In this document: one piece after another, positions 1-64,000 of the stretch | Layout of the letters: each line of letters starts with the position of its first letter | Numbering within the stretch: position 1 is the stretch's first letter | Origin: Deltaproteobacteria bacterium | GTDB lineage: Bacteria > Desulfobacterota_D > UBA1144 > Nemesobacterales > UBA2774 | Direction: 5' to 3' | Length of the DNA: 64,000 bases | NCBI GenBank assembly: GCA_040223695.1 | Contig: JAVKFU010000015.1 | Span: 632,692-696,691 of the forward strand | Notes under the pieces: model-generated | What the model was told of the DNA's origin: nothing | What the model saw: the letters and a program-made list of their open reading frames with translations, nothing else | Databases searched by the model: none | Position numbers and translations under genes: made by a program

Positions 1-452
1 CGAATTCAGACCCCAAACCCAAAATCTTCTCCATCGGCCATTCTAACCGCACTTTCGACGAGTTCGTCGGGATTTTGACGCACTACGGTATCGAGACATT
101 AGCCGATATAAGGAGCTATCCGCACTCGGGAAGAAACCCGCATTTTGACAAAGAGCGGCTCGAAAAAGAGCTGCCGCCACTCGGCATCGAGTATATATGG
201 ATAAAAAAACTGGGCGGTATGCGGAAAGAAGGATACGGGGAATATATGAAGACGGACGGTTTCTCGGAAGGTCTCGGGGAACTCGAATCCAAAGCAAAGG
301 GAAAAAAGACCGCGTTTATGTGCTCGGAACTGTCGTGGCGGAACTGCCACAGGAGCTTCGTCGCAAGGGCCCTTCACAGCCGGGGCCGTGAGGTCGTGCA
401 TATTCACAACATAGACGAGGCCGAGATACACTCGGTCCTGCCGGGCTTATAA
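1..452 (+). CDS. DUF488 family protein (5' partial; continues upstream of the window)
   Basis: The reading frame is open from nt 3 and translates to ...IFSIGHSNRTFDEFVGILTHYGIE.... The conserved CSEL...WRNCHR motif is typical of DUF488. The track ORF 75..452 begins at an internal TTG. Confidence 0.7.
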   Translation, partial: NSDPKPKIFSIGHSNRTFDEFVGILTHYGIETLADIRSYPHSGRNPHFDKERLEKELPPLGIEYIWIKKLGGMRKEGYGEYMKTDGFSEGLGELESKAKGKKTAFMCSELSWRNCHRSFVARALHSRGREVVHIHNIDEAEIHSVLPGL

Positions 453-458
453 AACAGC

Positions 459-1046
459 TTATTGAGGGGTATTACCCTTTCCCCTGGGCGGCTCGTATCC
501 GCATACGAAGTTGGCTATGATTTCACTTACCGTGCCCCCGGGAATTGGGTTCCTGTTCGTAGCTATGTTCTCCATATAGACCATCTTGCCGAGGGAGTCA
601 TAGAATTTGGACGACATGTACATGTATGTCTTTTCCTTACAATTGATAGAGGAAGCGATCATCACCTCCCTGTAAAGGAGGCCGTCGGAATCCTTCTGAT
701 CGGCGTCGAACACCAGTTTGCTCCACGACATAACCTCCCCTTCTATAGTGTCGATTGTGGAGGTGTCAATGTAAACTTTATAATCCCTGTCTCCCTCTAC
801 TTCGGTTACCAGGAACCAGGCCTCATCTTCATTAAGCGCAGCGGTTTCAGTGCCCCCCGGGGCGGCCTGTCCATTATCAGCACCCGAGACCGGGGCCCTT
901 TCCGCTCCGGCTTGGGTATTAGAGGCCGGATCAGCGGCAAACTCTCTTCCCGCGCACGAGGCAAGAACCGTGAGCAGTATTAAAGGCACAACCGTCAGCT
1001 GAAATGTTTTCAATAAATAATCGAGCATTACGTGTGATTTTGTCAT
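459..1046 (-). CDS. hypothetical lipoprotein (signal peptide + LASC lipobox)
   Basis: N-terminal hydrophobic segment followed by ...LTVLASCAG. No recognisable catalytic motif. Confidence 0.45.
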   Translation of the reverse strand: MTKSHVMLDYLLKTFQLTVVPLILLTVLASCAGREFAADPASNTQAGAERAPVSGADNGQAAPGGTETAALNEDEAWFLVTEVEGDRDYKVYIDTSTIDTIEGEVMSWSKLVFDADQKDSDGLLYREVMIASSINCKEKTYMYMSSKFYDSLGKMVYMENIATNRNPIPGGTVSEIIANFVCGYEPPRGKGNTPQ

Positions 1047-1154
1047 GGTTAATTACTCTCAATTTATACGCAACCGCACCGGCAGATAAGGGAAATCCGC
1101 AAACCCGCAGGCCGGATAAGCTCTTAAATGTTCAGGATTTTAGTATATAAAAAG

Positions 1155-1763
1155 TTACTCTTGTTTATCCGCGCTGCTTTTTTCGGTATCGGCGCTTTTA
1201 GCTTCACCCGATTCTTCGGTTTTAGGGTCCGGCTGCCGCTTCATCTTTTGTGACCTTAATTTCATAATTTGCTTTCTTCTTAACTGGATTAAATCCTGCT
1301 CATGTTGTTCTATAGATTTATTTACCTGCTCGTACATCTCCTTACCCAACGCGTCGCGAACAATAACGAGGGCGTCAACGAAATTATTCGAAGCCTTATT
1401 ATTAATTGCGTTTGCTTCCTTAATTTCCTTCTTCAATTCTTCAGGGTCAAAGGAAGGGTCCTCTATCTTTTTCATTATCTGAAAATGCAATTTTTTTAAT
1501 TCATTCTCTTCATTACTCAAACTGACCACGTATTTTTTCCGTACTTCTGAAAGCTTTTGCTTTTGTGCATCAGTTATTCCCATACTATCGGCAGTGGAAA
1601 TTATATCACCAAGCATTTTGCTGTACTTCCCGGCCATAGGGGTTATAACCCTTTTGCCTAATCTCATTCTGTTATCAGGATCCCGGGACTTCCTCCCCTG
1701 CTCGGCGAAGCACAAGCCAAATGAGAGCATAAAAATTAAAGCGGATATCAGTGCTAATTTCAT
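1155..1763 (-). CDS. periplasmic Spy/CpxP-like (LTXXQ-motif) protein
   Basis: Signal peptide, helical and K/E-rich sequence. The ITDAQKQKL and MYEQVNKSIEQ segments resemble LTXXQ repeats of the Spy/CpxP family. Confidence 0.4.
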   Translation of the reverse strand: MKLALISALIFMLSFGLCFAEQGRKSRDPDNRMRLGKRVITPMAGKYSKMLGDIISTADSMGITDAQKQKLSEVRKKYVVSLSNEENELKKLHFQIMKKIEDPSFDPEELKKEIKEANAINNKASNNFVDALVIVRDALGKEMYEQVNKSIEQHEQDLIQLRRKQIMKLRSQKMKRQPDPKTEESGEAKSADTEKSSADKQE

Positions 1764-1798
1764 CTATATACCTCCAATGTATTCAATGACGGAATAGT

Positions 1799-2134
1799 TT
1801 AACCAATATTTTTCTGTTTTTCGTCAGAAATTTTATTAATCCCGTAACGGGAGAGCCATGCCTTCAGCACTTCCAGCATATAGTTCTTTTCAGCACTGGT
1901 AAGCTCGTGGTCTTCCGCTTCGATCCCATGCCACTTAAAGAGGCATTTCCTGCAGCATGTGGCGGTCGCGTGCTGCGCGATAAACACGGGATGGTTCCGC
2001 ATGGGTGTCTGCCTTCCGTCGTTCGGAGGATTACGAGGGGCAAGCCTTTCAAGCATTGAACAGATGTGTCTTAAGCCACAATAACAGGTGTAGTATATTC
2101 TACAATTGCCTGCTAATTCTATATTGACAATCAA
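1799..2134 (-). CDS. DUF4186-like small Cys-rich protein
   Basis: The ATCCRKCLFKWHGI motif resembles DUF4186. About 110 aa. Confidence 0.4.
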   Translation of the reverse strand: MIVNIELAGNCRIYYTCYCGLRHICSMLERLAPRNPPNDGRQTPMRNHPVFIAQHATATCCRKCLFKWHGIEAEDHELTSAEKNYMLEVLKAWLSRYGINKISDEKQKNIG

Positions 2135-2267
2135 GCCCCAAACCTATAACCCGCTGAAAATATTAAGTTTCCTGAATATTTATATACTTGGCATGGCTTT
2201 TGCACTTATATACAATATACAAGCATCTATGAAGTTTTGATTTGTTACAGGAGGGGAAAGCAAAGAA

Positions 2268-2816
2268 ATGTATAAATTGAAGAGAAAACAGATAAAAGAG
2301 GTTATTGTTATAGGGGTACTTTTTGGTTTGGTTATCCTTCTATCCGCATTTATGACTTCCTGTACTCAGGATGAAAACAGGGAGGATGAAGTAGTCGAAG
2401 TCGAGAATGAAAATGTAGACACCACTACCGAAGATGAAGAAGCCGTTGAATCCTTACAAAATGAAGTAGAAGAAGCAGAAACAGATAATGATAAAGACCC
2501 CGCTAAAGCCAGTCCCGCCGAGGGCAAAGAAATATTTGCACAGAATTGTACGCCGTGTCACGGTCAGGATGGAACAGGGGAAGGTCCCACGGCAGCTGCG
2601 CTTGATCCCAAGCCCAGGGATTTAACGGATGCGTCATACGTGTCCACACTGAGTAATGAGCATCTGTTTAAAGTAATTAGCGGCGGGGGATTGGCGGTCG
2701 GTAAATCCGCTGCAATGCCTGCATGGTCAAACAGTTTGTCGGATGATGACATACAGGATGTCATTTCTTACATAAGAAAGGATCTATGCAACTGTGAGTT
2801 TGAATCTACAAACTAA
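2268..2816 (+). CDS. c-type cytochrome (class I, lipoprotein-anchored)
   Basis: Single CTPCHG haem-binding motif. A Met-containing AAMPAW segment lies downstream. N-terminal signal with Cys lipobox, then an acidic linker. Confidence 0.8.
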   Translation: MYKLKRKQIKEVIVIGVLFGLVILLSAFMTSCTQDENREDEVVEVENENVDTTTEDEEAVESLQNEVEEAETDNDKDPAKASPAEGKEIFAQNCTPCHGQDGTGEGPTAAALDPKPRDLTDASYVSTLSNEHLFKVISGGGLAVGKSAAMPAWSNSLSDDDIQDVISYIRKDLCNCEFESTN

Positions 2817-3132
2817 TATCCGGAGGATTCTTCCGGTTTTAATCGGGAAATAGCTGGAAAATTTGCTCTATAACTATCCACACACCTTTCCTGTAGCGGG
2901 AATAGATCAAGTCCTGAATGATTTTTACATTCCAACCCAGGAATCATTACTCTTTATTTTTTCTTATTCAACTAATTTATGATCAATTGACATTGGACCG
3001 TATGTGCACTAATAATTATTAATGATGACGGGCAATTGTTGGTCGAGAATCGGATATTACCTCGGTAGCAGGGAATATTATGCTGGGATGACTATAAGTC
3101 ACAGTCTTTTTTAAGAAACCAAGAGGCGCATT

Positions 3133-5181
3133 TTGCCAATAAAGCCGATAAAAATGAGGAATGAGGAAAAATCCTATCTGATAGACATGGATGAACTATT
3201 CCGTACGATTTTTGAAAGAGCGGCGATTGGAATAGCTCTGGTAGATCTTGATGGACGTCCGATTACGATTAACCCAGCCCTCCAAGAAATGCTCGGCTAT
3301 ACCAAAAATGAAATAAGCAAAATGGTTTTTACCGAGTTTACTCACCCCGAAGACGCGGCTAAAGATTGGGAATTGTACCAAAGACTTGTATCCGGGGAAA
3401 TAGATCATTATCGAATGGAAAAGCGATATTATCGCAAAAACGGTGAAATTGTACACGGGTTGTTAAATGTATCGCTAGTAAAAGCTGCGAAAGATGATTC
3501 GAACTATATTCTGGCTACGGTAGACAATATTACAGACCGAAATGAAGCGGAGTCAGACATAGCCCTGCTTAATCAACTTATGCAAGCGGTGCATAATTTT
3601 CTCGACCTAGAAGAACTTTATAATGTTGCGTTGGACAATATTAAGTCCATGGATAGTGTAGACATGGCTATAATTTATTTGGTAGACGAAGAAACCAATG
3701 AAGCGGTAATGCAGGCGCAAAGAAATTTCCCCGAGACATTCTTAAAAAGGGCATCGAGGATACCTCATCCGAAGGGAATAACCTGGAAAGTAATAAACAG
3801 AGGGGAAATCATCAATATCGAAGACGCGCAGAAGGATCCGGATATCGGACCCGCGGGCAGAGAGCTTGGACATCATAGCATATTGGGAATACCGATATCT
3901 TCAAAAGAAAAGACAATAGGCGTAATATGGTTTCTCAGCTACAGGGAAAGAAAGTTTAACAAGAGAGAAGTACGGGTGCTTTCCGCTTTTGGTTATGAAA
4001 TTGGTATCGCCATTGCAAAGGCAAAAATGATTCAAGAATTAAAACTCAAGCAGGAGCAGCTTATACAATCTGAAAAGCTGGCATCAATGGGACAGATGAT
4101 ATCCAGCATTGCTCATGAAATTAACAATCCGCTCACCCCCATTATCGGTTATTCACAGAAACTTTTGACGAGAACCGATCTGGATCAAAAGCTCAAAGGA
4201 TCTTTGGAAATAATGCACGACTCAGCACAAAGGGTCTATAAAATAATCGACAAACTATTGTCATTCTCAAGAAAATATGCTCCTGCCAGAGAGCCGGTAG
4301 ATATCAACAGCCTGGTGGAAGAGTCGCTTGAGTTCAGAGCGTACCAGCTAAATCTGGCGAATATAGAAGTCGTTAAAGATTTAAAACCCGATATCCCTAA
4401 AGTAACGGCGTCCCCCAATCAGATTCAGCAAGTACTTACAAACATGATTATAAATGCCGAGCAGTCTATTTCTTCATCTAAAAATCATGGCCGTCTGCAA
4501 GTTAAAACAAAAATTAAAAACAAGAAATGGATAGAAGTATTTATTGCAGATGATGGTCCGGGAATTCCAAAAAAAATAGCAGGAAAGATATTCGATCCAT
4601 TCTTCACCACTAAGGACCCGGGAAAAGGAACAGGTCTGGGCCTCTATGTCGCCTATGGGATTATAAAAGATCATGGCGGTAATATTGAGCTTCTAAAAAA
4701 CGGCAAAAAGGGAGCTAAATTTGTAATTGAGTTCCCTATAGAGGATTCGATTATGAAACCAAAAATAAATCCTGAAGAGCAATCGGGTAATAACTTAAAT
4801 ACGATTAAAAAGAAACGAGTGCTCATTGTAGAAGACGAAGATATGATAACAGAACTAATTAAGGTAGTCCTCGAACAAGAAGACAATACAGTGGAAATTG
4901 CCAAAAATGGAAGAGAAGCGCTAGAGAAAATAAGAACAACACATTATGATGTGATTGTGTCCGATGTAAAAATGCCGGAAATCAATGGAATACAATTCTA
5001 CGATGAAATCAGAGAAAACAACCCCGGGCTTATCAGGAATATTTTATTTATAACTGGTGATCCGAGCTTTGAAACAATGGAATTTCTAAATCAAATAGAT
5101 AACCCTTTCTTGGTCAAGCCATTTAAAATCGAGAAGTTTATGTCCTGTATCAGTGAGCTTATGGCACATGAAAATCTCTAG
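3133..5181 (+). CDS. hybrid sensor histidine kinase/response regulator (PAS-GAF-HisKA-HATPase-REC)
   Basis: The H-box is [11 protein letters not shown]. ATPase G1/G2 boxes are DDGPGIP and GTGLGL. The C-terminal receiver carries [10 protein letters not shown]...[18 protein letters not shown] and GAF-like regions lie at the N-terminus. Confidence 0.9.
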
Positions 5182-5294
5182 TCCAGGGAGCTTACAGTTC
5201 TTCTGGACAAGTGAAAATGTGATTGAGCCTCTTATCATTCCTCACCTGCTTTATCGTAATTCCAACTCCCTCGTTAGAGAACCGCTAGCTTGTC

Positions 5295-5714
5295 TCAAGC
5301 CGTGCTCAGAAGATCGCAGTACGTATCGAAAGCGGAGATGGTGCTTTCCACAGCCTTTCTATGATATCTCTGAAGATCCCTGGTGAGCTTCTCGACTTTC
5401 CTCTTATTAATCTCCAGGAGCTCCCTGTTAAACTCACCTACATTTCCAATATGCTCCGCATACGGGCTCAGGCGATGCTCAAACGGCTTTATCATAGGCT
5501 TTATTTCCAGAGTGTTCTGAAGAAAATCGAGAAACCCGAGCTGCATGGAAAGCATGAGCTCCAGCTGCATATCAATGGCTTTGAGCGACTCTTCCATTAA
5601 AGACTTATTAAAAGCGATCCATCCCTGATAATTTTCTTTCGCACTCTCGGCCTGTTTCCTGACGCTTCCTTCCACATCGACGACTTTAAGTCTTTTTTGT
5701 CCTTTTTTAACCAT
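5295..5714 (-). CDS. hypothetical protein (possibly phasin-like)
   Basis: Start assigned at MVKKGQ (GGAGG lies 5 nt upstream), not at the longer track start 5774. Helical and K/E-rich. The phasin resemblance is weak. Confidence 0.35.
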   Translation of the reverse strand: MVKKGQKRLKVVDVEGSVRKQAESAKENYQGWIAFNKSLMEESLKAIDMQLELMLSMQLGFLDFLQNTLEIKPMIKPFEHRLSPYAEHIGNVGEFNRELLEINKRKVEKLTRDLQRYHRKAVESTISAFDTYCDLLSTA

Positions 5715-6037
5715 TTCTTGCCTCCCCGGTATTAATTTTATACATATTAATTGTGCATAATTCGTGCCGTACATACTATATATGCTTAACTAAGCGTTTT
5801 AGGGTGGTTACACGGTCCGCGAAATACCGGCACGCTGTACTGTGTCAGAAAATCTTACGCGTGTATCAGCCCTTACCGCTTAGCTTTTTTTATTTTCCGG
5901 CATACTGAACTTACCCAATGCTTCCTGGCTTCGGCCCCGGTGCTTTGCTCCGGAGCGGGGCCTTTCCTACCTGGTCTTCGGATATCACTTCCCAAAAAAT
6001 CAGCGGCAGATCAGATGTATCTCAACAGGAGTGCTTT

Positions 6038-6406
6038 TTAGACAATTTCTTCAAGATTGAGGACTTCTAGGAGCTTCAAGCGAAGTTCATAGGCTTCTCT
6101 CGCGCGGCTCTGGGGGAATTTTTCAATGGGGAACTTGGCTATCGCTTCTCTGAGAGCGTCCAGGCTGTGGTCAGACGCTGTGGATACTACGCGCAGGAAT
6201 GTCGGATGTATCTCGGCTTCGATATCAATATAGTCTATATAATGGTGAACAGGGGGCGTGCACATAGCGGTCACCGGACTGCAAAGGATGTCCTTGCCTC
6301 TTATATCCGTAGGTTCCGCGTTCGGCGTGGGCTGGTGGAGATACCACTCTACTTTATCTTTATGTTTAACGAACTCCTCTATGAACCCATCTACAGAGTT
6401 GATCAT
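6038..6406 (-). CDS. hypothetical protein
   Basis: 122-aa ORF with no recognisable motif. Confidence 0.4.
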   Translation of the reverse strand: MINSVDGFIEEFVKHKDKVEWYLHQPTPNAEPTDIRGKDILCSPVTAMCTPPVHHYIDYIDIEAEIHPTFLRVVSTASDHSLDALREAIAKFPIEKFPQSRAREAYELRLKLLEVLNLEEIV

Positions 6407-7177
6407 TTAACCGTCCCGAAACCAGTTAATGCTTTCTTCAATTTCAATGTGAAGACCCAGTACTTTTATTATGCTTGTTTGGTGTCGTAAATGCAAATAC
6501 GGTGGGCTGAGTTAACCTGACCAGATAAGGCAGAATTTTGGGGAAGATAGCGAAAAAGTAGTTGCTCCATTGTTTTTTAAGACTGGATTGCCGCGGTCGC
6601 ATAATTCGCTCTCTCGCAATGACGGTATTGGGGTTAGGCGGAGGAATAAAGAAGAAGGGATCGCCCTTCGATTGGACTCAGGACGAGCGGGTTTTTAAAT
6701 GCTCATAATTGGTAAATCCCCCTTAATTTGGCTTTAAATATTCGGTGCCGGGAGTCGATCAACGCATGTGCTATTAGCCAAGGGCATCCTGTTCCTCCGA
6801 TTTGTCGGAACCGTTCCCCTTTTTCTAAGGGGGTATTTATGATCTTCTCGGCGATTACTCCTGAAACAGCTCGTCGTCAGGGTATATAGGCGCGGGGACT
6901 TTGTTTTTTACAGGCCCGATAGCCTGAAGGTAGAGAAATATGGAACGTATCTCTTCATGGCTCAGCTGTGACTGAACGTTTTCAGGCTTGAGCGGGAAGA
7001 GCGCCCTCCCCTGCCTGCCCGTATAGTCCTGCTCATTGTGCAGAAAAGGCTTCTCCATGCCCGGTCATTCGTTTTTTAACCAGCAATATGGGCCGGTTTC
7101 CCCATTTATAAATTTTGAATATATAATTTCATATCAATCAGCTTTTTATCAACTACACCTTAGAAGGAGGAGAATCG

Positions 7178-9073
7178 ATGTTCAATCTCACATCTTTAGA
7201 CGTGCGCAAAAAGTTTATTTTAGCGCTCGTTGTACTGGCTTCACTATTCAGCGGCGCTGCTCTAACCTATGCACAGGATGCGGCGGGTCTGTTTGTAAGC
7301 AGCTTCGGCAACAACAGGGTAAACGAGTATAACGCGACCACCGGGAACTTCGTCGATATATTCGCCGAGGGAATCGTTAGCGGACTCGACGGTCCCTGGG
7401 GTATTGCATTCGGCCCTGACGGCAACCTGTATGTAAGCAGCTTCGCCACCGATGAGGTAATCCGGTATGACGGGGAAACGGGAGTTATGATTGACATATT
7501 CGTATCCCAGGGCTCGGGCGGACTGGACCAGCCCTTTACTCTCGTATTCGGTCCCGACGGCAACCTGTACGTCGTTAGCACCGGCACAGGACAGGTACTG
7601 AGCTACGACGGGGAAACCGGCGCTTTTCTGGATGTATTCGTAAACTCCGGAAGCGGGGGCCTTGACAACCCTTACGGTATAGTATTCGGTCCCGACGGCA
7701 ACGCTTACGTGACGAGTGCCATCTCAGACAGCGTGATACGCTATGACGGAGAAACCGGCGTTTTTATTGATGTTTTCGTTCCTGCCGGAAGCGGAGGGCT
7801 GGCTCTACCGAGCGGCCTCACGTTCGGTCCCGACGGGAATCTGTATGTTAACTCGCGGGGCGATAATTCAGTGCTCAGTTATGACGGAGAAACCGGCGTT
7901 TTTATCGATGTTTTCGTTCCTGCCGGGAGCGGAGGGCTAGATTCCGCCGAGAGCAACGCTTTCGGCCCCGACGGGAACCTCTATGTAAGCAGCCGGGGAA
8001 ATGATTCCGTGCTCCGGTACGACGGGGAAACGGGCGCGTTCCTGGACGCTTTCGTTCCGGAAAGCTCAGGCGGCCTCGACGACCCCTTCGGATTTGTTTT
8101 CGGACCCGATGAGGATCTCTATGTGACCAGTTTCGGAAGAGACCAGGTGCTTAAATATGACGGGGAAACGGGAGCTTTTATCGAAATTTTCGTTTCTCAA
8201 ACGAACATTGGTCTCGACCAGCCCGAGGGTCTCGTATTCGGTCCTGACGGGAACCTCTACGTAAGCAGCCGGGGCAGAGACGAGATACTCCGTTTTAACG
8301 GAAACACAGGTGCGCTGATAGACGAGTTCGTCCCTCCGGGGAGCGGCGGACTGGATAACCCGCGCTCGCTGGTTTTCGGTCCCGACGACAACCTGTACGT
8401 TGCCAGCTCCGGGAGCAATGAGATACTACGCTACGACGGCGTGACAGGAGCGTTTATCGACGCATTCGTAACCACAGGGAATGGCGGATTGGAAGACCCG
8501 TTCGGTCTCATATTCGGTTCGGACGGCAATTTATATGTAGCGAGCCGCGGGACAGACGAAGTATTAAGGTATAGCGGCCTGACGGGGGCGTTTATAGACG
8601 CTTTCGTTCCTGCTGGCAGCGGCGGGCTGGAGCGCTCCTGGGGACTTGATTTCGGACCCGATGGAGACCTTTACGTAACAAGCGTCGGCACCAATGAGGT
8701 GCTCCGGTATGACGGAGTGACGGGGGCGTTTATAGATGTATTCATAACCGCTGGCAGCGGCGGATTGAGTGGCGCTTTCTGCCTGCTGTTTAACCCCGAC
8801 GGCGACCTACTTGTATGCAGTTTCTTCACCAATGAGGTGCTGCTCTATAATGGCCAAACCGGGGCGTTTATTGACGCTTTCGTTAGTGCGGGCAGCGGCG
8901 GGCTGAACGGTCCGACCGGCATTGTCTTCAGAATAATCTCAAGCAACGGCAGCAGCGGCTGTTCCATTGCAGAGGCCGGAACGAAGGCATCATTTCCGCT
9001 CGTTCTTCTACTGGCTCCGATTTTATTCCTGATGTCGAGAAGGCTTATGCGTGTTAGCAGAAAAACTGTTTAA
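7178..9073 (+). CDS. NHL/SMP-30-like beta-propeller repeat protein, secreted, with C-terminal sorting-signal-like tail
   Basis: RBS aggagg lies upstream of the start. A signal peptide is present. About 13 tandem 43-aa repeats follow the pattern GPDGNLYVSS...VLRYDGETGAFIDVFV. The tail SSGCS...FPLVLLLAPILFLMSRRLMRVSRK ends the protein. Confidence 0.8.
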   Translation: MFNLTSLDVRKKFILALVVLASLFSGAALTYAQDAAGLFVSSFGNNRVNEYNATTGNFVDIFAEGIVSGLDGPWGIAFGPDGNLYVSSFATDEVIRYDGETGVMIDIFVSQGSGGLDQPFTLVFGPDGNLYVVSTGTGQVLSYDGETGAFLDVFVNSGSGGLDNPYGIVFGPDGNAYVTSAISDSVIRYDGETGVFIDVFVPAGSGGLALPSGLTFGPDGNLYVNSRGDNSVLSYDGETGVFIDVFVPAGSGGLDSAESNAFGPDGNLYVSSRGNDSVLRYDGETGAFLDAFVPESSGGLDDPFGFVFGPDEDLYVTSFGRDQVLKYDGETGAFIEIFVSQTNIGLDQPEGLVFGPDGNLYVSSRGRDEILRFNGNTGALIDEFVPPGSGGLDNPRSLVFGPDDNLYVASSGSNEILRYDGVTGAFIDAFVTTGNGGLEDPFGLIFGSDGNLYVASRGTDEVLRYSGLTGAFIDAFVPAGSGGLERSWGLDFGPDGDLYVTSVGTNEVLRYDGVTGAFIDVFITAGSGGLSGAFCLLFNPDGDLLVCSFFTNEVLLYNGQTGAFIDAFVSAGSGGLNGPTGIVFRIISSNGSSGCSIAEAGTKASFPLVLLLAPILFLMSRRLMRVSRKTV

Positions 9074-9474
9074 ATAATAACTATGGAGAGAGCTGGGGGC
9101 ATAGTAAGCCCCCTTCCTCTCTCCGCTTTTATACCAACCGTTTCAATCAATGACGGGTCGGAGTTTGTCCTGAGTTTATTATCGGGGTGAAAATGACATC
9201 CTTCGACCGGGGTCAGGATGAAGGGATTTGCGGGATTGCCGCAGCCATAAAAGAAGCCGCGCAATTACAGCTTTCACTCGTCATTGAGAGCAACGGGGGC
9301 TACCCCCCTCATTCCACTCACGTGCATGTACCTTGCATGGTCATGTCCCTTAATTTTATTATAGCAAAATAGTGAGATTATAGAGCTTAAAATAAAAAAC
9401 TTGAGAAAAAGGGTTAACAAGTTTAATATAATGCATTATAATTAGATTGATTTTCTCTTAAAGGAGGATGTACC

Positions 9475-10044
9475 ATGACGCGCCTTTTCCCTGCGGTTAC
9501 GGCACTCTTGCTAATATTTTCAGCATATGCGCCCGGGGCGCAAGCCCAGAATCCGGAGGGAGTAGGCGTCGTTGTGGATATACACTGGCCCTCCCAGCCG
9601 AACCACCTCCGCTATAACGTCGGGAACGGGGATGTAGTTACCGGGCGCTACGGTTATTACAGGCCGCCCGGTTATTATAATCTCCCGATTACGCACAGCG
9701 ACAACAACGTGCTTATCATAACCAAACCCATAAGCAAAGCGCGCACTTATATAATGTTCGAGGGTGTCAATATAGACCCCGAACTATTGAAGAAAAAGCT
9801 CGGCAGGCTCGAAGGGGTGATAATGGATGTGGGCACGGATGAATGGGCGCTGCAACTGGGAGACCAGGTACATATTACTACAGAGGACTTTTACGGGGCT
9901 ACGAAAGTAAACCTTACTTTCATACGGTGCGGCAGGTGGGAGCCGATTGCCGAATTTTCTTTCGTAAACCACCTAATACCGCCGCATACTCAACCCTCGG
10001 CTGAGGCGGCGCCTTATATTCCGTATATCTCGCAGATTGAGTGA
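9475..10044 (+). CDS. hypothetical secreted protein
   Basis: Cleavable signal peptide ending in AYAPGAQAQ. RBS aaaggagg lies upstream. Confidence 0.5.
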   Translation: MTRLFPAVTALLLIFSAYAPGAQAQNPEGVGVVVDIHWPSQPNHLRYNVGNGDVVTGRYGYYRPPGYYNLPITHSDNNVLIITKPISKARTYIMFEGVNIDPELLKKKLGRLEGVIMDVGTDEWALQLGDQVHITTEDFYGATKVNLTFIRCGRWEPIAEFSFVNHLIPPHTQPSAEAAPYIPYISQIE

Positions 10045-10199
10045 CTCTCACGAACATACTTTTTAAGCATACGCTTACTTCTAAGCTGGAATTTTGAAGA
10101 TTAGTTATAAAGGACCGCGGAGGTTACCCCCTACGTTATATTCGGAAGTAATCCCCCGCGGATTATTTTCTAATGTCTAAAGACCGTTACCGGACGAGC

Positions 10200-10700
10200 T
10201 TACTGTAAGACGCTTTCCGGCGGGGCCTCGGATTCGGCCGGCTCGTAATAAGGCGACTGCGGCTGCTGCAGAAGAATATTATCCGTCGGAAGGTCTTCCG
10301 CCGTATAGACTATATCCGCAACATCCGGCGGAACGCCCATTTCACCGTAGGAGACGAGCTTGCCGTCCCTTATCTCGGCTCTTATAGCGTATCCGCTTGT
10401 AAGCGCCTTCTCCTGAGCGTCCGTTACCTTGATTTCGTGCTCGATTCCGCTATCCACCTCGACGAGCCTGATCATGTCATCGCCGACTAGTGTAACGATG
10501 CCCGTAACACTGCCAGATGATTCGACATGCCCCGGCATAGCTTGCGGCTCGTGCATCCTAGAGTCGCTATTCTCCGCCGGCGCTTCCATCGCCTCATCGA
10601 AGCTCGGCTGTTCATAAGAACCCTTTTCCTCGGCATAGCCTGCGGAAGCGAGTCCCGTAACAGCTAAAAGCATTAATGTCGTCGTCAGTATCTTTTTCAT
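10200..10700 (-). CDS. hypothetical secreted protein
   Basis: Signal peptide, acidic sequence. RBS aggagg lies upstream on the minus strand. Confidence 0.5.
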   Translation of the reverse strand: MKKILTTTLMLLAVTGLASAGYAEEKGSYEQPSFDEAMEAPAENSDSRMHEPQAMPGHVESSGSVTGIVTLVGDDMIRLVEVDSGIEHEIKVTDAQEKALTSGYAIRAEIRDGKLVSYGEMGVPPDVADIVYTAEDLPTDNILLQQPQSPYYEPAESEAPPESVLQ

Positions 10701-11323
10701 TTTTACTACCTCCTGTACATAAAATTTTTACCGACTTTCGGATATACATAATTGCAACCGGCATGCCAGAACCGGGCATGAGGATAAAATACAGTTATAA
10801 TAGAGAGTTACGGCTCTCCGGGCTCTCGCAATAGTTTTGAACAGGTTGACTATTGTATCGTTAAATACAGTGAGGAGTGTATGAAAAAACACAATATATT
10901 GAAAAAGGAGGGAACGCGAGACGAAAGATGAGATTGCCGCAGGGAGTATATCCTGAGTTTATCGAAGGAATCGCAAAAATAAAAAAAGGCAAAGACCGGA
11001 TTTCTCATGTATATTCGAAATGATAGGGCGGGTGAAGACAAACATTCATGCCCCCCATCCTAATCCCCAGCTGCAGAGGGGAAGGTTAGGATGGGGGGGC
11101 ACGGAAGGCGGAGTGGGGGAAATAGGGGCGTCCTTCGATTGGACTCAGGACGAGGGGCAGATAACCTGTACTCGTATTCGGGAGTAAGCGAACTGAAGAC
11201 GGTGATTGGTCAGGCCGGGGAAATAGGAAGAAATCGTATATGAGCACAGATTCTGCGCAGAATTCGTATGCCGGCGGGTGCTTACCTGCTAAAGCCGATG
11301 CGGATGCTGGAATGCTGTAAATC

Positions 11324-11611
11324 TCAATCCTTTTTCTTTGCGCCCTTTTCTTTTTTTGCGGGTTTTTTCTTCTTTTCCGTATTATCCACTACCATTCCGG
11401 TGTGAAGGACGTAAACGATGCGGTTTATGATATGGTGCACGTTACGGTATTTATCCTCAAGCTGATACTGCGCAAGCTCGAGCCAGTCAATAAGTATTTC
11501 CGTTATTGGAATATTCTGTTGCTCACTGCGGCTCACTATCATCTTTTCCAGATCCTCTACCCCCATCCCCAAGAGCTCGAATTCCTTTTCCCTGTCAGTC
11601 ATCTCAGCCAT
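11324..11611 (-). CDS. hypothetical protein with Lys-rich C-terminal tail
   Basis: 95-aa ORF. The C-terminus reads KKKKPAKKEKGAKKKD. Confidence 0.4.
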   Translation of the reverse strand: MAEMTDREKEFELLGMGVEDLEKMIVSRSEQQNIPITEILIDWLELAQYQLEDKYRNVHHIINRIVYVLHTGMVVDNTEKKKKPAKKEKGAKKKD

Positions 11612-11759
11612 AAGTTATTCTCCTTGTTCGGTTTAAATCGAAGACGGGCGTTATATCCGAAGATTACTGCGTCCGCCCGGATTCTGACCCCAACTATATT
11701 ACAGTACGATTAAATCATTAACAATTGCGTATCGCAGCAAGTATCAATATACTATTTTT

Positions 11760-12173
11760 ATGAAAAGAGCGATATTAATCGCAGCATTGGTGTTTATTCC
11801 TCTGACAGCCCTGAAAGCAAACGCTCAAAATTACCTGGAGGGCATGATGTCAGAGCACCCCGAATGGTATATCAATGTCACGGATTGGTCGGTTTACGCA
11901 ACCTGGAGCGCGGTCGCGATAATCCATCACGTAACTATCGAAAACACGAGCGATATAACGTATAAGGACGTAAAAGTCAGGGTCTGCTACACATCCAATT
12001 CCCCCGGAGGAGCGGGCTCAATCGTAAGCCAGGAGGTGGGGGTTCTTCCCGTAACGCTTCCACCCAAAACCAAGGCGACCTATCTCAAGTCGGGCGTCAC
12101 CATAGGGGCGGGGTCCCAGTTTATGAACGCTGTCGATATACAGGTTTTAGGCGCGACCCCTGTGCTCGATTAA
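11760..12173 (+). CDS. hypothetical secreted protein
   Basis: Signal peptide ending in LKANAQN. Confidence 0.45.
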   Translation: MKRAILIAALVFIPLTALKANAQNYLEGMMSEHPEWYINVTDWSVYATWSAVAIIHHVTIENTSDITYKDVKVRVCYTSNSPGGAGSIVSQEVGVLPVTLPPKTKATYLKSGVTIGAGSQFMNAVDIQVLGATPVLD

Positions 12174-12890
12174 AGCGGTCTATCCAACGGCCGGCATAAC
12201 AAGCGCTTTGATTCAGCCTATGTATCCTGAAAATCAAGGGTTTTAAGCAATGAATATTTAGCCCGGCTCCTGCTTTTAGCTCGGAATTGCTTCAAAAATT
12301 AGGAATTTCTCACCAATCATCCAAAGAATTTTTCATTTTATGAAAAAATATGCACAAAAAGTGATGCAAAAAATTTTAAAGTTTGCTATACTCTTTGTTA
12401 ACCGGTTGTTACTACCTGAGCCCCGTCAACAGAAGGTGCGGGTCCTCTTGGCAGGGACCAGTATTCTTTCGGGGCTCACTCGGCATAATATTTACTGTAT
12501 TAAGTTGCTAAGATTTTGAGTGTTTGTTTTAGATAAATCTGGCAAAAATGTAGTTGGAAGAAGTAGAGAAGTATTGGATTGTCCGTAGTGGAAGCAGAGA
12601 AAAACTATGATTTTATCAACGGTTTGCAATTCGTTACCGTAGAGTTGTATCTTCAATATATCTCCAAGGCATGTATAGCGCCAGGCATTAACCTCTCGCG
12701 ATAGCATTTATCCGATCGTTTCAGCCTTCATTTTTATAGAGAATAAAATTATCCCTTCACAAACTATCTTTTTTTGTATTATAATTGGATTGGGGTTATC
12801 GAAGTACATTATTGCTTTCAGATTTACGCCGCTTACGGCGGCAGGGTCGTTGCCGTACGGTTAAACACAAGCCTTAAAGGTCGGAAGAAA

Positions 12891-13451
12891 ATGGCAAACC
12901 AGTGGGGGACCATCGGGATTCCCTCCGAGAGCCGCTTTGTTAAGCTCTACTTTGAGCCCGCGAGCGAACAGTTCCTTGCCCACTTCTACAAGGGTCTGGG
13001 AGAGGGATACGGCGTAAAGAGCATATACGCGAGACACTTCTCGGACGAGACATATAGGAAGATCACACCCGAGGACGAGAGCCTCACGTATGAAGACGTT
13101 GTGCTCTGCCGCGATCTTTCAAGGGTTTTCGTAAACGTTTTCAAGGTCAGGATGCGCAGCAATAATTTCGTAGGCTATGAATGGCACTCGGTGCAGGCGA
13201 TCGATACCGACACCGGGGAGGTATGCGTTTTGCTGTCCGCGCGCGATCTGGCCGTAGAACCCCCCTATGTCAAAGCATGGATAAGCCGCCTGAGGAAGGT
13301 GAAGGAAAGCGGAAACGCGATTATCTGCACAATTGCCTTTAAAAGAATGAGGGAGGGTCACGGGACCGCAATCGAGAATTACATTTGTAAAATCAATTCC
13401 CGGACCGGGCAGTACAAGAGAGTAACCAGGCTCGGAAACGAGCAGCCGTAA
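12891..13451 (+). CDS. hypothetical protein
   Basis: Start chosen at MANQWG, not at the longer track ORF starting 12774. No motif recognised. Confidence 0.4.
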   Translation: MANQWGTIGIPSESRFVKLYFEPASEQFLAHFYKGLGEGYGVKSIYARHFSDETYRKITPEDESLTYEDVVLCRDLSRVFVNVFKVRMRSNNFVGYEWHSVQAIDTDTGEVCVLLSARDLAVEPPYVKAWISRLRKVKESGNAIICTIAFKRMREGHGTAIENYICKINSRTGQYKRVTRLGNEQP

Positions 13452-13554
13452 AATAATCCAACGCAAAAATTCCACATCTAAAGGGATTTAACTACCAGCT
13501 GGTTTTTACAGTATTGCAGATTCCTTTCAGAAAATATTACCTGAAGTGTGAGGC

Positions 13555-14340
13555 TTATCTCTTCCCGTCCACCAGCTCCATAAACTCCTCGCGGTCGCCG
13601 TTAAAGACGTTCAGATCGACAAAACCCTCTATGCCGATTAGCCTTCCCCGGTTGGCATACTGCCAGAAGCTCCATTCCCTCTTATCCGGGAGACGGGGCG
13701 ATGAATAGATATCCCGTATCCATATCTTTTGCCCGGGCAGCTCACCCGCCAGAAACTCCTCATAGGACTGCCGTGTTGCGTATATGAGAGGGCGCTTGCC
13801 GTACCTTGACTCCATAATATTGGAAAATTCCGCAATCTCCTCCAACACTTCCTCTTTGGAAGGCCTTGCGCTGCAGTTACCCCCGAACTCGAGGTCGATC
13901 ACAGGCGGAAGAGTGTTTTCCTCCACAGGGACCGTGTCGATATAATTCATCGCCTGCTCATAGCCCGTTTTGCAAAACGTGAAGAAATGATAGGCCCCTC
14001 TGACAAGGCCTATCTCGTGCGCTTTATTCCAGTTCTCCTCGAACTTCGTATCCTTGTGGTCTCCGCCCTCCGTAGCTTTGATGAAGGCGAAGTCGAGCTC
14101 CTCCCGATCGAGAAGCGGCCAGTCTATCGCGCTTTGATGGTGTGAAATATCTATACCGCGCACAGGGAATCTGGATGTACCGGGATAGTTGAGCCGCAGA
14201 TAACCTTTCTCGAAGAAAATGAAGGTCGTCACGCCAAGGACGATAAAAAACGCTGAGACGGCGATTATCCTGTTCATAACGCGCTCATACCTCACCAATA
14301 TTATACTTATTAGGCTCGGATAATCACTTCGCACATTCAT
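13555..14340 (-). CDS. GH25 family lysozyme (membrane-anchored muramidase)
   Basis: The motifs GIDISHHQ, DFAFIKATEG and AYHF are diagnostic of GH25. An N-terminal TM helix is present. The true start is probably the internal Met at about 14277. Confidence 0.8.
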   Translation of the reverse strand: MNVRSDYPSLISIILVRYERVMNRIIAVSAFFIVLGVTTFIFFEKGYLRLNYPGTSRFPVRGIDISHHQSAIDWPLLDREELDFAFIKATEGGDHKDTKFEENWNKAHEIGLVRGAYHFFTFCKTGYEQAMNYIDTVPVEENTLPPVIDLEFGGNCSARPSKEEVLEEIAEFSNIMESRYGKRPLIYATRQSYEEFLAGELPGQKIWIRDIYSSPRLPDKREWSFWQYANRGRLIGIEGFVDLNVFNGDREEFMELVDGKR

Positions 14341-14399
14341 CGCCTCAGGCGCCTACCGTAAATATGGAATCAAACATCCGGTATCCTGTATGAATAAGA

Positions 14400-14771
14400 A
14401 TGGAGAAATATATTCTAATCTACCCCGCCCTTTTCGCCGTCGGGTTCGTTAACGGGGCAATGAGAGAGCTTGCATACGGGAAGTATCTGGATGAGTACCC
14501 GAGGCACGTGGTCGGAACGATAACCGGGACAATCCTTATCGGCCTGGTCATTTACGCCATTAATTATTTCTGGCCGTTTCAGGGCAGGAGGCAGGCTTTT
14601 CTTGTCGGTGTAGTCTGGGCGGCACTCACGATAATTTTCGAATCCGCCATGATTCTCTTCATGATGAAAAAGGGTATTAGTCACGTATTAAGGGAATATG
14701 ACGTGACCGAGGGCCGGCTATGGCCGTTTGTGCTGCTTTTCGTGATAATTTTTCCCGTGCTGATAGCATGA
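14400..14771 (+). CDS. hypothetical integral membrane protein (4 TM)
   Basis: Four hydrophobic segments. Confidence 0.45.
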   Translation: MEKYILIYPALFAVGFVNGAMRELAYGKYLDEYPRHVVGTITGTILIGLVIYAINYFWPFQGRRQAFLVGVVWAALTIIFESAMILFMMKKGISHVLREYDVTEGRLWPFVLLFVIIFPVLIA

Positions 14772-14962
14772 AGCGGTAAGGAAAAATGAATATAGTGACA
14801 AAAATTGCCGATTCCCGCTCTAAGGATTTGAAAATCGAGCTTGCTTGGCTTCTCACCCGGAATCCGGCAATGATCAGTTGCGATTTTAACGCTTAACTAC
14901 CCGTTATGGTTCAAAGAAATCTCAGAAAGATAGGTAATAACTGTATCTGAATCCGGCCTTTA

Positions 14963-15358
14963 TTAATCTTCCTCGACCTGATACTGCCTCTTCTTTCCGC
15001 TAACGGAATGGACCAAAGCCTCAATGACCTTTAACTGCCCCTGTTTTTCCACAACAAGAAAATCTATATCGTAAAGCGTACCATCATCGTCCGTGAAATC
15101 GGCACAGCTTACGTAGAAATTTCCCTTTTTAACTATTCCGCTATGGAGATCTTTAAATTCAAGCTCTAACAGTTTTCCCTCAACGGCATCGTAAATAATA
15201 TAATCCCCATCATAGGTATTACTCTCAACATGACTGCTCATCGCGGAATGAATATTCTCGCGCAAGTCACCACTTATATTGGGATCATCCGCAGCCGCAG
15301 CGGGCATAACAAGGCCCGTAATAAACAATAAAATAGTACCCAGTAATAGAATTTTCAT
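14963..15358 (-). CDS. hypothetical secreted protein
   Basis: Signal peptide with AAAADD cleavage region. Confidence 0.45.
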   Translation of the reverse strand: MKILLLGTILLFITGLVMPAAAADDPNISGDLRENIHSAMSSHVESNTYDGDYIIYDAVEGKLLELEFKDLHSGIVKKGNFYVSCADFTDDDGTLYDIDFLVVEKQGQLKVIEALVHSVSGKKRQYQVEED

Positions 15359-15487
15359 TTAAACTACCTCCTTTCATTATTGCCTTACAATTATAACGGA
15401 TTTCTCGGCTCGAGGATTGCATTTCACAGGAAATGAGGCGGACAAAATAATCCCCCCTGCCTCTGGATCCGCGCGGAGAACAAAAAT

Positions 15488-15775
15488 ATGGCTATGAAAC
15501 TCGAAAACGTGGTGCCGTTCGGGAGGTCTTACGACGAGTACAGGCTAATGTTCGCCCTGTCGGAGGAAGATCTCGACAAGAAGATAATCAGCGTCGCCGA
15601 CGCGCCCGCCGCCTTTAGCGTAAGTATGAAAAAGCGGGGTAGCAGAGTTATATCGGCGAATCCTCTGTACATTTTTGGCATCGATGACATCGAACGGCGG
15701 TTCTATAAAGCCCTAGATGAGGTAATAGGACAGGTTAGAGACTCGCCCGGTGGCTGGATATGGGCCATGAGATGA
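15488..15775 (+). CDS. hypothetical protein (possible degenerate methyltransferase N-terminal fragment)
   Basis: Weak resemblance to the N-terminal region and SAM-binding loop of class I methyltransferases. The ORF terminates early. Confidence 0.25.
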   Translation: MAMKLENVVPFGRSYDEYRLMFALSEEDLDKKIISVADAPAAFSVSMKKRGSRVISANPLYIFGIDDIERRFYKALDEVIGQVRDSPGGWIWAMR

Positions 15776-15960
15776 TGCGGGTGGGGAGAGTGGAATAGTT
15801 ACTTAAGAAAGTTAATATACTTTAAGAAGCGGGGGGAGAGAGACTTTCACATTTTTTAATAAAAAGGAGCTATCCTATAAACCCGGATGTAATATATTTA
15901 TAAGTCGTGAACGTATTCAATCGGACCGCCAGAAAATAAGAAATGTCGGAGGGTGATTAG

Positions 15961-16146
15961 ATGAAAGGTATGATTTTGTTGGGATTGGCTTTGTTCTTAT
16001 TAAACTGCTCCGGGGCATCCAAGGCAGATAGAGCCCGGGAACACCAGGAGTATCACAATAAAAGAATAGACTGCGAGCAGACCAAGAATACAAGCGAGAA
16101 CGCCAACATCACTCAATGCACGACTATCAGACCGGACGCCAAATGA
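15961..16146 (+). CDS. small lipoprotein
   Basis: The MKGMILLGLALFLLNCSG lipobox is preceded by ggagggtga. Confidence 0.4.
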   Translation: MKGMILLGLALFLLNCSGASKADRAREHQEYHNKRIDCEQTKNTSENANITQCTTIRPDAK

Positions 16147-16210
16147 TTCCGCCTAACACCGTAAAAAAAGACCTTGCCTGTCCCGGCTGTGGCATAATAT
16201 AATTCCCGCT

Positions 16211-17287
16211 ATGACAATTAAAGACCCGATGCACCCTGATGAGATAACGCCTGAGTGGATAACCCACGCGCTCAGAGAGGGAGGAGTGCTTAAAAAAGCC
16301 TCCGCTAAGTCTCTCGCAAAGGATATTCTGGGACAGGAAATAGGCTTTCTAAGCAGTGTCGTGCGGGTGAGAATCGAATACGATGCTCATGAGAAAGACG
16401 CCCCCCTGTCGGTAGTGGTTAAAATCGAACCTGAGGAAGGGGACTTCCGGCAGTTCGGCGATGAGCTTCACGCGTTTCAGAGAGAGATACGGTTTTATAA
16501 GGAAGTAGCGGTAAATGTTCCGGTACGGCTTCCCCGCGTTTACTATGCGGTGGACGAACCGCCTGCTTTTTCGATGGTAATGGAGGACCTGAGCTCTTTT
16601 ACGCCGGGTGACCAGCTCGTGGGTATGCACGAGCGGCAGGTTATGGATACGGTAGAAGAGCTGGCCAGGCTGCAGGCCCGGTACTGGAACAATGAAGCGC
16701 TGGAAAAGCTTGAATGGATGCCGGATAGAAACGGGGTAAGTGACGATTACGCTCAGAAGTGGGAATCTTTCGTTACTCACTTCGGCCAGTACCTGGAACC
16801 GGAGGGGCTTGAATTGGGGGAAAAGTTATGCCGTTTTATCGACTGGAAGAATAAAGAGATCGCCAAAAGGCCAAAGACGATCGTTCACAGCGACCTGAGA
16901 GAGGACAATCTTTTATTCGCGCCGCCGGGTTCTCCGGACCCGATCATAATAATAGACTGGCAGCTTGCGGTGAAAACCCTCGGGACGTTTGACGTCGCGA
17001 GACTAATGGGCGGAAGCGAGCTGCCCAAAGAACGAAAGAGGCATCAGCTCAGGGTGCTGAGAAAGTGGCACGATACGCTTCTAGAAGAAGGGGTGAGCGG
17101 TTACACATGGGAAGAGGCCTTGTACGATTTCCGCCTGGCCGCGCTCTCCGTCCTATGCTTTCCGGTACATTTTCATGTGGGAGTAATCGGAGCCGAGGGC
17201 CGCACAAAGGAGCTGGCGAAGGTTATTGTATCGCGTAATTTCTCTTCAGCGGTTGACCTGGACGCCGGGTCAATACTGAAAGAGTGA
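16211..17287 (+). CDS. phosphotransferase (APH/CHK kinase-like) family protein
   Basis: Brenner-type motif HSDLREDNLLF, plus IIIDWQLA. These are typical of the aminoglycoside/choline kinase fold. Confidence 0.75.
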   Translation: MTIKDPMHPDEITPEWITHALREGGVLKKASAKSLAKDILGQEIGFLSSVVRVRIEYDAHEKDAPLSVVVKIEPEEGDFRQFGDELHAFQREIRFYKEVAVNVPVRLPRVYYAVDEPPAFSMVMEDLSSFTPGDQLVGMHERQVMDTVEELARLQARYWNNEALEKLEWMPDRNGVSDDYAQKWESFVTHFGQYLEPEGLELGEKLCRFIDWKNKEIAKRPKTIVHSDLREDNLLFAPPGSPDPIIIIDWQLAVKTLGTFDVARLMGGSELPKERKRHQLRVLRKWHDTLLEEGVSGYTWEEALYDFRLAALSVLCFPVHFHVGVIGAEGRTKELAKVIVSRNFSSAVDLDAGSILKE

Positions 17288-17340
17288 TTTCGATAATTGA
17301 TGGGGCTTATGTTAATTCCTAGACCGCAGGTGAGCGTTCT

Positions 17341-17772
17341 ATGGCAAACGGTTTTACTGTAAAGGAAAAGATTGATCGCCCATCGGATGAAGTTTGGTCA
17401 TTCCTTACGGATATGAGTCAAGCCGGTAAATGGATGACGGGCGTTGAAAAAATAAAACCTGTTACCCCTGGGCCGATTGGTTTGGGCTCACGGTTTAGTT
17501 TTGTCTCTCGTGGCGCAGAACGCGAGACGGAAGTGTCCACTTGGGAACCACAGAAGGTGATTGCTTTAACCTCAACACAAGGCGGGATTACTGCAACATA
17601 CGAGTATTCAGTTAGTAGCCATAATAACTACACTGAGGTTCGACTCAACGCCGTATGCAAAGCCAAAGGATTTTGGAAGATCATTCATCCACTTATACTG
17701 TTTCTAATGAAAAAGAGCGATTCAAACCATTTGGCTCGTTTGAAGAATGCAATAGAAAATTCAGGCTCTTGA
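17341..17772 (+). CDS. SRPBCC (polyketide cyclase/START-like) domain protein
   Basis: About 140 aa. The VKEKIDRPSDEVWSFLTD...WMTGVEKI N-terminus is typical of SRPBCC. Confidence 0.5.
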   Translation: MANGFTVKEKIDRPSDEVWSFLTDMSQAGKWMTGVEKIKPVTPGPIGLGSRFSFVSRGAERETEVSTWEPQKVIALTSTQGGITATYEYSVSSHNNYTEVRLNAVCKAKGFWKIIHPLILFLMKKSDSNHLARLKNAIENSGS

Positions 17773-17889
17773 AGGGTGGATTTGTCCAACAATAGAAATA
17801 AGATTATGAGGATTTCAAGTGAGATATATGTTCGCCATAATATGAAAATAAAGTAATATGGTTGTATAAAGTGTCTACGGAGGGCCAGC

Positions 17890-18234
17890 ATGTCAGAACA
17901 AATATTGGACCACCACCTTAGCGCGGTCAATGAAGGGGATATAGAGGCGATTCTCGAGGACTATACGGACGAGTCCAAAATAATTAATTCCAGAGGCATA
18001 ATTACGGGGCTGGATAATATCAGAGACCTTTTCACGACCTTTACAAGGGATATCATTCCTACGGGCGCAAAATTCGAGCTTACGAACAAGACCGTGGACA
18101 GCAATGTCGCGTACATAATCTGGAATGCCGAGTCCGCCGCATACAAAATTCCCTTCGCTACCGATACATTCCTTTTCGAGAACGGGAAAATCAAGGTTCA
18201 GACTGTCGCGTTAATATTGGAACCGAAAAAATAG
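17890..18234 (+). CDS. NTF2-like/SnoaL-like domain protein
   Basis: About 114 aa. The LSAVNEGDIEAILEDYTDES pattern is seen in SnoaL-like/ketosteroid isomerase-like proteins. Confidence 0.55.
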   Translation: MSEQILDHHLSAVNEGDIEAILEDYTDESKIINSRGIITGLDNIRDLFTTFTRDIIPTGAKFELTNKTVDSNVAYIIWNAESAAYKIPFATDTFLFENGKIKVQTVALILEPKK

Positions 18235-18271
18235 CTGTAACATAAATTCGTCTCGAAATTCGACCCGGTTT

Positions 18272-18631
18272 GTGAAATCCGAGATTATGACTATTGACGA
18301 GTATATGGACAAGCTCCCGCTCGACAGGCGGGAGAGGATAATGAAGCTTCTCCGGCATATTAAGACATGGTTTCCCGGTGCGGTCGTAACCATGAAATAC
18401 AAGATGCCGACCATTGAGAAGAATGGAAACTGGGTAGCGGTCGCGAATCAAAAAAACTACATCGCGCTTTATACATGCTCCGAGGAGCACATTGCCCCTT
18501 ACATCGAAAAGCACCCGGATATAAGACACGGAAAAGGCTGCATTAATTTCAGAGACAACGATGAAATCCGTTATGACGACCTGAAAAACGTCGTGTCAGG
18601 CGCGCTTAACGCTAAGAATACGCACACATAA
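18272..18631 (+). CDS. DUF1801 (YdhG-like) domain protein
   Basis: Size and the motif FPGAVVTMKYKMPTIEKNGNWVAVANQKNYIALY are typical of DUF1801. Confidence 0.5.
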   Translation: MKSEIMTIDEYMDKLPLDRRERIMKLLRHIKTWFPGAVVTMKYKMPTIEKNGNWVAVANQKNYIALYTCSEEHIAPYIEKHPDIRHGKGCINFRDNDEIRYDDLKNVVSGALNAKNTHT

Positions 18632-18697
18632 GCGGCTTTGCCCTCTCCCTCGTCACCCGTTAAATTAATTTATACAAATAAAGCAAAAGGTGGTCTT

Positions 18698-19729
18698 ATG
18701 AATGAAGGCTCAAAGAGGAATCTAAGGTTCGGCCTGTGGTACGATTTCAGAAACCCCCCGCAGTGGAGACGCCCTTATGAAAAGGTATATTCGGAAATAC
18801 TGGATCAGATAGCGTGGGCGGAGGATATAGGGTTCGATGACGTCTGGCTCTCGGAGCATCACTTCACCGAGGACGGATACTCCCCTTCCCTCCTCCCCAT
18901 ATCCGCTGCGATAGCGGCAAAAACAAAGAAGATAAGAATAGCGACCGGAGTAGCGCTCCTTCCGCTTTACGATCCGGTAAGGCTGGCCGAGGACGCGGCG
19001 ACGGTGGACATAATTTCGGGCGGCAGGTTCGAGCTCGGCGTGGCGGTCGGGTATAAAGTGGACGAGTTCCGGGGGCTCGATATAGACATAAGCGAGAGAG
19101 GCGGGCGCACGGACGAGGCGCTCGAAATAATCACAAGGCTCTGGGCGGGAGAGAAACTGGACTACAAAGGGGAATATTTCAGGGTCGGTAACGTAAGTAT
19201 TTCCCCCGAACCCGCGCAAAAACCGGGACCACCCTTATGGATTGGCGGGTTCGTGCCGGCGGCTCTCAAGCGCGCGGTGAAATACGGGGACGGATACATG
19301 GGCGGAGGCGGGCCTATCGAGGAATCCTACAAATTATATGTGGAGGAACTCAAGAAGGCGGGCAAGCCCACAGACAACGTTAAGATCGCAGACGGCATCC
19401 ACTGGCTTATTGTATCCGAGGACCCTAAGAAGACGTGGGACGAGGCAGCTGAGCATGTGATATACCAGGCGAACAAATACAACGAGTGGTTCAAGGAAGC
19501 GGGGATGTCCGGCGTATACGAGCCGATAAGGGACAAGCAGCACCTGCGAGAGCTCGGAAGGCTTAACGTAGTCGACCCCGATATCTGCATAGACATGATT
19601 AACAAGCACCTTGAAAAAGCCCCGCTTACGCACTTTCTCTCGTGGACGCTTCCGCCGGGGCTTCCCGCCTCGTGGGCGGAGCCGCATTTAGAGTTATTTT
19701 CAAAGAAGGTTATTCCCGCTTTCAGATAA
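18698..19729 (+). CDS. LLM-class flavin-dependent oxidoreductase (luciferase-like monooxygenase)
   Basis: Start at MNEGSK, preceded by aaaggtgg. LRFGLWYDF...DIGFDDVWLSEHHF is the LLM signature. TIM-barrel sized. Confidence 0.8.
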   Translation: MNEGSKRNLRFGLWYDFRNPPQWRRPYEKVYSEILDQIAWAEDIGFDDVWLSEHHFTEDGYSPSLLPISAAIAAKTKKIRIATGVALLPLYDPVRLAEDAATVDIISGGRFELGVAVGYKVDEFRGLDIDISERGGRTDEALEIITRLWAGEKLDYKGEYFRVGNVSISPEPAQKPGPPLWIGGFVPAALKRAVKYGDGYMGGGGPIEESYKLYVEELKKAGKPTDNVKIADGIHWLIVSEDPKKTWDEAAEHVIYQANKYNEWFKEAGMSGVYEPIRDKQHLRELGRLNVVDPDICIDMINKHLEKAPLTHFLSWTLPPGLPASWAEPHLELFSKKVIPAFR

Positions 19730-19751
19730 GCGCGGAAGGAAGGAAGGTAAT

Positions 19752-20024
19752 ATGCATCTCAGAATCGAAATCTGGATGAATGATAATATAGAGTGGTCGC
19801 TCGAAGGAGAAGGCTCGCCTCTTCAGTTTCAGCAGGCGGGTATAAAGCTCCGCCACCTTTTCCCCGAAGAAGAGGAGTTACAGCTCGTATTCGATAAGGA
19901 TAATATTGCGACTGTCGAGCTTTCAAACGCTATGGAGCAAATTAAATCCCTCTCCGGGGGAAAAAATGTAATGCTATGCGACAAAAATTATGAAAAGATG
20001 ATGATGTTCATCTATAATGATTGA
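19752..20024 (+). CDS. hypothetical protein
   Basis: 90 aa. Preceded by ggaaggaagg. Confidence 0.35.
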   Translation: MHLRIEIWMNDNIEWSLEGEGSPLQFQQAGIKLRHLFPEEEELQLVFDKDNIATVELSNAMEQIKSLSGGKNVMLCDKNYEKMMMFIYND

Positions 20025-20624
20025 ATGAACCGCCGAAATAAAATCAGCCTGGCCGGCATATCGATATTCCTGATCGCTCTTTTACTGTCATTCACCGGAT
20101 CCGCCTCCGCCGCCGAGGGAGAAAAAGACAGGGAAAGCGGGAATAAGAAGACCTCTGCTGAGGTTTATAAGAGCAGGCACGGATTTTCCATAAAATATCC
20201 GGAAACATGGAGGCTTGAGACCCAGGTCGAGCTGTACGAGAGCCTCGATGAGGCGGAAAAGGAGGGCGGGAACTACTTCGCCGTTATGAGCTATCAGGAA
20301 GACGAGCCGCGCATGAAGGGTTTTCACTATTTCCCCGCCGATACGCTCAAGATCGAGGCCTGGATATTCCCGGATTACGGGAACTCCCTCGCCGAGCTTA
20401 TTACAGAGACGAAAGGAATCGCTCGTATAGATGACTTTGAAATCGGAGGTAAGAAAGCCAAGAAGGTATGGCAGGTGATTGAAGAAGGGATGCTCGAAGG
20501 GGAAGAGGTTTACTCGATCTATTTCGTGGATGGAGGGAAAAAAGTAATATTCACGTGCTATCCGAATTATACGAGGCTAACGGATAAGTTCGAGGAAGTT
20601 GTCGGGAGCTTCAGGTTCGAGTAG
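20025..20624 (+). CDS. hypothetical secreted protein
   Basis: Signal peptide ending in GSASAAEG. Confidence 0.45.
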   Translation: MNRRNKISLAGISIFLIALLLSFTGSASAAEGEKDRESGNKKTSAEVYKSRHGFSIKYPETWRLETQVELYESLDEAEKEGGNYFAVMSYQEDEPRMKGFHYFPADTLKIEAWIFPDYGNSLAELITETKGIARIDDFEIGGKKAKKVWQVIEEGMLEGEEVYSIYFVDGGKKVIFTCYPNYTRLTDKFEEVVGSFRFE

Positions 20625-20779
20625 CGGAGATTAATCTCCCCTTGTTGCACAGTACACACAAAGAACCCTTAATAAAGAATGAGTCCATGACCACACTTCT
20701 GTTCGCCGAACCCGTGTTTTTGTGACGAAATACAAAATGATGCGACTTGGGGAGGGCATGTACCGGGCCTGAAATACCC

Positions 20780-22651
20780 TTAGTCGAATAATTCAACGAG
20801 CGGGTTTCCGGTCGCGCCGTTCGGGAAGGGGATTTTCAAGAGCGCGGAAATAGTAGGGGCTATATCCGTAATCTCAACAGGCCTCACGGACTCCCCCTCT
20901 TTTATCTTCCATCCGTAAAATACGAGCGGCACGTGAGTGTCGTAGTTGTAGGGTGCTCCGTGGGTCGTGCCCTTCTTGTCGAACCTCTTCTTGTACTCTA
21001 TCCAGGAGGGCTCCATGATGATGGCGACATCGCCCGACCTCTTTCTGTTAAAACCGTTCTGTACCATAAGCTTCCTGCCCCGGCTGAATTCCGCCTTGTT
21101 GAGATCGGACGCCGTAACCGCGTCCGCAACACCGTCAAGTGCCATCATATACCTGACGACCTCACTTTCGACCTCCACAATATTAAGCCTGGAGTCCTTT
21201 GCAATAGCCTTCCGGTCGAGATACACCTGCTGGTTGCTGTAGCTTAAAACCGCGTCCGTATCCCCCAAGTCGAATTTCTCTTTAAGGTATCGGTTGAGAT
21301 TGTCCTTCACGTCGTCATCGTCCATAAAATAACCGGCGGGGATGCCCTCATCCTGAAGGTAGAGCGGAACATCGACAGCACCGTGGTCAGAAGTGAGAAA
21401 CACGAGGTAATTCCCCTCCCCTACACGCTCGTCTATCTCATCGAGAATCCCGGCGATATCCCTGTCGAGCCTTATGTAAGCGTCCTCGATCTCCATGGAG
21501 CGCGGCCCGTAGCTGTGGCCGATTATATCGGTAGCGGAAAAGCTCACTGCCATAAAATCGGTGATTTCGTCCCTTCCAAGCGCAAGCTCATCGTCCCTCA
21601 AAGCCGCAATCGCGAAGTCAGCCGTAATCGAATTTCCGTAAGGGGTGTGTTTGATGAGCCTTCCCCATTTGCCCCTGAATTCCTTTTCATTCTCCGTTAG
21701 GACCTCCACCAGATCGTACGGGAGAACAGGCGGTCTGTAGTTCCCGCCCTCATCCTTACCCCTTATGGACTTTTCGTATTTCTCGTTGCCCTCGTCACTC
21801 GCGGAGTATTTCGATTTATCGAGGAGGGTCTTCCATTTTCCGTCTATACCCGGTTGTTTCAAATATTTTTCGGCTGAATACTTCTCGTTAAAAGTTCTTA
21901 CCCAACCCGGCAATTGAAGCGTCCGTTTATCTCTATTCCCCTCCGCCCTGTAATAATATGAGCTTGTAATCCAGGTCCCGGTGTTATCGTCGAGCCAGTA
22001 CGCAGCGTTGCCCAGATGCCCCGCAGGCATTATCGCCCCTCTGTCCTTGAGCGATATCCCGATTACGACCGACTCCATGTTCGTCGCAAGTCTGAACTCG
22101 TCCGTTACGGTTGTGACAAGCATGTTTCCCGGCGATCTTCGACCCGTTGAATCATCACTATCTCTCCCTTTTTCAATCCCTACCGGAAATACAGCGCCGT
22201 CATAGGCGCAGTACATTTCATCGCCCTTGTTTCCTAAGGACCTGTCGAACCAGCTATTTCCTATAATCCCGTGCACGGAAGGTGTAGCGCCAGTGTAGAT
22301 AGATGTATGTGTGGGACAGGTTTTGGTAGGCGCAAAGTTGTATTTTGTATTATTGAAACTGTATCCGCCCTTTACCAGCTTCCTGAAGCCGCCGTCCCCG
22401 AACCTGTTCCAATAGCGCGGAAGGAAATCATAGCGCATCTGATCGACGATTATTCCCAGGATGAGCCTCGGCGATGAATCGCCACGCACTACGGGAGCGG
22501 GGCCCATCGTTGGCGAAGGGCTCTGAGTCGCGGCAATCTTGATGCTTTCTTTCCTTTTCGTCCTTTCAGGCCTCTCACAGGAATAGAGAATAACGACGGG
22601 CAGGATCAAGAAAATCAATATTCGGACACGGGATAAAAATAAGAATTTCAT
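20780..22651 (-). CDS. alkaline phosphatase superfamily protein (PafA/NPP-like), secreted
   Basis: Signal peptide. GIIVDQMRYDFL, TKTCPTHTSIYTG and FLTSDHG are AlkP-core metal-site motifs. 623 aa. Confidence 0.75.
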   Translation of the reverse strand: MKFLFLSRVRILIFLILPVVILYSCERPERTKRKESIKIAATQSPSPTMGPAPVVRGDSSPRLILGIIVDQMRYDFLPRYWNRFGDGGFRKLVKGGYSFNNTKYNFAPTKTCPTHTSIYTGATPSVHGIIGNSWFDRSLGNKGDEMYCAYDGAVFPVGIEKGRDSDDSTGRRSPGNMLVTTVTDEFRLATNMESVVIGISLKDRGAIMPAGHLGNAAYWLDDNTGTWITSSYYYRAEGNRDKRTLQLPGWVRTFNEKYSAEKYLKQPGIDGKWKTLLDKSKYSASDEGNEKYEKSIRGKDEGGNYRPPVLPYDLVEVLTENEKEFRGKWGRLIKHTPYGNSITADFAIAALRDDELALGRDEITDFMAVSFSATDIIGHSYGPRSMEIEDAYIRLDRDIAGILDEIDERVGEGNYLVFLTSDHGAVDVPLYLQDEGIPAGYFMDDDDVKDNLNRYLKEKFDLGDTDAVLSYSNQQVYLDRKAIAKDSRLNIVEVESEVVRYMMALDGVADAVTASDLNKAEFSRGRKLMVQNGFNRKRSGDVAIIMEPSWIEYKKRFDKKGTTHGAPYNYDTHVPLVFYGWKIKEGESVRPVEITDIAPTISALLKIPFPNGATGNPLVELFD

Positions 22652-22827
22652 TGATGCGCTTCCTCTATTATTCCCACAAGCAGATTTTACAACGGATTTG
22701 TTAACTTTGCGTTAAAATATAATTTCATAAGTGGATCGGGTTCGAATATCAAGCGCATTTACTTTATAAGAAAATCGAATTCAGTCATACTTAAGACTAC
22801 TATACCGACGAGGAAAATTGTACGCAA

Positions 22828-23205
22828 TTGTCCGGAAAGAAATTATTTATATTCATTCTCGCGTTTGCGGTAATTATCACGGGGCTGCTCGCGTTCCGCT
22901 ACCTTCACGGAACGCATACGGAGTATTGCCCGCTCTCGCATAAATTAAGCGACACGGCGGACTGCGTCGTTCTGCACAAAGCCCGGGGCAGAGTGCTCAT
23001 ACGCCATGCCGACAGATACAGGGTCGATTACTATATTGAGATAATCGACGGCGGAGAGTCCTATAAATACGAGATCCCCGAATACAGCGTGAACGGACCC
23101 GCCCCTAAAAAATTCAGGGTAAGGATGATCGAAAACGAACTCGGCGCCGTTACCGTGAACGGCGAAAGACTAACGCTCCTTCCAATTTCAAGCGGCGGGA
23201 GATAG
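22828..23205 (+). CDS. hypothetical membrane-anchored protein
   Basis: One N-terminal TM helix. Confidence 0.4.
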   Translation: MSGKKLFIFILAFAVIITGLLAFRYLHGTHTEYCPLSHKLSDTADCVVLHKARGRVLIRHADRYRVDYYIEIIDGGESYKYEIPEYSVNGPAPKKFRVRMIENELGAVTVNGERLTLLPISSGGR

Positions 23206-23214
23206 AGCCAGAGA

Positions 23215-23742
23215 CTAATCAAAAGTAATCACTTCAAAACAGCGGGGCGGGATGGAGTCGGAGCAGAAATTGCATGTTGCGTTTTCTACCCTAACACCGG
23301 GGATATTGATAAAGAGCGAGAGCTTGTCTATCTGAAAAGGCCTTATATCCTCCAGAGTCCCCGCGAATTCACCCTTCACGAATCTTCCGAGCTGGTTCTG
23401 GGATGTTTCAAAGAGGTTCATCGTTTCGCAGTCGGAGAACTCAGCGAGCCAAAGTGCGGAGGTGTTCAGGAAACTGAAGATGGTTCCGGGGTTCGGAGTA
23501 CCTTCGAGAACCGCAACAACCCAGTCAATTGAAAACCTGTCCCCAGTCTCCTGACCGGTGCACTTGATGCAGCTGAGCCCGTCCTGCTGCCCAATGGCCA
23601 GGATTGTCTGGGACGGGCAGGAGCTCCGCTCGAGGTTCACGCCGAAGCATCCGTCTATTTCGGAATCGCAGGATATGAATACAAGAGTTGCAATAGCGGA
23701 AATAAAAACAAAGAGTCCGGCTTTGAGGTATTGATTAACCAT
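23215..23742 (-). CDS. hypothetical secreted Cys-rich protein
   Basis: Signal peptide and 10 Cys residues. Confidence 0.4.
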   Translation of the reverse strand: MVNQYLKAGLFVFISAIATLVFISCDSEIDGCFGVNLERSSCPSQTILAIGQQDGLSCIKCTGQETGDRFSIDWVVAVLEGTPNPGTIFSFLNTSALWLAEFSDCETMNLFETSQNQLGRFVKGEFAGTLEDIRPFQIDKLSLFINIPGVRVENATCNFCSDSIPPRCFEVITFD

Positions 23743-23892
23743 TATATTTAAAGTATAGCTAAAAACGACGGGACTTAATTTATTTTCTTTGATTGTTATA
23801 ATATCAGCAGCACGATTTTTCTATCACCCCGTTTTTGCAGTTAAAATTAGTCCCCTGGAAATTTATGAGAAAGAATATTGTAGGAGAAAAGA

Positions 23893-24288
23893 ATGGTTTA
23901 TGAATACAAATATATAATTTTAGTTTTATTCGCAGTTATTTTGCTGTCGGCCGGATGCAAGGAATCCCCGAACCTTCAGCCCGAGCTTACAGGGGTGTGG
24001 ACAAGAACAATAGGCAGCGGAGAAGACACGATAGAGGGGATATTGAAATTCGACCCCGACGCCACATTCGACTTTACGTTCAAGGGCGATTCGAAAAACC
24101 ATGAGGACACGGAAGGCAGGTACAGCCTCGAAGGGAATCAAATAACCTTCATAGATAACTCATGCGTCGACGCCGGCACGTATACATTCATGGTCAGGAA
24201 CAATGTACTGACATTCAAAGAAGTCAAGGACGACTGCGGTCCCCGTAAAGCGGACCTCAACGGCGGATGGAAGCGGGTGGAGAAATGA
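23893..24288 (+). CDS. hypothetical lipoprotein
   Basis: LLSAGC lipobox. RBS aggagaaaag lies upstream. Confidence 0.45.
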   Translation: MVYEYKYIILVLFAVILLSAGCKESPNLQPELTGVWTRTIGSGEDTIEGILKFDPDATFDFTFKGDSKNHEDTEGRYSLEGNQITFIDNSCVDAGTYTFMVRNNVLTFKEVKDDCGPRKADLNGGWKRVEK

Positions 24289-24487
24289 TTGCTGGTTTTT
24301 ATGACGGTTATTTCTTCGATACTTAATAGTTAAGCAAGCCCTCCGACCGTGCGCTCGCAGGCAGTCAAAGAGTACCTACCCCGGCGCCTGAATCGAACCT
24401 ACAGCATAAATCACAATGCCGCTTGACTTAGAGTGCGCTCTAACTTGTATACTTTCAATTGATTCAGAAAAGACGAGGAATAATAGG

Positions 24488-24880
24488 ATGAATAAACCGT
24501 TAAAGATAAAAGACGTCTCGGAGTTAACGGGGCTAAGTAAACATACTCTCAGATACTATGAGAAAATAGGCCTGATTGACCAAGTAAAAAGGAGGGGTGA
24601 CGGCCATCGTTACTACTCCGAAAACGATGTAGCCTGGATAGAGTTCCTGAATAGACTCCGAGTAACGGGAATGCCTATAAGCCGGATGAAAACATTCGCA
24701 GATCTCAGGCGGAAAGGTAATTCAACAGCGGGGGAACGCAGGGAGATGCTCGAGAATTTTAAGGACGATTTATACCAAAGGCTGACTGATCTTAGTAAAC
24801 ATCTGGAGGCAATTGAGAAAAAGATAAAACATTACAAAGAACTTGAAAAAAAGACGAAGTCAATGAGGAGTAAGTCATGA
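24488..24880 (+). CDS. MerR family transcriptional regulator
   Basis: Start at MNKPLKIKDVSELTGLSKHTLRYYEKIGLI. HTH, then coiled-coil dimerisation helix. Confidence 0.85.
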   Translation: MNKPLKIKDVSELTGLSKHTLRYYEKIGLIDQVKRRGDGHRYYSENDVAWIEFLNRLRVTGMPISRMKTFADLRRKGNSTAGERREMLENFKDDLYQRLTDLSKHLEAIEKKIKHYKELEKKTKSMRSKS

Positions 24881-25269
24881 ACAAACAAAATGCAGTTGAA
24901 AAATTCTTCTCCGGAATCGGAGGGGGTAATATGGATGAGATTCTTGAAGCCGTTCATAAAGACGCGGTTTTTGAGGCACAGGGACCCGGTACAGTACCCA
25001 TTTACAATACATTTCACGGGAAAGAAGGAGTAACAGAGTTTGTGCGGATATTAGGTGAATTGTTCGATACAGAGGACTTTAAGGTGTATGTAACCGCCCC
25101 TCACGAAGATTATATTTTCGCCTACGGTCTGATGAAGCACCGGGTCAGGGCGACAGGAAAGATATTCGAGTGCGAATGGGCTCTGGTGTGTAAAATAAAG
25201 GAAGGTAAGATAATATCCTACAAGATGTTTGAGGATACCTTCGCGCTTGAGAGAGCATTTAAGGCTTAG
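24877..25269 (+). CDS. SnoaL-like/NTF2-like domain protein
   Basis: Start overlaps the merR stop by 4 nt (ATGA). About 130 aa with a ketosteroid-isomerase-like pattern. Confidence 0.6.
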   Translation: MNKQNAVEKFFSGIGGGNMDEILEAVHKDAVFEAQGPGTVPIYNTFHGKEGVTEFVRILGELFDTEDFKVYVTAPHEDYIFAYGLMKHRVRATGKIFECEWALVCKIKEGKIISYKMFEDTFALERAFKA

Positions 25270-25404
25270 CGCATGAGGCATTCGAAAAAAAGAGACAGAT
25301 ACAATATGCTTATAAGCAATTTAAGAACTCATACAGAGTAAAACCAGTATATAAACAAAAAATAGAGGATTGAATTAAATGTATCCTAGTTAATAATTTA
25401 TATT

Positions 25405-27006
25405 ATGTCTTCAGAAATAGTCAGATACATAAACAAAAAAGACGCCGAACTGCTTCATGAAATAGAACTAGCAGCTAACCAATCAGATCACGACACAGCT
25501 CTAAGATTAACAGAAGACAGACTCGCTAAACCTATCGATTTGTCTCGGCCATCAGAAAGACTACTTAAAGGATCACTAGCCGGTTGGCTAATTGACATAG
25601 GGACTGAATCCGGACAGGAACAAATTGTTAAAAAAGGTCTTTCTATCTTGGAGAATGAGGAGGCGGTCCTTCGTAAAAATGTAACTCAAGCCAGCTATGA
25701 TTATAATATTGGAAACGCTTATAGTTCATTATTTGACCTTAAAAAAAGTAAACCTGGTTTCAAATTAAATCCATCCGAAATCCAAGACATCGTTAAGAGT
25801 AAATCTCGATATTGGAGAGCTTACAAATCCCTACAAACACACGATAGAGCGTTCTGGGCAAAGTTGTGGGTCAACCTTGGTAATTGTTTGTTAAAATGCA
25901 ACCGAGTTGTAGAAGCGATTATATACTATGATGATGTAATTACTGAATATCCGAAATTTCCACAGGCAAATGCAAGCAGGGCTGATGCCTTACTCAAATT
26001 AAATGAAATATCAGATACCTATTCAATCAATTTACTCGCTCAAGCGATTGAGGGGTATTCAGTAGCAAGCGATTTTGCAGATACATTGTACAATCGTCAA
26101 GCTTGGCATATGCGCTCAGAATTACTGAAACAAAAATTATTAGAACATGGATACGACAGCAAAAATATAGAACATGAAACTTCCGAAACTGAATCAGAAC
26201 ATAATCAGCACTCAAAATATCGTAAATTTTGCTTAGAACAACATCTATCCCTTTCTGAGCATTCTATTTACTGTGGATGCGCTGGAGCTAGAAGTGATGA
26301 TCTCACAGTACCTAAATCATCCGGGCCAATAGGAGGTAATTTTGTTCCTAGAATGGAGTTCATATTAAATCGAGTTAAGTCAGAGTTTACATTTGCTAGA
26401 TTGATGTATTACCAAGCAGTACTTCCTTTAGAATCCGAATGGGACCTCTTGGAAGATGAAATCCGAATAACACAACTATTTGAGGATGAGATGCATGGCC
26501 CTCGCTCTGAAATGCTACGTCTGAGTTTTCGAAATTGTTTTGCAATACTTGATAAAATTGCAATGGCAATTTGCGAATTATTCGAATTAGCTCAGCCTAA
26601 GGAAGTATTATATTTTGAGAGCTTCTGGCGATCCCGATGGGAACGTATAAACCAAATCGATAATCCGGCAATAGTTGCCCTATACGCACTCGCTACAGAT
26701 TTAAATAGCAAAACAGGAGATTGGCCTGAGTTTAAAGAATGGCGTAATGCAATTGAACACAGAATCTTTTGTGTTCTTCAAAAGGAAAATTTTCACTCTG
26801 ACCCCTATTCTGTAGTTAATCAAAATGCAGGGGACCTAGTCGTTCCGTTAGATGTATTCCATCAGCGCGCTTTATTTTTATTAAGATTGACCCGTTCCGC
26901 TATATTCAGCTTTGTATTTTGTGTACGTTATGAAGGTTCTAAACTTACCGAAGGTGATCCTAGCAAAGCAATTACGCTAAGAGGCCGCAATGAGGAAAGC
27001 GGATAA
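25405..27006 (+). CDS. TPR-like + C-terminal HEPN-domain protein (LA2681-like; predicted RNase/defence protein)
   Basis: The C-terminal region contains RNAIEH, matching the HEPN Rx4-6H (RNxxxH) motif. The N-terminal about 250 aa are helical and TPR-like. The gene lies in a markedly AT-rich segment. Confidence 0.5.
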   Translation: MSSEIVRYINKKDAELLHEIELAANQSDHDTALRLTEDRLAKPIDLSRPSERLLKGSLAGWLIDIGTESGQEQIVKKGLSILENEEAVLRKNVTQASYDYNIGNAYSSLFDLKKSKPGFKLNPSEIQDIVKSKSRYWRAYKSLQTHDRAFWAKLWVNLGNCLLKCNRVVEAIIYYDDVITEYPKFPQANASRADALLKLNEISDTYSINLLAQAIEGYSVASDFADTLYNRQAWHMRSELLKQKLLEHGYDSKNIEHETSETESEHNQHSKYRKFCLEQHLSLSEHSIYCGCAGARSDDLTVPKSSGPIGGNFVPRMEFILNRVKSEFTFARLMYYQAVLPLESEWDLLEDEIRITQLFEDEMHGPRSEMLRLSFRNCFAILDKIAMAICELFELAQPKEVLYFESFWRSRWERINQIDNPAIVALYALATDLNSKTGDWPEFKEWRNAIEHRIFCVLQKENFHSDPYSVVNQNAGDLVVPLDVFHQRALFLLRLTRSAIFSFVFCVRYEGSKLTEGDPSKAITLRGRNEESG

Positions 27007-27087
27007 GCACTTCAATTTGACTTTCCGATATTTTGCTCTATTTAATGTATTTTAATATCAAAACACTGACTATGGAGGTACAAGTTA

Positions 27088-27408
27088 ATGATATGTCAGA
27101 ATTGTCGAGAAAACATAGATAGTGAAGATGCAAATCTGCCTTGTCCAAAATGCGGCTCAATGGACAGACAACTTCACATTAAGGATTCAGCAAATCTTGC
27201 TGATGCAGGCAACTTGATTAAAACCTTTTATAAAATACATCCAGAAATTCTTGTTTTGACAATATTGCTCGCCTTCATTGGAATATTAGTTGGAATACAT
27301 TTGAATCCGATTTATGGGGTAGTTATTAACTTTATAGATTTGACCTTGTTTTTTCTACTTCCACATTGGATAGAAAAAACAAATGAAAACTCTATCTTTA
27401 AGGAGTGA
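27088..27408 (+). CDS. small zinc-ribbon membrane protein
   Basis: CQNC...CPKCGS zinc ribbon followed by two TM helices. AT-rich, and co-located with the HEPN gene. Confidence 0.4.
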   Translation: MICQNCRENIDSEDANLPCPKCGSMDRQLHIKDSANLADAGNLIKTFYKIHPEILVLTILLAFIGILVGIHLNPIYGVVINFIDLTLFFLLPHWIEKTNENSIFKE

Positions 27409-27412
27409 AAAA

Positions 27413-27808
27413 ATGAAACTAGATGAATTCATTTACAAGCTGTGCACTGAGGGGAAAAACTTCGCCGCAGTCGCAACAGTGATGCCCGACGGCTCGCCTC
27501 ATGTGAGTCTCGTCTGGGTGGACTCGGACGGGGAGCATATAATTATCAACACCGCGGAAGGACGCCTTAAGCCCGAGAATATCAGACGCGACAACAGGGT
27601 CGCCGTATCTGTTTTCGACGCCGAAAATCCCTATAAACAGGCAATGGTACAGGGAGTAGTCGTTGAGGATACCCACGAGGGGGCGGAAGAGCATATTAAC
27701 CGTATGGCTAAAAAATATCTGGGCGTGGACGAATATCCTCATGGCGGGCCCGACGAGAAAAGGGTTATATTTAAGATTAAGCCCGAGAGTGTTTTCAAGC
27801 TCACGTGA
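27413..27808 (+). CDS. pyridoxamine 5'-phosphate oxidase family (PPOX class) FMN-binding protein
   Basis: Start at MKLDEF after ggag. AAVATVMPDGSPHVSLVWV...IINTAEGRLK is typical of the PNPOx-like split barrel. Confidence 0.7.
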   Translation: MKLDEFIYKLCTEGKNFAAVATVMPDGSPHVSLVWVDSDGEHIIINTAEGRLKPENIRRDNRVAVSVFDAENPYKQAMVQGVVVEDTHEGAEEHINRMAKKYLGVDEYPHGGPDEKRVIFKIKPESVFKLT

Positions 27809-27984
27809 TACCGTACTCAGTGCTCAACGCTTTATTAGGATACTCGGACCGTCATCCACTGCCCGCTTTACCTGAAATACAGTAGATCGGCGGCTTCAGA
27901 ACTTCACATGAGAGCCCTTTAAAAAAGCCCTCGAACAGCCGCATCGAGCCATTCCAGGGCTTTTTCAAAATCTGATAAATATTT

Positions 27985-28149
27985 AGAGACTTATTATGAC
28001 TGGGTTCCGGAATCACCCGAGTCAGATGGCTGCTCCGTTGTAGCGCCTTTATCTTTACCGCCGCACGCTAGTACGTTTGAGGTAGTCAGAACCGCGCCGC
28101 CGAGGGCCAGTCCCAGAGTTATCGCGAGTGTGAATAAAATCCTTTTCAT
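27985..28149 (-). CDS. small lipoprotein (51 aa, below the ORF-track size cut-off)
   Basis: The reverse complement translates to MKRILFTLAITLGLALGGAVLTTSNVLACGGKDKG.... GCAGGAGGT lies upstream of the start. Confidence 0.45.
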
Positions 28150-28338
28150 GAATCTTACCTCCTGCTGGTTTAAGAATAAAGTGTAGCTTAGAGTGTCGGA
28201 TTTTACCAGTTTTATTATCGTAATTAAAAGAAGTAATATGCAAATTTTTCTTTAAGGGGCGAATAGAAGAAAGATTTTTGCGTCTTTTTTCCCTTTTCGC
28301 GTCTATTCTGATGAGAACAAAAAATAAGGAGGCCCGAC

Positions 28339-28440
28339 ATGGCAGAGCAGGAAACAAAAGAAATCAGGTGTGAATGCGAGAATTGCAAGTGTGAGAACTG
28401 TGTTTGCGAATGTAAGTGCACTAGCTGTGATTGCGGTTAA
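28339..28440 (+). CDS. 33-aa cysteine-rich metallothionein-like peptide
   Basis: Sequence MAEQETKEIRCECENCKCENCVCECKCTSCDCG, with 10 Cys in 33 aa arranged as CxC. A strong RBS AAGGAGG lies 7 nt upstream. A hairpin with an 11-bp stem follows the stop codon. Confidence 0.5.
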   Translation: MAEQETKEIRCECENCKCENCVCECKCTSCDCG

Positions 28441-28584
28441 AGAGCCGGGGAAGATTCCGCGCGGGCGCATCTACCCTTTATGCCATATAATATAAGGTAT
28501 GCGCCCGCGGGATAATTATTACTCATAATTCCTTCCCCCAATCGGGGGGAAGGTTAGGATGGGGGATATATCAATTAAGAGAAG

Positions 28585-29190
28585 TTGGACATGGCGGAAA
28601 CAATAAATGGCAGGAATATAATTATGGAAAACACGCCGGAGACTGCTCAGGTATGGGAGGAATTTTCGGGGAACATCAGGTCGCATCTGCTCAGAAAGCT
28701 CAGGCGAAAGGACGACGCGGATGACTTGATGCAGGAGATTTTTATAAAAATACACACGCACATCGAATGCCTGAGGGATAAGAAAAAACTCACGTCCTGG
28801 ATATATACGATAGTCGAGAATACGCTCAACGACTATTACAGGAAGAACAGATATGATTCGGAATTTGACGAGAGCAGGGCCGCTACCAAAGATTCGGCAG
28901 AAGAAAACCCACTGCCCTGCATTACGCAATGCCTGAACGTATTCATAGACCGGTTGCCTATGAAGTACCGTGAGCCGCTCATGTTGAGCGATTTAGAGGG
29001 TAAAAAGCAGAAAGAAATAGCGCGGCGAATGGGTCTCTCCTATTCGGGGCTTAAGTCCAGAGTGCAGAGGGGTCGCCGGATGATAAAGGATATGTTCATC
29101 GAGTGCTGCAAGCTTTCTTTCGATGAAAAAGGGGTAATAAATAAAGAATATCAGGGGATGGAGAACTGTAAAATTTGCGGCGGGGCTTGA
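28585..29190 (+). CDS. ECF-type sigma-70 family sigma factor with Cys-rich C-terminal extension (SigZ-like)
   Basis: Region 2 reads DLMQEIFIKIH. Region 4 reads LSDLEGKKQKEIARRMGLSYSGLKSRVQRGRRMI. The C-terminus reads ECCKL...CKICGG. Confidence 0.75.
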   Translation: MDMAETINGRNIIMENTPETAQVWEEFSGNIRSHLLRKLRRKDDADDLMQEIFIKIHTHIECLRDKKKLTSWIYTIVENTLNDYYRKNRYDSEFDESRAATKDSAEENPLPCITQCLNVFIDRLPMKYREPLMLSDLEGKKQKEIARRMGLSYSGLKSRVQRGRRMIKDMFIECCKLSFDEKGVINKEYQGMENCKICGGA

Positions 29191-29324
29191 TCCGGGTCGG
29201 AAGGTTGTTTGGAATCCGGCTTTAGTGTAGCTTCAACCAAAATATTATCACTAACCATAGCTATATAAACAGCGTCTCATAGCGTTTATATTATAGATAA
29301 CTACACTAGAAAGGGGGCCGAGAA

Positions 29325-29687
29325 ATGATAGAACCAATCACGGGTCTTCCGGAAAATGTTCTCGGGTTTACGGCCAAGGGAAAAGTAACGGCCGAGGATT
29401 ATGAGAAAGTCCTCATACCGGAGGTTGAGAAAAAGCTGGCCAAATTTCCCAAAATTCGTTTCCTTTATTACATAGGGGACGATTTTGAGTCATACGAGGC
29501 CGGAGCGATGTGGGAAGACGCTAAGGTGGGTTTAGGTCATATCACGTCGTGGGAGAAGATAGCGATTGTGACCGATGTCGAGTGGATACGCGTTATGGGG
29601 AAAGTATTCGGCTTTGCAATGCCTGGGATAGTCCGTATTTTCAACAACGATGAGCTCAAGTCCGCAATTGAATGGGTGAGTGAGTAA
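29325..29687 (+). CDS. STAS/SpoIIAA-like (DUF3478-type) domain protein
   Basis: 120 aa. The pattern resembles SpoIIAA-like general stress proteins. RBS aagggggc lies upstream. Confidence 0.4.
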   Translation: MIEPITGLPENVLGFTAKGKVTAEDYEKVLIPEVEKKLAKFPKIRFLYYIGDDFESYEAGAMWEDAKVGLGHITSWEKIAIVTDVEWIRVMGKVFGFAMPGIVRIFNNDELKSAIEWVSE

Positions 29688-29700
29688 AAGTCCGTCCTCG

Positions 29701-29995
29701 ATTCAGAATGTTATTTTTTTACTTTTCCCGACATCACAGAATTGGTGTGAAGAAAATCGCTTGTTAATGCGTTAAGAAATATTTTAGGACGATTCCGAAC
29801 AAGCGAGGAATCGGACGCCCTACGCTATATACAATAATGTTCACATTCTTGCCTCAGCTAACCGCGAACTAATCAAGGAGGAATTAAAACATTTTAGCGT
29901 TAACATGAGATTTTTAGCCATATTCTGTGGAGTCGATGATTTTTGCTTCTTTTCATCAAGGAAAAGAAGAATCTATCTTTGCCTTTTAGTCGCTA
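29701..29995. repeat. modular composite intergenic repeat (modules B-C-D), copy 1
   Basis: Contains tcccgacatcacagaattggtgtgaagaaaat, ggacgattccgaacaagcgaggaatcggacgccc and ggaattaaaacattttagcgttaacatgagatttttagcc...gatttttgcttcttttcatcaaggaaaagaag. All three modules are shared with copies at about 34.96, 45.76 and 63.76 kb. Confidence 0.8.
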
Positions 29996-30091
29996 TTCTG
30001 AAACGTTGAAGCCACTGCAGCGATCCCGCCTACTCTTTCTTTCCCTCCCCCTCACAGGGGGAGGGTCAGGGCGGGGGTACTAACTCCCCCC

Positions 30092-33000
30092 TCAATTCAG
30101 TCTCTTCGCCCCCGCATCCTGTATCGCGCTCCTCAGTCTTCCGCCCTGCCGTATGCTCCTCACCAGCATGTTCTCTATCTCGGTCCCTATCGACGCCGCC
30201 GTAGCCCCCGAGCCTCCGTTCACGTTCACGTTGATATCCACATGCATCTCGCCTGAGCCTCCCTCGTCTCCGCCTATCCTCTCGACAAACCTGCTTAACA
30301 GTCCGTCCCCTGTGCCTATACTCTCACGGAACTGGTCCGCAAGCCCCGGCCCACTCGCCACAGCGCTCACGAACTGATTTATCAGCCCGGCCCTCAGCTG
30401 CACGAGCTGGTCCTCGGTCAGCACGGCCTCCCTTCCGTGCAGCACCGCAAGCGTCCCCCTGCCGAAGTCCCGTATCAACCCTCCCGTGCCCTCGGCGAAA
30501 CCCTGCACGTTCTGCAGCACCGACTCTATCGACCTCAGCACCACAAGCTGCTCGTCGTTTATACCCGCTATCGCCTGAAGTCCCTCGATCTCGTTATCGA
30601 ATCCGAACTCGCTCACTTCCTCGAGCTGCGCAAACCTCTCCTCCAGTATCCTTATATACTCCCCGCGTATGAACTCAAACAGCTCTATCAGCCTCTGCGA
30701 CGCCTGGAATGTATTCTGCGCCGTCTGCTCCCCTATGGCCGACAGCCTGTCCTGCAGCGCCTCTATCCGCGCGTCTATCCGCTCGATCTGCGCGTTCTGC
30801 TCCTGGGTCAGCCTCTCTATCTCGGCGTTTATCTCCTCTACTGACCGCCCCCTCGTCTCGGTCAGCTCCGCAAGCGCGTCGAGCCCTCCTGTTACCTGAT
30901 CGAATATAGCCACGAACTCGGGCGAATTCACTCCGAACGCGTCCCCGGCCACGTCGAACAGGGTTTTGAACGCGTCCTCGAGCCGGGCTACGATCTCGAC
31001 CTGCCTTTCGGGATCTACTGTACCGGCAAGCTCCTGCTGAAGCTGCGCAATATTCGACTGTAGCGCGTTTACCTGCTCCACTCCCGTGAGCACCGACTCC
31101 GGGCTGAACAGTATCGAGTCGAGCGTACGCCTTATGGATTCCGCAAGCGACGCGAACTCCTCCGCCAGCCTCAGCTCCTCGTTAAGCGCGTCTATACGCT
31201 CGTCAAACGCCTCCTGTATCCGCTCCTTCTCCTCGTTAAGCCCGTCTATTCTTCTCTCTATCGCCGCTCTTTGCGCCTCGGCAGCCCTTCGGGCCGCTTC
31301 CTGCCGCGCCTGAAAAGCCGCCTGCTCTTCGGCGAGCAATTGGTTCCCCAATCCCGCTAGGTCGTCCAGCAGCGCCTCCTGCTCCGAAAGCGACAGGTTC
31401 TCTATATTGTCCGTAAAGAAGCCCTGCACCTGCCCAATCGCCGTATTGAGGAACCCGGTCAGGTCCACTGAGCTTCCGCCGAATCCCGCGATAGTGCTGT
31501 TAAGCTGGCTTATCTTCCCAATCAGGCTCGATATGGAGCTTACGATTTCCGACGTCAGCGACAGTATCGCGTTTCTCAGCTCGACGTAGTTCTGCACCGT
31601 CTCCGGGTCAAGCTCTGCGTTCTTGATTAATTCCCCTAGCTCTTCCGTCAGTTGATCAATGGACGGCACGGCGTCGAATCCGAGCGTCCGGGAGAGCGAA
31701 TTTACGGAATTAATAGTCGTCCCTATCGCGTCATTTATATTCCCCTCTACTATGTTGAACGCATCGACAAAGGCGTTCAGATCGGCAAGCAGATCCTGCC
31801 CCACTGCCGCTCTCGCCTCCCTCGACCCTGCGCTCTCGAATTCCCGGAATCTCTCGTCGAGGAACGATGCCGCCGCATCGGGCAGTACCCCGAGCGACTC
31901 GAACATGGTCTGCAGGAATCCGTCCACCGCGAACAGGAACTTCGCCTGTATCTCCCCGTTTATAAGCTGATTGAATTTCTCCGCTATCTTCTTCCCCTTG
32001 GCGTCAAACTCGAAAAGCCTCTCCCCCGCGACTACCGTCTCCGTATCAAGCTCCGTATTCAGAAGCTCGTCCGTGAGCTTGTCCGCGAGGTCAGCCGGAA
32101 GCTTGTTGATAATATCCAGAAGGTTATTTACTGCCCCCTGTATCGCGTCGCCTAGAATCTCCTTTATCTTATCCGAGCCGCCAACGCCCAAACCGGCGCT
32201 TCGCTTTACGGATATGTCTATTATGTCGTTTATCAGGGTATCGGTGTCGAGCAGTTCGGATATAAACGCCGCCCTGCGCTCGCCTTCTTCTTTTATGCTG
32301 TCAAACTCTATGTCCAGACGAGGTGTCTTCTTGAATAAGCCGGATAGTAATGGGATGGCTAATGCCGCGGCAACGGCAACTGCACCGAGAATTGACAAAG
32401 CTCCACCTATCCCGCCAATACCTGCAAGAAATCCGGTTGATGGAAGCTCCCCGGCAGCTAAAGTCCCTACACTCACTCCACCGGTCAATCCTCCGACACC
32501 GAGACTTCCTGGCACAGCTGTAGCGGGTATTGTTGCAGCCGCTCCGCCTGCAAATCCAAATAGACCTGCAATTCCGGAACCGCCACCTAATATATCTCCA
32601 ATACTTCCGCCTATACCACCAACACCGCCAACAATATCTGCGCTTCCTCCAGCGCCTCTGGCACTTCCTGCCAACCCGAACAGTGCCCCAATACTTACCA
32701 CAATCTGCTTTGTGACAATCGCCGCAACAAGGTCGAGAAACGACCTGAGTATCGCCTCAAAAGCCTGCTTCACCAAGTCCTTTAAATCCTCAAACTTCCC
32801 GGTCAGCACGTTGAAAAATAAGTCGGAGAAATTCTGACTCATCTGGCTGAGTGTGTTAGCAAAGAAATCCGCTATGAGTTCACTATTCGACCCTACGGAT
32901 TCAACAAAATCCTCGAACCCCTGTTTTATTCCCTCAAAGAATCCGCCAGATTCATTCAGGTTTTCCACTCGCTCCGAAAACTCATCTAACCCCCCATCCG

Positions 33001-34027
33001 CCGCCGTTTGAGCCGCAGTATCTACACCCTCCACACTCGTGCTCATCGTGTCTATAGACTTGCTTGCTTGTCCGGTCTGGTCTATCACACCTTGAAGCCC
33101 GTCTTGACTTAGGTTGTTGGTAGATTCTGTAACATCCTCAGTAACACCGAGAAGTTCCCCCAACTCTTCTTTCGTATGCCCGAATATTACTGCCCCTTCC
33201 CCCGCGTTTTTAACTAAATCAACAAGAGATGTCGAAAATTCACCCTGCGCTGTAGTCCCTTCCTTCATCGCCGCAGACTGCTCCAAGGCCGATTCTCTAG
33301 CTTTATCGTATTGCAGACTAAGACCCTGTAATGTCAGACGGAGGGTCTTAAAACCCCTGTCTTGTTCATCAATTGCCCTTTGTAATTGCGTTGATACTGA
33401 TGGTCCAATAAATTCCTCTAAGCCACGACGTTGAAAATCCTCAACTTTTAGGTCAGGAATGTCAACCGTTAATTCAGGAATTTCTATACCCTCGATTTTA
33501 CCAAATTCTTCATTCAAATCACTCTGTAGCGCTTCTCTATATGCCTGCGCTAACTCTTCAATTGTTCTTCCTTTCGCAAGAAATTGTTCAAATTGTCTTT
33601 TAGCTATTTCTTGCAAATTACCTTCAATAGGTTCTGCTTTTTGGGGATTAACAAAAGGTCTTAGATCTACTGGCAAATCAACTATCACGCTTTCATTAGT
33701 GAACGGTTCCAGAATATCTTTAATAAGCAAGTTGATATTATGACCAATTTCCGCAGCCTGTTCACCACCAATCAACTTTGCAGCGTTCGTTAAAATATTT
33801 CCAAATGGAGAATTTGTTTTAAAAACTCTGTCAAATGCAGATTCCGCTTGTTTCATTGACGATTCAACATCTTTATTAAACTTGAAAAAAGTAGATTCTG
33901 ATGTTTTAGTAATAAACTCAAATCCGTCTCTAAATTCTTCGAATGTACTATTAGCTGTCTTTCCTAATTGTATTAATTGCTCATCTTCTACAATAAACTT
34001 GACCGTAATTTCATTTATCTCTGCCAT
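30092..34027 (-). CDS. giant helical protein, phage tail tape measure protein-like
   Basis: 1311 aa with no signal peptide. Long coiled-coil segments. A central Gly-rich hydrophobic block, GGIGGSIGDILGGGSGIAGLFGFAGGAAA...ALAIPLLSGLF, is typical of tape measure proteins. An AT-rich promoter region lies upstream. Confidence 0.5.
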   Translation of the reverse strand: MAEINEITVKFIVEDEQLIQLGKTANSTFEEFRDGFEFITKTSESTFFKFNKDVESSMKQAESAFDRVFKTNSPFGNILTNAAKLIGGEQAAEIGHNINLLIKDILEPFTNESVIVDLPVDLRPFVNPQKAEPIEGNLQEIAKRQFEQFLAKGRTIEELAQAYREALQSDLNEEFGKIEGIEIPELTVDIPDLKVEDFQRRGLEEFIGPSVSTQLQRAIDEQDRGFKTLRLTLQGLSLQYDKARESALEQSAAMKEGTTAQGEFSTSLVDLVKNAGEGAVIFGHTKEELGELLGVTEDVTESTNNLSQDGLQGVIDQTGQASKSIDTMSTSVEGVDTAAQTAADGGLDEFSERVENLNESGGFFEGIKQGFEDFVESVGSNSELIADFFANTLSQMSQNFSDLFFNVLTGKFEDLKDLVKQAFEAILRSFLDLVAAIVTKQIVVSIGALFGLAGSARGAGGSADIVGGVGGIGGSIGDILGGGSGIAGLFGFAGGAAATIPATAVPGSLGVGGLTGGVSVGTLAAGELPSTGFLAGIGGIGGALSILGAVAVAAALAIPLLSGLFKKTPRLDIEFDSIKEEGERRAAFISELLDTDTLINDIIDISVKRSAGLGVGGSDKIKEILGDAIQGAVNNLLDIINKLPADLADKLTDELLNTELDTETVVAGERLFEFDAKGKKIAEKFNQLINGEIQAKFLFAVDGFLQTMFESLGVLPDAAASFLDERFREFESAGSREARAAVGQDLLADLNAFVDAFNIVEGNINDAIGTTINSVNSLSRTLGFDAVPSIDQLTEELGELIKNAELDPETVQNYVELRNAILSLTSEIVSSISSLIGKISQLNSTIAGFGGSSVDLTGFLNTAIGQVQGFFTDNIENLSLSEQEALLDDLAGLGNQLLAEEQAAFQARQEAARRAAEAQRAAIERRIDGLNEEKERIQEAFDERIDALNEELRLAEEFASLAESIRRTLDSILFSPESVLTGVEQVNALQSNIAQLQQELAGTVDPERQVEIVARLEDAFKTLFDVAGDAFGVNSPEFVAIFDQVTGGLDALAELTETRGRSVEEINAEIERLTQEQNAQIERIDARIEALQDRLSAIGEQTAQNTFQASQRLIELFEFIRGEYIRILEERFAQLEEVSEFGFDNEIEGLQAIAGINDEQLVVLRSIESVLQNVQGFAEGTGGLIRDFGRGTLAVLHGREAVLTEDQLVQLRAGLINQFVSAVASGPGLADQFRESIGTGDGLLSRFVERIGGDEGGSGEMHVDINVNVNGGSGATAASIGTEIENMLVRSIRQGGRLRSAIQDAGAKRLN

Positions 34028-34217
34028 TTCCAGTACCTTGATTAACGTATCGACAAATTAATCTTTCACTATACGTTTACTTTATTCCTTAGATAGATTT
34101 ATAGGTGTTTGCTTGCAATCCCTCTATATTTAGAACCCTTTATTTATATTGTTGATTAATGGATACATATATGTAATTACTTAACTAGACTTCATATTCT
34201 TATTCTTTTATAATAGC

Positions 34218-34544
34218 GTGATGAAAGAAATCTGCTCCAATTGTCTTTACACCGGTGAGTCCGGTCATAGCGGAAGAAATGCTTGCAGGTTCCCTTTGGC
34301 GGGCCTGCTATTGGGAGTGGGTGTAAACGGTATTACAAGCGTAATACCGGATAGTGAAACTTCCGGTTCCACGCTCGTACTCGTAATAATTACTATTGCT
34401 TGTTTATTTACCGCCTTCTATTTACTTTACAGGTGTATCAATAAGAGCAGGAGAGCATGTCCCAAGTGTAACTATGGCGATATGATTGAGATGAATACCC
34501 CGGAAGCGGACAAACTAGTGGAGCAACATAGCCTGAAAAATTAG
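34218..34544 (+). CDS. split zinc-ribbon membrane protein, paralog 1 of 4
   Basis: N-terminal CSNC, two TM helices, C-terminal CPKCNYGDMIEMNTPEADKLVEQHSL. Confidence 0.55.
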   Translation: MMKEICSNCLYTGESGHSGRNACRFPLAGLLLGVGVNGITSVIPDSETSGSTLVLVIITIACLFTAFYLLYRCINKSRRACPKCNYGDMIEMNTPEADKLVEQHSLKN

Positions 34545-34566
34545 TTTTATATTCTCAAATACAAAC

Positions 34567-34914
34567 ATGCAAAAACTTTGCCCAGAATGTAACTATATTG
34601 GATACGAATCCCGTGGACAGAAATCACTTTTAATATGGGGAATAGCTTTAACTATTTGGGGAGCAATAACACTACTTGGCGCACTTATGCTTTATTCCTT
34701 TTCCGTTAGGATACTTGCGTCAGTAATTTGGCTCTCATTTGGTGTTGTTACCTTATATTACTACATTCATTACCCAAACATATGCCCAAACTGCAAGCAG
34801 AAAAAAACCATGATCCCTCTCGACACTCCCAAAGCCCAGGCCCTAATTAAAGATCACAACCTGACTATCCCGCAAGAAACATCACAACAGTCCAGCCCCA
34901 AAACCACTCAATAA
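34567..34914 (+). CDS. split zinc-ribbon membrane protein, paralog 2 of 4
   Basis: MQKLCPECNYIGY..., two TM helices, ...CPNCKQKKTMIPLDTPKAQALIKDHNLT. Confidence 0.55.
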   Translation: MQKLCPECNYIGYESRGQKSLLIWGIALTIWGAITLLGALMLYSFSVRILASVIWLSFGVVTLYYYIHYPNICPNCKQKKTMIPLDTPKAQALIKDHNLTIPQETSQQSSPKTTQ

Positions 34915-34959
34915 CCGAACATATCTACCATCCTTTTTTATCTGTCATTCTGAATGTAA

Positions 34960-35245
34960 ATTAGAAATCTCGTCTTTGTATTACCCTTCTCGACATTCAC
35001 GGAATTGGCGTTAAGAAAATAGAATATTGAGGCGTAAAAATCTTTCCGGGACGATTTCGAGCTAGCGAGGAATTGGACGCCCTTTCCTATAAGAAATAAT
35101 GTAATTAGTCTCGCTTCACTAAACCACGATTCTAATCAGGGTTGAATTAAAAGATTTTAGCCGAGATAGCCCATTTTTAGCCACATTCCGTGCAGTCGGT
35201 GATTTTTGCTTCTTTTCATCTAGGAAAAGAAGAAAGATGATTTAT
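34960..35245. repeat. modular composite intergenic repeat, copy 2 (full length)
   Basis: About 85% identical over about 280 bp to the 45.76-kb copy. Confidence 0.8.
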
Positions 35246-35655
35246 CTTTTTCCCGCCCAGCCTGAACCTTTCGAAGAATGTCATTTAGAGCGCAGCCGAG
35301 AAATCTATTCATTTATCCTTTAGAGTCTGTCATTCTGAACCCTGTCCTGAACTCGTTTCAGGATCATTTCAGAATCTCGATTTTCATCTTTCAATCCTTT
35401 AATTCCCTCCTTAGTAAAAGGAAACGAATGCGAACGTGTGAGCATTTAGACGCCTTTAGTTAAAAGCACTTATGCCCATTATCTACCGGCACATAAACTC
35501 TTGGAATAAAATAGGGTGGATTTAAAATACAATATAAAAACCTCACCTACGCCGCTAGCCTATACTCCACTTCCTCTACATTAACCTTATTATCATATAA
35601 CTGAACGACCACTCTCCCTTCATCCTCAAAATCCCAACTGTGTTATAATTTCCTG

Positions 35656-36030
35656 ATGCAAAAACTCTGCACCAATTGCAATTTCATCGGCAAAGGTAAG
35701 CACGGCCTCTTGTCCGGCAATATCTATGTCGGAATAATAGAAGTAGTTGTGGCGGTAATTATACTCTTTACAGGCCAGAAGCTCCTTCAGTCTTTTATAT
35801 ACGGAGCCGTGGTCGCGGCAATAGTAGCAATAGCCGGACTGATAAATATTATGGACTCGTTCTCGGAGGGCCGGCTCTGCCCTAACTGCGGCAAGGACAA
35901 GATGATCCCGCTCGACACTCCCAAAGCCCAGGTCCTCATCCAAGAACACAACCTCACAGTCGGCGATAATGTCCCCCAAAACACGCAGAATGACCAAAAA
36001 CCAGACCAGTTTGAAGCCCCCAAATCTTAA
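35656..36030 (+). CDS. split zinc-ribbon membrane protein, paralog 3 of 4
   Basis: MQKLCTNCNFIGKG..., two TM helices, ...CPNCGKDKMIPLDTPKAQVLIQEHNLT. Confidence 0.55.
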   Translation: MQKLCTNCNFIGKGKHGLLSGNIYVGIIEVVVAVIILFTGQKLLQSFIYGAVVAAIVAIAGLINIMDSFSEGRLCPNCGKDKMIPLDTPKAQVLIQEHNLTVGDNVPQNTQNDQKPDQFEAPKS

Positions 36031-36214
36031 ATCCATCTCTTAACTTCCATTCATAACCAACTATTATTCCAACATATTTATAGTAACACTGCAATACTTC
36101 GACCCACCTTTGCAACCACAGCGCCACAACCCCGCTTTTGTTTTTTTCATTCCCCCCCTTAGAAAAAGGGGATACAGGGGGATTTTTCCTATTTCTTATT
36201 CCCTAATGCCTTTT

Positions 36215-36395
36215 CCTTTCCCGACATTCACAGAATTGGCGTTAAGAAAACAGATTATCGAGGCGTGAAAATCTTTTAGGAATGGGGCTGAATTAACAGA
36301 TTTTAGCCGAGATGGTCTGTTTTTAGCCAAATTCTGTTAAGTCGATGATTTTTGCTTCTTTTTATCAAGAAAAAGAAGATATAATTTTTTGCTTT
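36215..36395. repeat. modular composite repeat, partial copy (modules B+D)
   Basis: Contains cccgacattcacagaattggcgttaagaaaacag...gatttttgcttctttttatcaagaaaaagaag. Confidence 0.7.
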
Positions 36396-36522
36396 TTTCC
36401 CTTGTCACTACATGTCGGGTAAAACCTCTCGGCAATCTCAAACCCCCCTTATCCTGAGCCCGGTCAAAGGATAAATACATGCCCCGCTTTCAATCCCTCA
36501 CCCATCCATTATCCTATCCCTG

Positions 36523-36930
36523 GTGAAAAAACTCTGCACAAACTGCTTCTACATCGGATACGAAGACAGGTCCACACACGGGAGCTTCAAGACCGAGTCC
36601 ATCCTCTGGGCGGTTGCCTTTGTCCTCGCATTCACGGGCGTTTTCGAGTCCGACCTATGGCTGCCGGCAACCATAACATTCGCACTCGCCTTTTTCTATA
36701 CTCTGACCATCTTCAGGGTAAAGATATGCGTCTGCCCAAGGTGCGGCCGCGACTCCATGATCCCGCTCAAAACCCCCAAGGCGGAGGCTATAATTCATGA
36801 GCACCACCTCGTGATGCCCAGCGAATTCAAAAATCCTGCGCGCACGATCTTCGGCCTCACATTCCGCGACGCGCTCCTCATCCTCACCACCATCCTTATA
36901 ACCGTCATGCTCTACAACCACTTCACCTAA
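36523..36930 (+). CDS. split zinc-ribbon membrane protein, paralog 4 of 4 (GTG start)
   Basis: VKKLCTNCFYIGY..., TM helices, ...CPRCGRDSMIPLKTPKAEAIIHEHHL. An extra C-terminal TM helix is present. Confidence 0.5.
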   Translation: MKKLCTNCFYIGYEDRSTHGSFKTESILWAVAFVLAFTGVFESDLWLPATITFALAFFYTLTIFRVKICVCPRCGRDSMIPLKTPKAEAIIHEHHLVMPSEFKNPARTIFGLTFRDALLILTTILITVMLYNHFT

Positions 36931-36939
36931 CTACTCATT

Positions 36940-37900
36940 CCCACTTAATCCTTTTTCTCCCTCTCTCTTGAGGGAGAGGGTAAGGGTGAGGGGGCACCTT
37001 CTGTTAAGTCGGCGATTTTTACTTCCTTTCATCAAGGAAAAGAAGATATAATTTTTTGACTTACCCTTGTCATTGCGAGCGCAGCGCGGCAATCCCAAAT
37101 CCGTCATGCTGAACTTGTTTCAGCATCTAACCCTTTGCCTTTCCCCTTCCGTCATTCTGAATTCATTTCAGAATCTAGAATTTTGCTTTTGCCTCCCTTT
37201 CACCCCTCCATAATCTCAAGAATCCTATTGACTCCATACCCCCAAATCATCTATAATAATTACGGAGGTAATTATGACAAGCGAGTGTGACAGCCCACCA
37301 GACAGGTTGGTCGAAAATTCGTGAGATCCGAAAATGGTGAGTACTTAAACAATCACCATAAATAATAGCTAAAACTAGCTATTGCTTAAAAAAAGCATAC
37401 AAACCAAAAAGGGAGCCACAGTGCTCCCTTTTCCATTTCTAGATATAGTAAACATTATTTGTCATTACAAACGAATGTGAGAAATCTAACCCTTGCTTTT
37501 TCTTCGTCATCGCAAACCGCAAAGTGGAACGACAACGTCGCATTATCGAAGTTTGTCATGCTGAACTACGATTTCGAGTAAGTAAGGAATCGGGTCCATT
37601 GACAAATTGCAACCGAGTAAGTATTCCCCTATCATGCCAGTCCAAACCCAAAACTTTCAGCATCTAGCCTTTCGTCTTGTCCATTCTGACATTCACATAA
37701 TTAGCGTCAAGAAAATCTTATGTTGATGCGTCAAAATGTTTTGGGCCGGGGCGGAATTAAAACATTTTAGCGTTAACATGAGATTTTTAGCAATATTATG
37801 TGCAGTCGGTGATTTTTGCTTCTTTTCATCTAGGAAAAGAAGAAAGTCTTTATCTTTTAGTCATTGCGAGTGGAGCATATTATGCGTAGCGCGGCAATCT
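36940..37900. repeat. about 1-kb non-coding cluster of stacked repeat units
   Basis: Contains the gagggagagggtaagggtgagggggc hairpin, a D-module end at 37.00-37.05 kb, gtcattgcgagcgcagcgcggcaatc, gtcatgctgaa, cattctgaattcatttcagaatc, a gtcatgctgaactacgatttcgag...gaggaatcgggtcc C-type unit, and a B+D composite at 37.69-37.87 kb. Confidence 0.75.
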
Positions 37901-37910
37901 AATCTTTTCA

Positions 37911-38240
37911 TTAAGAGCCAGCAATACCCCTACGGCGCCCGAGAGCCTCAATCCCTTCCCCCTTGGCGCCCCTTTTCATTTTCCTCTCCTGAGACTTCAG
38001 GGCAAACTCTCTGAACGCCTCATCCACGGCAATCACTACCCGAAACGCCCTCATCTTCGGATGCCCCTCGAACTCTAGCTTCTCCAGGTTATTCCATATC
38101 TCGGAATGCACCAGTGTGCCTACGGTCATCCCCTGCCCGTAGCGCTGAGACTGGCATAGCTCCCATAGAGATACCCACTCCCGCTGGTGCTGGGGGAGGT
38201 TCCGTATAAATCCTTCCGTCTCGTCCCCCGCCTTTTTCAA
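37911..38240 (-). CDS. downstream -1-frame ORF of a G/GT-like pair (candidate frameshift extension)
   Basis: Its frame is open upstream to about 38476, so it overlaps the last about 52 codons of the 38321..38890 ORF in the -1 frame. No conventional start or RBS of its own. Basic sequence. Confidence 0.4.
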   Translation of the reverse strand: MKKAGDETEGFIRNLPQHQREWVSLWELCQSQRYGQGMTVGTLVHSEIWNNLEKLEFEGHPKMRAFRVVIAVDEAFREFALKSQERKMKRGAKGEGIEALGRRRGIAGS

Positions 38241-38320
38241 TATGCGAAGCTCGTCCCTGTCGTTCTTTTCAAACTTGAGCCTGTTCTTCCGCCTGAGTTT
38301 CCTCTTTTCTTCGAGCTGAC

Positions 38321-38890
38321 TTACCCTGCGTCTGATTGAGTCTGCGCGGTACCTTCTTTTTTCCCCTTTGAAGCGGACTTCGAATCCCTCGTATATCCGC
38401 TCGAAGTACTCCCTGACTCTTCCAAAAAATTTTCCTCTTCTTTCTTCTCCTCCTTCGTGACCTTGCCGGCTATGAGCTCATAGCTCGACCTGAAGTTGCT
38501 AAGCAGGAAAGAGGACTTACAGAACTCATTGTAGAGCCATTCTTTAGTGTCCTTGTCGTATAGCACCCGCTCGCCCTTGTCGGTAAGCCCTGTAATGTCC
38601 TGTATGAGGTTATATACCAGGAACTTCGCGGCGCGCTTCGGGTCTCCTCCGAGAATCTTGAAGCTCCTGTCCTCGACAGTCAGGTCTTGCGTAAGGTCCC
38701 TTATCTGAGTAAGCCTCGCCACTGTCGGGTACGGACACTTGAACCCCACCTCGCGCCAGCCCTCGTCGTAACCCACCCACTCGCCTTTCTCGTCCTGGTA
38801 AGCGGGCCAGTCCTCATCCTCTATATCCCTGTAGGGATATATCGTCACATAATTTGATACATGTTTGGTCAAACTCTTAATTTCAGGCAT
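38321..38890 (-). CDS. acidic protein, phage tail assembly chaperone (gpG)-like candidate
   Basis: 189 aa, acidic (EDEDWPAYQDEKGEWVGYDEGW). Its 3' end holds T TTT TTG (about 38422-38428) and GGGGAAAAAAG (about 38355-38365), both inside the overlap with the downstream -1 ORF. Confidence 0.4.
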   Translation of the reverse strand: MPEIKSLTKHVSNYVTIYPYRDIEDEDWPAYQDEKGEWVGYDEGWREVGFKCPYPTVARLTQIRDLTQDLTVEDRSFKILGGDPKRAAKFLVYNLIQDITGLTDKGERVLYDKDTKEWLYNEFCKSSFLLSNFRSSYELIAGKVTKEEKKEEENFLEESGSTSSGYTRDSKSASKGKKEGTAQTQSDAG

Positions 38891-39130
38891 ATCCCCTCCT
38901 TTACACTATTGCACTATGTCATTCTGAACTTCGTCCTGAACTCGTTTTTCAGGATCTATTCAGAATCCAATCCCTTCCCGCTCATCCTGAGCCTAGTCGA
39001 AGGATGTCATTGAGTGGTTGCAAAGCAACAGCGGCAATCCCGTCTTTCTCTCGTCATTGCGAGCCGCAAAGCGGCGCGGCAATCTCGTCCTTTCCCCTCA
39101 ATCATTTAATCCCCTACCGGGAAAAGAAAA

Positions 39131-39178
39131 GCTAAAAAAGGGCTGTTAGCATTCATTTATTGAATATAAACAGCCCCT
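39131..39178 (-). terminator. rho-independent terminator after the 491-aa gene
   Basis: Minus-strand hairpin aggggctgtt-loop-aacagccct, followed by a TTTTTT run. Confidence 0.55.
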
Positions 39179-39190
39179 TAGCAATAATCC

Positions 39191-40666
39191 TTAAACAACG
39201 GCCTCAACCATATCCTCAACTGTTGGCTGGTTGTTCTTCACCGTAACTGTAATGTCCGTATTCGGCGCGCTGCTGGTATCAAGCCTGCCAAGGAAGCTCT
39301 TCTCATCCGTCACCGGGTCCTTCGAGCTCACGCCCGGATGCGGACTCCCCTCGAACTTGGCTTTGGGCACGCTCATTGTCACCTGATGGCTGTTGTCACC
39401 GATATAGGTCCATATAAAGTCGAGCTGCGTCTCTGTTCCCGCAACTGTCTTCTCAGCGAATTGCTGGCTTCCGTACTGATAAGTGAATGAGCCGCTTACA
39501 GATCCTTCCCCGGGGGTGATCGCGCCCTTGATCGGCGACCCTACGACGAAGTTACCCTGTATGGTATTCTCGATCACGAGACTCAGGTTTTCAAACTGGT
39601 TTGTGGTCTGCTCCACACTGTCCACCTGCACGCTCGATTCCCAATGTGCGTAAGGAATGTTTTCAATCGAGGCCGGAGTCCCGAATATGTTCTCTGACAG
39701 TATTTGAAATGCCTTCCCTACTACGTTCATATTGAGCTGCGGAAGGTCGGTCGGGTCCACGTTAAGAGTAAGATTGCTTACCTTGTTCCCCCTGATAAGC
39801 ATGAGCGATTCAATATCGGTAAACCTCAGAAGGAAACTGATACCCTCGGGAATGGTGGAGCCTCTATAAATCGTATGTGTGAAGGGTTTAATTACTTCAT
39901 CGCACGCCGCCCCGTTAGAGTGAGCCTTCCTGAGCCCGTTGGGATGAGCAGCCGAGTCCAGCGTAAGCTGCCCCGCAGCCGTGCTGCCTATCTTTACAAT
40001 CTCTGCGTCATTTCCCGTGCTTAACTGAGCAAACTCACCGGCTGCGAAACCAACTTCGGATGTCACTGATACCGTTGTATCTCCGGCGGAAGCCGCTGCC
40101 GACAAAGTCGTACTTGCCCCCGCTGTTGACGTTCCGACTGTGGTGTAATCACTATTCAAGGCGTGTAAGTAAAACAGCCCCACTGTCGCTATATCGAGCT
40201 CAACAGTCATATCCGCTCCTGTGTCATAGTTTCCCTCACGGAAGTTTGAAAGTACACGCGAGCCGGAGAGCGCCTGCGACCTCTGCAGATCTCTTCCGCC
40301 GGACGGTGTGAAGGACCTCACGTTACCTAGCTTGAACCAGTTATTAGCCGGGTCTACCTCAACCACAGCCTCCCCCGATTCATGCCTGTAGTTTATCTTT
40401 GTGTTCGCGTCGAGACTCACCGTCGTGCCAGACACGTAACCTGCATCCACCTTTACGAATTCCATATTGTTGTCGTTCCCGACCTTAAGAATATCCCCCG
40501 CCGCGATATTAGTATCGCTCGCTACCGTAACGCTAGTCGCTCCGGGGTTAACAGCTGCGGCAAGCGTAGTGGACGCTCCGCCCCCGACCGCGGCTGACGG
40601 CGTCACGCCGTTTACCTGTTCAATCTTGTACCAAATCTCCGCACTTGAGCCTGAAGCCTGTGCCAT
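39191..40666 (-). CDS. hypothetical structural protein with two tandem ~100-aa N-terminal domains; possible phage major tail protein
   Basis: 491 aa, no signal peptide. Thr/Ser/Ala-rich and beta-rich. An internal duplication is visible (ASTTLAAAV...TSVTVAS...AAGDILKVGND / ASTTLSAAASAGDTTVSVTSEVGFAAGEFAQLSTGND). The phage assignment rests on gene-order context only. Confidence 0.3.
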   Translation of the reverse strand: MAQASGSSAEIWYKIEQVNGVTPSAAVGGGASTTLAAAVNPGATSVTVASDTNIAAGDILKVGNDNNMEFVKVDAGYVSGTTVSLDANTKINYRHESGEAVVEVDPANNWFKLGNVRSFTPSGGRDLQRSQALSGSRVLSNFREGNYDTGADMTVELDIATVGLFYLHALNSDYTTVGTSTAGASTTLSAAASAGDTTVSVTSEVGFAAGEFAQLSTGNDAEIVKIGSTAAGQLTLDSAAHPNGLRKAHSNGAACDEVIKPFTHTIYRGSTIPEGISFLLRFTDIESLMLIRGNKVSNLTLNVDPTDLPQLNMNVVGKAFQILSENIFGTPASIENIPYAHWESSVQVDSVEQTTNQFENLSLVIENTIQGNFVVGSPIKGAITPGEGSVSGSFTYQYGSQQFAEKTVAGTETQLDFIWTYIGDNSHQVTMSVPKAKFEGSPHPGVSSKDPVTDEKSFLGRLDTSSAPNTDITVTVKNNQPTVEDMVEAVV

Positions 40667-40803
40667 ATTGTTCCACCTCCGGTTTTTATATAAAAAAGCC
40701 CGGAACGGCCTGAACCGCCCGGGCTTATATTTTTAATTTGTTATTAGTCATCCTGAATTTATTCAGGATCTAAACTTTTATGATCTAATCCGCTTTCATG
40801 AGA

Positions 40804-41931
40804 CTAGTAATTGATAATCTTCCCGTTCTCATCCCATCCTGTAGTCCTCTGATACTGGCTTTGAAAATCATTACGCCAACTGTCGTTCCACTTCCAGTCG
40901 CCGCTTTTTATCTTCCACGTGTTATAGTCCACACTGTTGTCAGCCGATTCGGCATCGAAAACTTCCAGCGCAGCTACACCGGGGTTAGCGCTCTGGAAAT
41001 AGTTATTTTGAATCTCATTATTCGAACTCTTCCATATGCCCAGATGAGTATGGCTCGTATCGTCTGTTGAAGGATACTTTTCAAGTATAAATTTATTATT
41101 GGTAATTCTAGAATTTCGCACATGATGATATATGGCCATTCCCCAGGAATTATCCTCGATCAGGTTTTTTTCGATATCCAGATTTTCTATCCAGGTTGAG
41201 CATTTCGAGCCGTTCATCTGAATCCCCCTGCCCCCGTGATTTCGTATTACGTTACCGCGAATAGCAACTCCGGAAATCCCCTTGCACTCGAAATCAGATA
41301 GATATATGCCGTGGCAGTGTTTGGGACTCGAGCCCCGCCAGTCCTTGTTGTAGCACTCCCCTTTTCCAGTCCCGTTCGACTCTATTATGTTATTTTCGAT
41401 TGTTATATTATCAGTCGATATGATCAGGATTCCCTGATACGTGTTTCGGTGAATTTTATTATTCCGTATGATATTATTGCCTTTGTAAAGCTTTACCCCG
41501 TCCCAGCCTTTCATTACTTCAAAACCCTGAAACACGATCCATTCGGCGTCGATCTCGACCCTGTCGCCTTCGCCCTTTCCCGGAACGATAATAGGCTTAT
41601 GTCCGGGGTAGGCTTCGATTGTAATCGGTCTCAGACGTGTCCCGCTGTTTTTGACAACAATTTTTCCGGTATAGACACCGCCTATTACCCTGATAATATC
41701 ACCCGGGACTGCTGAATCGACAGCTCCCTGTATGGTTGTGTAATCGCCGTTAGCGCCCGGCGCAACTATCTTCACAGATGGCAAGCGCGCACCTGCTGAT
41801 TCGACGCAATCAGCGCAGCTGGAAGGATCGGAGAGAGTGTAAACGCCTCCCACCACAGCCGGGGCCTGGTCGATAAAATATAGAGGTAAAATTGCAGTCA
41901 AGACAACTGACAGAATTGCCGTCGATTTCAT
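40804..41931 (-). CDS. secreted right-handed parallel beta-helix repeat protein (pectate-lyase-fold; possible depolymerase/tailspike-like)
   Basis: Signal peptide. Repeated NNxIxxN / GxxIxxN beta-helix coils: NNIIRNNKIHRN, ITIENNIIESNG, IRGNVIRNHGG. Confidence 0.6.
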   Translation of the reverse strand: MKSTAILSVVLTAILPLYFIDQAPAVVGGVYTLSDPSSCADCVESAGARLPSVKIVAPGANGDYTTIQGAVDSAVPGDIIRVIGGVYTGKIVVKNSGTRLRPITIEAYPGHKPIIVPGKGEGDRVEIDAEWIVFQGFEVMKGWDGVKLYKGNNIIRNNKIHRNTYQGILIISTDNITIENNIIESNGTGKGECYNKDWRGSSPKHCHGIYLSDFECKGISGVAIRGNVIRNHGGRGIQMNGSKCSTWIENLDIEKNLIEDNSWGMAIYHHVRNSRITNNKFILEKYPSTDDTSHTHLGIWKSSNNEIQNNYFQSANPGVAALEVFDAESADNSVDYNTWKIKSGDWKWNDSWRNDFQSQYQRTTGWDENGKIINY

Positions 41932-42204
41932 AATTTACCAGTTGGCTTCCAGACTTGGCGCTGGATAACCGTTTAATATTATAACTGCCAGACATAGTAA
42001 ATAGCTTTTTACGAATTTAATGCATCTTCCACCAGCCTCAGAACCCGACAAAGATTTTTATTTTCCCCTTCCTTTAACATTTTTTACCTTTTACGTTTTT
42101 AAAAATCATCCTGAATTCATTTCAGGATCTCGTCTTTTATAGATACATTCGCAATTTCCCGCCGGTTTCTAGAGCACAACGTCCGTCTATATAAAAATCG
42201 GCTA

Positions 42205-42906
42205 TTAATAAATAGTCCTCCAGGCATAAGCATCCGCCGCGTCCTTTGCGCAAACTTCAATAGTATCCTTTACTCCCGCATTACCTTCTACCATCCAAAA
42301 TTTGCCTCTTTCAGAAACGCTGCAAGTTGGTTTAACAACAGCCCCTCCGTTATCAGAAATTTTAATCCCCCCCGCTTCAACGGAAACCAGGCTCTTTGCA
42401 TAAATACTATCGGGTCTATTGGCGCCGGTTTTCCCAATATCGCCGCTTGCGTCAGTATTAAATATAAAATCACCATCGTAAATTCTAACTCCAATAACAC
42501 GAGAAATACTAGCTACAACAACTCCGTTACCCCAAAACTCAATATTGTTAACACCATTCATTTTAATTCCAGTATCGTCATCTTCGCCTACCAGTCTCTG
42601 GTCAAATATAATTATGTTGTTAGCACCACCTTGGCCTATAACTGTCTGGTCACTTGTATTGACTGAAAGTAAATTTATATCTGCTGTATTAGCTGCGTTC
42701 CTAGCTTTTATAAGAGTAGAGTTATTAGGACCTTTCAGTGAAGCAGAACCAGTTAGGTTGATATCGCCCGCCATACTCCCGCCGGATTTCGGCAGGACAT
42801 TGGAGGGAATTATAATGTCTGCTTCAATAATATCCTCATTGATCTGCGATTGAGCATAACTTGAAATAAGAATTATAAATACGATAACGAGTATAAATTT
42901 TCTCAT
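42205..42906 (-). CDS. secreted protein with tail-fibre-like SGGSMAGDINL motif
   Basis: Signal peptide. LPKSGGSMAGDINLTGS resembles the GG[ST]M[TA]G motif of phage tail fibre proteins. Confidence 0.4.
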   Translation of the reverse strand: MRKFILVIVFIILISSYAQSQINEDIIEADIIIPSNVLPKSGGSMAGDINLTGSASLKGPNNSTLIKARNAANTADINLLSVNTSDQTVIGQGGANNIIIFDQRLVGEDDDTGIKMNGVNNIEFWGNGVVVASISRVIGVRIYDGDFIFNTDASGDIGKTGANRPDSIYAKSLVSVEAGGIKISDNGGAVVKPTCSVSERGKFWMVEGNAGVKDTIEVCAKDAADAYAWRTIY

Positions 42907-42950
42907 GGATTTCTTTTTTACCTCAATTCACCATTCATTCCGAATGTCCC

Positions 42951-43676
42951 TCAGTTTTTCCAAACTCTACGAGTACTGCCTCCTAGCGGCTGCTTTATTT
43001 CAGCTGCTACAGCAGCCCAATCATTACTTGCACTACCGCTCCAATCATATGTTTGACTTGATGAACTTATGGCAGTAACCCCGCTGATGGACAAATCAGG
43101 TCCCTCTGCTATATTTGCTTGCTCTGTCTGTCCAAGATCAGCAGAAAAAGTCAATGCCGCATTGTCTTTATAACACCCTAATGCAATATTTGCACTTTCA
43201 CCGTTTATGGCATTAGGCACGTGAGTAAGAGCTATGCTTGTAGATGCAGCCGCTGTATTTGAAGCGGTTATATCAGGTGCTTCATCGGCTGCATCTATAA
43301 TCGAAACAGCTATCGCTATTCTGTCTGCTGAATTTGCGCTCAAATCGAATGAGACTGTATTTATGCCGATTGCCGGATTTGTAAGATAATAAATAGAACA
43401 AACACGTAAATTATTATTTATCTGGTCAACGGCTTCCGTCAAAGCAACACCGTTATAAGTTAATGAGCTCACAGATTTTGCGGAGGTACTCTCTACACCT
43501 ACTAACACTACCAGGTAATCACCGTTATTGTCATGATTAAAGGTAAGAGTTGCTTGGTTCGTACCCGATCTCTGAGCAGAGGTTACATTACCAATAGAGA
43601 TAGAAAAAGCACTCTCATAAGCTCCAAAAAACATTAATAATAAAAATAAAGCCATATTAACAATAAAACGCGTCAT
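42951..43676 (-). CDS. hypothetical secreted protein (paralog A)
   Basis: Signal peptide. The C-terminal ...GGSTRRVWKN is shared with the next gene. The two genes overlap by 4 nt. Confidence 0.45.
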   Translation of the reverse strand: MTRFIVNMALFLLLMFFGAYESAFSISIGNVTSAQRSGTNQATLTFNHDNNGDYLVVLVGVESTSAKSVSSLTYNGVALTEAVDQINNNLRVCSIYYLTNPAIGINTVSFDLSANSADRIAIAVSIIDAADEAPDITASNTAAASTSIALTHVPNAINGESANIALGCYKDNAALTFSADLGQTEQANIAEGPDLSISGVTAISSSSQTYDWSGSASNDWAAVAAEIKQPLGGSTRRVWKN

Positions 43677-44386
43677 TTCCAGATTCTCCTCGAATTTCCA
43701 CTTGCCTGCGGTTCAGGGATGGCAAAGGCTATAGCCCCCCAGTCTTTTGCGCCACTGCCAATTGTCCAATCCATAAGGAATGTCCCAGTGCTTGCCATGT
43801 TTTTTGTTGACGAGCCTATCTCCAAACTAAAGGAAAATGCTGCTGAATATTGTAAAGTTTGCCCTATTCCATCGGCCGTAAAACCTGCGTTGGCGTTATA
43901 CCCGACGCAATCTACAATTATAGAGTTAGCGTTTGTGGTCGTTACGCTGATTTGTGGGTCATTACTAAGTCCGGAGGCCGTTTGTGTCACATCCGGCGCG
44001 CCGTCATTCGCTCCATTTAAAGTCATACCACCCGCTGTGATATTCTGAGAAGCCGAAAGTGTTACTTCTATATTCGCTGTCGTTACGGTAGGGCGGCTTA
44101 GATAAGCAAACCATATAGTTGTACCGCCCTGAGTTACTGTCGTAACCGTCATTGCTTCGGAGGTGTTGAATTCGACACTAGATACTGTTGTGGTGCCGCT
44201 GTTATAAACTCCGCAGGCAGTCAAATAATCCTCACCTGTATTTACGACCTGACTCCATGAATGGGTCGTTGCCGTTCCATTATAAGTTGACGTAGTTCCT
44301 ACGGTCGGGACTTGCGAATAACTTGCAGTGGCAAACGGAAACAATACGACAAATAAAATAAATGTATATCCAAAAACTTTAGTCAA
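43673..44386 (-). CDS. hypothetical secreted protein (paralog B)
   Basis: Signal peptide. The C-terminus reads ...SGNSRRIWK. Confidence 0.45.
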   Translation of the reverse strand: MTKVFGYTFILFVVLFPFATASYSQVPTVGTTSTYNGTATTHSWSQVVNTGEDYLTACGVYNSGTTTVSSVEFNTSEAMTVTTVTQGGTTIWFAYLSRPTVTTANIEVTLSASQNITAGGMTLNGANDGAPDVTQTASGLSNDPQISVTTTNANSIIVDCVGYNANAGFTADGIGQTLQYSAAFSFSLEIGSSTKNMASTGTFLMDWTIGSGAKDWGAIAFAIPEPQASGNSRRIWK

Positions 44387-44416
44387 TTAACAAAACTCCC
44401 TTAATCTATTGGGAAA

Positions 44417-45267
44417 TTAGTCGATGATATACCCCACACATATCATATAAGTATCTGTTTCAGGTGATACTGCGTTATCAACATCGAACCTAAGAACCTC
44501 ACGTGCGGTCAGGGTATTTGCCGCAGTAACCGACTGCGCAGTTGCTACAGTCCCAGGCCCACTACAGGTGGGGGTTGTATGCGTCATCGCATTACCCGCT
44601 CCGTCCTCCAGACTAACTTGTGCTACCGTTGTAGGCGCTAGGCCGTTATAGTTACACCAAATGTCCGTGATTGTGACCGCGCTCACGAATGAGCCGAACA
44701 ACATATCATCGTCAGCAGCCGCCAGATTCTCTATAACTATGCAATCTGTAAATTTCTCGTTTTTTGTCAATATATTCGCATCGGTTATTTGAGTGTTCAG
44801 TTCTGAAATAGTATCGAGCTCGGTTTCCTCAATAGGGTCAAAATCAACTTCAGCTGTTGATATTGTTTGACCAAGGAGAGTTACTTCACCAGCAGCATCA
44901 GGAAATGTCACCGCTCTTGCGGCAGTCAGTGCCGGTATAGTAATTGTCATGGTGTCCACACCCTCTTGAATCTGAAGGCTCGTATCGTCCAATATCAACG
45001 GCCCGGTCATTGTGCCACCGGCAAGCAGTAGATAGTTACTGGCAGTTATAGTATCCGGCACATCCGCATCTGTAATAGAACTACAAGTAGGAGCCGCATT
45101 GTCATTCAAAATAATGGCAAACTGGTTAGCAGCGCACGCTCCGATTCCTGAATAATTACTTGCGAGCTCCCCATCCTCTATGGTCTGGCCGAGCAGGGTT
45201 ATTTCCCCTGTCGCATCAGGAAAAGTTACTGTCCTGTCTGCAGTCGGGTCTGTGATTTGGAATGTTG
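44417..45267 (-). pseudogene. tail-fibre-like protein, apparently 5'-truncated (no ATG/GTG start; open frame runs to a stop at 45268)
   Basis: Contains LLLAGGTMTGPLIL and a duplicated VTFPDA(T/A)GE(I/V)TLLGQTI segment. The track ORF starts at an internal TTG. The frame is open for about 50 more codons upstream with no plausible start or signal peptide. Confidence 0.4.
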
Positions 45268-45312
45268 TTTCAAAACACTAGCAGATATAATCTAGTAAGG
45301 AATAAAAAGGGC

Positions 45313-45358
45313 ACAAAAAAAACGGAGATGATGTTCTCAGTCTCCGTTCCTTTTGTTT
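45313..45358. terminator. bidirectional rho-independent terminator
   Basis: aaaaaaaa-AACGGAGA-tgatgttctcag-TCTCCGTT-ccttttgttt. An 8-bp stem is flanked by A8 on one side and a T-rich run on the other. Confidence 0.6.
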
Positions 45359-45443
45359 AAATCTTTGTGGGGCGTTGTTCGCCCATTGATATATAAATTA
45401 TACAAATTACACCACGCTGTCAACAACCTTTTTTAAGCTTCTT

Positions 45444-45644
45444 TTAAAAAGTCTCATAGCTCCCATTCGTCATCCCAAGCTCCGCACCCTTTTTTTCATA
45501 GGAGAGCATTTTGCCGTCAATAAAGCCGAACCTTAGCTCAAGCGCCCTCCCCTCCTTCTCAGCAAGCCCGGAGAGAACCTCCTCAGCCCGCTCCCGGTTT
45601 ACGGTATCCCTCATATCTGCCGGCAGCAAATGCAATATCCTCAC
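45444..45644 (-). pseudogene. relic of a sigma-70 (RpoD-family) gene: region 4 fragment only
   Basis: RAEEVLSGLAEKEGRALELRFGFIDGKMLSYEKKGAELGMT aligns with sigma-70 region 4.2 (VL.GL..RE..VL.LRFG...TLEEVG..FGVT). Homology ends abruptly after GMT. Regions 1-3 are absent. Confidence 0.5.
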
Positions 45645-45649
45645 AATTC

Positions 45650-46040
45650 CGTTATTATATTTCTACATGTCTTTAACCTTAAAAAAACGTCATACTGATT
45701 TCATTTCAACGTCTCGTTTTTCAACCCCCTCATCCTGACCACAATCGAAGGATGTCATCCTTTCGTCTTTTTCTTTCCCGACATTCACAGAATTTGCGTT
45801 AAGAAAATAGTTTGTTATGGCTTAAAAATCTTTTCGGGACGATTTCGAGCAAGTGAGGAATCGGACGCCCTTTCCTATATGCAATAATGTCATTAGTCCT
45901 GCTCCACTAAACCACGATGCTAATTACGGTAGTATTAAAGATTTTAGACAGAATGAACTATTTTTAGCCAAATTCTATGCAGTCGGTGATTTTTGCTTCT
46001 TTTTATCAAGAAAAAGAAGGAAATTCTTTATCTTTTCTTT
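45650..46040. repeat. hairpin unit + modular composite repeat copy 3 (full length B-C-D)
   Basis: catcctgaccacaatcgaaggatg hairpin, followed by tcccgacattcacagaatttgcgttaagaaaatag...ggacgatttcgagcaagtgaggaatcggacgccc...gatttttgcttctttttatcaagaaaaagaag. Confidence 0.8.
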
Positions 46041-46096
46041 TTTTCATTATGAAGAGACAACCTATGCGACACAGCCTCATGGCAAAGCCGCCCCCC

Positions 46097-46570
46097 TCAC
46101 GCATCCCACTCTTCCATCATCTCCGCCTCCCACATCTCCCTGTGCGGGCACACCGAGCCGTGCGTCCTCTCGCGGTACGTACCGTCACCCCATCTTTTTT
46201 GATCATGGCAGAACGGGCAGAAGCTCGCCTTCCTTATAAACACCCCGAACATCGTATTCACGAGCCCGAACTGCTCGCGGTTCCCAAATATCCAGACCCT
46301 TATATCGTTCAGCGAGACCTTTTTTCGCCTGAATATTTCGCTCCCGCGTATTGCCTCAGCACGCTTTCCGTCGAGATACATAGATACCGCTTTGTGCTCG
46401 AGGAGCCTTAAACCTGTGACGTAGTTCTCTATGGCCCGTTCCTCTTCGAGCGTCTCCAGATAAGCCCTGAGCAGAGGCGGCACACCCTCGCCCCGCTTGT
46501 ATCTGGAGAAGTACAAAAGAGCTTCCTGTATGTGCCGGTAAATTAGCTGCCTCTCCGCCCCCTTTATCAA
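46097..46570 (-). CDS. hypothetical protein (C-terminal Cys/His cluster)
   Basis: 157 aa. The C-terminus reads CPFCHDQ...CPHREMW. Possibly translationally coupled to the upstream 83-aa membrane ORF (ATGA overlap). Confidence 0.4.
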   Translation of the reverse strand: MIKGAERQLIYRHIQEALLYFSRYKRGEGVPPLLRAYLETLEEERAIENYVTGLRLLEHKAVSMYLDGKRAEAIRGSEIFRRKKVSLNDIRVWIFGNREQFGLVNTMFGVFIRKASFCPFCHDQKRWGDGTYRERTHGSVCPHREMWEAEMMEEWDA

Positions 46571-46818
46571 TGCCTCTCCCCATCCCTTGACCTGGTGCTT
46601 TCTATGAGGTCTCTTAACGACTGCAGGTTATAAGAGATGTTGCTGCCGAGTCGCCGCTTCTTTGCAGTCTGGCCCATGCTGGCAATCGCGCCGATAATCG
46701 TCATCACTATGAGCGGCGTCATGACCCAGAACCATGACCACTGTATTCTGTCCCACAGCTTCGCCGCTACAAATAGCAGATTCAAATAAACCGCAAACGC
46801 AATATAAAAATTATCCAT
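46567..46818 (-). CDS. small membrane protein (2 TM)
   Basis: Two hydrophobic helices. 4-nt overlap with the downstream gene. Confidence 0.4.
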   Translation of the reverse strand: MDNFYIAFAVYLNLLFVAAKLWDRIQWSWFWVMTPLIVMTIIGAIASMGQTAKKRRLGSNISYNLQSLRDLIESTRSRDGERH

Positions 46819-46862
46819 ATCACTACCCCTCCTTTATCTTTCACCCCCATCTTCTTTAAACG

Positions 46863-47620
46863 CCATTGCGAAGCTCCGAAGGAGCCGCGGCAATCTCATC
46901 TTTAAATAAGTCATTCTGAACTACGATCTGGAACGTGTGAGGAATCGGGTCCACCGGCTAAATGTAATCGAGAAAATGTTCCCTGGTCGTAGTTGTTCGA
47001 ATTCAAAATTTTCAGTGTCTCGTTTTTGTTTTTTTGCTTTTGCCCTCCCGACATTTACAGAAATCGCGTTAAAAAATAAATTACGAAATCGTAAAAATAT
47101 TTTTGGGCTGCAGGTGGAATTAAAATATTTTAGACGTAGTAATTTATTTTTAGCTATTTCTGTTAAGTCGATGATTTTTGCTTCTTTTCATCTAGGAAAA
47201 GAAGAAACTATTTTGCTTTTTATTTGTTATTGCGAGCGTAGTAACACGAAGCGCGGCAATCTCATTCTCAATCCCTCTTCATCCTGAGCCTGTCGAAGGA
47301 TGCTCCCCCCTTTTCTTTTTCTTCCTCCCCATCGAGGAGGAAGTTAAGGTGGGGGGGGACACTATTCTCTTTTATATCCCACAGGCATATACCCACAAGC
47401 AATATGCTATCAAGCTATTATATAAAGTATATCCCTTAGAAATATAAACTATCCCAAAACGGAAAAACACACAAGGGGGTTTTTTACATCAGAGGCAACT
47501 AGTCATTGCGAGGCTCCGAAGGAGCCGCGGCAATCTCATCTTTAAATAAGTCATTCAGAACTACGATTTCGAAGGTGTGAGGAATCGGCCAATGGCTGAA
47601 TGCAATCAAGCATGTGTTCC
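46863..47620. repeat. repeat block: two about 110-bp direct copies flanking a B+D composite element
   Basis: 46863-46975 and 47503-47615 are near-identical (gtcattgcgaggctccgaaggagccgcggcaatctcatctttaaataagtcattc(t/a)gaactacgat...gtgaggaatcgg). A B+D module lies at 47030-47225. A GC hairpin aggaggaagttaaggtgggggggg lies at about 47325. Confidence 0.75.
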
Positions 47621-47791
47621 TAGTACATACTTACCCGTACACAAATCTTTCAGCATCTAATTGTTCAAATATCACTTTCATTCTGAGTCCAATCGAAGGA
47701 TACCATTGCGAAGGGGCGAAGCAAGGTACGACAACCTCCCTTCCTTCCCTGATTTACAATCTAAGTCCCCGCCAAAACGTCTTGCTCACCT

Positions 47792-48757
47792 CTACCGCCC
47801 AGCCTCTACAAACTCTACAATCTCCCCAGCGTTCACGTTCAACGAGCTTATCCTGTGCACCCCACCCTCCGTCGTAACGAACTCGTGCCTTATACTCGCT
47901 TCTGTAAGCGCGTCTGCAAACGCCTTGCTCTCCGTCCAGGGAACAACGCAGTCCCCCGTGCCGTGCGCGACGTACATGGGCGGGTCAGAAGCGTCCAGAT
48001 GCGTCGCCGGGTCCGCAAGCTCGATATCCTCGGGCCTGCACCCGTCTACGTTGTACCTGTCCTTGTCCATATCCGGGCAGTCGAGCAGCTCAAGCGCGGG
48101 GCTGGAGTAGCCCGGCTTCATGCAGTTCTTGTCCTCTATCTGCCGCCTTTTTTCCTCGGCGAGCGTCGCCATGTTATAAGGCGCGAAGAAAAGCACCGCC
48201 GCCGATACTTCCATAGAGACCCCCGGGTTCTCAGTTCCTTCCAGCTCCGTAACGCCGGTTGTTACAGCGGCCAGCGCGGCGAGGTGCGCTCCGGCAGATT
48301 CCCCCGCAAGTATAATCCTGCCGGGATCAACGCCAAGTTCTTCAGCATGAATTTTTATCCACCTAATAGCCGCCTTTATGTCGAACACTATCTCGGGCCA
48401 GGGGGCGGATTCATCGCCCGCGTACCTGTAATCGACCGATATAATCTGGTATCCCCCAATAGACGCCATATCGAACGCAATCGGGTCCACATTCTCCTTT
48501 ATACCCCTTATCCATCCCCCGCCGTGTATCCACACAAGAGCCGGGCGCGGCCCATTCACGCCCTTAAGGCGGTAGAGGTCGAGCCTTTGAAGCTTCGTAC
48601 CTCCTTCGACATAAGAGAATGTTTCAGGCTTTTCTTCGAGCCGGTACTCACCCGCCGTCCCCTGCCCGTTGCCTGAGCATGACGCGCCGCCCCTGCAGCC
48701 TGAAACCGCTATCATGATAAGTAAGGTTATTAGTGATACGGATCTAAAAAGTGACAT
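47792..48757 (-). CDS. secreted alpha/beta-hydrolase (esterase/lipase, HSL-like fold-3 family)
   Basis: HGGGW oxyanion motif, GESAGA nucleophile elbow, and a Cys lipobox or signal. Confidence 0.8.
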   Translation of the reverse strand: MSLFRSVSLITLLIMIAVSGCRGGASCSGNGQGTAGEYRLEEKPETFSYVEGGTKLQRLDLYRLKGVNGPRPALVWIHGGGWIRGIKENVDPIAFDMASIGGYQIISVDYRYAGDESAPWPEIVFDIKAAIRWIKIHAEELGVDPGRIILAGESAGAHLAALAAVTTGVTELEGTENPGVSMEVSAAVLFFAPYNMATLAEEKRRQIEDKNCMKPGYSSPALELLDCPDMDKDRYNVDGCRPEDIELADPATHLDASDPPMYVAHGTGDCVVPWTESKAFADALTEASIRHEFVTTEGGVHRISSLNVNAGEIVEFVEAGR

Positions 48758-48843
48758 CGGTAAAACCCGGATATATGTTTGAGGTACTATCTTAAACGAT
48801 TGCGAGATTACATCAACTTTTCATCCCGGCCCGTCCTCTCTCT

Positions 48844-49689
48844 TCACGGTTTGTCCCAATCAAGGAGGCTTCCCCAGGAAACATTCCCTGGCTCGTATCT
48901 CTTCGTAGTAATAACGTCCACATAGCCCCCGGAGGCCTCCTCAGCCGCCCTGACGAGCTGGTTTAAGTCCCCGAGCGAGTCGCTTTTCCTCAAGAGGAAT
49001 TCCTTCGTATTATAATAACTCCTGTCCCTCATCCGTATCCTGAGCGAGTACCATTCTCTATCCGGGGTCTGACCGTCCCCGTGCTGCACTAGTTCCAGAT
49101 ACCATATATCCTCGAACTTCAGATGAACAGGCTTTATGCTCTCCTCCGTGCTGTAAACGATTCCCTCATATGTAACGTTTACGTACATATTATAAAACCA
49201 CAAATTGGCCGCCGCGCATACAATGCCGGCTGCGATCGCAACAGCCTTATACCGTGGTATCTCTCTATAAAGGGGCCATCCTTCATAGGTCCTGAGTAGA
49301 AATTTTCTGACATCGTCCTCCCCTCGCCTCGCGTAAAGATAAGAAAAAACGAACAGCATCAGGAAAAGCGCCATCAGCGCGGACGGAAAAACCGGGTACA
49401 TAAAAAAATCAGTGTATCTGGACGAGTACAGGAGCCCGGAGCCACTCGCGAAATCCCACAGGAGATATGCCTGAACTATGCTCAGGAACAAAGCGGCGAA
49501 CAGATAAATAAAGAATATGTGTAGGTAGTCCCTCGTTTTAAATTTATAAGGTGTTAATCCGTGCCCGAGGGTTTTTATCTCTCCGGACGCAAAATAATCC
49601 TTCAGGCTGATTGGGAAAAAAACAGCCAATATAACAGCGGCAACCAAAGGAAAGCCTACCGCCAGATATGCCTCCCAGCTCATGCCCAC
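48844..49689 (-). CDS. hypothetical integral membrane protein
   Basis: At least five hydrophobic helices. No motif recognised. Confidence 0.45.
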   Translation of the reverse strand: MGMSWEAYLAVGFPLVAAVILAVFFPISLKDYFASGEIKTLGHGLTPYKFKTRDYLHIFFIYLFAALFLSIVQAYLLWDFASGSGLLYSSRYTDFFMYPVFPSALMALFLMLFVFSYLYARRGEDDVRKFLLRTYEGWPLYREIPRYKAVAIAAGIVCAAANLWFYNMYVNVTYEGIVYSTEESIKPVHLKFEDIWYLELVQHGDGQTPDREWYSLRIRMRDRSYYNTKEFLLRKSDSLGDLNQLVRAAEEASGGYVDVITTKRYEPGNVSWGSLLDWDKP

Positions 49690-50760
49690 CCGTAGGGTCC
49701 TCCTGAGAAAAGATATTCAAAATATATCCTACCTCCCCGCAACTTTCACCGTTTTCCGCTATTTATTTTTTATTCCTTCCCTCTGTGAGTGGAAGGTCAG
49801 GACAGGGTGTCATTTCGACCAATAGGAGAAATCTTGTCTTCGCCTTATCGCCGTCATTGCGAGGCTGCAGCAACCGCGGTAATTCCATCTTCCATCCCTT
49901 CTGTTGTAGGAGGGGCATCTTACCGCGAACAAACACCCCCTCATCCTGAGCCCAGTCGAAGGATGTCATGCTTTCATCTTTTGTACGTTATTGCGAGCAT
50001 TCGAAGAATGCGCGGCAATCTTGAATCCGCCACTACTATTATGAACAAGTAACAGTTCTGAGCAAGCGAAGAACTGGTCGCCCTTAGCCAAATGCAATAA
50101 TGATATTGTTTTGCTGAAGATTTACTGTACCCAAAATAAATCGTGTCCATTTGTTGCGTATAACCGTGAAATTATCCCATGTATTCTTTCATCTCTGATA
50201 GATTTCAGAACCCCTTATTGAGTAGAAAAAATATATAACATATATTCAATATGTTTACTATATCACATAGTTTAATACCTTTCTTTTTTTCCTGAGCCAG
50301 AGCCATGGATTCCATAGTTAAAGTTAAATATCACCGTGCCCGGAGGGTCTGTTAAAGTAAAAAACGAACCGTTAATGAAGATTATGTAATATTTTATGTT
50401 TACTATTATATATATTAAGTACAAGATCTTAGCTTCCATATTTTATATATACTTTATATTTTCTCATGCCTTTCCAATAATACTTAACAAACTTCAATTC
50501 AGAATACAGGTACTAAATTAGAATGCACTTTAAGTCGTTTTTGCGCACTTTGCATGCCCTATTTCCCCTATGGCTCTTGTAATTCTTTCATTGTTGTGGC
50601 TATCAACTCTTGGCAAACTCGAGAAAGCCGGGCGTTTACCCCACAACCTGCAATGCATCAGCACAGTGAATAAATTGCAATTTTCTCTCCCTCTATTTTC
50701 AAACGTCTCGGGATTCGGATAGACTGTCATATATTCCATCCCTGAGCCAAGGAGTAAAAC

Positions 50761-51642
50761 ATGATATTGTTGACTGGCGCTACCGGCACGACGGGCCGTA
50801 GAGTTGCCAGGCGGTTATCAAAGTGGGGATATAAATTCAGCGCTCTGGTGAGAGACCCCGAAAAGGCGCAGAACCTGAAGTCTTCCAAAATAGAACTTAT
50901 AAAGGGCAATCTCGATAAGCCCGATTCTCTTAAAAGGGCAATGGACGGTATCGAACATGCTTTTCTCCTGTCGCCAAACACCGAAAATCAGGTAAGGCTT
51001 GAAAAGAACTTCATTGAGGCCGCAAGGGAATCCGGTGTACGTTATATCGTAAAATACTCCGCCATCGGTGCCGACCCCAACTCCCACTGCGATCTGCTTC
51101 GTTGGCACGGAGAGTCCGAGGAGTATCTGGAGCACTCGGGACTTAGATATTCCATTGTCAGACCGAATATCTTTATGCAGAATTTCGTCAACTTCTACGG
51201 TGTCCCCATAAGGGAAAACAGGGAGTTCCACCTCCCGCTCAAAGACGCTAAATGCGGATGGGTGGATGTAAGAGACATAGGAAGACTGATTGCAAAGATA
51301 CTAACTCAAAACGGTAACGCCGAAAAAATATACACCGTTACTGGGCCCGAGTCCCTGAGCGCTGAGGAATTGGCTGATATCTTTTCCCACGCCTTAGGAA
51401 AGAAGGTCAAGTACATAGACATTAAACCCAAGGAGTTTAAAAAAGACCTGCTGAGCGGAGGCGTATCCGAAACACTGGCTTCGGCCTACACTGAGCTGTA
51501 CAAACTCGTAAGTGATGGCCTCTGCGACGTAGTAACCGATACATTCTACGAGACCACGGAAAAACAGCCCCGCACCTTCGATGAATTCGTGGACGATAAT
51601 CTGTCCGAATTCCTCAAAAAGAAATCCAAGTCCAAGAAGTAA
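50761..51642 (+). CDS. NmrA-like/SDR-family NAD(P)-binding protein
   Basis: ILLTGATGTTGRRVARRL Rossmann motif, with an NmrA-like C-terminal half. Confidence 0.8.
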   Translation: MILLTGATGTTGRRVARRLSKWGYKFSALVRDPEKAQNLKSSKIELIKGNLDKPDSLKRAMDGIEHAFLLSPNTENQVRLEKNFIEAARESGVRYIVKYSAIGADPNSHCDLLRWHGESEEYLEHSGLRYSIVRPNIFMQNFVNFYGVPIRENREFHLPLKDAKCGWVDVRDIGRLIAKILTQNGNAEKIYTVTGPESLSAEELADIFSHALGKKVKYIDIKPKEFKKDLLSGGVSETLASAYTELYKLVSDGLCDVVTDTFYETTEKQPRTFDEFVDDNLSEFLKKKSKSKK

Positions 51643-51984
51643 TTACTACTTAATATGGCCAGGTGCGCGTAAACAAACCCCCTCATCCTGAGCTTGTCGA
51701 AGGATGTAATTCTTTTGTCTTTTGCCTTTCCAACATTCACAGAATTAGCGTTAAGAAAATAGCACGAAGCAACCTCGTCTTTTCATCGCTCCGTAGGAGC
51801 CGCCTCTTGCCGCAAACAAAGACTTGTTTATACCGAACGCACTCACTGTGTGCAGTCGAAGAATGCCATATCAATTGACGTAAGCAAGCAAATATTTAGG
51901 TCTTATTGCATTTAAATCTGGTAATACCGGAATAAATTAGCCACCCTCGAAAAAATGCAATCAAGTGCCTCTATACACAAAAAA

Positions 51985-53241
51985 CTAAACTCCTCTCCCT
52001 TCTCTCCCCTCTCTTCCACTCACAGTGAAAATAAGCATCAGAGCTGCTAGTAACGCAATAATAGAGAAAACAACCAGGGGCAGCCTGACAAACATTGCCG
52101 CGAGAAAACCCGCCCCCAATCCCGACGCCACCTCAGCCGCGACTTCAAGCGAGAGATTATTCCCTAGCACACTCCCCTGCTCGTCGAGACCGGCTTTCAG
52201 TGAAAGCATTGACGCCGAGGCAGGAAGCGCTACCGCAAGCGCGAGTCCGGGAAGAAATATCGTTACCCAGAGGGCGGGCTCAGGCTGCGGAACAATGACG
52301 AATACCATAAAAATCGCGAAGAGTATCATCGAGAAAAGTGTAATCGTTCTCGGCGTGTAGAACATTGCAAGAAACCCCGTGAGCCATATGCTTGCTATCA
52401 CCACGGGTACTGCGTTCCATGCGATAAAATTAGATACCTTTGACACTCCCATACCGAACTCGTCCACCAGATACATGGGGAACGCCCGGAAGAATCCGAA
52501 GATAGCGAAATAGACGAGGAAATTTATAAGGTAAATAACCCTGAGCTTTCCCGGAGAAAACACTGCCAGAAAACTCGTGACCGCTTCCCGGTAATTCACA
52601 CCGGTTCTTGTTTCCGGGGGGCGGGTCTCCCTGAAGAGCGCATATGTGAATATCGTAGTCAGTACCAGAAGTATGAAGACAGCCCAGTAAGGTGTTGCGT
52701 AGCTGAACCACGGCACGAGGTCCTTATCCGCGAGCTTGCCCCCGACCAGCGGCCCTATTAAGAACGCGCCGCTGGCGCTCAGACTGATATACGCGAACAG
52801 CCTTGTCCTGTTTTTGACAGTAGTCACGTCGGATACAGAGCTTTGGGCGATTACAATATTCCCCTCCGCAAGTCCTGTTATAAAAGCCGCGGCCATGAAC
52901 AGTGTCAGATTTTTTATTTCGAGGGAATAAGCAAAGACCGCGTAGAAGAAGGTGGTTATCAATAATGAGACGAGAAGCACGGGTCTCCTGCCAAAACCGT
53001 CAGATATCGCCCCTATGATCGGCGATCCGAAGAACTGTCCGAGAGGATAAATGGCAAGCACTATACCTAGCGCAATAGTGCGGTCTGTGTCGAATGGAAA
53101 CGAGCTTAGAATCCCCCCTGTATTCTCCAGAATCAGAGGGGTCATAATTGTAATCATTAGGCTGTAGCCGAGAAACCCGATGAAAATTACGATATACAAA
53201 GGAAGCAATCGGAATAATCCGGAGCCCTGCCGGTCTGTCAT
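51985..53241 (-). CDS. MFS transporter
   Basis: 12 predicted TM helices. G-x-x-x-D-(R/K)-x-G-R-(R/K)-like loop at GAISDGFGRRP. Confidence 0.8.
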   Translation of the reverse strand: MTDRQGSGLFRLLPLYIVIFIGFLGYSLMITIMTPLILENTGGILSSFPFDTDRTIALGIVLAIYPLGQFFGSPIIGAISDGFGRRPVLLVSLLITTFFYAVFAYSLEIKNLTLFMAAAFITGLAEGNIVIAQSSVSDVTTVKNRTRLFAYISLSASGAFLIGPLVGGKLADKDLVPWFSYATPYWAVFILLVLTTIFTYALFRETRPPETRTGVNYREAVTSFLAVFSPGKLRVIYLINFLVYFAIFGFFRAFPMYLVDEFGMGVSKVSNFIAWNAVPVVIASIWLTGFLAMFYTPRTITLFSMILFAIFMVFVIVPQPEPALWVTIFLPGLALAVALPASASMLSLKAGLDEQGSVLGNNLSLEVAAEVASGLGAGFLAAMFVRLPLVVFSIIALLAALMLIFTVSGREGREGRGV

Positions 53242-53754
53242 AGGATAATCCTCCTCCCGTTATAAGGGAGAAACCGGCAACTAATATAATATATGAGCGT
53301 GACTATTTATAGTTTTTTATTCTTAAAGCTGACGAGCGATAGCTTTATCAACTTTGGTACATGGGGTTGATTTACTCCCCCTGGCATAGTTGTATTAAAT
53401 AAAAGGAACAGTACACACTTACCCCAATAACAATTATGCTATTCAGCATCCGACGGTCGAATTCCTAAACTAAACCAAATCAGATCAGGATAGGTGCCCT
53501 TTAGAATAAACCGATTCCCGTCACTCCGAAGGGGCAATGCTCCTGCGGCAATCCCACATCCGTCATTCTGAATTCATTTCAGAATCTCATCTTTTGCCTT
53601 TACCTCTCCCGACATTCACGGAATTGGCATTGAGAAGATATCTTTATCCAAATTTTTCTTGTCATTTCGACCCCTTCGATAAACTCAGGATATACTCTCC
53701 GCTGCAATTCCGTTTTTGTCCTTTATTTCCCGCTTAGCAAAAGCGGGTCGATCC

Positions 53755-54216
53755 CTACTCGCAGTTATTCTCCTTAGCCTGCTTCTTTAGAGCGTCCAGT
53801 TTTGCGTATGTCTCTGCAGCGTTTTTCTTTGCAACGTCAAGCTCCGCTTTCGCTTCCTGCTCACCGGACGTTAGTTTTTCGTATTCCTCAAGCGTTCCCT
53901 TACAGTAATCCCCGCCGTGGTCCTCCCCGGATTCACACTCCTCCGCGGTATCTGCAATCGGTTTTTCAGATCCGGCATAGGTATCCGAATGAAGCTGCTT
54001 ATAATACTTGTCCCAGTTCCGAAACGCTTTCACCTGCTCGTCGTGTGCGTCCTTGTATCCTTTCTCCGCTTCCTTTATCTCTACGGATAATTCCGTGCAG
54101 TCAACATCCTGCCCGTGGGACGAATCATAACCACCTGACAAAACAATTATCGAAAGCCCGGCGATAATCGCCAATCTTAAACCCTTACGTCTCAGCATCA
54201 ATTCCCTCCTGATCAA
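53755..54216 (-). CDS. hypothetical secreted coiled-coil protein
   Basis: Signal peptide, K/E-rich and helical, four Cys. Confidence 0.4.
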   Translation of the reverse strand: MIRRELMLRRKGLRLAIIAGLSIIVLSGGYDSSHGQDVDCTELSVEIKEAEKGYKDAHDEQVKAFRNWDKYYKQLHSDTYAGSEKPIADTAEECESGEDHGGDYCKGTLEEYEKLTSGEQEAKAELDVAKKNAAETYAKLDALKKQAKENNCE

Positions 54217-54412
54217 GATTTGCCTAAATCAAATTAGTTATTCTCAATTATATCAAACCCACCTGAAATTACACACAATAAATTAAGAGTAAAATTCTTT
54301 TTTTTACTTGAAATTCCAAACCCTTAGACTCCCTGGCAATTCACCGGATTTTTGATATTGCAATAGATTATGTTATTTTCAATCCGTTTTGAGAGAACAT
54401 TAGGAGGCAAAA

Positions 54413-55909
54413 ATGAAAAACTGCATTACCGCTGCAATCGTCTTTTTTCTTATTTCAACATTAGCGGATACAAATCTTTACTCGCAGGAAAACATCGAAG
54501 GCCTTGACGCCTTCATAGAGTTGGCAATGGAGCAATACGGGGTGCCCGGGGCGGTGGTCGCGGTTGTTAAAGACGGGGAGGTCGTCTATCTCAAGGGACA
54601 CGGCTTGAGAAAAATCGGCTCTAAAGAGAAAGTAAATGAAGATACCGTATTCCAGCTTGCCTCGGTTACCAAGACATTTACCGCCGCCTCCGTAGCTTCG
54701 ATGGTAGACAGGGACAAGATCACGTTCGATGATAAAGTAGTGAATATAATCCCGAACTTTTCTCTGAAAGACCCCTACCCCACGCGTTACACGACGCCGC
54801 GCGATCTCCTCGCACACAGGACCGGGCTCCCCGCGTTTACCGGGGATTTATTCGACCACCTGGGTTACACGAGAAAGGAAGTCATCGAGAGGATTCGCTA
54901 TATCGAGCCCGCATGCAGTTTCAGAGAGGAGGCAAACTACTCCAACATCGGGTACTTCCTCGCCGGCGAAGTAGCCGCATACGCGGCGGGTAAAGAATGG
55001 GAGGAAGTTGTGGAAGAGAATCTGTTAAAGCCGATGGGGATGAAACATACCGGCTTCACGAGGACGCTCAGCAAGGAAAAAAACGTAGCCTCCCCTCACG
55101 CGCTCGTCGATGGCGAGACTCGTGTAATTCCCCCTAATCAGCAGATGGTGCTTGCCCCCGCAGGGGCGATGACATCCACAGCCTCGGACCTCTCGCGTTA
55201 TATGACAATGCTCCTTTCAGGCGGAAAATACGACGGCAAGGAAGTACTGAAACAGGATTCTATAAGCGAAATGTTCACGCCAGCTATGGTAGACAAACCG
55301 AGCTTCTCGGAGGTTCCCCCGATTTCGGAAGAAACGGGATTCGATTACGGACTCGCATGGGGTATCTACTACTGGAAGAACCATAAAATTCTTGAAAAAG
55401 GCGGCGCCCTCGACGGTATGAGGTCCGTAGTCGTTCTCGTGCCTGAAATAGATCTCGGCATAGCCGTCCTCGCGAACATGAATCTGACTGTTCTGCCCGA
55501 AGCAGTCCGGGCATTTATTCTTGAGAATTATCTCGGGCAGGCTGGGTACGATATGCAGGCGGAAATCATGGAAAGATCCAAAAAGATCGCATCCATGCTG
55601 GGGCTCGACACCACTGCGAAACCGGAGAACCCACAGCCTCCTAGTAAAGATCTAAGCGCCTATACGGGTACCTATGAAAATGAGCTTTACGGGCAATTAG
55701 TCATTTTAAAGGACGTTGATAATTTAAAGGCAGAAGCCGGCCCCGCGAAATACACGGGCAAGCTGACGCATGTAAACTTCGATACTTTCTATTTAAAATG
55801 GCCCATATTCATATCCGCTCCGAATGAGGTAACTTTCTTAATCGACGCCGAAGGTAACGTAACAGAATTTCTCGACAGCGGACTCGGCACATTCAAAAAA
55901 GTGAAGTAA
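54413..55909 (+). CDS. serine hydrolase, beta-lactamase family (class C/esterase-like) with C-terminal extension
   Basis: Signal peptide. SVTKTF provides the S-x-x-K active-site motif. About 500 aa. Confidence 0.8.
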   Translation: MKNCITAAIVFFLISTLADTNLYSQENIEGLDAFIELAMEQYGVPGAVVAVVKDGEVVYLKGHGLRKIGSKEKVNEDTVFQLASVTKTFTAASVASMVDRDKITFDDKVVNIIPNFSLKDPYPTRYTTPRDLLAHRTGLPAFTGDLFDHLGYTRKEVIERIRYIEPACSFREEANYSNIGYFLAGEVAAYAAGKEWEEVVEENLLKPMGMKHTGFTRTLSKEKNVASPHALVDGETRVIPPNQQMVLAPAGAMTSTASDLSRYMTMLLSGGKYDGKEVLKQDSISEMFTPAMVDKPSFSEVPPISEETGFDYGLAWGIYYWKNHKILEKGGALDGMRSVVVLVPEIDLGIAVLANMNLTVLPEAVRAFILENYLGQAGYDMQAEIMERSKKIASMLGLDTTAKPENPQPPSKDLSAYTGTYENELYGQLVILKDVDNLKAEAGPAKYTGKLTHVNFDTFYLKWPIFISAPNEVTFLIDAEGNVTEFLDSGLGTFKKVK

Positions 55910-56077
55910 ATTCAATAGTAACACGTCGCGCCAAAACCAGATATTCGACGAATGAGCGAATTTCAAATATTCAGATACTTTTTCCTTCCTCTCCTGGAGG
56001 GAGGAGAAGCTCGGGACGCGGAATGATTTTAATATTAAATTCGCGGTATGATTATTACTTTCCGCACCACACTAAAT

Positions 56078-56329
56078 CTACGGCCCTGTACACGGCACGT
56101 CCGGCGGTGCATCCCACGCCATAATATCCGTACACCTTTCTAGGTCAGCGCAGCTGATTTGAAACGCCTTATCCTCAGGGTCTGCCGCCGCCAGCCTCTC
56201 AACGCCCACCGGAATATTATTGCAAACACTCGGATCAAACCCGTCTTCCTCGGCGGTCTGCTGTCCCGCGCAGGCGCCGAGCGCGAGAGCCCCGATCATA
56301 AGAGCCGCATATAAACTCTTCCCTGTCAT
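56078..56329 (-). CDS. small Cys-containing lipoprotein
   Basis: ALALGACAG lipobox and six Cys. RBS aggagg lies upstream. Confidence 0.4.
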   Translation of the reverse strand: MTGKSLYAALMIGALALGACAGQQTAEEDGFDPSVCNNIPVGVERLAAADPEDKAFQISCADLERCTDIMAWDAPPDVPCTGP

Positions 56330-56570
56330 TAATCAATCCTCCTTATGCTAATTTTCGCAATCTCATTATACACTAAAAAAAGCGGTCTTTAGCTAAATAA
56401 TCCACAAGCGGTATAAAGCCTTTCGTCCTGAGCTTGTCGAAGGACGTACAACAAATGATACTTTGTTATCAATTGTAAAAGCCTCATTGCCCGCCCGCTT
56501 TATTTCCGTTTCTTCTCTTCCCGGCACTGGCGCTTATTCCTCAAATCCGTAAAAATAATATTCAAAGACA

Positions 56571-57194
56571 ATGAGTAGAAAATCAACTTACCTCATTCCC
56601 TCCCGCACCGTTACCGCCGAGCAGGAGATAAAAAAGAGCAGGTTCATCACAACGGCGGGCCATGCGTCAGATAAAGCCGCAGCCATGCGTTTCGTCGAAT
56701 CGGTACGAAAGGAGCACCCCTCCGCGCACCATAACTGCTACGCATATATAGCGGGGAGCCCGTTCGACACCACTGAAATAGGCTTCAGCGATGACGGAGA
56801 GGTGAACGGCACCGCGGGAAAACCCATCCTTAGCGTGCTTCAGCATAAGGGAATCGGTGAGATTGTTACCGTCGTCACCCGCTATTTCGGCGGCATCAGA
56901 CTCGGCACGGGCGGACTCGTAAGGGCCTATACGGGCTCGGTCACGCTCGCGCTTGATGTATTGCCTTTAAAGAAGCTCGTAACGACGAAGAAGGCCATCA
57001 TCACCGTCCCCTACCAGTATGAAAACGCGGTCAGGCTTGCGCTGGATAAATTCAACATAGCGATAGAGGAGGCAGTCTACACAGACGAGGTTTTGATTGA
57101 AGCCGGAATCCCTGAGGACACGTTAGACAAACTCGCGGATGAAATAATGAATGCCACACGCGGAGCCGCTCGGATCAAGATCAATAAAACTTGA
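56571..57194 (+). CDS. IMPACT/YigZ (UPF0029) family protein
   Basis: KKSRFI...HNCYAY motif characteristic of the YigZ/IMPACT N-domain. About 207 aa. Confidence 0.7.
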   Translation: MSRKSTYLIPSRTVTAEQEIKKSRFITTAGHASDKAAAMRFVESVRKEHPSAHHNCYAYIAGSPFDTTEIGFSDDGEVNGTAGKPILSVLQHKGIGEIVTVVTRYFGGIRLGTGGLVRAYTGSVTLALDVLPLKKLVTTKKAIITVPYQYENAVRLALDKFNIAIEEAVYTDEVLIEAGIPEDTLDKLADEIMNATRGAARIKINKT

Positions 57195-57260
57195 TTTAAA
57201 ACTATATACCTATTGCCTTTATCACACCTACAATTATATTTTTTCGGGAAGGGATCTAAT

Positions 57261-57620
57261 ATGACAGACGACACGACAAGAGTAGGAAATGATATCGACA
57301 CCAATATCGATAAATATTACTACTATCTCAATATGATTACTGAGAACGCCCGGAACGGTTACAATTATATGGTAATAAAATACTGCGCGCTGTCCCTGCC
57401 GCTCATCCCGAGCCTTATAGAAAAAACCAAACAGGATTTTGGCGAATTCGACATCACTACGATCCCAGCGATTGAGCTCGGAGCCAAAATCTGGAGCTTT
57501 CAGGGAAACGAAGAAGGTGTAAAGCAGATCGAGCGCCTTGTCGTATCCTATCCCGAGCTTTCCCCCTGGCGAATCCACATCGACCGCGCTTATAAACAAT
57601 TAAAACAAATCGACCGATAA
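57261..57620 (+). CDS. hypothetical protein
   Basis: Start at MTDDTTRV. No motif recognised. Confidence 0.35.
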   Translation: MTDDTTRVGNDIDTNIDKYYYYLNMITENARNGYNYMVIKYCALSLPLIPSLIEKTKQDFGEFDITTIPAIELGAKIWSFQGNEEGVKQIERLVVSYPELSPWRIHIDRAYKQLKQIDR

Positions 57621-57929
57621 TTTCCCCCCTCTAGTGCCATAATCTTCAAACAAACGTGAAACGCCAAAGGATGCCGCGTCTAACCTACGCGAGAAATCTT
57701 TCTTTATTTTTTATTTCCTTCCCTTCGGAGAGGAACGGTTCTAAGCAACGATTGCGCGCGAGTAAGCAGTCGAAGTAGCTAGTCTAAATGCAAGCCTGCA
57801 ATATTTTATTTCCTTCCCCCCTATAGGGGGGAAGGTCAGGATTGGGGGTGCAGATGCGACTAAAAAGAGCTACCAGACGCCTTCGCTTACCTCGCCATAC
57901 CCCCTAAATCAGCGACCTATATTTCCCTC

Positions 57930-58080
57930 CACGTCATTAAGAACTACGATTGCGAAAAAATGTTTTAGTGCTTTGGGTGGAATTAAAAGATTTTAGCCGC
58001 AATAATCTATTTTTAGCCACATTCTGTGCAGTCGGTGATTTTTGCTTTTTTTCATCAAGGAAAAGAAGAAGTTATTAATG
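57930..58080. repeat. modular composite repeat, partial copy (C-end + D)
   Basis: gtcattaagaactacgattgcgaaaaaatgttttagtgc...ggaattaaaagattttagccgcaataatctatttttagccacattctgtgcagtcggtgatttttgc...catcaaggaaaagaag. Confidence 0.75.
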
Positions 58081-58352
58081 TAGTCACTGCGAGCCGTAAA
58101 GCGGCACAGCAATCTCGTCTTTTGCTTTCCATCGTGAATCCTGAATCGTGCATCTTTCTTCGTTTAAACACCCTCATATTGAGCCAATTCGAAGAATGTA
58201 ATCTATTCATTCCCCTCTTTCCATTATCTCCCTGACTTCTATCGCATTATCCTGAGCAGCACGTCACCCGGTCGCACTTCCCACTTTGAATTCCCACTTA
58301 TATCCTTTATCCTTTTTCCCTGCATTAACAATAAGAGAGGAGCGGAAATAGC

Positions 58353-59144
58353 TTGAAACGCAAAATAATATCTGTGGCAATCATTTCATTACTCTTATAC
58401 CCGGGTTATGCACCCGGGCAGAATAATAGTTCATCACAAGCGGAGAGATCAGCCACGCAGAAAGAAAGCAGATCCGGCGACCAATCACCAAACCTGGAAT
58501 ACGTTCTCACAAATTATTACAAGGCCATAGGCGGTGTACTGAATTGGCGTAATGTACAAACACTGGTCATAACAGGCACGCTGGATACGGGAAGCGCAAA
58601 GCTGTCGACGATTGCAAGAAACATGCGGCCGGACAAGTGCATGGTCGTCTACTCAAAAGACGATTTAAAAATTATCCAGGCCTATAACGGCAGCAGCGCC
58701 TGGGAGCTAAACCCACTGACCGGAATCAACGAGCCTCAGGTAATAAAAGGAGAACTCTCGGAATCCATTAAAGATAAGTGCGATATCGAAGGACCGCTCA
58801 TTGAATTCAGGGAAAAGAACCTGAAAGTCCAGCTTGAGGGCAAGGAAAAGGTAAAGGACGTGGAATCATATAAAATTAAAATTAACTATCCTTCGGGCAA
58901 TGTGCAGTACTACTTCATCGACTCCGAGACTTTTCTCCCGCTCAAAACCGTAAGGGTTATAAAGAGCAGCGGCGGAGAAAACACCGTAACTACTACATTC
59001 AGAAATTATCGCAAATCAGGCGGCATTGTAGTCCCGCACCTTCTCATATTCGAAAACACCGGCCAGACGCCCCCTCACAGACTGATAATAGATTCGGTCA
59101 AGGTCAACTCTCCAATCGATACAGATGTCTTTACTATGCCTTAA
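58353..59144 (+). CDS. hypothetical secreted protein (paralog of 60231..61088; LolA-like size and pattern)
   Basis: Signal peptide. LTNYYKAIGG...WRNVQTLVITGT is shared with the paralog. The LolA-like fold is a guess. Confidence 0.4.
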   Translation: MKRKIISVAIISLLLYPGYAPGQNNSSSQAERSATQKESRSGDQSPNLEYVLTNYYKAIGGVLNWRNVQTLVITGTLDTGSAKLSTIARNMRPDKCMVVYSKDDLKIIQAYNGSSAWELNPLTGINEPQVIKGELSESIKDKCDIEGPLIEFREKNLKVQLEGKEKVKDVESYKIKINYPSGNVQYYFIDSETFLPLKTVRVIKSSGGENTVTTTFRNYRKSGGIVVPHLLIFENTGQTPPHRLIIDSVKVNSPIDTDVFTMP

Positions 59145-59316
59145 ATCTTAAACTCTAAGCCCCAATATAAACTATATTATATCCTGACAAAAAATTCTTA
59201 TTTATAATAAATAGTTATACCAATTAGCTAAAGAAGTGTATCATTATTGTTTAGCGTATCCGGAGCTCCCCTGCAATACCTGCTTGACGGATTCGACCAG
59301 ACAGGCAGAAGAAAAT

Positions 59317-60057
59317 ATGAAGAACCCGAAGGAATTAATACTACCCCTCCTCGTAGTCGTGACGCTGACCGTAGTAGCAACCTGGATTCTTTACAACTTT
59401 CTGGGAAAGTTTATTTTCTATGAAAAACTTCACAGAGGCGGCGTCGAAACGAACGCGGTTCTCCTGGATAAAGGCATCTTCCGGAACGGAAGGCTGTTTA
59501 AGACATCCGTTACCAGCGCTTCAAACGACCACAGGTTCGTAGTGGCCTTCGCTACCGAAGAAGGTGTTACCGGAAAATGCACCATCTCTGTATCCAAGCG
59601 AACATATGATGTGATCTCTAAGCGCGACGAGCTTTTAATTTCCTACCTGCCGGAAGACCCCGCGCAATGCACCATCCCTAACAGCTTTGAACTAAACCGC
59701 TACCTGGTTATTACCGTACTGGCCGTGGCTGTCTTCCTTCTCCTTCTGGCAGCCGGTTTCGTCTTGTATATCTACAAATCATTCAAAAAACCCTCCTCCC
59801 GGCATCTTGTCCCCCTCACAAATAACCTAGACCTTCCGGGCGACGGGCTTACCTGTCCCAAATGCGGCTCCGGGATGACCGAGGGCTACCTCCCCGCCGT
59901 GGGCGGCGTCTCCTGGAGAGACAGAGACGACCCTGTGGGCATTCCAACGATGCTTACCGGACTTCCGGGAACAACTTTTTGGTTAAAACGTCCGAAACTG
60001 CATGCGTATCACTGTGAGTCATGCCATATAATTACGTTTAGGTATGGCTCACAATAG
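59317..60057 (+). CDS. membrane protein with C-terminal zinc-ribbon (CPKCGS...CESCH)
   Basis: N-terminal TM helix, a second TM helix mid-protein, C-terminal Cys4 ribbon. Confidence 0.4.
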   Translation: MKNPKELILPLLVVVTLTVVATWILYNFLGKFIFYEKLHRGGVETNAVLLDKGIFRNGRLFKTSVTSASNDHRFVVAFATEEGVTGKCTISVSKRTYDVISKRDELLISYLPEDPAQCTIPNSFELNRYLVITVLAVAVFLLLLAAGFVLYIYKSFKKPSSRHLVPLTNNLDLPGDGLTCPKCGSGMTEGYLPAVGGVSWRDRDDPVGIPTMLTGLPGTTFWLKRPKLHAYHCESCHIITFRYGSQ

Positions 60058-60230
60058 ACTGTAGTTATTATACTTAATGTCGCAATAGTAATTATCCTCC
60101 CTCTTGTGTTATTTGTGATTCCGCTATCCTTTAAAAAATACCGTAAAAAATACCGTAATTTTCTATTGTATTTCCCGCTTTATCCCTTATTCTTCATAAA
60201 CGTACTTTAATTATTCAGGAGAGCCGATAT

Positions 60231-61088
60231 ATGTTCAGGAAATCGTACCTCTTTATACTGCTCCTATCTGTCACACTCGCAGGCGCTGCGAGCGTGCTTT
60301 CATGTACCAGGGGAGAAGAAAAGGAAAATAAACCGGAAAAGAGCGCTGAAGCAGCCCCCGAACCGACAGCGGGCCCGACCCGGACAAAAGAGAACAAAAA
60401 AAACGACGATGCGGAACTCAGCACTATCCTCACCCGTTATTACGACGCTATAGGGGGTCGTGAGAACTGGGAGCAGGTCGAAGCCATCAAATATACCGGC
60501 AACATGCAATCAATGGGGAAGCAGTTCAAAGCCGCCCTCGTTTACGAGCGCCCTGATAAATGCAGAATAGATTTCAGCGTCGGCAATATATATTTTATTC
60601 AGGCATACGACGGTGAAAGCGCATGGAAATTCAACCCGACAACAAAGGACAGTAAGCCTGAGTACCTCACAGGTGAAGACGCGGATGATCTGAAGGAAAC
60701 CTGCGACTTCGACGGTCCACTAATCGATCACGAGAATAAAGGCTACACGATCGATTACATGGGCAGGGAAAATGTCGAAGGTAAAGACGCCTACAAGCTC
60801 AAAATTACATTCGATACCGGAAACATCGATTACTATTATCTCGCCTCCGAAACCTACCTCCCTTTCCTCGTAAAGGGAACAACAACTTTCGAGGGTAAAG
60901 AGACCGGCACGACGACCACGATCGACGAGTATATTGACACGGGCGGATTAATTCTTCCTTATTATGTCAAATTCGACATGGACGACGTTGAAGGAAGCGA
61001 GATATTCACAGTATCCACTATAGAGGTCAACCCGGAAATCGAGGAAAACGTATTTACTTTTCCCCGCCGCATCGAAGACTCTTACTAA
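60231..61088 (+). CDS. hypothetical secreted lipoprotein (paralog of 58353..59144)
   Basis: ASVLSC lipobox. LTRYYDAIGG...WEQVEAIKYTGN matches the paralog. Confidence 0.4.
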   Translation: MFRKSYLFILLLSVTLAGAASVLSCTRGEEKENKPEKSAEAAPEPTAGPTRTKENKKNDDAELSTILTRYYDAIGGRENWEQVEAIKYTGNMQSMGKQFKAALVYERPDKCRIDFSVGNIYFIQAYDGESAWKFNPTTKDSKPEYLTGEDADDLKETCDFDGPLIDHENKGYTIDYMGRENVEGKDAYKLKITFDTGNIDYYYLASETYLPFLVKGTTTFEGKETGTTTTIDEYIDTGGLILPYYVKFDMDDVEGSEIFTVSTIEVNPEIEENVFTFPRRIEDSY

Positions 61089-62017
61089 CGTAAAATCTGT
61101 GCTTATACCGATTTCTTCCTCTCTCCTTCGTTTGTTAAAAGAGGGCACTCGAGCCCGCTCGTCCTGAGTCCAATCGAAGGACGTCATCCTTTCGTAAGCA
61201 ATACAACGTGGTCTTCTTAGGAAACACACTTGATCTTTTCAGAAGACACACAATGTGTGTGCTTCTTTTCATCAAGGAAAAGAAAATATTTTGCCTTCTC
61301 TGTACCATTGCTAGGACGAATTCGAGCGAGCAACAGTTCTGAGCGACCTTAGCTGAATGCAACGATGTACTTGAACTTTGGGCAAACTTTCTGAAAATAA
61401 AACATTCGGACGCCTTCTGTAAAAGGCATGGTAGTTATTGTGCTACGAGAAGCGGCACTTGAATAGTAAAGCGGCAAGGTAATCCCACTTTTCATACCTT
61501 CAGTTGTAAGAGCGGCTTCCAGCCGCGATTCCTTTAATTTTCTTCTTTAGAAAAAATAGCGTGATTCTACGAATTCTGCGAGAATCCTCTGCCAGCTCGA
61601 CAATCCTTAATGGTCCCATTCCTTCCATATACGAGCAGATGCTATCTGCCGCTCATGCTGAGGCAGGTCGAAGCGCGTCATTTCAAGCCCTTTGATAAGC
61701 TCGGGATAAACTCCGCGCGGCAATACCGTCCTTGTCTTTAGTCCCTTCCTTAGAAAAAGGAAGGTTAGGATGGATTTATTTCTTCCTTTGTCATCCCCAA
61801 ACGCCTTTATCGGAAATCCGATTCCTTAAAATTCCTTCCCCCTTTCGGTTGGGGAAGGCCAGGATGGGGGGCACACCTGTCTCTACAATTTCCCCTCGGA
61901 ACATAATCAGCATATATCCCCGCCACCCCCGCTCCCCTCACCCGAACAATAGCGCATATCATCCGCCGTTGACATCCTACCGCCTTTATGAGAACATCTG
62001 TATTAGAGGCAATATAA

Positions 62018-63448
62018 ATGCTGAAAACTCCCGAAGAATATGCCGAGAGTCTGAGAGCATTCTCACCTATCGTCTATATTAAAGGCAAAAAGATACAGAG
62101 CGTACCGGACGAGCCGCTTCTCCTGCCTGGGCTGAACGCAATCTCTCTCACTTATGAATACGCCCTTCTGCCCGAATACGCCGACACCATGACAGCCGTC
62201 TCTCACGTAACCGGAAGAAGGGTAAATCGGCTGCTTCACATAAATACCAGCCAGGACGATCTGCTCAAGAAGCTCGAGATGATCAGGCTTCTCTGCCGCG
62301 AGACAGGCTGCGCGCAGCGCTACCTCTGTCATGATGCTCTGAACGCGCTCTATGAGACAACACACAATGTCGATCTTGAATTCGGCACTGACTATCACCT
62401 GAAATTTCTCAATTACCTTGAATACGTCCAGGATGAGGACCTTACCACATGCGTCGCCATGACAGACGCGAAAGGCGACCGCTCTAAGCGTCCCCATGAA
62501 CAGCACGACCCTGATCTTTATCTGAGGATAGTTGACCGGAACAAGAACGGGATAGTAGTAAGGGGAATAAAGGCGATTGTGACAGGTGCGCCCTACACTC
62601 ACGAAATAATCGTGCTACCCACACGCAATATGACAGCTGAAGACGAGGACTATGCCGTTTCTTTCGCCGTTCCCATAGACACAGAAGGCGTGGAGATGGT
62701 CTCCCGCCAGGCGGGACGCCCCGGGGAGCCGGGAGCGCCGCTTACCTCACGCTACGGGCAAGCCACTGCGCAAATTCTATTCGATGATGTTTTTGTTCCC
62801 TGGGACAGGGTATTTCTCGCGGGCGAATGGCAGCTTGCCGGGTCTCTCACCGAGAGTTTCGCAACGCACCACAGGCTCAGCTGTATCGGCGCGCGCGCCG
62901 GACTCGGAGATATGCTTATCGGCGCCTCGGTATCTCTGGCCGAGGCTAACGGACTCGATGCTCATAAAACCGGGCACGTCAGGGACAAGATTGCCGACCT
63001 TATAAAATATGTGGAATCTTTCTACGCGTGCGGCGTTACTTCCACAGTTTTCGGGAATGAGACACGCGCCGGTAATTTCATACCCGACCCCGTCTATTCA
63101 AACATCGGCAAGCTCCTTCAGGGCACTCATATTTACGATATGTTCAGAATCGTCCACGATACTTCCGGAGGTATCCTGGTTGCGTCCCCTTACCCGGAGG
63201 ACATGGAATCCCCCGATGTTGGCGAAAGATTAAACCGTTATTTACGGGGACGTGAAGACATACCCGCCGATTACAGAATTTCGGTCGCGAGGCTCCTCGA
63301 AGACATAACCGCGTCTTACCAGGGCGGGTGGTACTCGGTAATAAGCATTTCGGGAGGCGGATCCCCGGAAGCCACCAAGCTCGAAATCATGCGCAAGTAC
63401 GACATAGAAGAGCGTAAATCACTCGCCGAAAAAATTTCGGGCGCATGA
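62018..63448 (+). CDS. 4-hydroxybutyryl-CoA dehydratase/vinylacetyl-CoA isomerase (AbfD) / HpaB-family flavoprotein
   Basis: EEYAESLRAFSPIVYIKGKKI and TDAKGDRSKRPHEQHDPDLYLRIVDRNKNGIVVRGIKA closely match the conserved N-terminal and core of the AbfD/HpaB family. Confidence 0.75.
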   Translation: MLKTPEEYAESLRAFSPIVYIKGKKIQSVPDEPLLLPGLNAISLTYEYALLPEYADTMTAVSHVTGRRVNRLLHINTSQDDLLKKLEMIRLLCRETGCAQRYLCHDALNALYETTHNVDLEFGTDYHLKFLNYLEYVQDEDLTTCVAMTDAKGDRSKRPHEQHDPDLYLRIVDRNKNGIVVRGIKAIVTGAPYTHEIIVLPTRNMTAEDEDYAVSFAVPIDTEGVEMVSRQAGRPGEPGAPLTSRYGQATAQILFDDVFVPWDRVFLAGEWQLAGSLTESFATHHRLSCIGARAGLGDMLIGASVSLAEANGLDAHKTGHVRDKIADLIKYVESFYACGVTSTVFGNETRAGNFIPDPVYSNIGKLLQGTHIYDMFRIVHDTSGGILVASPYPEDMESPDVGERLNRYLRGREDIPADYRISVARLLEDITASYQGGWYSVISISGGGSPEATKLEIMRKYDIEERKSLAEKISGA

Positions 63449-63699
63449 CAACAGCACCCCAGCTGTGCAGGCCGCACATAACTTCTCTGCCTTCCCTACA
63501 CCGTCACTGCAAGCAAAGTGCATCATGCGAGTACAACAATTCCACCTTTGTCTTTTTATCTTTCCCTTTAAATGAGAACGGGTGCAAATGAGTAAGCATT
63601 CGAACACTATTACCTCAAATTAAAGTAAGTTCTTTAGATTTCAGCACAAAAATTATGGAGTAAATTAAGGGGGTGTGACTAATTATCTAAGTACTCCCT

Positions 63700-64000
63700 C
63701 ATGCTGAGCCCAGGCTTTAGTCGTCATCCTAAATTCATTTCGGGATCTGATCTTTTGTTTTTTTCCTTTCTCGATATTCACAAACGATTTCGAGCTAGTG
63801 AGGAATCGATCGCTCTCTCCTAAAAGCCAGCATGTAACTTTCTTGACTCCTATATTTCATATTATCTAATCGGCGTTGAGAAGATCGCTTGTTAATGCAT
63901 AAAAAATGTTTTGGACTTCGGGAGGAATTAAAACATTTTAGCGTTCATAAGGGATTTTTAGCCACATTCTGTGCAGTCGGTCATTTTTACTTCTTTTTAT
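63700..64000. repeat. modular composite repeat copy 4 (runs off window end)
   Basis: gtcatcctaaattcatttcgggatc hairpin, followed by cgatattcacaaacgatttcgagctagtgaggaatcgatcgc...ggaattaaaacattttagcgttcataagggatttttagccacattctgtgcagtcggtcatttttacttc. Confidence 0.75.

Follow-up and report, generated by a model that had tools for sequence, protein, structure and literature searches.

An NHL-type propeller protein with an ancient blade array and a candidate cysteine-type C-terminal sorting tail

The gene at 7178..9073 of the window (the whole stretch of 64,000 nucleotides that was analysed) encodes a repeat-built propeller protein that ends in a tail laid out like a sorting signal. The locus raises two questions: whether the repeats are young and still changing in number, as an earlier note on this DNA had proposed, and whether the tail is a sorting signal and, if so, of which type.

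Gene and propeller fold

The open reading frame, on the forward strand, is a real gene of 631 codons plus a stop. Its listed translation and the Pfam matches to NHL, Vgb_lyase and SGL describe a twelve-blade NHL-type propeller, predicted to be exported, with a tripartite C-terminal tail. A Shine-Dalgarno sequence AGGAGG (7165..7170, forward strand) can be read directly off the DNA 7 nt 5' of the ATG, and an independent Logan assembly contig (SRR26209086_351) contains the identical gene, the two assemblies agreeing in sequence. The first 32 residues (7178..7273, forward strand) form a predicted Sec signal peptide with a basic n-region, a hydrophobic core and a TYA motif, which would be cleaved between MFNLTSLDVRKKFILALVVLASLFSGAALTYA and the following QD; in the AlphaFold model, a helix at residues 7-26 lies outside the propeller.

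The proposal that the protein is an NHL propeller made of tandem repeats was borne out by the Pfam scores for NHL (52.9 bits, cutoff 20) and Vgb_lyase (88.5 bits, cutoff 50). According to the repeat registers and the AlphaFold2 model (mean pLDDT 87.3), the propeller body (residues 37-586; 7286..8935, forward strand) has 48 β-strands, corresponding to 12 four-stranded blades. Eleven complete 138-nt units span 7328-8845, whereas the sequence and the order of the strands suggest that the twelfth blade is divided, its N-terminal piece (GLFVSSFGNNRVNE) pairing with a C-terminal piece (YNGQ...GIVF). The blade consensus is highly regular (…YDGxTGxFIDxFVxxGSGGLxxPxGLxFGPDGNLYVxS…). In a Foldseek search, tandem double propellers (LRP6, megalin and Pwp2) came out as the top PDB hits, and the twelve 46-residue blades most likely form two propellers of six blades each. 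Relatives by sequence among solved structures include the NHL sensor domain of PknD (PDB 1RWI) and the NHL domain of TRIM71.

Compared to regular bacterial NHL propellers, such as the PknD sensor domain and the periplasmic proteins of the ScyD/ScyE/ScyF type, the present protein has the NHL blades and export in common, as well as interchangeable C-terminal anchors on its homologs; a case in point is ScyF, a PEP-CTERM protein. It differs in the number of blades, twelve instead of six, and in the gene context, as no scytonemin genes were found near the propeller gene. Its score against the ScyD/ScyE family model (NF033206; 131.6 bits, cutoff 80) is a sum over nine repeat stretches and therefore no proof of orthology, and the protein was not assigned to that family. 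No catalytic or ligand residues were identified in the propeller protein. We are highly confident in the propeller and repeat part of the explanation given here.

Age and probable local homogenisation of the repeat array

The repeats had been described as nearly identical adjacent units with a period of 129 or 130 nt, the product of very recent duplication with ongoing expansion or contraction. We measured a period of 138 nt (46 residues), and the DNA identity between units is only 50-70 % for every pair but one. Between adjacent units, the identity at third codon positions is 0.33-0.52, with synonymous sites near saturation. In addition, a homolog (L004; 56 % identity) possesses the same 12 units in collinear order. 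When the variable second halves are compared, 9 of the 11 units have their best match (counting ties) at the corresponding position of this homolog, with a mean of 0.62 on the diagonal and 0.50 elsewhere. We conclude that the array is old and has kept a stable unit number, since all 12 units recur collinearly in this homolog, with second halves that match by position. In short, these sequence comparisons argue that the blade array is ancient and constant in unit number, and both the near-saturated synonymous sites and the collinear homolog contradict a very recent or ongoing duplication.

The one exceptional pair is that of units 4 and 5. The 60-mer quoted in support of recent duplication had been placed at 7741 and 7871, whereas it actually starts at 7742 and recurs at 7880. 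Its two arms, the first 60 nt of unit 4 (7742..7801, forward strand) and the first 60 nt of unit 5 (7880..7939, forward strand), form the sole near-identical DNA tract of the array. They match at 57 of 60 positions, and all three mismatches are synonymous. Such a match has a chance probability of about 8e-9 per pair, or about 5e-7 across the 55 pairs, and the next-best 60-nt window between units reaches 51/60. By contrast, units 4 and 5 are 64 % identical over their last 78 nt, the usual level for the array, and the second half of each matches best the L004 unit of the same number. The tract thus fits gene conversion rather than a new duplication, because the two second halves match different L004 units. 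We propose that a 60-nt stretch was probably homogenised between two already existing neighbour units by intragenic gene conversion, with the second arm as the probable conversion tract.

A contingency-type array that actively expands and contracts, with units 4 and 5 as a fresh duplication, would account for these two being the most similar pair overall (78 %) and for their common 57/60-nt tract. Yet beyond the tract they are no more alike than any other pair, and their second halves correspond to different units of the 56 %-identical homolog, in which the unit count is the same. The gene sequence is also the same in two assemblies, and a closed propeller would presumably need a whole number of blades, which would act as a structural constraint. 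We consider an unstable array extremely improbable, and this reading is already largely refuted. The repeat result is chiefly a correction: the high similarity from blade to blade at the protein level reflects a conserved ancient repeat and one small conversion event, and not an unstable locus. The out-of-frame open reading frame at 7743..7940, which the earlier note had pointed out, is indeed present and is a mere by-product of the repeated tract.

Anatomy and profile matches of the C-terminal tail

The C-terminal sequence quoted previously is correct, and the tail, which contains SSNGSSGCSIAEAGTKASFPLVLLLAPILFLMSRRLMRVSRKTV, does show the tripartite layout of a sorting signal without PEP: the linker, the hydrophobic segment and the basic cluster can each be read from the sequence. 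The linker and signature region (residues 588-605, SSNGSSGCSIAEAGTKAS; 8939..8992, forward strand) is rich in Gly and Ser and disordered, with pLDDT values below 50 from residue 591 onwards, and harbours the lone Cys595 (codon 8960-8962, forward strand) within the motif SSGCS. It is followed by a Leu-rich hydrophobic segment (residues 606-619, FPLVLLLAPILFLM; 8993..9034, forward strand), which has six Leu among its 14 residues and is interrupted by Pro607 and Pro614; the best 15-residue window in a hydropathy scan reaches 2.45. The Arg/Lys cluster at the very end (residues 620-631, SRRLMRVSRKTV; 9035..9070, forward strand) is predicted to be cytoplasmic by the positive-inside rule.

Scanned alone against 18,950 NCBIfam models, the tail matches only two, JDVT-CTERM (17.1 bits, E 0.004) and MYXO-CTERM (15.3-16.3 bits, E 0.01-0.02), and both alignments start with the Cys motif (profile position 2). 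The tail scores below the curated cutoffs of both models, which are 27 and 20 bits, respectively. Changing the Cys to Ser abolishes both matches, the reversed sequence gives no match to either model, and three segment-wise shuffles of the tail yield 0, 12.2 and 0 bits.

The earlier note had suggested that an exosortase, archaeosortase or rhombosortase might process the tail, which would then be of the PEP-CTERM, PGF-CTERM or GlyGly-CTERM type. The tripartite layout is generic and accommodates this suggestion, and propeller homologs in other taxa do carry PEP-CTERM and GlyGly-CTERM tails. However, the present tail has no PEP, PGF or GG motif, and it matches no PEP-CTERM (TIGR02595 or related), GlyGly-CTERM (TIGR03501) or archaeal model at E values up to 10, whereas the homolog tails do match theirs. 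Moreover, no exosortase or rhomboid gene occurs in the about 108 kb surveyed (see below). The two models that do match describe cysteine-type signals, which are cleaved by myxosortases of the CPBP family and not by an exosortase or rhombosortase (bioRxiv 10.1101/2023.06.07.544157; PMC11980579). We therefore regard a tail of the exosortase or rhombosortase type as very unlikely.

On this sequence evidence, we consider the chances about even that the tail is a lineage-specific, divergent cysteine-type tripartite sorting signal of the MYXO-CTERM / JDVT-CTERM class. An appreciable probability, somewhat short of even, falls to a plain, uncleaved C-terminal membrane anchor that would hold a periplasmic propeller on the inner membrane, with the basic residues in the cytoplasm and the Cys being incidental. 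The sub-threshold scores speak for the anchor and against the sorting signal, as does the poor specificity of the MYXO-CTERM model at such scores: clear GlyGly-CTERM and PEP-CTERM tails, devoid of the Cys, score similarly (19.1 and 19.5 bits) through the helix and Arg part alone. Against the anchor, the profile matches need the Cys and the native order of the segments, and both matches out of the 18,950 models are cysteine-type sorting signals. In favour of the sorting signal, the TraA tail, although validated by experiment, itself reaches no more than 21.0 bits on the MYXO-CTERM model. JDVT-CTERM, in particular, matches none of the nine other tails scanned, which comprise TraA and eight controls, including six from homologs or related loci and one MFS terminus from the window. 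For a permanent anchor, moreover, the hydrophobic stretch is short, at 14-17 residues including two prolines.

The candidate cysteine-type signal resembles each of the two described types in part. MYXO-CTERM (TIGR03901.2) features an invariant Cys in its signature motif, a frequent GCGC and a helix without proline, and 3-73 such proteins occur per proteome together with a myxosortase (core model NF040914) in the genome (bioRxiv 10.1101/2023.06.07.544157). Like the MYXO-CTERM proteins served by MrtX, MrtC or MrtP, the propeller protein has an N-terminal signal peptide, a Cys in a motif of small residues, a helix and an Arg cluster. The match is Cys-dependent, the invariant Cys near the extreme C-terminus is present as Cys595, and the Cys-to-helix distance is close to that in the validated TraA tail (CGTTADATPAGSTTFLLLLAAG... 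versus CSIAEAGTKASFPLVLLLAP...). Besides its score of 15-16 bits under the cutoff of 20, the tail differs in having one Cys instead of the frequent GCGC and a helix with two prolines, a residue that MYXO-CTERM helices lack; moreover, the host is apparently neither a member of Myxococcota nor of Bradymonadales. Replacing both prolines with Ala in silico raised the MYXO-CTERM score to 22.9 bits, above the cutoff.

JDVT-CTERM (NF033191), described from beta- and gammaproteobacteria, has a near-invariant DP nine residues after the Cys, and in 16 of 17 described cases its gene directly adjoins that of the CPBP protease MrtJ (bioRxiv 10.1101/2023.06.07.544157). The propeller tail likewise has exactly one Cys, a Leu-rich helix and a proline-containing dipeptide ahead of the helix, and is apparently rare in its genome; JDVT-CTERM is also its best-scoring model and the one that the control tails leave unmatched. 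Its score nevertheless stays far from the cutoff (17.1 versus 27 bits), DP is absent, with Ala at +9 after the Cys, Ser at +10 and FP at +11/+12, and no CPBP gene adjoins the propeller gene. Introducing DP in silico raised the JDVT-CTERM score to 23.6 bits, which is still below the cutoff. The missing DP motif, the two helix prolines and the apparent position of the host outside the lineages with described cysteine-type systems all weigh against the sorting signal. That position is read from the source names given for a single tRNA-ligase cluster and for the homologs of a single neighbouring kinase.

By analogy with the MYXO-CTERM model (Haft 2023, bioRxiv 10.1101/2023.06.07.544157; Guo, Haft and Wall 2025, PMC11980579), a cysteine-type signal would work as follows. 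The propeller protein would be exported by Sec and at first be retained in the inner membrane by the tail helix. Cys595 might then be lipidated, and a myxosortase-type intramembrane protease of the CPBP family (Rce1-like) would remove the helix, whereupon the lipid-anchored propeller could reach the cell surface. Lipidation, cleavage, the processing enzyme and the surface display are thus all putative and taken over from that model.

Homolog tails, candidate processing enzyme and gene surroundings

What the homologs carry at the same C-terminal position bears on both readings of the tail. Bona fide sorting signals are found there, belonging to T9SS, PEP-CTERM (P0024, P0043, P0051, P0070 and L024) and GlyGly-CTERM (L007-L012, L019, L020 and L025). 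The tails of the Paraglaciecola homologs match TIGR03501 at 16.7-17.1 bits (cutoff 15.5), and those of the PEP-CTERM homologs, scanned likewise, hit the models of that type. As the homologs swap surface-sorting tails in a "choice of anchor" pattern, the position is likely one that carries sorting signals, which supports the cysteine-type reading and argues against a plain anchor.

On the other hand, the closest homolog, the best ortholog match among the GTDB genomes (56 %), has no tail at all, a point for the plain anchor and against the sorting signal. The best match among JGI metagenome contigs is 48 % identical, and homologs in the protein collection reach at most 66 % over partial lengths; none of the best 120 of the latter has a Cys-type tail. 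Searches of very large protein collections found no relatives of the tail itself, which likewise favours the anchor. A word-indexed search of the 45-residue tail against 5.8 billion proteins returned no candidate with three 5-residue words in common. A full phmmer scan against 1.84 billion representatives yielded a single hit, which aligned internally to a 2424-residue Calx-like repeat protein and was rejected as spurious.

Other proteins with the same tail and a sortase-like enzyme had been named as a check on the sorting proposal. We surveyed about 108 kb, comprising the 64-kb window, 8.8 kb upstream of it and 35 kb in two additional contigs of the same sample. The survey revealed no second Cys-type tail and no CPBP, rhomboid or exosortase gene, either adjoining the propeller gene or elsewhere; no PF02517 protein, specifically, is encoded in the window or the 8.8 kb upstream. 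Both parts of the check were negative within these 108 kb, which are too little sequence to decide the matter. A single such tail with neither an adjoining protease gene nor a candidate enzyme in the survey speaks for a plain anchor and weighs against the sorting signal.

Should the cysteine-type tail be processed, anchoring of this type would reach an uncultured deltaproteobacterial or Dadabacteria-like group, beyond the range described for myxosortase-dependent systems, namely Myxococcota, Bradymonadales, some beta- and gammaproteobacteria, Synergistetes and Thermococcales. The propeller family, which already switches among T9SS, PEP-CTERM and GlyGly-CTERM tails, would gain a further type of anchor, and annotation would benefit because current HMMs miss the tail. 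A bolder version, which we think rather unlikely, is that the tail represents the first seen case of a fifth, lineage-specific cysteine-type signal, which an uncultured Thermodesulfobacteriota/Dadabacteria-like lineage would use together with a dedicated myxosortase subtype yet to be described. Judged from the sequence, the features of this putative signal would be a Gly/Ser-rich single-Cys motif and a short Leu/Pro helix, with neither DP nor GCGC; if true, the range of the Rce1-like sorting machinery would grow by a new group at phylum level. Literature searches on the run SRR26209086 and on sorting systems in Dadabacteria turned up no pertinent work.

The propeller gene is flanked by a 67-residue open reading frame on the opposite strand and, past a terminator hairpin, by a gene for a 189-residue secreted protein that gave no match in a Pfam search. 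When synteny was checked with the neighbouring histidine kinase, its 64 % homolog was found in a different neighbourhood, which lacks a propeller gene. The hairpin itself (9084..9132, forward strand), followed by GCUUUUAU, was passed over by a simple consensus terminator scan. It is a probable intrinsic terminator, which would probably make the propeller gene monocistronic. Its predicted RNA fold is strong, at -28.4 kcal/mol (z = -4.7), and none of 200 shuffles folded equally well.

Architecture of the propeller gene and its product

The propeller gene (7178..9073, plus strand) encodes a protein of 631 residues, and an AGGAGG ribosome-binding site is located 7 nt upstream of the ORF. The gene looks to be transcribed monocistronically, since its stop codon leads into a stable hairpin and U-run (-28.4 kcal/mol, z = -4.7 by RNA folding) and the upstream neighbour lies on the opposite strand. 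An identical gene is found in an independent assembly, the Logan contig SRR26209086_351. The 631-residue product has an exact record for this contig and is absent from the clustered protein collection, in which its neighbours are present with NCBI accessions; in the deposited MAG, the gene may be annotated from a different start or uncalled. The two proteins encoded downstream, of 189 residues (9475-10044, plus strand) and 166 residues (10200-10700, minus strand), have signal peptides and no Pfam matches.

Pfam models for NHL (52.9 bits), Vgb_lyase (88.5 bits), SGL and related propellers all match the protein. The AlphaFold2 model, generated from a 30-sequence alignment (mean pLDDT 87.3, pTM 0.59), has 48 strands forming 12 four-stranded blades, in addition to an N-terminal helix that corresponds to the signal peptide and a C-terminus disordered from residue 591. 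The NHL-type propeller proposed in the earlier note is thus borne out. Structural similarity search against the PDB using Foldseek revealed the tandem double propellers of LRP6, megalin and Pwp2 as the top matches, and the nearest solved NHL domains by sequence search are those of PknD (1RWI) and TRIM71. We infer that the 12 blades are arranged as two six-bladed propellers; alternatively, they may form a single ring. The ScyE_fam score exceeds its cutoff only as a sum across nine repeat stretches, and is therefore not evidence of orthology.

Age of the blade array and a near-identical tract

Tandem Repeats Finder, a repeat finder and direct register analysis agree on a period of 138 nt (46 residues), which replaces the 129/130 nt given previously. 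There are 11 complete units spanning 7328-8845, and the twelfth blade appears to be divided into an N-terminal piece (GLFVSSFGNNRVNE) and a C-terminal piece (YNGQ...GIVF). All pairs of units but one share 50-70 % DNA identity; at third codon positions, identity is 0.33-0.52 for adjacent units, with a mean of 0.40 across all pairs, and synonymous sites are near saturation.

The closest homolog in GTDB genomes, from a Gammaproteobacteria MAG (L004, 56 % identity), also has 12 units in the same order. When units are compared by their final 26 residues, the more variable part, 9 of 11 match best, ties counted, to the unit at the same position in L004, with second-half means of 0.62 on the diagonal versus 0.50 off it. 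The collinearity and positional matching indicate that the array predates the split of the two proteins. The blade consensus is common to all 30 aligned homologs, and the parent family has thousands of members in many phyla. In L004, a 1-nt frameshift at about 1680-1700, within blade 8, stems from an assembly error or marks a pseudogene, and the C-terminus has no hydrophobic tail.

Units 4 and 5 contain a tract (7742-7801 and 7880-7939, formerly placed at 7741 and 7871) that is identical at 57 of 60 nt, all three differences being synonymous, compared to 51/60 in the second-ranking window of the gene. Calculated from the mean identity of 0.63, such a tract has a probability of about 8e-9 for any one pair and about 5e-7 across all 55. 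Identity over the other 78 nt of these units is 64 %, an ordinary value for the array, and each second half pairs with a different, same-numbered unit of L004 (69 % for unit 4, 65 % for unit 5). The combination argues for gene conversion between pre-existing neighbouring units, and the tract looks like a short conversion tract; the same pairing and remainder speak against a new duplication. The tract also accounts trivially for the out-of-frame ORF 7743..7940. Very recent tandem duplication, as claimed in the earlier note, is therefore largely wrong: judging from the sequence, the repeats are old and stable in number, with only one small conversion tract.

A putative cysteine-type C-terminal signal

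The tail (residues 588-631) reads SSNGSSGC595SIAEAGTKAS-FPLVLLLAPILFLM-SRRLMRVSRKTV. Scanned by itself against 18,950 NCBIfam models, it matches only two, JDVT-CTERM (17.1 bits, E 0.004; cutoff 27) and MYXO-CTERM (15.3-16.3 bits, E 0.01-0.02; cutoff 20), with both alignments starting at the Cys motif; the PEP-CTERM and GlyGly-CTERM models do not match it. Both matches are lost upon changing Cys to Ser, the reversed sequence has no match, and three segment-wise shuffles gave 0, 12.2 and 0 bits, whereas removing the basic cluster hardly altered the scores. Replacing both prolines with alanine raised MYXO-CTERM to 22.9 bits, above its cutoff, and introducing DP raised JDVT-CTERM to 23.6 bits, still below. 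Every control tail matched its own-family model and none matched JDVT-CTERM. On MYXO-CTERM, the validated TraA tail reaches only 21.0 bits, and clear GlyGly-CTERM and PEP-CTERM tails reach 19.1 and 19.5 bits via the helix/Arg part alone; the model is thus weakly specific at such scores. The description that best fits the tail is that of a putative cysteine-type tripartite signal, intermediate between MYXO-CTERM and JDVT-CTERM and below both thresholds.

For each cysteine-type signal, the predicted processing enzyme is an Rce1-like intramembrane protease of the CPBP family (MrtX/C/P, MrtJ, MrtS, MrtA) (10.1101/2023.06.07.544157), and the TraA tail is cleaved by MrtX in a cysteine-dependent manner (Guo, Haft and Wall 2025, PMC11980579). 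MYXO-CTERM has a helix without proline or charge, frequently GCGC, and 3-73 members per proteome, whereas JDVT-CTERM has one Cys with a near-invariant DP nine residues past it, is found about once per genome, directly adjoining mrtJ in 16/17 cases (10.1101/2023.06.07.544157). The propeller protein shares with both a signal peptide, the C-terminal tripartite layout and a signature motif containing Cys. However, the tail is below both HMM cutoffs, has prolines in the helix, where MYXO-CTERM has none, and lacks the DP motif and adjoining protease gene of JDVT-CTERM; it is therefore filed under neither. By analogy, and from this single sequence, we propose that it functions like these signals. Of the earlier note's reading, the tripartite layout stands, whereas the tail comes closest to the cysteine/myxosortase type and not to an exosortase or rhombosortase type.

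Neither a CPBP, rhomboid or exosortase gene nor a second Cys-type tail was found in the 64-kb window, 8.8 kb upstream or 35 kb of two contigs from the same sample. The missing nearby protease counts against a JDVT-type two-gene arrangement and is uninformative for a MYXO-type model, because a housekeeping system is not expected near its substrates. A plain membrane anchor is a serious rival, to which we give somewhat less than an even chance. No tail relatives were detectable in very large protein sets, nor a close ortholog of the protein in the collections searched. At the same terminal position, propeller homologs have T9SS, PEP-CTERM or GlyGly-CTERM tails (the last on Paraglaciecola-type homologs of about 970 residues) or other added domains, and the closest homolog has no tail. 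This variety shows that lineage-appropriate surface-sorting signals recur at the position behind the last blade, which raises the prior that the propeller tail is a sorting signal as well.

Distant propeller relatives of about 970-990 residues end in GlyGly-CTERM-like tails of the form …SSGGGS, a helix and RRR; their sources are Paraglaciecola, an Acidiferrobacterales MAG and a Flavobacteriales MAG (L007 6915-9881, L008 6345-9257, L009 8264-11212, L011 8267-11230 and L012 8303-11206; also L019, L020 and L025). The tails of L007 and L009 score above the GlyGly-CTERM cutoff.

Other loci in and near the window

In eukaryotic CAAX processing, the ICMT step follows that of Rce1, and PEMT/ICMT-family genes are common among bacteria. 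Another contig of the same sample (L029, 701-1207, minus strand) encodes a 168-residue PEMT/ICMT-family (isoprenylcysteine carboxyl methyltransferase-like) membrane protein within an ECF-sigma / Metal_resist operon. The best named homologs of the histidine kinase adjacent to the propeller gene are from Thermodesulfobacteriota and Candidatus Dadabacteria MAGs, by source names rather than phylogeny.

A gene cluster resembling a prophage or phage-tail-like element occupies 30092-46000 on the minus strand (example ORFs 39191-40666, 40804-41931, 30092-34027 and 42205-45109). It encodes a Phage_tube_2 protein (491 residues), a β-helix (Pel9A/NosD-like) protein (375 residues), a 1311-residue ORF product whose sole, weak match is Mu Gam-like, and four successive ORFs of about 235 residues each without Pfam match. 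The same-sample Logan assembly breaks at 29909, right before the cluster, and is fragmented across it. In addition, a 533-residue protein with an LA2681-family HEPN domain (25405-27006, plus strand) is possibly a defence or toxin-type gene product. A possible light-response cluster in the 8.8-kb upstream stretch (L003, 16236-20609) comprises genes for a DNA photolyase, an RpoD-like sigma factor, a fasciclin-domain protein and a MerR/B12-binding (CarH-like) regulator.

Follow-up and report, generated by a model that had tools for sequence, protein, structure and literature searches.

Introduction

The LA2681 family (PF18733) was named in a survey of HEPN domains (Anantharaman et al. 2013, PMC3710099). 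HEPN domains are recognised by an Rx4-6H motif that ends helix 3 and whose arginine is followed by a polar residue (PMC3710099). For LA2681 in particular, fusion to N-terminal TPR repeats is the salient architecture, and a position 'in operon with TPR' gene is an optional context that does not define the family (PMC3710099). This 2013 survey is the sole paper naming the family that we found in the literature; it gives the family one table line. In addition, one LA2681 protein is given by DefensePredictor as a 'predicted novel defense gene', which is a machine-learning prediction.

The HepT toxin of the type VII toxin–antitoxin system HepT/MntA is about 130 aa in length and is neutralised through AMPylation by the adjacent MNT nucleotidyltransferase. 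Further marks of the HEPN superfamily are metal-independent RNase activity that gives 2',3'-cyclic phosphate ends and a composite active site in the dimer. The products expected of HEPN RNases, which carry 2',3'-cyclic phosphate and 5'-OH ends, are substrates of RtcB, a component of the Rtc RNA-repair operon (PMC3710099, PMC11090510).

Here, we describe an LA2681 locus in a 64-kb stretch of DNA, the whole of which is referred to as the window. The locus mainly confirms an existing automatic annotation and adds a lineage-restricted companion gene.

Results

A compositionally foreign two-gene cassette

The cassette consists of two ORFs, encoding proteins of 533 and 106 aa, and is flanked by a SnoaL_2 gene (24877..25269) and a PNPOx_N gene (Table 1). 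The GC content of positions 25290-27410 is 36.35%, compared with 46.5% for the window and 46.1% and 46.2% for the left and right flanks. This is the lowest value among all 2121-bp windows of the 64 kb (z = -2.57); 0.08% of such windows are equally low, and all of them are the island itself. The AT-rich 2.1-kb island of the preliminary description (36.4% GC after rounding) is thus borne out, and its GC content is not equal to the average. In accordance, GC3 is 0.291 for the HEPN gene and 0.292 for the small gene, whereas 62 ORFs of the window average 0.54 (sd 0.11); the adjoining SnoaL and PNPOx genes have values of 0.469 and 0.567. Other 1-kb bins of the window also go down to 38% GC; the drop therefore stands out at the scale of genes, but drops of this kind are not confined to the island. 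The cassette is compositionally foreign.

Table 1 Features of the cassette, in window coordinates.
Feature	Position	Strand	Remarks
Upstream intergenic region, left island edge	25270..25404	+	26.7% GC
TPR + LA2681-family HEPN protein, 533 aa	25405..27006	+	Pfam PF18733 E=1e-36, also TPR_1
N-terminal TPR superhelix, aa 1-267, ~14 helices	25405..26205	+	
Linker motif LSEHSIYCGCAGARSD	26251..26298	+	Invariant L283, H286, Y289, C290, C292, D298
HEPN four-helix domain, aa 313-515	26341..26949	+	
Predicted catalytic Rx4H motif RNAIEH, aa 447-452	26743..26760	+	C-terminal end of HEPN helix 3
Spacer between the two genes	27007..27087	+	81 nt, 29.6% GC
Small protein, 106 aa	27088..27408	+	Downstream companion of HEPN gene, clade-specific
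Zinc ribbon, CxxC...CxxC, aa 3-22 (C3, C6, C19, C22)	27094-27153	+	
Two TM helices, aa 54-72 and 75-93	27247-27366	+	Hydropathy scan
Right island junction	27395..27412	+	Between end of L001 cassette homology and PNPOx homology

A sigma-70-like site (TTGAAT-16-AATAAT) is located at 25370-25397 and ends 8 nt upstream of the ATG of the HEPN gene. No Shine-Dalgarno sequence is visible before this gene in 25270..25404, and its start at 25405 may be leaderless. A GGAGG at 27074-27078 is positioned 9 nt upstream of the ATG of the small gene. The two intergenic regions, 25270..25404 and 27007..27087, fold no better than shuffled sequences, and Rfam gives no match, no RNA partner and no antitoxin RNA in the intergenic DNA of the island. 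At the right edge, DNA homology with the cassette of a relative, L001, stops at 27394, and PNPOx homology begins at 27413. The final codons of the small gene contain AAGGAG, the ribosome-binding site of the PNPOx gene. Judged by sequence, the PNPOx start is most likely the ATG at 27413, which follows AAGGAG and is where the L001 PNPOx homology begins; with this start, the two genes do not overlap. The 64-kb window contains no tRNA gene, no integrase marks the island, and the repeats at the island edges are short and at chance level. The neighbours in the window are metabolic or regulatory (MerR, SnoaL, PNPOx, ECF sigma, SpoIIAA-like), and none is a defence gene.

In L001, the same pair of genes has GC contents of 38% and 34% between flanks of 55-59%, and its neighbours differ from those of the window. 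The horizontal origin suggested by the preliminary description is therefore supported by the deviant composition and by the occurrence of the AT-rich pair among other neighbours, as well as by the family-wide compositional bias and the plasmid and prophage-type relatives described below. In both loci, a PNPOx gene lies less than 1 kb from the cassette, and between the two loci this gene has diverged (67% aa) about as far as the cassette genes have. Therefore, the cassette is probably an old resident rather than a recent arrival. An NTP_transf_5 gene is located downstream of the cassette in L001, on the opposite strand.

The 533-aa protein combines a TPR superhelix with an LA2681 HEPN domain

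The PF18733 profile matches the 533-aa protein with a score of 126.7 bits (Pfam gathering cutoff 27), and profile positions 7-204 of 204 are aligned to aa 314-510. HEPN_LA2681 is the sole HEPN-clan Pfam match of the protein, and an identical protein in NCBI already bears the name LA2681. By its profile match, the 533-aa protein is a bona fide member of the family, and the N-terminal TPR fusion salient in LA2681 is present.

The AF2 model of the protein has a pLDDT of 90.3 and a pTM of 0.92. In this model, the HEPN domain comprises helices H1 (313-339), H2 (366-392), H3 (441-452) and H4 (482-515), with an insert (aa 393-440) between H2 and H3 and a beta-hairpin between H3 and H4. RNAIEH terminates H3, and an asparagine follows the arginine, as in the superfamily motif. 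The conserved acidic helix-2 residue of the superfamily is also present: E369 and D383, both in H2, are invariant. The domain residues R447, N448, E451, H452, E327, E369, D383 and R508 show no variation across the full-length members of the family (68/68). The preliminary description of a TPR protein with a HEPN motif of this form therefore holds, and the motif does not sit in an unrelated fold. The active site is kept under selection, and purifying selection acts on both ORFs. An ungapped dN/dS comparison of the HEPN gene with that of L001 is invalid owing to indels (29% apparent identity) and was set aside. The protein is predicted, by analogy with the superfamily, to be a metal-independent endoribonuclease.

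Foldseek gives HepT toxins of HepT/MntA as the closest structural matches, at an E-value that is not significant. A sequence-profile search of the PDB with the 533-aa protein returns TPR proteins only, indicating that no LA2681 structure has been solved.

In the TPR domain, N157 and R167 are invariant, and Y100, N104, L158, E170, D176 and L196 are nearly so. The invariance of several TPR positions across phyla points to a conserved ligand or an intramolecular contact and argues against a fast-evolving phage target. The motif LSEHSIYCGCAGARSD is directly N-terminal to the Pfam HEPN boundary. A His/Cys3 zinc site (H286, C290, C292 and C378) was considered and is not supported: C378 and C390 are jointly lost in one clade, and H286, C290 and C292 are kept.

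The small protein is a clade-specific companion

As the preliminary description had proposed, the small protein contains a CxxC...CxxC motif and two hydrophobic segments. Databases give a truncated 82-aa form of this protein. The gene has a dN/dS of 0.21 and its first 24 codons are constrained; the 106-aa gene is real. The four cysteines and P92 are invariant across 12 members of the small-protein family.

The small protein is 61% identical to the product encoded downstream of the HEPN gene in L001, where the HEPN protein is 69% identical. A third pair of this kind is found in L091, and the HEPN proteins of the three linked lineages are 69-78% identical to each other. The pairing is limited to the subclade of the window protein (3 lineages among about 70 LA2681 loci), and the small gene is missing beside 64 of the 67 full-length relatives. 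A homologue that is 44-46% identical is encoded downstream of a PIN-like protein, near a BrnT toxin, in a TA-rich locus. More distant homologues occur in unrelated contexts, including positions beside housekeeping genes. For the metagenome scan, the 12-sequence alignment of the small protein was too divergent, and a 4-sequence alignment was used instead; it recovered the PIN-linked element again and nothing further. The small gene is therefore a clade-specific companion, not a family-wide partner. The suggestion that it encodes a partner is partly supported: the pairing is conserved in three lineages, but it does not extend to the rest of the approximately 70 loci or to the distant homologues.

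LA2681 genes are AT-rich, mostly solo and recurrently linked to RNA-repair genes

Relatives on genome contigs were found by an alignment-driven scan; a single-protein query gave none. The family comprises more than 250 clusters across many bacterial phyla, plasmids and prophage-type contigs, and the gene is usually solo across the loci surveyed. It is AT-richer than its flanks in 64 of 67 loci (p=2e-11). LA2681 is present on six IMG/VR prophage-type contigs and in 19 plasmid records (6 conjugative), where its neighbours include RHS, polymorphic-toxin, WYL and IS256 genes.

Restriction–modification (R-M) genes, among them Type IIG and Type I-like genes, recur near LA2681. L008, L013 and L080 have a Type IIG R-M gene immediately upstream, and L015 and L018 have an upstream HsdR-like/S24 fusion. 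In L003-5, the downstream genes include an Eco57I MTase and a BsuBI/PstI REase. Further neighbours are KAP NTPase, PRTase-CE and DUF6079. In the clade nearest to the window protein, the linkage is to R-M genes. Many relatives lie beside housekeeping genes such as LigA, TilS, UbiD and AdoHcyase. PADLOC, which had been suggested as a check of a defence module, matches no model to either protein (PADLOC-DB v2, 0 families at E<=1), and PHROGs and NCBIfam contain no model matching either cassette protein.

The strongest recurrent association of the family is with RtcB and RtcA, not with defence genes. Among immediate neighbours, no genes are found more often than these two (9 and 8 of 114), and about 11-12 distant relatives are encoded in RtcB-RtcA RNA-repair operons. 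In Psychrobacter, Acinetobacter and a gammaproteobacterial MAG, the order is RtcR (divergent), RtcB - LA2681 - (DUF6847) - RtcA, with gaps of 1-80 nt. An independent case is L044, a Chitinophagaceae MAG, in which RtcB lies 13 nt downstream of LA2681; in L003, RtcA is 5.4 kb away from the P0003 homologue. Copies linked to Rtc genes belong to a clade distant from the window protein (about 32-35% identity), and their catalytic residues are intact. RtcB and RtcA are absent from the 64-kb window in tblastn searches. HEPN-Rtc links may reportedly have been described already in the RNA-repair survey of Burroughs and Aravind in 2016.

Discussion

The LA2681 family is already catalogued, and the window gene is a further, fairly ordinary member. 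With a probability of roughly 60%, we read the locus as a foreign two-gene cassette that encodes a TPR-gated LA2681 RNase with a defence-type role and a small membrane accessory. By analogy with the HEPN superfamily, the 533-aa protein would cut RNA via R447, N448 and H452, aided by the acidic residues of helix 2, in a metal-independent reaction that leaves 2',3'-cyclic phosphate and 5'-OH ends. The TPR superhelix, which is tightly packed, would most likely be a sensor or autoinhibitory module, and the binding of a protein or peptide ligand could control the timing of RNase activity. Such gating would enable most LA2681 genes to be solo without an antitoxin. Activation of the RNase would lead to growth arrest or abortive infection. 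The small protein would be anchored in the membrane by its helical hairpin, as a lineage-specific accessory whose gene is co-inherited with that of the RNase; its probable function is that of a regulator, a tether or an immunity factor, and it may interact physically with the 533-aa protein. A conflict or defence-type RNase is a plausible prediction and the most likely biological role. The defence or abortive-infection module of the preliminary description is thus retained as plausible; against it stand the absence of a PADLOC model, the non-defence neighbours in the window and the sizeable group of relatives embedded in Rtc operons, which makes a different reading possible.

Two alternatives concern the small protein. 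It is somewhat unlikely that its gene is an unrelated hitch-hiker and that the 533-aa gene alone is the functional unit. The LA2681 family is overwhelmingly solo, the small-protein family is found in unrelated contexts, and the three HEPN-linked cases are so closely related that shared ancestry alone could account for the linkage. However, the pair is still adjacent although the flanks are rearranged between the window and L001, both genes have the same deviant GC3, and the next-closest small-protein lineage is again downstream of a predicted RNase. That the pair is tight, co-oriented, uniform in composition and co-inherited in three lineages would also suit an addiction module, in which the small protein neutralises a HEPN toxin and the role is the module's own maintenance rather than phage defence. 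A homologous small protein is paired with a PIN-like protein in a TA-rich locus that also contains BrnT, and HepT toxins are the closest structural matches; both point in the same direction. We consider such a module decidedly unlikely, however. The 64 full-length LA2681 genes (of 67) that have no such small neighbour indicate that the RNase is not generally dependent on this antidote. In addition, a downstream gene with its own ribosome-binding site and a membrane product is atypical for type II or type VII antitoxins, the locus contains no MNT nucleotidyltransferase, and the more distant relatives of the small protein adjoin housekeeping genes.

Two further alternatives concern the activity of the 533-aa protein. 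LA2681 could be an accessory of RNA repair or processing rather than a defence toxin. It could trim or re-cut damaged RNAs (tRNA, tmRNA) to give clean 2',3'-cyclic-phosphate and 5'-OH ends for ligation by RtcB, or it could activate RtcR by making 2',3'-cyclic-phosphate fragments. On this reading, the window copy would stand alone and serve an rtc locus elsewhere in the genome. The position of LA2681 inside rtcB-rtcA operons, with RtcB and RtcA as its commonest neighbours, and the intact catalytic residues of these copies, whose expected products are RtcB substrates, argue for this role. We nevertheless regard it as unlikely: rtcB and rtcA are missing from the window, the Rtc-linked copies are distant, the nearest clade shows linkage to R-M genes instead, and the family-wide AT bias, patchy distribution, and plasmid and prophage carriage are more in keeping with a mobile conflict gene than with a core repair factor. 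The pairing of a toxin with repair is a known theme of biological conflicts, and the Rtc linkage is therefore compatible with a toxin role. It is barely credible that the protein is a TPR scaffold without catalytic activity whose HEPN-like domain only binds a ligand or RNA. Some HEPN families are non-catalytic (PMC3710099), but these have lost Rx4-6H, whereas R, N, E and H are invariant here in 68/68 members.

A more speculative reading, which we hold to be doubtful, combines three proposals: the small protein as an exchangeable membrane partner of RNase effectors, LA2681 proteins as 'repairable' RNases wired to RtcB/RtcA, and a TPR-gated reversible switch. The small gene follows LA2681 in three lineages and a PIN-like protein in a fourth. 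The 'repairable' RNase proposal starts from the embedding of LA2681 in rtc operons, and the switch would serve stress or immunity. The cassette would then define an undescribed two-gene, membrane-linked RNase system.

If the mechanism that we favour is true, a single-polypeptide TPR-gated RNase would be added to the bacterial conflict systems. The origin of the 2',3'-cyclic-phosphate RNA ends sensed by Rtc is still debated, and LA2681 between rtcB and rtcA would be a natural source of such ends for sensing or repair by Rtc.

Comparison with known systems

The window protein differs from HepT by its fused 267-aa TPR domain and large H2-H3 insert, and the sequence identity is about 10%. In addition, neither neighbour contains an NTase domain, in contrast to the adjacent MNT antitoxin that is the hallmark of HepT/MntA. 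The lactococcal Abi HEPN families (AbiD/F, AbiJ, AbiU2, AbiV) give no profile match, and AbiV (9bj7) appears in Foldseek at E=4 only. Rap/NprR/PlcR receptors and the TPR sensor arms of STAND/Avs immune proteins are TPR-type sensors of peptides or proteins; the window protein is without an HTH, phosphatase or STAND NTPase module. The Rtc operon (RtcR-RtcB-RtcA) is connected through the expected HEPN cleavage products, which match the substrates of RtcB and RtcR; the window locus, with no rtc genes within 64 kb, is not a member of such an operon.

ApeA, PrrC, RloC and the DS-11 CBS-HEPN proteins (PMC13092281) are single-gene or ATPase-fused HEPN nucleases of defence or anticodon-nuclease type. 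They share with the window protein the concept of a HEPN RNase joined to a module for regulation or sensing. Such genes often adjoin R-M systems, as does LA2681 in L003, L008, L013 and L080. The putative sensor of the window protein is a TPR domain, not an ABC ATPase, CBS or ApeA N-terminal domain, and the protein has no PADLOC match. The closest likeness is to the LA2681 family. The neighbours in the window (SnoaL_2, the Zn-ribbon/TM protein and PNPOx) do not include the optional TPR gene. The protein itself is without differences from the family, with the same full-length profile match, the same architecture of TPR and HEPN in about 530 aa, and the same Rx4H motif (PF18733; Anantharaman et al. 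2013, PMC3710099).

Family, fold, and active site of the large protein

The 533-aa protein matches the Pfam family HEPN_LA2681 (PF18733) with E = 1e-36 and 126.7 bits against a cutoff of 27, with profile positions 7–204 of 204 aligned to residues 314–510. A single TPR_1 repeat also exceeds the Pfam threshold. More than 250 homologues were found, nearly all 515–550 aa long and aligned end to end. In the structure model, the TPR superhelix is fused to and packed against the HEPN domain with high confidence, and the secondary structure agrees with the canonical HEPN layout of PMC3710099. A sequence search detects no solved structure of the LA2681 family. Residues R447, N448, E451, and H452 are invariant in 68 full-length members from about 15 phyla. 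The large protein belongs to a HEPN family whose active-site motif is intact and invariant; the preliminary identification of a TPR–HEPN protein was accurate, and the family name is among those it listed.

The LSEHSxYCxC...D block (L283, H286, Y289, C290, C292, and D298) is conserved nearly as strictly, with H286 present in 66 of the 68 members and C290, C292, and D298 each in 67. The block may bind a metal or form a second functional site. A simple zinc site made of its H-C-C and C378 is unsupported: C378 and C390 have been lost jointly where the block is retained.

Features of the island, its surroundings, and the loci of relatives
Feature	Location	Strand	Remarks
SnoaL_2 gene	24877–25269		flanks the two-gene pair on the left
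533-aa ORF	25405–27006	+	TPR and HEPN
LSEHSxYCxC...D block	26251–26298, aa 283–298		just ahead of the Pfam HEPN boundary
HEPN H1	aa 313–339		structure model
HEPN H2	aa 366–392		contains invariant E369 and D383
H2–H3 insert	aa 393–440		
HEPN H3	aa 441–452		Rx4H motif at its end, polar Asn after Arg
Beta-hairpin			between H3 and H4
HEPN H4	aa 482–515		
106-aa ORF	27088–27408	+	starts 81 nt downstream of the 533-aa ORF
AU-rich hairpin	27346–27382		3′ end of the small gene
PNPOx_N gene			flanks the two-gene pair on the right
Tape-measure-like ORF	in 30092–45109	-	1311 aa
Phage_tube_2/phrog_290	39191–40666	-	tail module
Beta-helix tail-spike-like protein	40804–41931	-	tail module
Minor-tail-like protein	42951–43676	-	tail module
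Rtc-linked LA2681	L049, L051, L060–L066, L069		gene at ~6001–7500 of each locus
Rtc-linked LA2681, Chitinophagaceae MAG	L044 717–2159		RtcB at 2182–3648, 13 nt downstream
DUF6847 protein (~155 aa)	L059–L061, L069 (e.g., L060 7485–7940)		Psychrobacter/Acinetobacter
1356-aa protein and LA2681	L038, L039, L042, L043, L067, ~1777–5877		Citrobacter, Rahnella, Moellerella, Pantoea, Phytobacter
PIN-linked small protein	L085 1331–2684; L100–L103		44–46% identical lineage

Base composition and origin of the island

The two ORFs, the RNAIEH motif (residues 447–452), the CxxC...CxxC motif (residues 3–22 of the small protein), and two hydrophobic helices (residues 54–72 and 75–93) are all present as first described, and so is the drop in GC. 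The island (25290–27410) has 36.35% GC compared with 46.5% for the window and is the minimum among all 2121-bp windows of the 64 kb (z = -2.57); its flanks have 46.1% and 46.2% GC, and the upstream intergenic region 26.7%. GC3 is 0.29 in both island genes, against an average of 0.54 (sd 0.11) for 62 long ORFs and 0.47 and 0.57 for the adjoining genes. Several 1-kb bins elsewhere in the window also reach 38% GC, so the contrast is clearest at the gene scale.

A phage-like tail module (30092–45109, reverse strand), probably a prophage or tailocin-like element, lies ~2.7 kb downstream of the island. ORFs in or near it (42205–43676 and 46937–47287) have GC3 of 0.28–0.32, as low as that of the island, suggesting that the window holds further foreign DNA. 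Within 25370–25404, a -35/-10 pair that resembles a promoter stops 8 nt short of the HEPN ATG, with no visible Shine-Dalgarno sequence; the HEPN message may lack a leader or have only a very short one. Such promoter-like sites are no more frequent around this stretch than in shuffles.

In L001, the locus carrying a 69%-identical HEPN homologue, the pair is again AT-rich (37.7% and 34.0% GC in flanks of 55–59%), with different neighbours: CMD upstream and NTP_transf_5, on the reverse strand, downstream. DNA homology with L001 spans 25486–27394, ending 14 nt short of the stop codon of the small gene. The AT bias holds across the family: in 64 of 67 loci, the LA2681 gene has a lower GC content than its flanks (mean difference -7.2 points, p = 2e-11). 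Distant members reside on 19 plasmids, 6 of them conjugative, and on six IMG/VR prophage-type contigs; one plasmid member has as neighbours RHS and polymorphic toxins, the immunity gene Imm27, a nuclease of the PD-(D/E)XK type, and a WYL protein, and another adjoins IS256 and a recombinase. The foreign composition, shifted neighbours, and plasmid and prophage relatives agree with the horizontal acquisition proposed in the preliminary description, but other findings speak against a recent insertion. In both the window and L001, a PNPOx gene (67% amino-acid identity) is found less than 1 kb from the cassette, on opposite sides, and its divergence resembles that of the two cassette genes (69% and 61%). 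Neither a tRNA nor an integrase nor terminal repeats were found to mark the island. Therefore, the cassette was probably present in the common ancestor and was then locally rearranged, keeping its low GC.

The probable start of the PNPOx gene is ATG 27413, giving 131 aa as in L001, rather than 27383, and the gene's AAGGAG ribosome-binding site lies inside the last codons of the small gene. The right junction of the island is therefore only a few nucleotides wide.

The small zinc-ribbon membrane protein

The sole database entry for the small protein is an 82-aa form (P0121) from Met25 that omits 27088–27159 and hence the zinc ribbon; the public gene call P0123 (80 aa) misses it likewise. The 106-aa reading is better, because GGAGG lies 9 nt upstream of the first ATG, the L001 homologue matches along its whole length at 61% identity and has both CxxC pairs, and the gene is constrained (dN/dS = 0.21), codons 1–24 included (pN 0.20 vs pS 0.53). 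A third instance, in L091, has the same arrangement and a CxxC...CxxC N-terminus, beside a HEPN C-terminus 78% identical to that of the window.

At E <= 1e-3, HMMER recovers just 25 relatives from an exhaustive search of 1.84 billion representatives; the four cysteines and P92 are invariant in the 12 family members compared. In the 44–46% identical lineage, recovered from five metagenome assemblies, the gene lies 247 nt downstream of one for a 260-aa protein that partially matches PIN (27.3 bits, cutoff 23.6), and a BrnT toxin gene is adjacent. Relatives at <= 38% identity adjoin ribonucleotide reductase, VKOR, glycine-cleavage, or unknown genes. The stable AU-rich hairpin over the conserved LPHW codons has 12-nt perfect arms (dG -18.5 kcal/mol for a 73-nt segment, z = -3.6) and may act as a signal for transcription or translation ahead of PNPOx.

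Neighbours across the LA2681 family

Among 114 immediate neighbours at about 70 loci, most occur once, housekeeping genes included; the commonest are RtcB (9) and RtcA (8). The genes run RtcR (divergent)/RtcB–LA2681–(DUF6847)–RtcA, with gaps of 1–80 nt, in Psychrobacter, Acinetobacter, and a gammaproteobacterial MAG, and the embedded copies keep an intact catalytic motif. The linkage arose independently at least twice, in Moraxellaceae/gammaproteobacteria and in Bacteroidota. We find no account of it in the searchable literature, although one may already be in print.

Other neighbours also recur. Type IIG or Eco57I-like restriction–modification genes lie directly upstream in L008, L013, and L080 and downstream in L003–L005, and an HsdR-N/SWI2-SNF2/S24 fusion lies upstream in L015 and L018. 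In five Enterobacterales, a conserved 1356-aa protein with weak N-terminal P-loop/STAND-like matches is encoded 12 nt upstream of LA2681, a possible two-gene system. KAP NTPase, PRTase-CE, and DUF6079 are single cases. In L003–L005, which carry a 57%-identical homologue, the upstream gene encodes a non-homologous protein of 226 aa whose N-terminus carries a zinc ribbon (CKWC...CKTC), and the downstream genes encode a methylase of the Eco57I type and a restriction enzyme of the BsuBI/PstI type (e.g., L005 222–902, 2857–5339); RtcA lies 5.4 kb from the homologue in L003.

Proposed mechanism and role

By analogy with HEPN-superfamily features (PMC3710099), the LA2681 domain would cut RNA metal-independently, leaving 2′,3′-cyclic phosphate ends, probably through a dimeric active site. 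The TPR domain could be a sensor or autoinhibitor of the RNase, since the gene usually stands alone, without an antitoxin. A role in conflict or defence is suggested by the mobile, AT-rich, restriction–modification-adjacent, plasmid or prophage contexts, and one LA2681 protein is on the DefensePredictor list as a predicted, unvalidated defence gene. We put the probability of a TPR-gated HEPN RNase with such a role at about 0.6.

The main rival, a role coupled to RNA repair, is unlikely, though compatible with the defence reading. The rtc operons that embed LA2681 relatives point to it; rtcB and rtcA are absent from the 64-kb window, and an NJ tree places the window protein with L001 and next with the restriction–modification-linked L003, the Rtc-linked copies forming a distant clade. 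Less likely still is a classical toxin–antitoxin module with the small protein as antidote. The small gene is a real, co-inherited companion, in line with the partner first suggested, but it is missing from nearly all of the family: of the 67 loci that have full-length LA2681, only those of the window's subclade carry an adjacent co-oriented zinc-ribbon/TM gene. The small gene is therefore lineage-specific and not the defining partner of the family.

Comparison with known systems

HepT/MntA is excluded for the window locus, which has no MNT gene, and the lactococcal Abi families are excluded for the window protein, which matches none of their profiles. PADLOC likewise gives no match for the locus. 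The defence or abortive-infection role initially proposed is plausible. The nearest known counterpart is the LA2681 family itself, every testable defining feature of which is found in the window protein, and we found no literature discussing it beyond the 2013 HEPN survey (PMC3710099). The window protein belongs to an already named family. To the preliminary description this analysis adds the narrow scope of the small partner, its recurrence beside a PIN-like protein, the invariant His/Cys block, and the Rtc-operon embedding of distant relatives.

Follow-up and report, generated by a model that had tools for sequence, protein, structure and literature searches.

A conserved, unannotated cysteine-rich peptide gene upstream of sigZ as a candidate thiolate sink for thiophilic metals or metalloids

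The locus analysed here raises two questions: whether a very short open reading frame (ORF) with a cysteine at almost every third codon, which annotation has passed over, is a gene, and what its product would do beside an ECF sigma factor of the SigZ family. The window, i.e. the whole stretch of deltaproteobacterial DNA that was analysed, is 64 kb long, and the features of the locus are collected in Table 1. The favored reading, given a probability of roughly 0.6, is that the peptide is an inducible thiol-rich sink and the promoter-proximal effector of a SigZ operon; metal binding, the inducer and the dependence on the sigma factor are all inferred. The preliminary description had proposed an expressed metallothionein-like peptide, with a RiPP precursor as the second option, and sequence comparison upholds each element of that proposal which it is able to test.

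Table 1. Features of the peptide–sigZ locus, in window coordinates
Feature	Position	Strand	Description
51-aa lipoprotein-like ORF	27994..28149	-	divergent; lipoprotein-type signal sequence; conserved neighbour
Candidate SigZ-type ECF promoter	28279..28305	+	-35-like TGCGTCTTTT, -10-like CGTCTA; ends 33 nt before ATG
Shine-Dalgarno AAGGAGG	28326-28332	+	6 nt 5' of ATG
Cys-rich metallothionein-like peptide gene	28339..28440	+	33 codons, product MAEQETKEIRCECENCKCENCVCECKCTSCDCG; supported by chance tests, third-position bias, orthologues and reciprocal synteny
Intercistronic hairpin	28460..28509	+	11-bp GC-rich stem, arms CGCGGGCGCAT/ATGCGCCCGCG, 28-nt loop
Dispersed REP-like element	28531..28567	+	CCTTCCCCC-N4-GGGGGGAAGG then TTAGGATGGGGG
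sigZ, ECF sigma factor, SigZ family (ECF238)	28591..29190	+	TIGR02959
STAS/SpoIIAA-like gene (PF11964)	29325..29687	+	directly 3' of sigZ; conserved in several loci

The ORF opens with an ATG at 28339 and closes with a TAA stop codon at 28438-28440. Sequence and translation agree with the preliminary description, which had reported ten cysteines and no aromatic residues: the 33-aa product is 30% Cys and lacks F, W, Y and H altogether. The antisense frames of the gene are open as well, because of its codon composition. When the nucleotides of the ORF are shuffled 100,000 times, no shuffle leaves the frame open with 10 or more Cys. Its Cys fraction of 0.30 ranks highest among the 687 window ORFs that are 25 aa or longer, the runner-up reaching 0.16. 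The ORF had been called unannotated, and the source metagenome-assembled genome (MAG) indeed has an entry for the neighbouring SigZ (MEQ9618979.1) and none for the 33-aa ORF; an exact look-up of the window peptide in a collection of 15 billion proteins also returns nothing. The ribosome-binding site described earlier is present as AAGGAGG, and only its spacing from the ATG, first given as 7 nt, had to be corrected to 6 nt. AGGAGG-type sites at an equal distance are conserved in 11 deltaproteobacterial-type loci, and the peptide genes of Bacteroidota have A-rich leaders in their place.

The peptide alone does not reach significance in similarity searches, with 0 matches when phmmer is run against 1.84 billion representatives, and the family is therefore defined by synteny from fetched SigZ loci. 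Upstream DNA is available for 11 loci with a SigZ of 54% identity or more, and every one of them has a Cys-rich ORF on the same strand, 45-456 nt before sigZ. Absence of the ORF from close relatives, which had been named as an outcome that would refute it, is not what is found. A Bacteroidota clade of cultured species (Mesonia ostreae, Cellulophaga algicola DSM 14237, Kaistella flava, Hwangdonia lutea, Tunicatimonas pelagia and Mariniflexile ostreae) carries an unannotated ORF of 37 aa and 14 Cys directly 5' of sigZ in six of six loci, and exact look-ups find none of these six peptides in the protein collection. A further 83 ECF loci, fetched as by-catch, serve as controls, and none of them has a Cys-rich ORF of this kind beside its sigma gene (0/83). 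The association also holds in the reverse direction. A peptide profile searched against 5.8 billion clusters retrieves only five called proteins, none of them functionally named, and a sigma70_r2/r4_2 gene comes next wherever downstream DNA exists. Exact look-ups of family peptides in the 15-billion collection succeed for two of 18, both unnamed. In all, the hidden pair of Cys-rich peptide gene and sigZ is found in 22 loci from two bacterial lineages, cultured type strains included.

The substitution pattern in these genes is that of a coding sequence. The alignment of the Bacteroidota peptides is gapless and all 14 Cys are invariant, with both TGT and TGC used as codons, and third codon positions hold 257 of the 438 nucleotide differences. 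Peptide identity in this clade (65-81%) and SigZ identity (63-78%) indicate the same rate of divergence. The window's clade likewise has an excess of third-position differences; its N-terminus MAEQE.K is kept through synonymous changes, and its Cys positions are kept through TGT/TGC changes. Judged from sequence comparison alone, purifying selection at the protein level is supported, and the ORF is almost certainly a real, conserved gene. Across 12 aligned family members the peptides are 26-38% Cys with CxC/CxxC spacing and contain no F, W, Y or H. An aromatic residue is present only in two metagenomic variants, where one Cys is replaced by Tyr.

A shared motif, TGCGTCTTTT-N12-CGTCTA, stands upstream of the peptide genes, with the consensus T-G-C/T-G/A-T-C-T/C-T-T-T, N12, C-G-T-C-T-A. 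The motif precedes each inspected peptide gene for which upstream DNA is available, ending 27-51 nt (mostly 32-33 nt) before the ATG. The window contains one copy, where 0.03 would be expected, with a spacing that is shorter by 1 nt. All fetched DNA together yields 41 instances, of which 38 have identical spacing. The motif is found in 36 of 79 SigZ-like loci versus one of 83 control ECF loci, and in a scan of both strands 26 of 27 instances fall on the strand of the sigma gene. In the peptide loci the motif is oriented for the plus strand, as are the ribosome-binding site and, in Bacteroidota, the T-run of the terminator described below. The geometry of TGCGTC, 14-15 nt and CGTCTA is akin to that of ECF promoters whose -10 element is of the CGTC type. 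That the peptide gene is transcribed from a SigZ-type promoter is considered probable. Recognition of the motif by SigZ itself is a prediction, which rests only on the association with sigZ genes and on the fixed spacing. A generic scan for sigma-70 promoters and terminators finds nothing above chance, and it misses both the ECF-type motif and the hairpin without a U-tract.

Between the peptide gene and sigZ lies the hairpin with an 11-bp stem that had been noticed before, and it is recovered with 28460-28470 paired to 28499-28509. Its folding has a z-score of -3.75, and its energy is about -25 kcal/mol, with about -20 to -28 kcal/mol as the range across loci. When ORF and hairpin are folded together, the minimum free energy (MFE) structure contains it at each of 10 loci. 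Compensatory changes affect eight of 13 hairpin pairs, e.g. GCGGGCGCA/TGCGCCCGC replaced by GGGTACACA/TGTGTACCC. The hairpin follows the stop codon by 5-24 nt in 10 of 14 loci and by 130 nt in locus L081. In the window's clade no U-tract follows, which leaves a role as terminator uncertain. The same position in Bacteroidota is taken by a canonical intrinsic terminator, and the ATG of sigZ lies within ~15 nt of it. The hairpin is probably a partial terminator or a stability element, and by inference it and the Bacteroidota terminator are leaky insulators that place the peptide far above the sigma factor in amount. The conserved loop sequence TATAATATA could be an internal -10 element for basal expression of sigZ; no acceptable -35 element precedes it. 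A second hairpin (28531-28553) was ruled out as an operon-specific element and is part of a dispersed repeat, the REP-like element, which has three same-strand copies in the window (at 28531, 57812 and 61834) and further copies in loci L079, L080, L082 and L110. An Rfam scan of 27000-30200 gives nothing credible.

The downstream gene had been described as encoding a Cys-rich sigma factor of the SigZ type about 145 bp away, and this is borne out by profile and distance: the ORF at 28585/28591-29190 scores 182.6 bits against TIGR02959 (cut-off 168.65), passing the equivalog model, and starts 144-150 nt after the peptide gene. Comparison with homologues points to the ATG at 28624 as a possible true start. 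The Mesonia orthologue, at 147.2 bits, falls below the cut-off and still has SigZ as its top match. The cysteines of the window SigZ are C114 in the linker and a C-terminal CC...CxxC module formed by C172/C173, C193 and C196; C114, C172, C193 and C196 are invariant in the window's clade, and C114 is the only linker Cys of which this is true. The tail, CC-x19-C-x2-C after sigma4, is kept in nearly all of 28 SigZ-like proteins compared and is shared by sigma factors encoded beside ArsI and ArsM genes.

SigZ is placed in ECF238 together with CorE and CorE2 (PMC7826278, PMC8999054). ECF238/CorE-like sigma factors have no anti-sigma factor and sense metal through their own cysteines (PMC7826278, PMC4937300, PMC6851896), and in the CorE/CorE2 switch the metal is bound by the Cys-rich C-terminal extension and a CxC in the linker (PMC4937300, PMC6851896). 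The sigma2-sigma4 linker of the window SigZ has no CxC motif and contains PCITQC (CxxxC) instead. Since the CxC that defines ECF44 is missing, SigZ is not filed as a CorE-type member. By analogy SigZ is nevertheless likely to work in a CorE-like manner, for which no direct data on metal switching exist, and it is not excluded that the CC...CxxC module could be a structural zinc site and not a sensor. No solved structure covers the Cys tail of SigZ. The AlphaFold model is confident for the core and has a pLDDT of ~55 in the Cys tail, and it was set aside as uninformative on the metal site. None of the tested neighbouring genes of the locus encodes an anti-sigma domain; the roles of the peptide and the STAS protein remain unassigned.

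The 51-aa ORF that had been reported divergently upstream is present as a lipoprotein-like ORF, which elsewhere lies within a minus-strand block encoding a methyltransferase, a PqqD-like protein and an HprK-related kinase-like protein. This block is found nearby on the opposite strand in six deltaproteobacterial-type loci; it is absent from the entire 64-kb window and from six of six Bacteroidota loci, whose other neighbours differ in every genome. The divergent methyltransferase was considered as an ArsM and ruled out, as it has no cysteines and scores 71 bits versus a cut-off of 263.

More distant SigZ-like loci (30-43% identity) have the same motif 5' of detoxification genes. These genes encode ArsI/CadI-family enzymes (NF041414, 120-198 bits, cut-off 116), arsenite methyltransferases (ArsM; NF008823, 311-369 bits, cut-off 263) and, in one case and below threshold, a Cu/Zn-efflux-like or ArsP-like permease (NF033936, 131 bits, cut-off 300). 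An ArsM gene is adjacent in 20 of 79 SigZ-like loci and an ArsI/CadI gene in 11 of 79, versus 0/83 controls for each, and the order promoter, ArsI or ArsM, sigZ is seen in seven loci. ArsI and ArsM thereby occupy the same slot as the peptide, between promoter and sigZ, and this equivalence in position speaks for the peptide as an effector in a thiophilic metal or metalloid response. In the window's own clade the operon has no ars or metal-efflux gene beside it. The identity of the inducer is open; arsenic species are the strongest candidates, ahead of Cd, Zn and Cu.

The proposed mechanism begins with a thiophilic metal or metalloid, such as As(III) or methyl-As(III), Cd, Zn or Cu, which would be bound by the Cys sensor of SigZ and would render the sigma factor competent for transcription, as inferred from CorE and CorE2. 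RNA polymerase with SigZ would then act on TGCGTCTTTT-N12-CGTCTA, ~33 nt 5' of the ATG; the association of the motif with these genes is observed and its sigma dependence is inferred. Transcription is expected to start 5-10 nt downstream of the CGTCTA element. The strong ribosome-binding site would allow efficient translation, which has not been shown, into a predicted cytoplasmic micro-protein with 10 thiolates in 33 residues. If the terminator-like hairpin has the function inferred for it, only some transcripts would reach sigZ and the STAS gene, so that the peptide would greatly outnumber the sigma factor and SigZ would weakly activate its own expression. The thiolates of the peptide would bind the inducer, which would both detoxify it and withdraw it from SigZ, closing a negative feedback loop. 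The probability that the peptide acts in this way, taking up a thiophilic metal(loid) with its thiolates and feeding back on SigZ, is put at about 0.6, with no expression or metal-binding data. A wider version of the proposal is considered less likely than not: SigZ-type sigma factors (formerly ECF24) would be widespread and so far unrecognised one-protein sensors of arsenic and other thiophilic metalloids that act on the promoter TGCGTCTTTT-N12-CGTCTA, and the peptide would be an As(III)/soft-metal micro-metallothionein that is both a sink and an off-switch competing for the ligand. If such an off-switch exists, the two genes would form a minimal homeostat that needs no anti-sigma factor.

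Much of the same evidence bears on a peptide that is mainly a regulator of SigZ, competing for its ligand, handing the ligand over or binding the sigma factor, as an anti-sigma-like protein or metallochaperone that sets the threshold of induction. The peptide gene and sigZ are the only pair always together across phyla, where other neighbours vary, and their products evolve at an equal rate. An ECF sigma factor and its regulator are normally co-transcribed. ECF238 sigma factors are without a known anti-sigma factor (PMC7826278). Yet 33-37 residues with hardly any hydrophobic ones among them cannot form any known anti-sigma domain, anti-sigma genes usually lie downstream of the sigma gene, and the slot of the peptide is filled in related operons by the effector enzymes ArsI and ArsM. 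A terminator before sigZ moreover implies a large excess of peptide, which fits a sink better than a stoichiometric partner. A mainly regulatory role is considered unlikely on balance; it overlaps the feedback part of the sink model and is not excluded. The cysteines could also buffer thiol chemistry under a stress that is not caused by metal (disulfide stress or oxidants, electrophiles, reactive sulfur species), with SigZ sensing the same chemistry. Cys-based sensors often respond to oxidants (ZAS-type logic, PMC6851896), and the lack of a metal gene beside the operon in the window's clade would be in keeping with this. The regulon of the relatives is nonetheless made up of ArsI/CadI, ArsM and the Cu/Zn-efflux-like or ArsP-like permease and not of thioredoxin- or peroxiredoxin-type genes, and dense CxC/CxxC without aromatic residues is the classic signature of a metal-thiolate cluster, which makes a non-metal buffer a doubtful explanation.

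Two further accounts were rejected. The small size of the peptide, its many cysteines and the conserved N-terminal MAEQE.K segment would suit a RiPP precursor with post-translationally modified cysteines, as would the PqqD-like chaperone, the HprK-related kinase-like protein and the methyltransferase on the opposite strand in six loci. That block is missing from the window and six Bacteroidota loci and has its own candidate substrate in the 51-aa ORF; the conserved surroundings contain no radical-SAM enzyme, cyclodehydratase, lanthionine synthetase or exporter; and the first Cys of the Bacteroidota peptides is at residue 4, so that there is no leader peptide. The earlier remark that no modification enzyme is adjacent extends to the family, as none travels with the peptide across loci. 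With neighbourhoods this inconsistent, a RiPP precursor is very improbable. The ORF might instead be a leader rich in Cys codons, at which ribosomes stalled for want of Cys-tRNA would control the hairpin and hence transcription of sigZ by attenuation, and the layout does recall one: a short ORF rich in one codon, a strong hairpin 5-24 nt further on (a terminator in Bacteroidota) and a regulated gene after it. The folding and the variable geometry speak against attenuation, since there is no conserved antiterminator pairing, the MFE fold contains the hairpin at 10 of 10 loci, and the hairpin begins anywhere between 5 and 130 nt after the stop codon (the latter in L081). A leader would not need the conserved non-Cys residues, the conserved Cys spacing or the exclusion of aromatic residues in the protein, and the regulated gene encodes a sigma factor and no function in cysteine metabolism. 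Attenuation is accordingly regarded as barely tenable.

For the peptide read as a thiolate sink, the nearest comparisons are with known metallothioneins. The peptide meets those operational criteria for a metallothionein that can be read from sequence, namely low mass, high Cys content in CxC/CxxC arrangement and absence of aromatic residues and His; the remaining criterion, several metal ions bound in thiolate clusters, is inferred. As far as its sequence can tell, it is metallothionein-like by composition only and is a member of no established metallothionein sequence family. Its best Pfam match, PF12749, reaches 16.5 bits versus a cut-off of 22 and is obtained for only two of 12 members; the Bacteroidota peptides have no Pfam matches, and NCBIfam and PDB profile searches with the peptides give nothing above threshold. 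Vertebrate metallothionein beta-domains and fungal Cu-metallothioneins resemble the peptide in size, ~30% Cys, CxC/CxxC and lack of aromatic residues. Given that the only profile match to these eukaryotic Cu/Zn metallothioneins (PF12749) is sub-threshold and confined to the two members, the resemblance is most likely convergent in composition.

Among bacteria, SmtA/BmtA with SmtB of cyanobacteria and Pseudomonas is also a small cytoplasmic Cys-rich sink beside a dedicated metal sensor that controls its gene (PMC7387436). Unlike SmtA, the peptide has neither the His ligands nor the aromatic residues of the zinc-finger-like fold, is about half the size and has no match to the prokaryotic metallothionein family, and the regulator here is an ECF sigma activator in the same operon, whereas there it is a divergent ArsR/SmtB repressor. 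The mycobacterial Cu(I) protein MymT, part of the RicR regulon, is similarly tiny and lineage-restricted, was likewise overlooked by annotation and has a thiophilic metal as its inducer (PMC7387436, PMC10141476); it differs in family and Cys pattern, has no detectable similarity to the peptide and is under a CsoR-type repressor. ArsR- and CsoR-type repressors are what controls SmtA/BmtA and MymT, respectively (PMC7387436, PMC10141476). On the regulatory side, CorE and CorE2 of Myxococcus xanthus (ECF44, now within ECF238) share with SigZ a Cys-rich C-terminal extension and a linker Cys; they have no anti-sigma factor, and the tested neighbours of SigZ show no anti-sigma domain; their targets are metal-detoxification genes beside the sigma gene, and their autoregulation is only partial (PMC4937300, PMC6851896). 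They differ in the linker CxC, which is strictly conserved and essential in ECF44 and absent from the window SigZ, and in their known targets, which are ATPases, a multicopper oxidase and a CDF pump and include no metallothionein. The SigZ of Bacillus subtilis (ECF238 subgroup 9) is related in that the window sigma factor passes the SigZ equivalog model, and its inducer, regulon and promoter are all undescribed (PMC7826278). Within an incomplete search coverage, no literature was found that links SigZ/ECF24 to a Cys-rich peptide, the promoter motif or ars genes.

What is proposed as new is a micro-metallothionein-like family under a new type of control; as a by-product, the orphan SigZ group gains a candidate promoter and regulon. 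To our knowledge, functional work on bacterial metallothioneins has been confined to two lineages, SmtA/BmtA and MymT. The peptide would add a third, much smaller metallothionein-like family, present in two phyla, that escapes annotation even in complete type-strain genomes such as that of Cellulophaga algicola DSM 14237. Control of a metallothionein-like gene by an ECF sigma factor that carries its own sensor would also be without known precedent. As a compact set of promoter, sigma factor and peptide, the system is a candidate for use in sensing or sequestering metal(loid)s. For the SigZ group, whose function has, as far as we know, remained unknown ever since the B. subtilis genome was sequenced, the locus provides a candidate promoter motif, a candidate regulon (the peptide, ArsI/CadI and ArsM) and a candidate class of inducer, all of which can be tested in cultured Flavobacteria.

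The loop of the hairpin between the Cys-rich peptide gene and sigZ carries the sequence TATAATATA (28480-28498), which is near-invariant among the loci fetched around SigZ-like sigma factors of other genomes (given here as L-numbers). This conservation exceeds what is needed of a hairpin loop. The loop sequence could act as an internal -10 element for basal sigZ transcription; no sigma-70-like -35 element is present ahead of it. The sigZ gene itself is annotated from the ATG at 28591, and its longest ORF opens at a TTG at 28585 (region 28585-28626). SigZ homologues align from the ATG at 28624 (MENTPETAQVWEEF...), and the annotated start is probably too far upstream.

The STAS/SpoIIAA-like gene (PF11964) that follows sigZ is also found in L078, L079, L083, L160 and L161, and is occasionally duplicated (two copies in L160). 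In partner-switching systems, STAS proteins serve as anti-anti-sigma factors; neither a kinase nor an anti-sigma partner was found near this gene.

Features of the window and their counterparts in other loci
Feature	Position	Strand	Remark
MerR-family regulator	24416-24880	+	just upstream of locus
TPR + HEPN (LA2681-like) protein, 533 aa	25405-27006	+	just upstream of locus
51-aa lipoprotein-like ORF	27994-28149; L078 2500-2655; L160 2347-2502	- (window)	conserved neighbour
Dispersed element, ~45 nt	28531-28567; 57812-57835; 61834-61858	all +	repeated copies
STAS/SpoIIAA-like gene	29325-29687	+	conserved directly 3' of sigZ in the window's clade
Tape-measure-like protein, 1311 aa	within 30092-41931	-	phage-tail-like cluster
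Phage_tube_2 protein	39191-40666	-	phage-tail-like cluster
Beta-helix protein	40804-41931	-	phage-tail-like cluster

The 51-aa lipoprotein-like ORF, with a mature portion of ~22 aa (CGGKDKGATTEQPSDSGDSGTQS), is conserved at 60-98% among loci and also occurs in L080, L082, L085, L001, L002 and L083. Outside the window it shares a minus-strand block with three further genes, for a SAM methyltransferase that lacks Cys, a PqqD-like chaperone and an HprK-related kinase-A-like protein (assigned from sub-threshold scores to TIGR04352/TIGR04353); of this block the window retains the ORF alone. The ORF's product is a possible substrate for a peptide-modification system not yet characterised.

The dispersed element consists of a hairpin, CCTTCCCCC-N4-6-GGGGGAAGG, followed by YYAGGATGGGGG. 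It is intergenic and is kept across different MAGs (further copies in L079, L080, L082 and L110). Rfam gave no match; the element resembles a REP-type repeat or a small RNA motif of unknown kind.

No connection to the peptide operon was found for the MerR-family regulator or the TPR + HEPN protein. A phage-tail-like cluster occupies 30092-41931 (-) of the window. L078, L160 and L164 also have runs of small minus-strand genes 3' of the operon, with no established kinship to this cluster.

At more distant loci (L091, L092, L094, L098, L099, L102, L109, L112, L116, L122, L125, L131, L140, L143 and others), the same candidate promoter motif as the window's ties SigZ-like sigma factors with 30-43% identity to the window's SigZ closely to genes for ArsI/CadI and ArsM. 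The arrangement points to a mode of control of arsenic detoxification genes that relies on a sigma factor, is distinct from ArsR and has not been described.

Follow-up and report, generated by a model that had tools for sequence, protein, structure and literature searches.

The window, by which is meant the whole stretch of 64,000 nucleotides analysed here, belongs to a contig derived from run SRR26209086, and the intergenic spacers of its right-hand part house a genuine family of hairpin-forming repeats with a REP/BIME-like build. An nhmmer profile made from 93 related copies finds 12 full or partial copies between 29.7 and 64 kb (Table 1), all of them intergenic, on the + strand and contained within 34 kb, and zero copies on either strand in positions 1-29,700. 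The same copies are recovered by blastn with the flagged copy, by a self-blastn of the window and by module scans with blastn-short, so that the claim of an earlier sequence-only reading, a high-copy modular intergenic family with at least 12 copies, stands with its coordinates. With the flagged copy as the query, blastn aligns about 255 bp colinearly at each of 34981-35234 and 45774-46036 and finds shorter matches at every other place that reading had listed; identity to the flagged copy is 76-77% for full-length copies and 83-90% for single modules, values that replace the earlier overall figure of about 85%. Four copies had been taken for full-length, with the same order of modules in each. 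Three are indeed colinear, but the fourth, at the right edge of the window, is rearranged, with module C sitting within module B, and its E hairpin ends about 12 bp past the window end. The self-blastn places repeated DNA only in intergenic stretches of 29.7-64 kb, apart from one intragenic case, an internal repeat inside a gene at 7.3-8.9 kb. Two trivial origins had been raised as possible refutations of the family. Chance resemblance between low-complexity stretches is at odds with the long colinear matches and with the 32-nt 3' motif GATTTTTGCTTCTTTTYATCWAGRAAAAGAAG, which occurs eight times at no more than three mismatches where none is expected (100 shuffles), and the neighbouring genes differ among copies, which therefore are not segmental duplications.

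Table 1. Copies of the repeat and companion hairpin modules in the window (MFE, minimum free energy of the predicted fold).
Feature	Position	Strand	Parts and fold	Found by
R2 hairpin, left of GC-skew switch	6665..6690	-		self-blastn, module scan
R2 hairpin, left of GC-skew switch	9193..9221	-		module scan
R2 hairpin, left of GC-skew switch	11129..11157	-		module scan
Full copy 1 (flagged)	29715..29985	+	B 29724-29760; C insert ~29787-29879; D 29880-29945; GATTTTTG + E 29938-29969; MFE -67.7, z -4.5	blastn, module scan, nhmmer
R1 hairpin, REP-like companion	34943..34974	+		module scan
Full copy 2, with C	34973..35251	+	B 34986-35022; C 35049-35142; D 35143-35208; E 35201-35232	
Core copy without C (B, apical stem, D, E)	36207..36396	+	MFE -52.7, z -6.4	nhmmer (E=1.8e-42)
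Partial copy, D end and E tail alone	36995..37062	+		blastn, motif count, module scan, nhmmer
One R3 and two R1 hairpins, chained	37067..37176	+		module scan
C-type module in loop of GTCATGCTGAA..TTCAGCATC hairpin	37563..37640	+		module scan
Core copy without C	37670..37850	+	MFE -56.2, z -6.2	nhmmer (E=4.2e-42)
R2 and R3 hairpins; spacer has B-D-E element in related genomes	38981..39089	+		
R2 hairpin, just upstream of full copy 3	45725..45758	+		module scan
Full copy 3, with C	45764..46025	+		blastn, motif count, module scan, nhmmer
R3 hairpin	46862..46900	+		module scan
C-type module in loop of GTCATTCTGAA..TTCAGTGTC hairpin	46918..47000	+		module scan
Core copy without C	47036..47212	+		nhmmer (E=1.8e-35)
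R3 and R2 hairpins, just downstream of 47.1-kb copy	47226..47302	+		module scan
R2 and R3 hairpins	49936..50027	+		module scan
Stand-alone C-type module	50051..50102	+		blastn, module scan
R2 hairpin	51678..51712	+		module scan
B-only remnant	51715..51765	+		module scan, nhmmer
R1 hairpin	53561..53591	+		module scan
B-only remnant	53597..53639	+		nhmmer
3' two-thirds copy without B	57949..58078	+	apical stem, D, E	nhmmer (E=5.7e-26)
R3 hairpin	58083..58119	+		module scan
R2 hairpin	61155..61189	+		module scan
Solo E tail	61259..61286	+	small CACAC..GTGTG hairpin (H module) immediately before	
Rearranged copy, B split by C	63760..64000	+	C 63784-63866, then rest of B, D, E	

Each unit begins with a long imperfect hairpin, in which module B pairs with module D beneath a variable apex, and continues through the invariant single-stranded GATTTTTG into E, a hairpin of 9 bp with the loop ATCNAG; GATTTTTG and E together make up a constant tail of 32-33 nt. 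The unit measures about 170 bp without module C and about 250 bp with it, and the 5' start of B reads CCGACATT. An inverted repeat of about 20 nt links module B (CCGACATTCACAGAATTGGCG) to the 3' part of module D (GCCAAATTCTGTGCAGTCGG), and a second pair of arms (AAAATCTTTT and AAAAGATTTT) is nested inside it, so that the whole of B to D can be read as one imperfect hairpin of about 130 nt. The earlier remark that no terminal inverted repeats were seen needs qualifying on this account, given that the arms closing that hairpin are CCGACATTCACAGAATTGGC in B and GCCAAATTCTGTGCAGTCGG in D. The E tail lies outside these arms, and the two ends of the unit are therefore not symmetric. Module C, which is optional and about 95 nt long, interrupts the apical loop in the three long copies and is missing from those at 36.2, 37.7 and 47.1 kb; outside the long copies it is encountered in the loops of other hairpins (37.56 and 46.92 kb), within B (63.78 kb), alone (50.05 kb) and also at 47.56 kb, which argues that C is a module in its own right. 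In 187 left and 165 right flanks the left side is a T/C-rich run and the right side an A-rich run followed by CCTTTC, with no direct repeat, in keeping with the earlier observation that target duplications are absent.

The fold was assessed with RNAalifold on 93 copies from related Dadabacteria-type MAGs. Compensatory double changes affect 17 of the 46 predicted pairs (7.1 expected), 97.8% of the cells are paired as opposed to 93.8% in shuffles, and cells with double changes number 165 as opposed to 39; none of 500 shuffles reached any of the pairing measures, and just 40-53% of the cells pair when the registers are slid. Three covarying stems of E were found (TTTTC/GAAAA, TTTTT/AAAAA and TTTGT/ACAAA), and within the window the copies at 36207-36396 and 45764-46025 carry a compensatory E variant, CTTCTTTTT/AAAAAGAAG. 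The paired columns hold 64 G.T and 16 A.C combinations, and the + strand is predicted to be more stable than the - strand in all 93 copies, with a mean of -50.8 versus -41.9 kcal/mol. The most conserved parts of the alignment are the single-stranded ones, namely GATTTTTG, GTTAAG and the loop ATCNAG. Thus the fold is under selection, being kept by compensatory changes, and is markedly better on the written (+) strand; it follows that the functional form is single-stranded and of + polarity, whether RNA or single-stranded DNA. Neither the B-D pairing nor the uniform strand of the copies had been remarked upon in the sequence-only reading.

The unit is not alone in these spacers, which are chains and nests of at least seven types of hairpin module. 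R1 (GTCATTCTGAA..TTCAGAATC), R2 (CATCCTGAGC..GAAGGATG) and R3 (GTCATTGCGAG..GCGGCAATC) come after GTCAT or CTCAT, H (CACAC..GTGTG) is found mostly in relatives, where a hairpin type with a GTAG foot is also present, and one GTAA-foot hairpin only, at 61506, occurs in the window. The modules are preceded by [G/C][T/A]CAT, their 3' ends tend to ..TCAT, and the linkers between them are T/C-rich and resemble the left arm of E. Insertion sites of C are the loops of R1, the B-D apex and the inside of B, and 27 H hairpins have TCAT on both sides, usually splitting E in the form GTCTTTTCAT-H-TCAT-CAAGGAAAAGAAG and lying on the strand of E in 27 of 27 instances. The TCAT bounds of H in E loops fit either a fixed target with a similar right end or a duplication of 4-8 nt. 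BIMEs owe their name to their mosaic organisation, and the layout of these spacers is of that type, with nesting added.

Modules within a region share one strand, the C-rich one, irrespective of the direction of the neighbouring genes. To the right of 30 kb about 50 of 50 hits of the module scan are on the + strand, and to the left three of three are on the - strand; the GC skew switches sign abruptly at 30.0 kb, and the array begins exactly at this switch, where a search for a dif-like site gave nothing convincing. Of 90 related loci, 72 have an element strand opposite in sign to the GC skew and 18 one of the same sign, and both orientations are present in a single locus. The GC skew of the element strand is negative within genes of either orientation, so that the link to skew is not a by-product of gene direction. 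About half of the window copies point towards the 3' end of an oppositely oriented gene, and among 170 related spacers 102 have a co-oriented gene upstream and 85 have one downstream, both neighbours being on the opposite strand in 40. Orientation therefore follows the GC skew, and with it the chromosome, and not the genes. As a general rule, from which the host phylum may differ, the leading strand is G-rich and the C-rich strand is the lagging one; by this rule the folded strand, being C-rich, is apparently the template of the leading strand. The elements are also clustered along the chromosome, as few copies lie to the right of 64 kb on the source contig and as, among the matches listed for MAG MFD06435.bin.1.47, the 224-kb contig syntenic with the window is dense and the 2.79-Mb contig has few, a comparison that is only indicative.

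A scan of species-representative genomes for the E motif matched at least 120 stretches. The whole unit is carried by nine MAGs labelled Dadabacteria, Thermodesulfobacteriota or 'delta proteobacterium', in which the tail occurs about three times per 10 kb sampled and whose genes, 65-85% identical to those of the window, place the window in their lineage. No fewer than 105 near-full copies, spread over 90 loci, were collected from nine Dadabacteria-type MAGs, and the 185 kb sampled from one related MAG contained at least 57 E modules and at least 46 B modules. The element is also present in five IMG/VR contigs and in 67 or more stretches of metagenomes. The tail reaches further than the unit, since an identical 32-mer is found in Bacteroidota (Chitinophagales, Sphingobacteriales and Saprospirales), where it is preceded by different long hairpins. 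These have in common with the Dadabacteria unit an outer stem (CGACnTTA.. / ..AGTC) and an internal motif (GGCGTTAAGAAA / TTTTTAGCC), and for most of them the written strand again gives the better fold; the Bacteroidota tail loci have no consistent gene neighbour. Further copies of both kinds come from IMG/VR contigs and JGI metagenomes.

Comparison of orthologous and paralogous spacers, whose content differs, shows that modules are gained, lost and exchanged among genomes and that subfamilies expand in single genomes. Between the tail-tube gene and its neighbour the window has R1-R2-R3, two contigs of one related MAG (L066 and L114) have B-D-E, and a third MAG (L037) has B, C and R1; relative to L066, L114 has an additional linker-H-E segment inserted at the E loop. 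Four genomes have an element downstream of an HpaB-like gene, and no two of these elements belong to the same subfamily; one subfamily of the apical stem, with 16 copies, is confined to the MAG CAWGRW. Together with the remnants in the window (B only, E only and the 3' two-thirds copy), this turnover and expansion show that copies multiply, are replaced and decay. No clean pair of filled and empty sites was obtained for the whole B-D-E unit, and it is from the expansion of subfamilies and the turnover of modules that mobility of B-D-E as a unit is deduced.

Searches for a partner enzyme were negative. Neither a Y1/HUH transposase nor a RAYT (REP-associated tyrosine transposase, TnpA-REP), integrase or reverse transcriptase was found in the window, which agrees with the earlier remark that no transposase was seen, and none of these recurs in the vicinity of the elements across the roughly 1.5 Mb of loci examined by tblastn, by scans for the HUH..Y motif and by ORF clustering; the tblastn queries were approximate IS608, IS200 and E. 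coli RAYT sequences. The sole RAYT-like gene, in locus L096, has hairpins of another kind beside it, and L230 contains a decayed IS200 fragment at 7 kb from a tail. Clustering of 1068 ORFs from 246 loci for a recurrent partner gene yielded no recombinase, the top clusters being IPTL-CTERM-type secreted paralogues, LolA-like lipoproteins, tape-measure proteins, regulators and transporters, and no protein family recurs near copies across phyla, ordinary genes aside. The whole window has no Rfam 15 match at gathering thresholds, and at relaxed thresholds the copies and six Bacteroidota loci gave chance-level matches only; the Flavo-1 matches in L050 lie away from the element. Likewise, a tRNA/tmRNA scan of the window, a search of annotated phage and plasmid collections with the core copy as the query, and full-text literature searches with the tail sequence and on repeats in Dadabacteria returned nothing, and the supplement of PMC6006769 contains none of the hairpin sequences. 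The family is, on the evidence of the literature and Rfam, previously undescribed.

The explanation that we favour, with modest confidence, is that the repeat is a non-autonomous, REP/BIME-like DNA element and that the intergenic spacers of this Dadabacteria-type genome are filled by several hairpin modules, of which it is one. Y1 HUH enzymes that use single-stranded hairpins as substrates mobilise REP and BIME elements (PMC3333891, PMC6006769). By analogy, a putative enzyme acting in trans would copy or move the modules as single-stranded DNA, recognising the hairpin together with a short flanking motif (the [G/C][T/A]CAT foot and the E tail) and cutting and joining at a TCAT-type site exposed in hairpin loops. 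If the reaction were strand-specific and every insert recreated the target, modules would pile up head-to-tail, nested and in one orientation, and coupling to replication would fix that orientation for each replichore. A strand-specific hairpin enzyme is thus proposed to explain at once why the fold is strand-specific, why arrays run head-to-tail and nest, and why orientation is uniform and linked to strand asymmetry.

Several likenesses argue for such a system. As in REP/BIME systems, imperfect palindromes occur in intergenic regions at high copy number, with tens to hundreds of copies per genome, they fall into several sequence families per genome that form mosaics with short linkers, the recognisable unit is a single-stranded hairpin with a short conserved foot, and the elements persist at orthologous intergenic sites while subfamilies expand within genomes. 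REPs that lack the GT[AG]G foot and have weaker structures, termed atypical, are known from Bacteroidetes and other phyla (PMC6006769), and those of TnpA-Y1 subclass 2.6 (Bacteroidetes) and of class 3 are among the closest known systems. Insertion sequences of the IS200/IS605 type and PATEs, their transposase-less derivatives, likewise involve strand-specific recognition of imperfect hairpins and insertion beside a specific tetranucleotide without a classical duplication, to which the TCAT..TCAT around H may be compared, and IS200/IS605 elements show an orientation bias relative to replication (PMC3333891).

Nevertheless, two defining REP features fail here, as the GT[AG]G foot gives way to the preceding [G/C][T/A]CAT and there are no inverted REP pairs (REPINs), every module of an array being on one strand. 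The main unit, at 170-250 nt, is also far longer than a REP, is asymmetric and ends in the constant tail of 32-33 nt; orientation is tied to strand composition; and neither the window nor the roughly 1.5 Mb of fetched loci contained a cognate RAYT or REPtron, that is, a RAYT gene flanked by its own REPs. REPs are lineage-specific, and a tail that is identical in two phyla is unusual for them. The comparison with IS200/IS605 elements and PATEs has its own limits, for the hairpin tail E is present at the 3' end only, in contrast to subterminal hairpins at both ends, and no tnpA or tnpB remnant was found in or near any copy. Moreover, IS200/IS605-type elements use the lagging-strand template (PMC3333891), whereas the folded C-rich strand of the present family has apparently the opposite polarity, so that the known mechanism is not directly transferable. 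The strand-specific fold with its many G.U-compatible pairs counts against the REP-like interpretation as well, as it would also be expected of an RNA.

A bolder proposal, which we regard as rather unlikely, is that the constant tail could be the handle of an undescribed strand-specific mobilisation system common to Dadabacteria and Bacteroidota and working on either single-stranded DNA or RNA. Different hairpin bodies on the same tail, insertion into loops, arrays of one orientation per replichore and a strand opposite to that of IS200/IS605 are the features that such a system would unite, and it would constitute a new class among the non-autonomous elements of bacteria, with a putative partner enzyme.

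As an alternative of low probability, the repeats may be a multicopy family of structured non-coding RNAs transcribed from the + strand, with a variable hairpin body and with GATTTTTG and E as a constant, protein-bound 3' handle. New copies could then arise through an RNA intermediate in the manner of SINEs, which share the 3' tail of a partner retroelement. The fourfold excess of G.U-compatible over A.C pairs in a strand-specific, compensated fold, the single-stranded nature of the most conserved parts and the recurrence of the constant tail behind different hairpin bodies in Bacteroidota would all suit an RNA. Reverse transcription primed by the nascent leading strand, which is a feature of endonuclease-deficient group II introns, would moreover account for the observed placement of the RNA-sense strand, which is on the apparent leading-strand template. 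Conversely, neither Rfam threshold produced a convincing match, no consistent promoter or terminator accompanies the copies and no T run comes after E, many copies are truncated or nested, and no reverse transcriptase was seen near any copy; the orientation is uniform along the chromosome and unrelated to genes, a rule that an RNA acting in trans does not need.

The uniformity of orientation over tens to hundreds of kilobases, and the way in which it tracks the GC skew, might instead be expected of polar chromosome elements that the host selects for replication, repair or segregation, the orientation relative to fork movement being the functional property; examples would be signals for the initiation or priming of single strands, sites of fork pausing or gap formation, and orienting sequences. 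The good fold of only one strand, the start of the window array exactly at the skew switch, the continued occupation of orthologous spacers across genomes that are 65-78% identical in neighbouring genes, and the presence in some copies of TAGCGT, which we take to be the CS-6 motif of plasmid single-strand origins, are in accord with this notion. We nonetheless hold it to be improbable, because clustering is strong, with none left of 29.7 kb, few right of 64 kb and the disparity between the two contigs of the one MAG noted above (among the matches listed), because many copies are fragments, because the module content of a given spacer is not conserved, and because the folded strand, apparently the leading-strand template, would rarely be single-stranded.

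Little can be said for cis-acting cassettes serving the neighbouring gene as promoters, terminators or stabilisers of mRNA, an explanation to which we attach a very low probability. Two copies do lie 145-424 bp upstream of zinc-ribbon paralogues, co-orientation of the upstream gene is slightly above chance, and REPs of E. coli are known to stabilise the mRNA upstream of them (PMC3479197). The promoter cassette entertained in the sequence-only reading was based on a D module in front of each zinc-ribbon paralogue, yet the element precedes just two of the four; the downstream gene is co-oriented in exactly half of the related spacers, and both neighbours are opposed in 40 of 170. Furthermore, consensus scans found no enrichment of promoter-like sites (16 versus 11.6 +/- 3.5 expected) or of terminator-like sites (4 versus 7.4 expected), and phyla that differ in promoter type share an identical E tail.

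Integron-like recombination sites of the attC or CALIN type, bounding gene cassettes, are hardly credible. The arrays do recall attC sites in their shared orientation, their spacing of 0.7-8 kb and their long imperfect hairpins, which are defined by structure, have a variable apex and fold specifically as single strands on what is apparently the leading-strand template, and a comparable single-strand fold on that template is known for chromosomal integrons. An attC array was rejected, however, as the ends lack RYYYAAC/GTTRRRY cores, there is no integrase in the window and no cassette organisation, often several sites share a spacer, and the intervening genes, among them one for a phage tail protein of 1311 aa, lie in both orientations and keep their order across species. 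Finally, the likeness drawn earlier to BIME, Correia and MITE elements survives in its first part, a BIME-type mosaic of REP-like palindromes; the Neisseria Correia elements are similarly small, non-coding and interspersed, with inverted repeats near their ends (here B and D) and copies with and without internal segments, but a classical MITE was rejected, for target-site duplications at the unit ends are absent, the ends are asymmetric, 12 of 12 copies share one strand, no related full-length insertion sequence was found, and the modules recombine and nest.

What, then, would a REP/BIME-like family of this kind mean? REP/BIME-type repeats are understood almost exclusively from Proteobacteria, where inverted pairs, a GTAG foot and a resident RAYT gene are the norm. 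The present family comes from an uncultured phylum and adds unusual features, namely strict one-strand arrays tied to strand composition, nesting targeted to loops and a tail that crosses phyla, and its one-strand rule tracks strand composition rather than transcription. In practical terms the repeats break assemblies of these genomes and yield many spurious small ORFs, such as the ORFs of 40-140 aa that run across every window copy. If it is replication that sets the polarity, the arrays would record strand-specific insertion of DNA, or insertion mediated by RNA, and would offer a handle for finding the putative enzyme.

The repeat array, a family of hairpin-bearing units together with companion hairpin modules, begins exactly where the sign of the GC skew flips abruptly, at 30.0 kb of the window (29000-31000; +0.18 before the switch and -0.31 after it, with 1-kb windows) and at the meeting point of two convergent genes. 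No dif-like site was found there, so the switch could mark the replication terminus or else the boundary of a segment that has been inserted or inverted.

Besides its tail tube protein, the phage-tail-like cluster encodes a beta-helix protein, a tape-measure-like protein of 1311 aa and several secreted proteins that lack annotation; within the 64-kb window there is no sign of a gene for a capsid, a terminase or an integrase. Three loci from other genomes or contigs (L123, L242 and L047) have related tail-like clusters, in which the tape-measure gene is present as two or three paralogues, and some of these related clusters are included in IMG/VR.

Features of the window and of locus L096
Feature	Location	Strand	Remarks
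NHL/Vgb_lyase-type beta-propeller gene	7178-9073		
TPR + HEPN_LA2681 domain protein	25405-27006		accessory region left of repeat array
Phage-tail-like gene cluster	30092-45109	-	
PF18906 tail tube protein	39191-40666	-	within the cluster
Tandem paralogous small membrane proteins	34218-36930	+	n=4; 108-135 aa
Repeat-derived spurious ORFs (examples)	37736-38014, 45853-46411, 46937-47287		
Canonical-looking REP	61506-61526	+	GTAAGAGCGGCTTCCAGCCGC; GTAG-like foot and hairpin
RAYT-like ORF	L096 3630-4505		187 aa; NHLH ... YIHYNP; Chitinophagaceae MAG

Each of the four membrane-protein paralogues, the last three of which are set apart by repeat elements, combines a CxxC at the N-terminal end and a CPxC..MIPLDTP motif at the C-terminal end with two or three transmembrane segments, and none matched Pfam. 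At L029, L115, L147 and other Dadabacteria-type loci, paralogous secreted proteins with a C-terminal sorting signal of the IPTLSEWG type form tandem arrays, and repeat elements lie between the paralogues. The TPR and HEPN_LA2681 protein is possibly a defence or toxin component. The only repeated DNA in the window besides the intergenic repeats is an internal repeat at 7289-8905, which arises from the blades of the beta-propeller gene.

The RAYT-like (REP-associated tyrosine transposase) ORF of L096 is flanked by its own hairpin, GGTCGGTG-AAGA-CACCGACC, in three plus two copies, and is a textbook REPtron; an inverted pair of E tails, the constant 3' part of the repeat unit, lies 2 kb away (1315-1348 and 1750-1783). 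The hairpin of the canonical-looking REP at 61506-61526 is frequent in related MAGs, where its GTAG-foot form stands on the strand opposite to the E tails.

At all copies in the window the repeats produce many spurious ORFs of 40-140 aa, in which peptides such as ..AVGDFCFFSSRKRRK.. and ..FASFHQGKEE.. recur, and which would enter gene-caller output as "hypothetical proteins".
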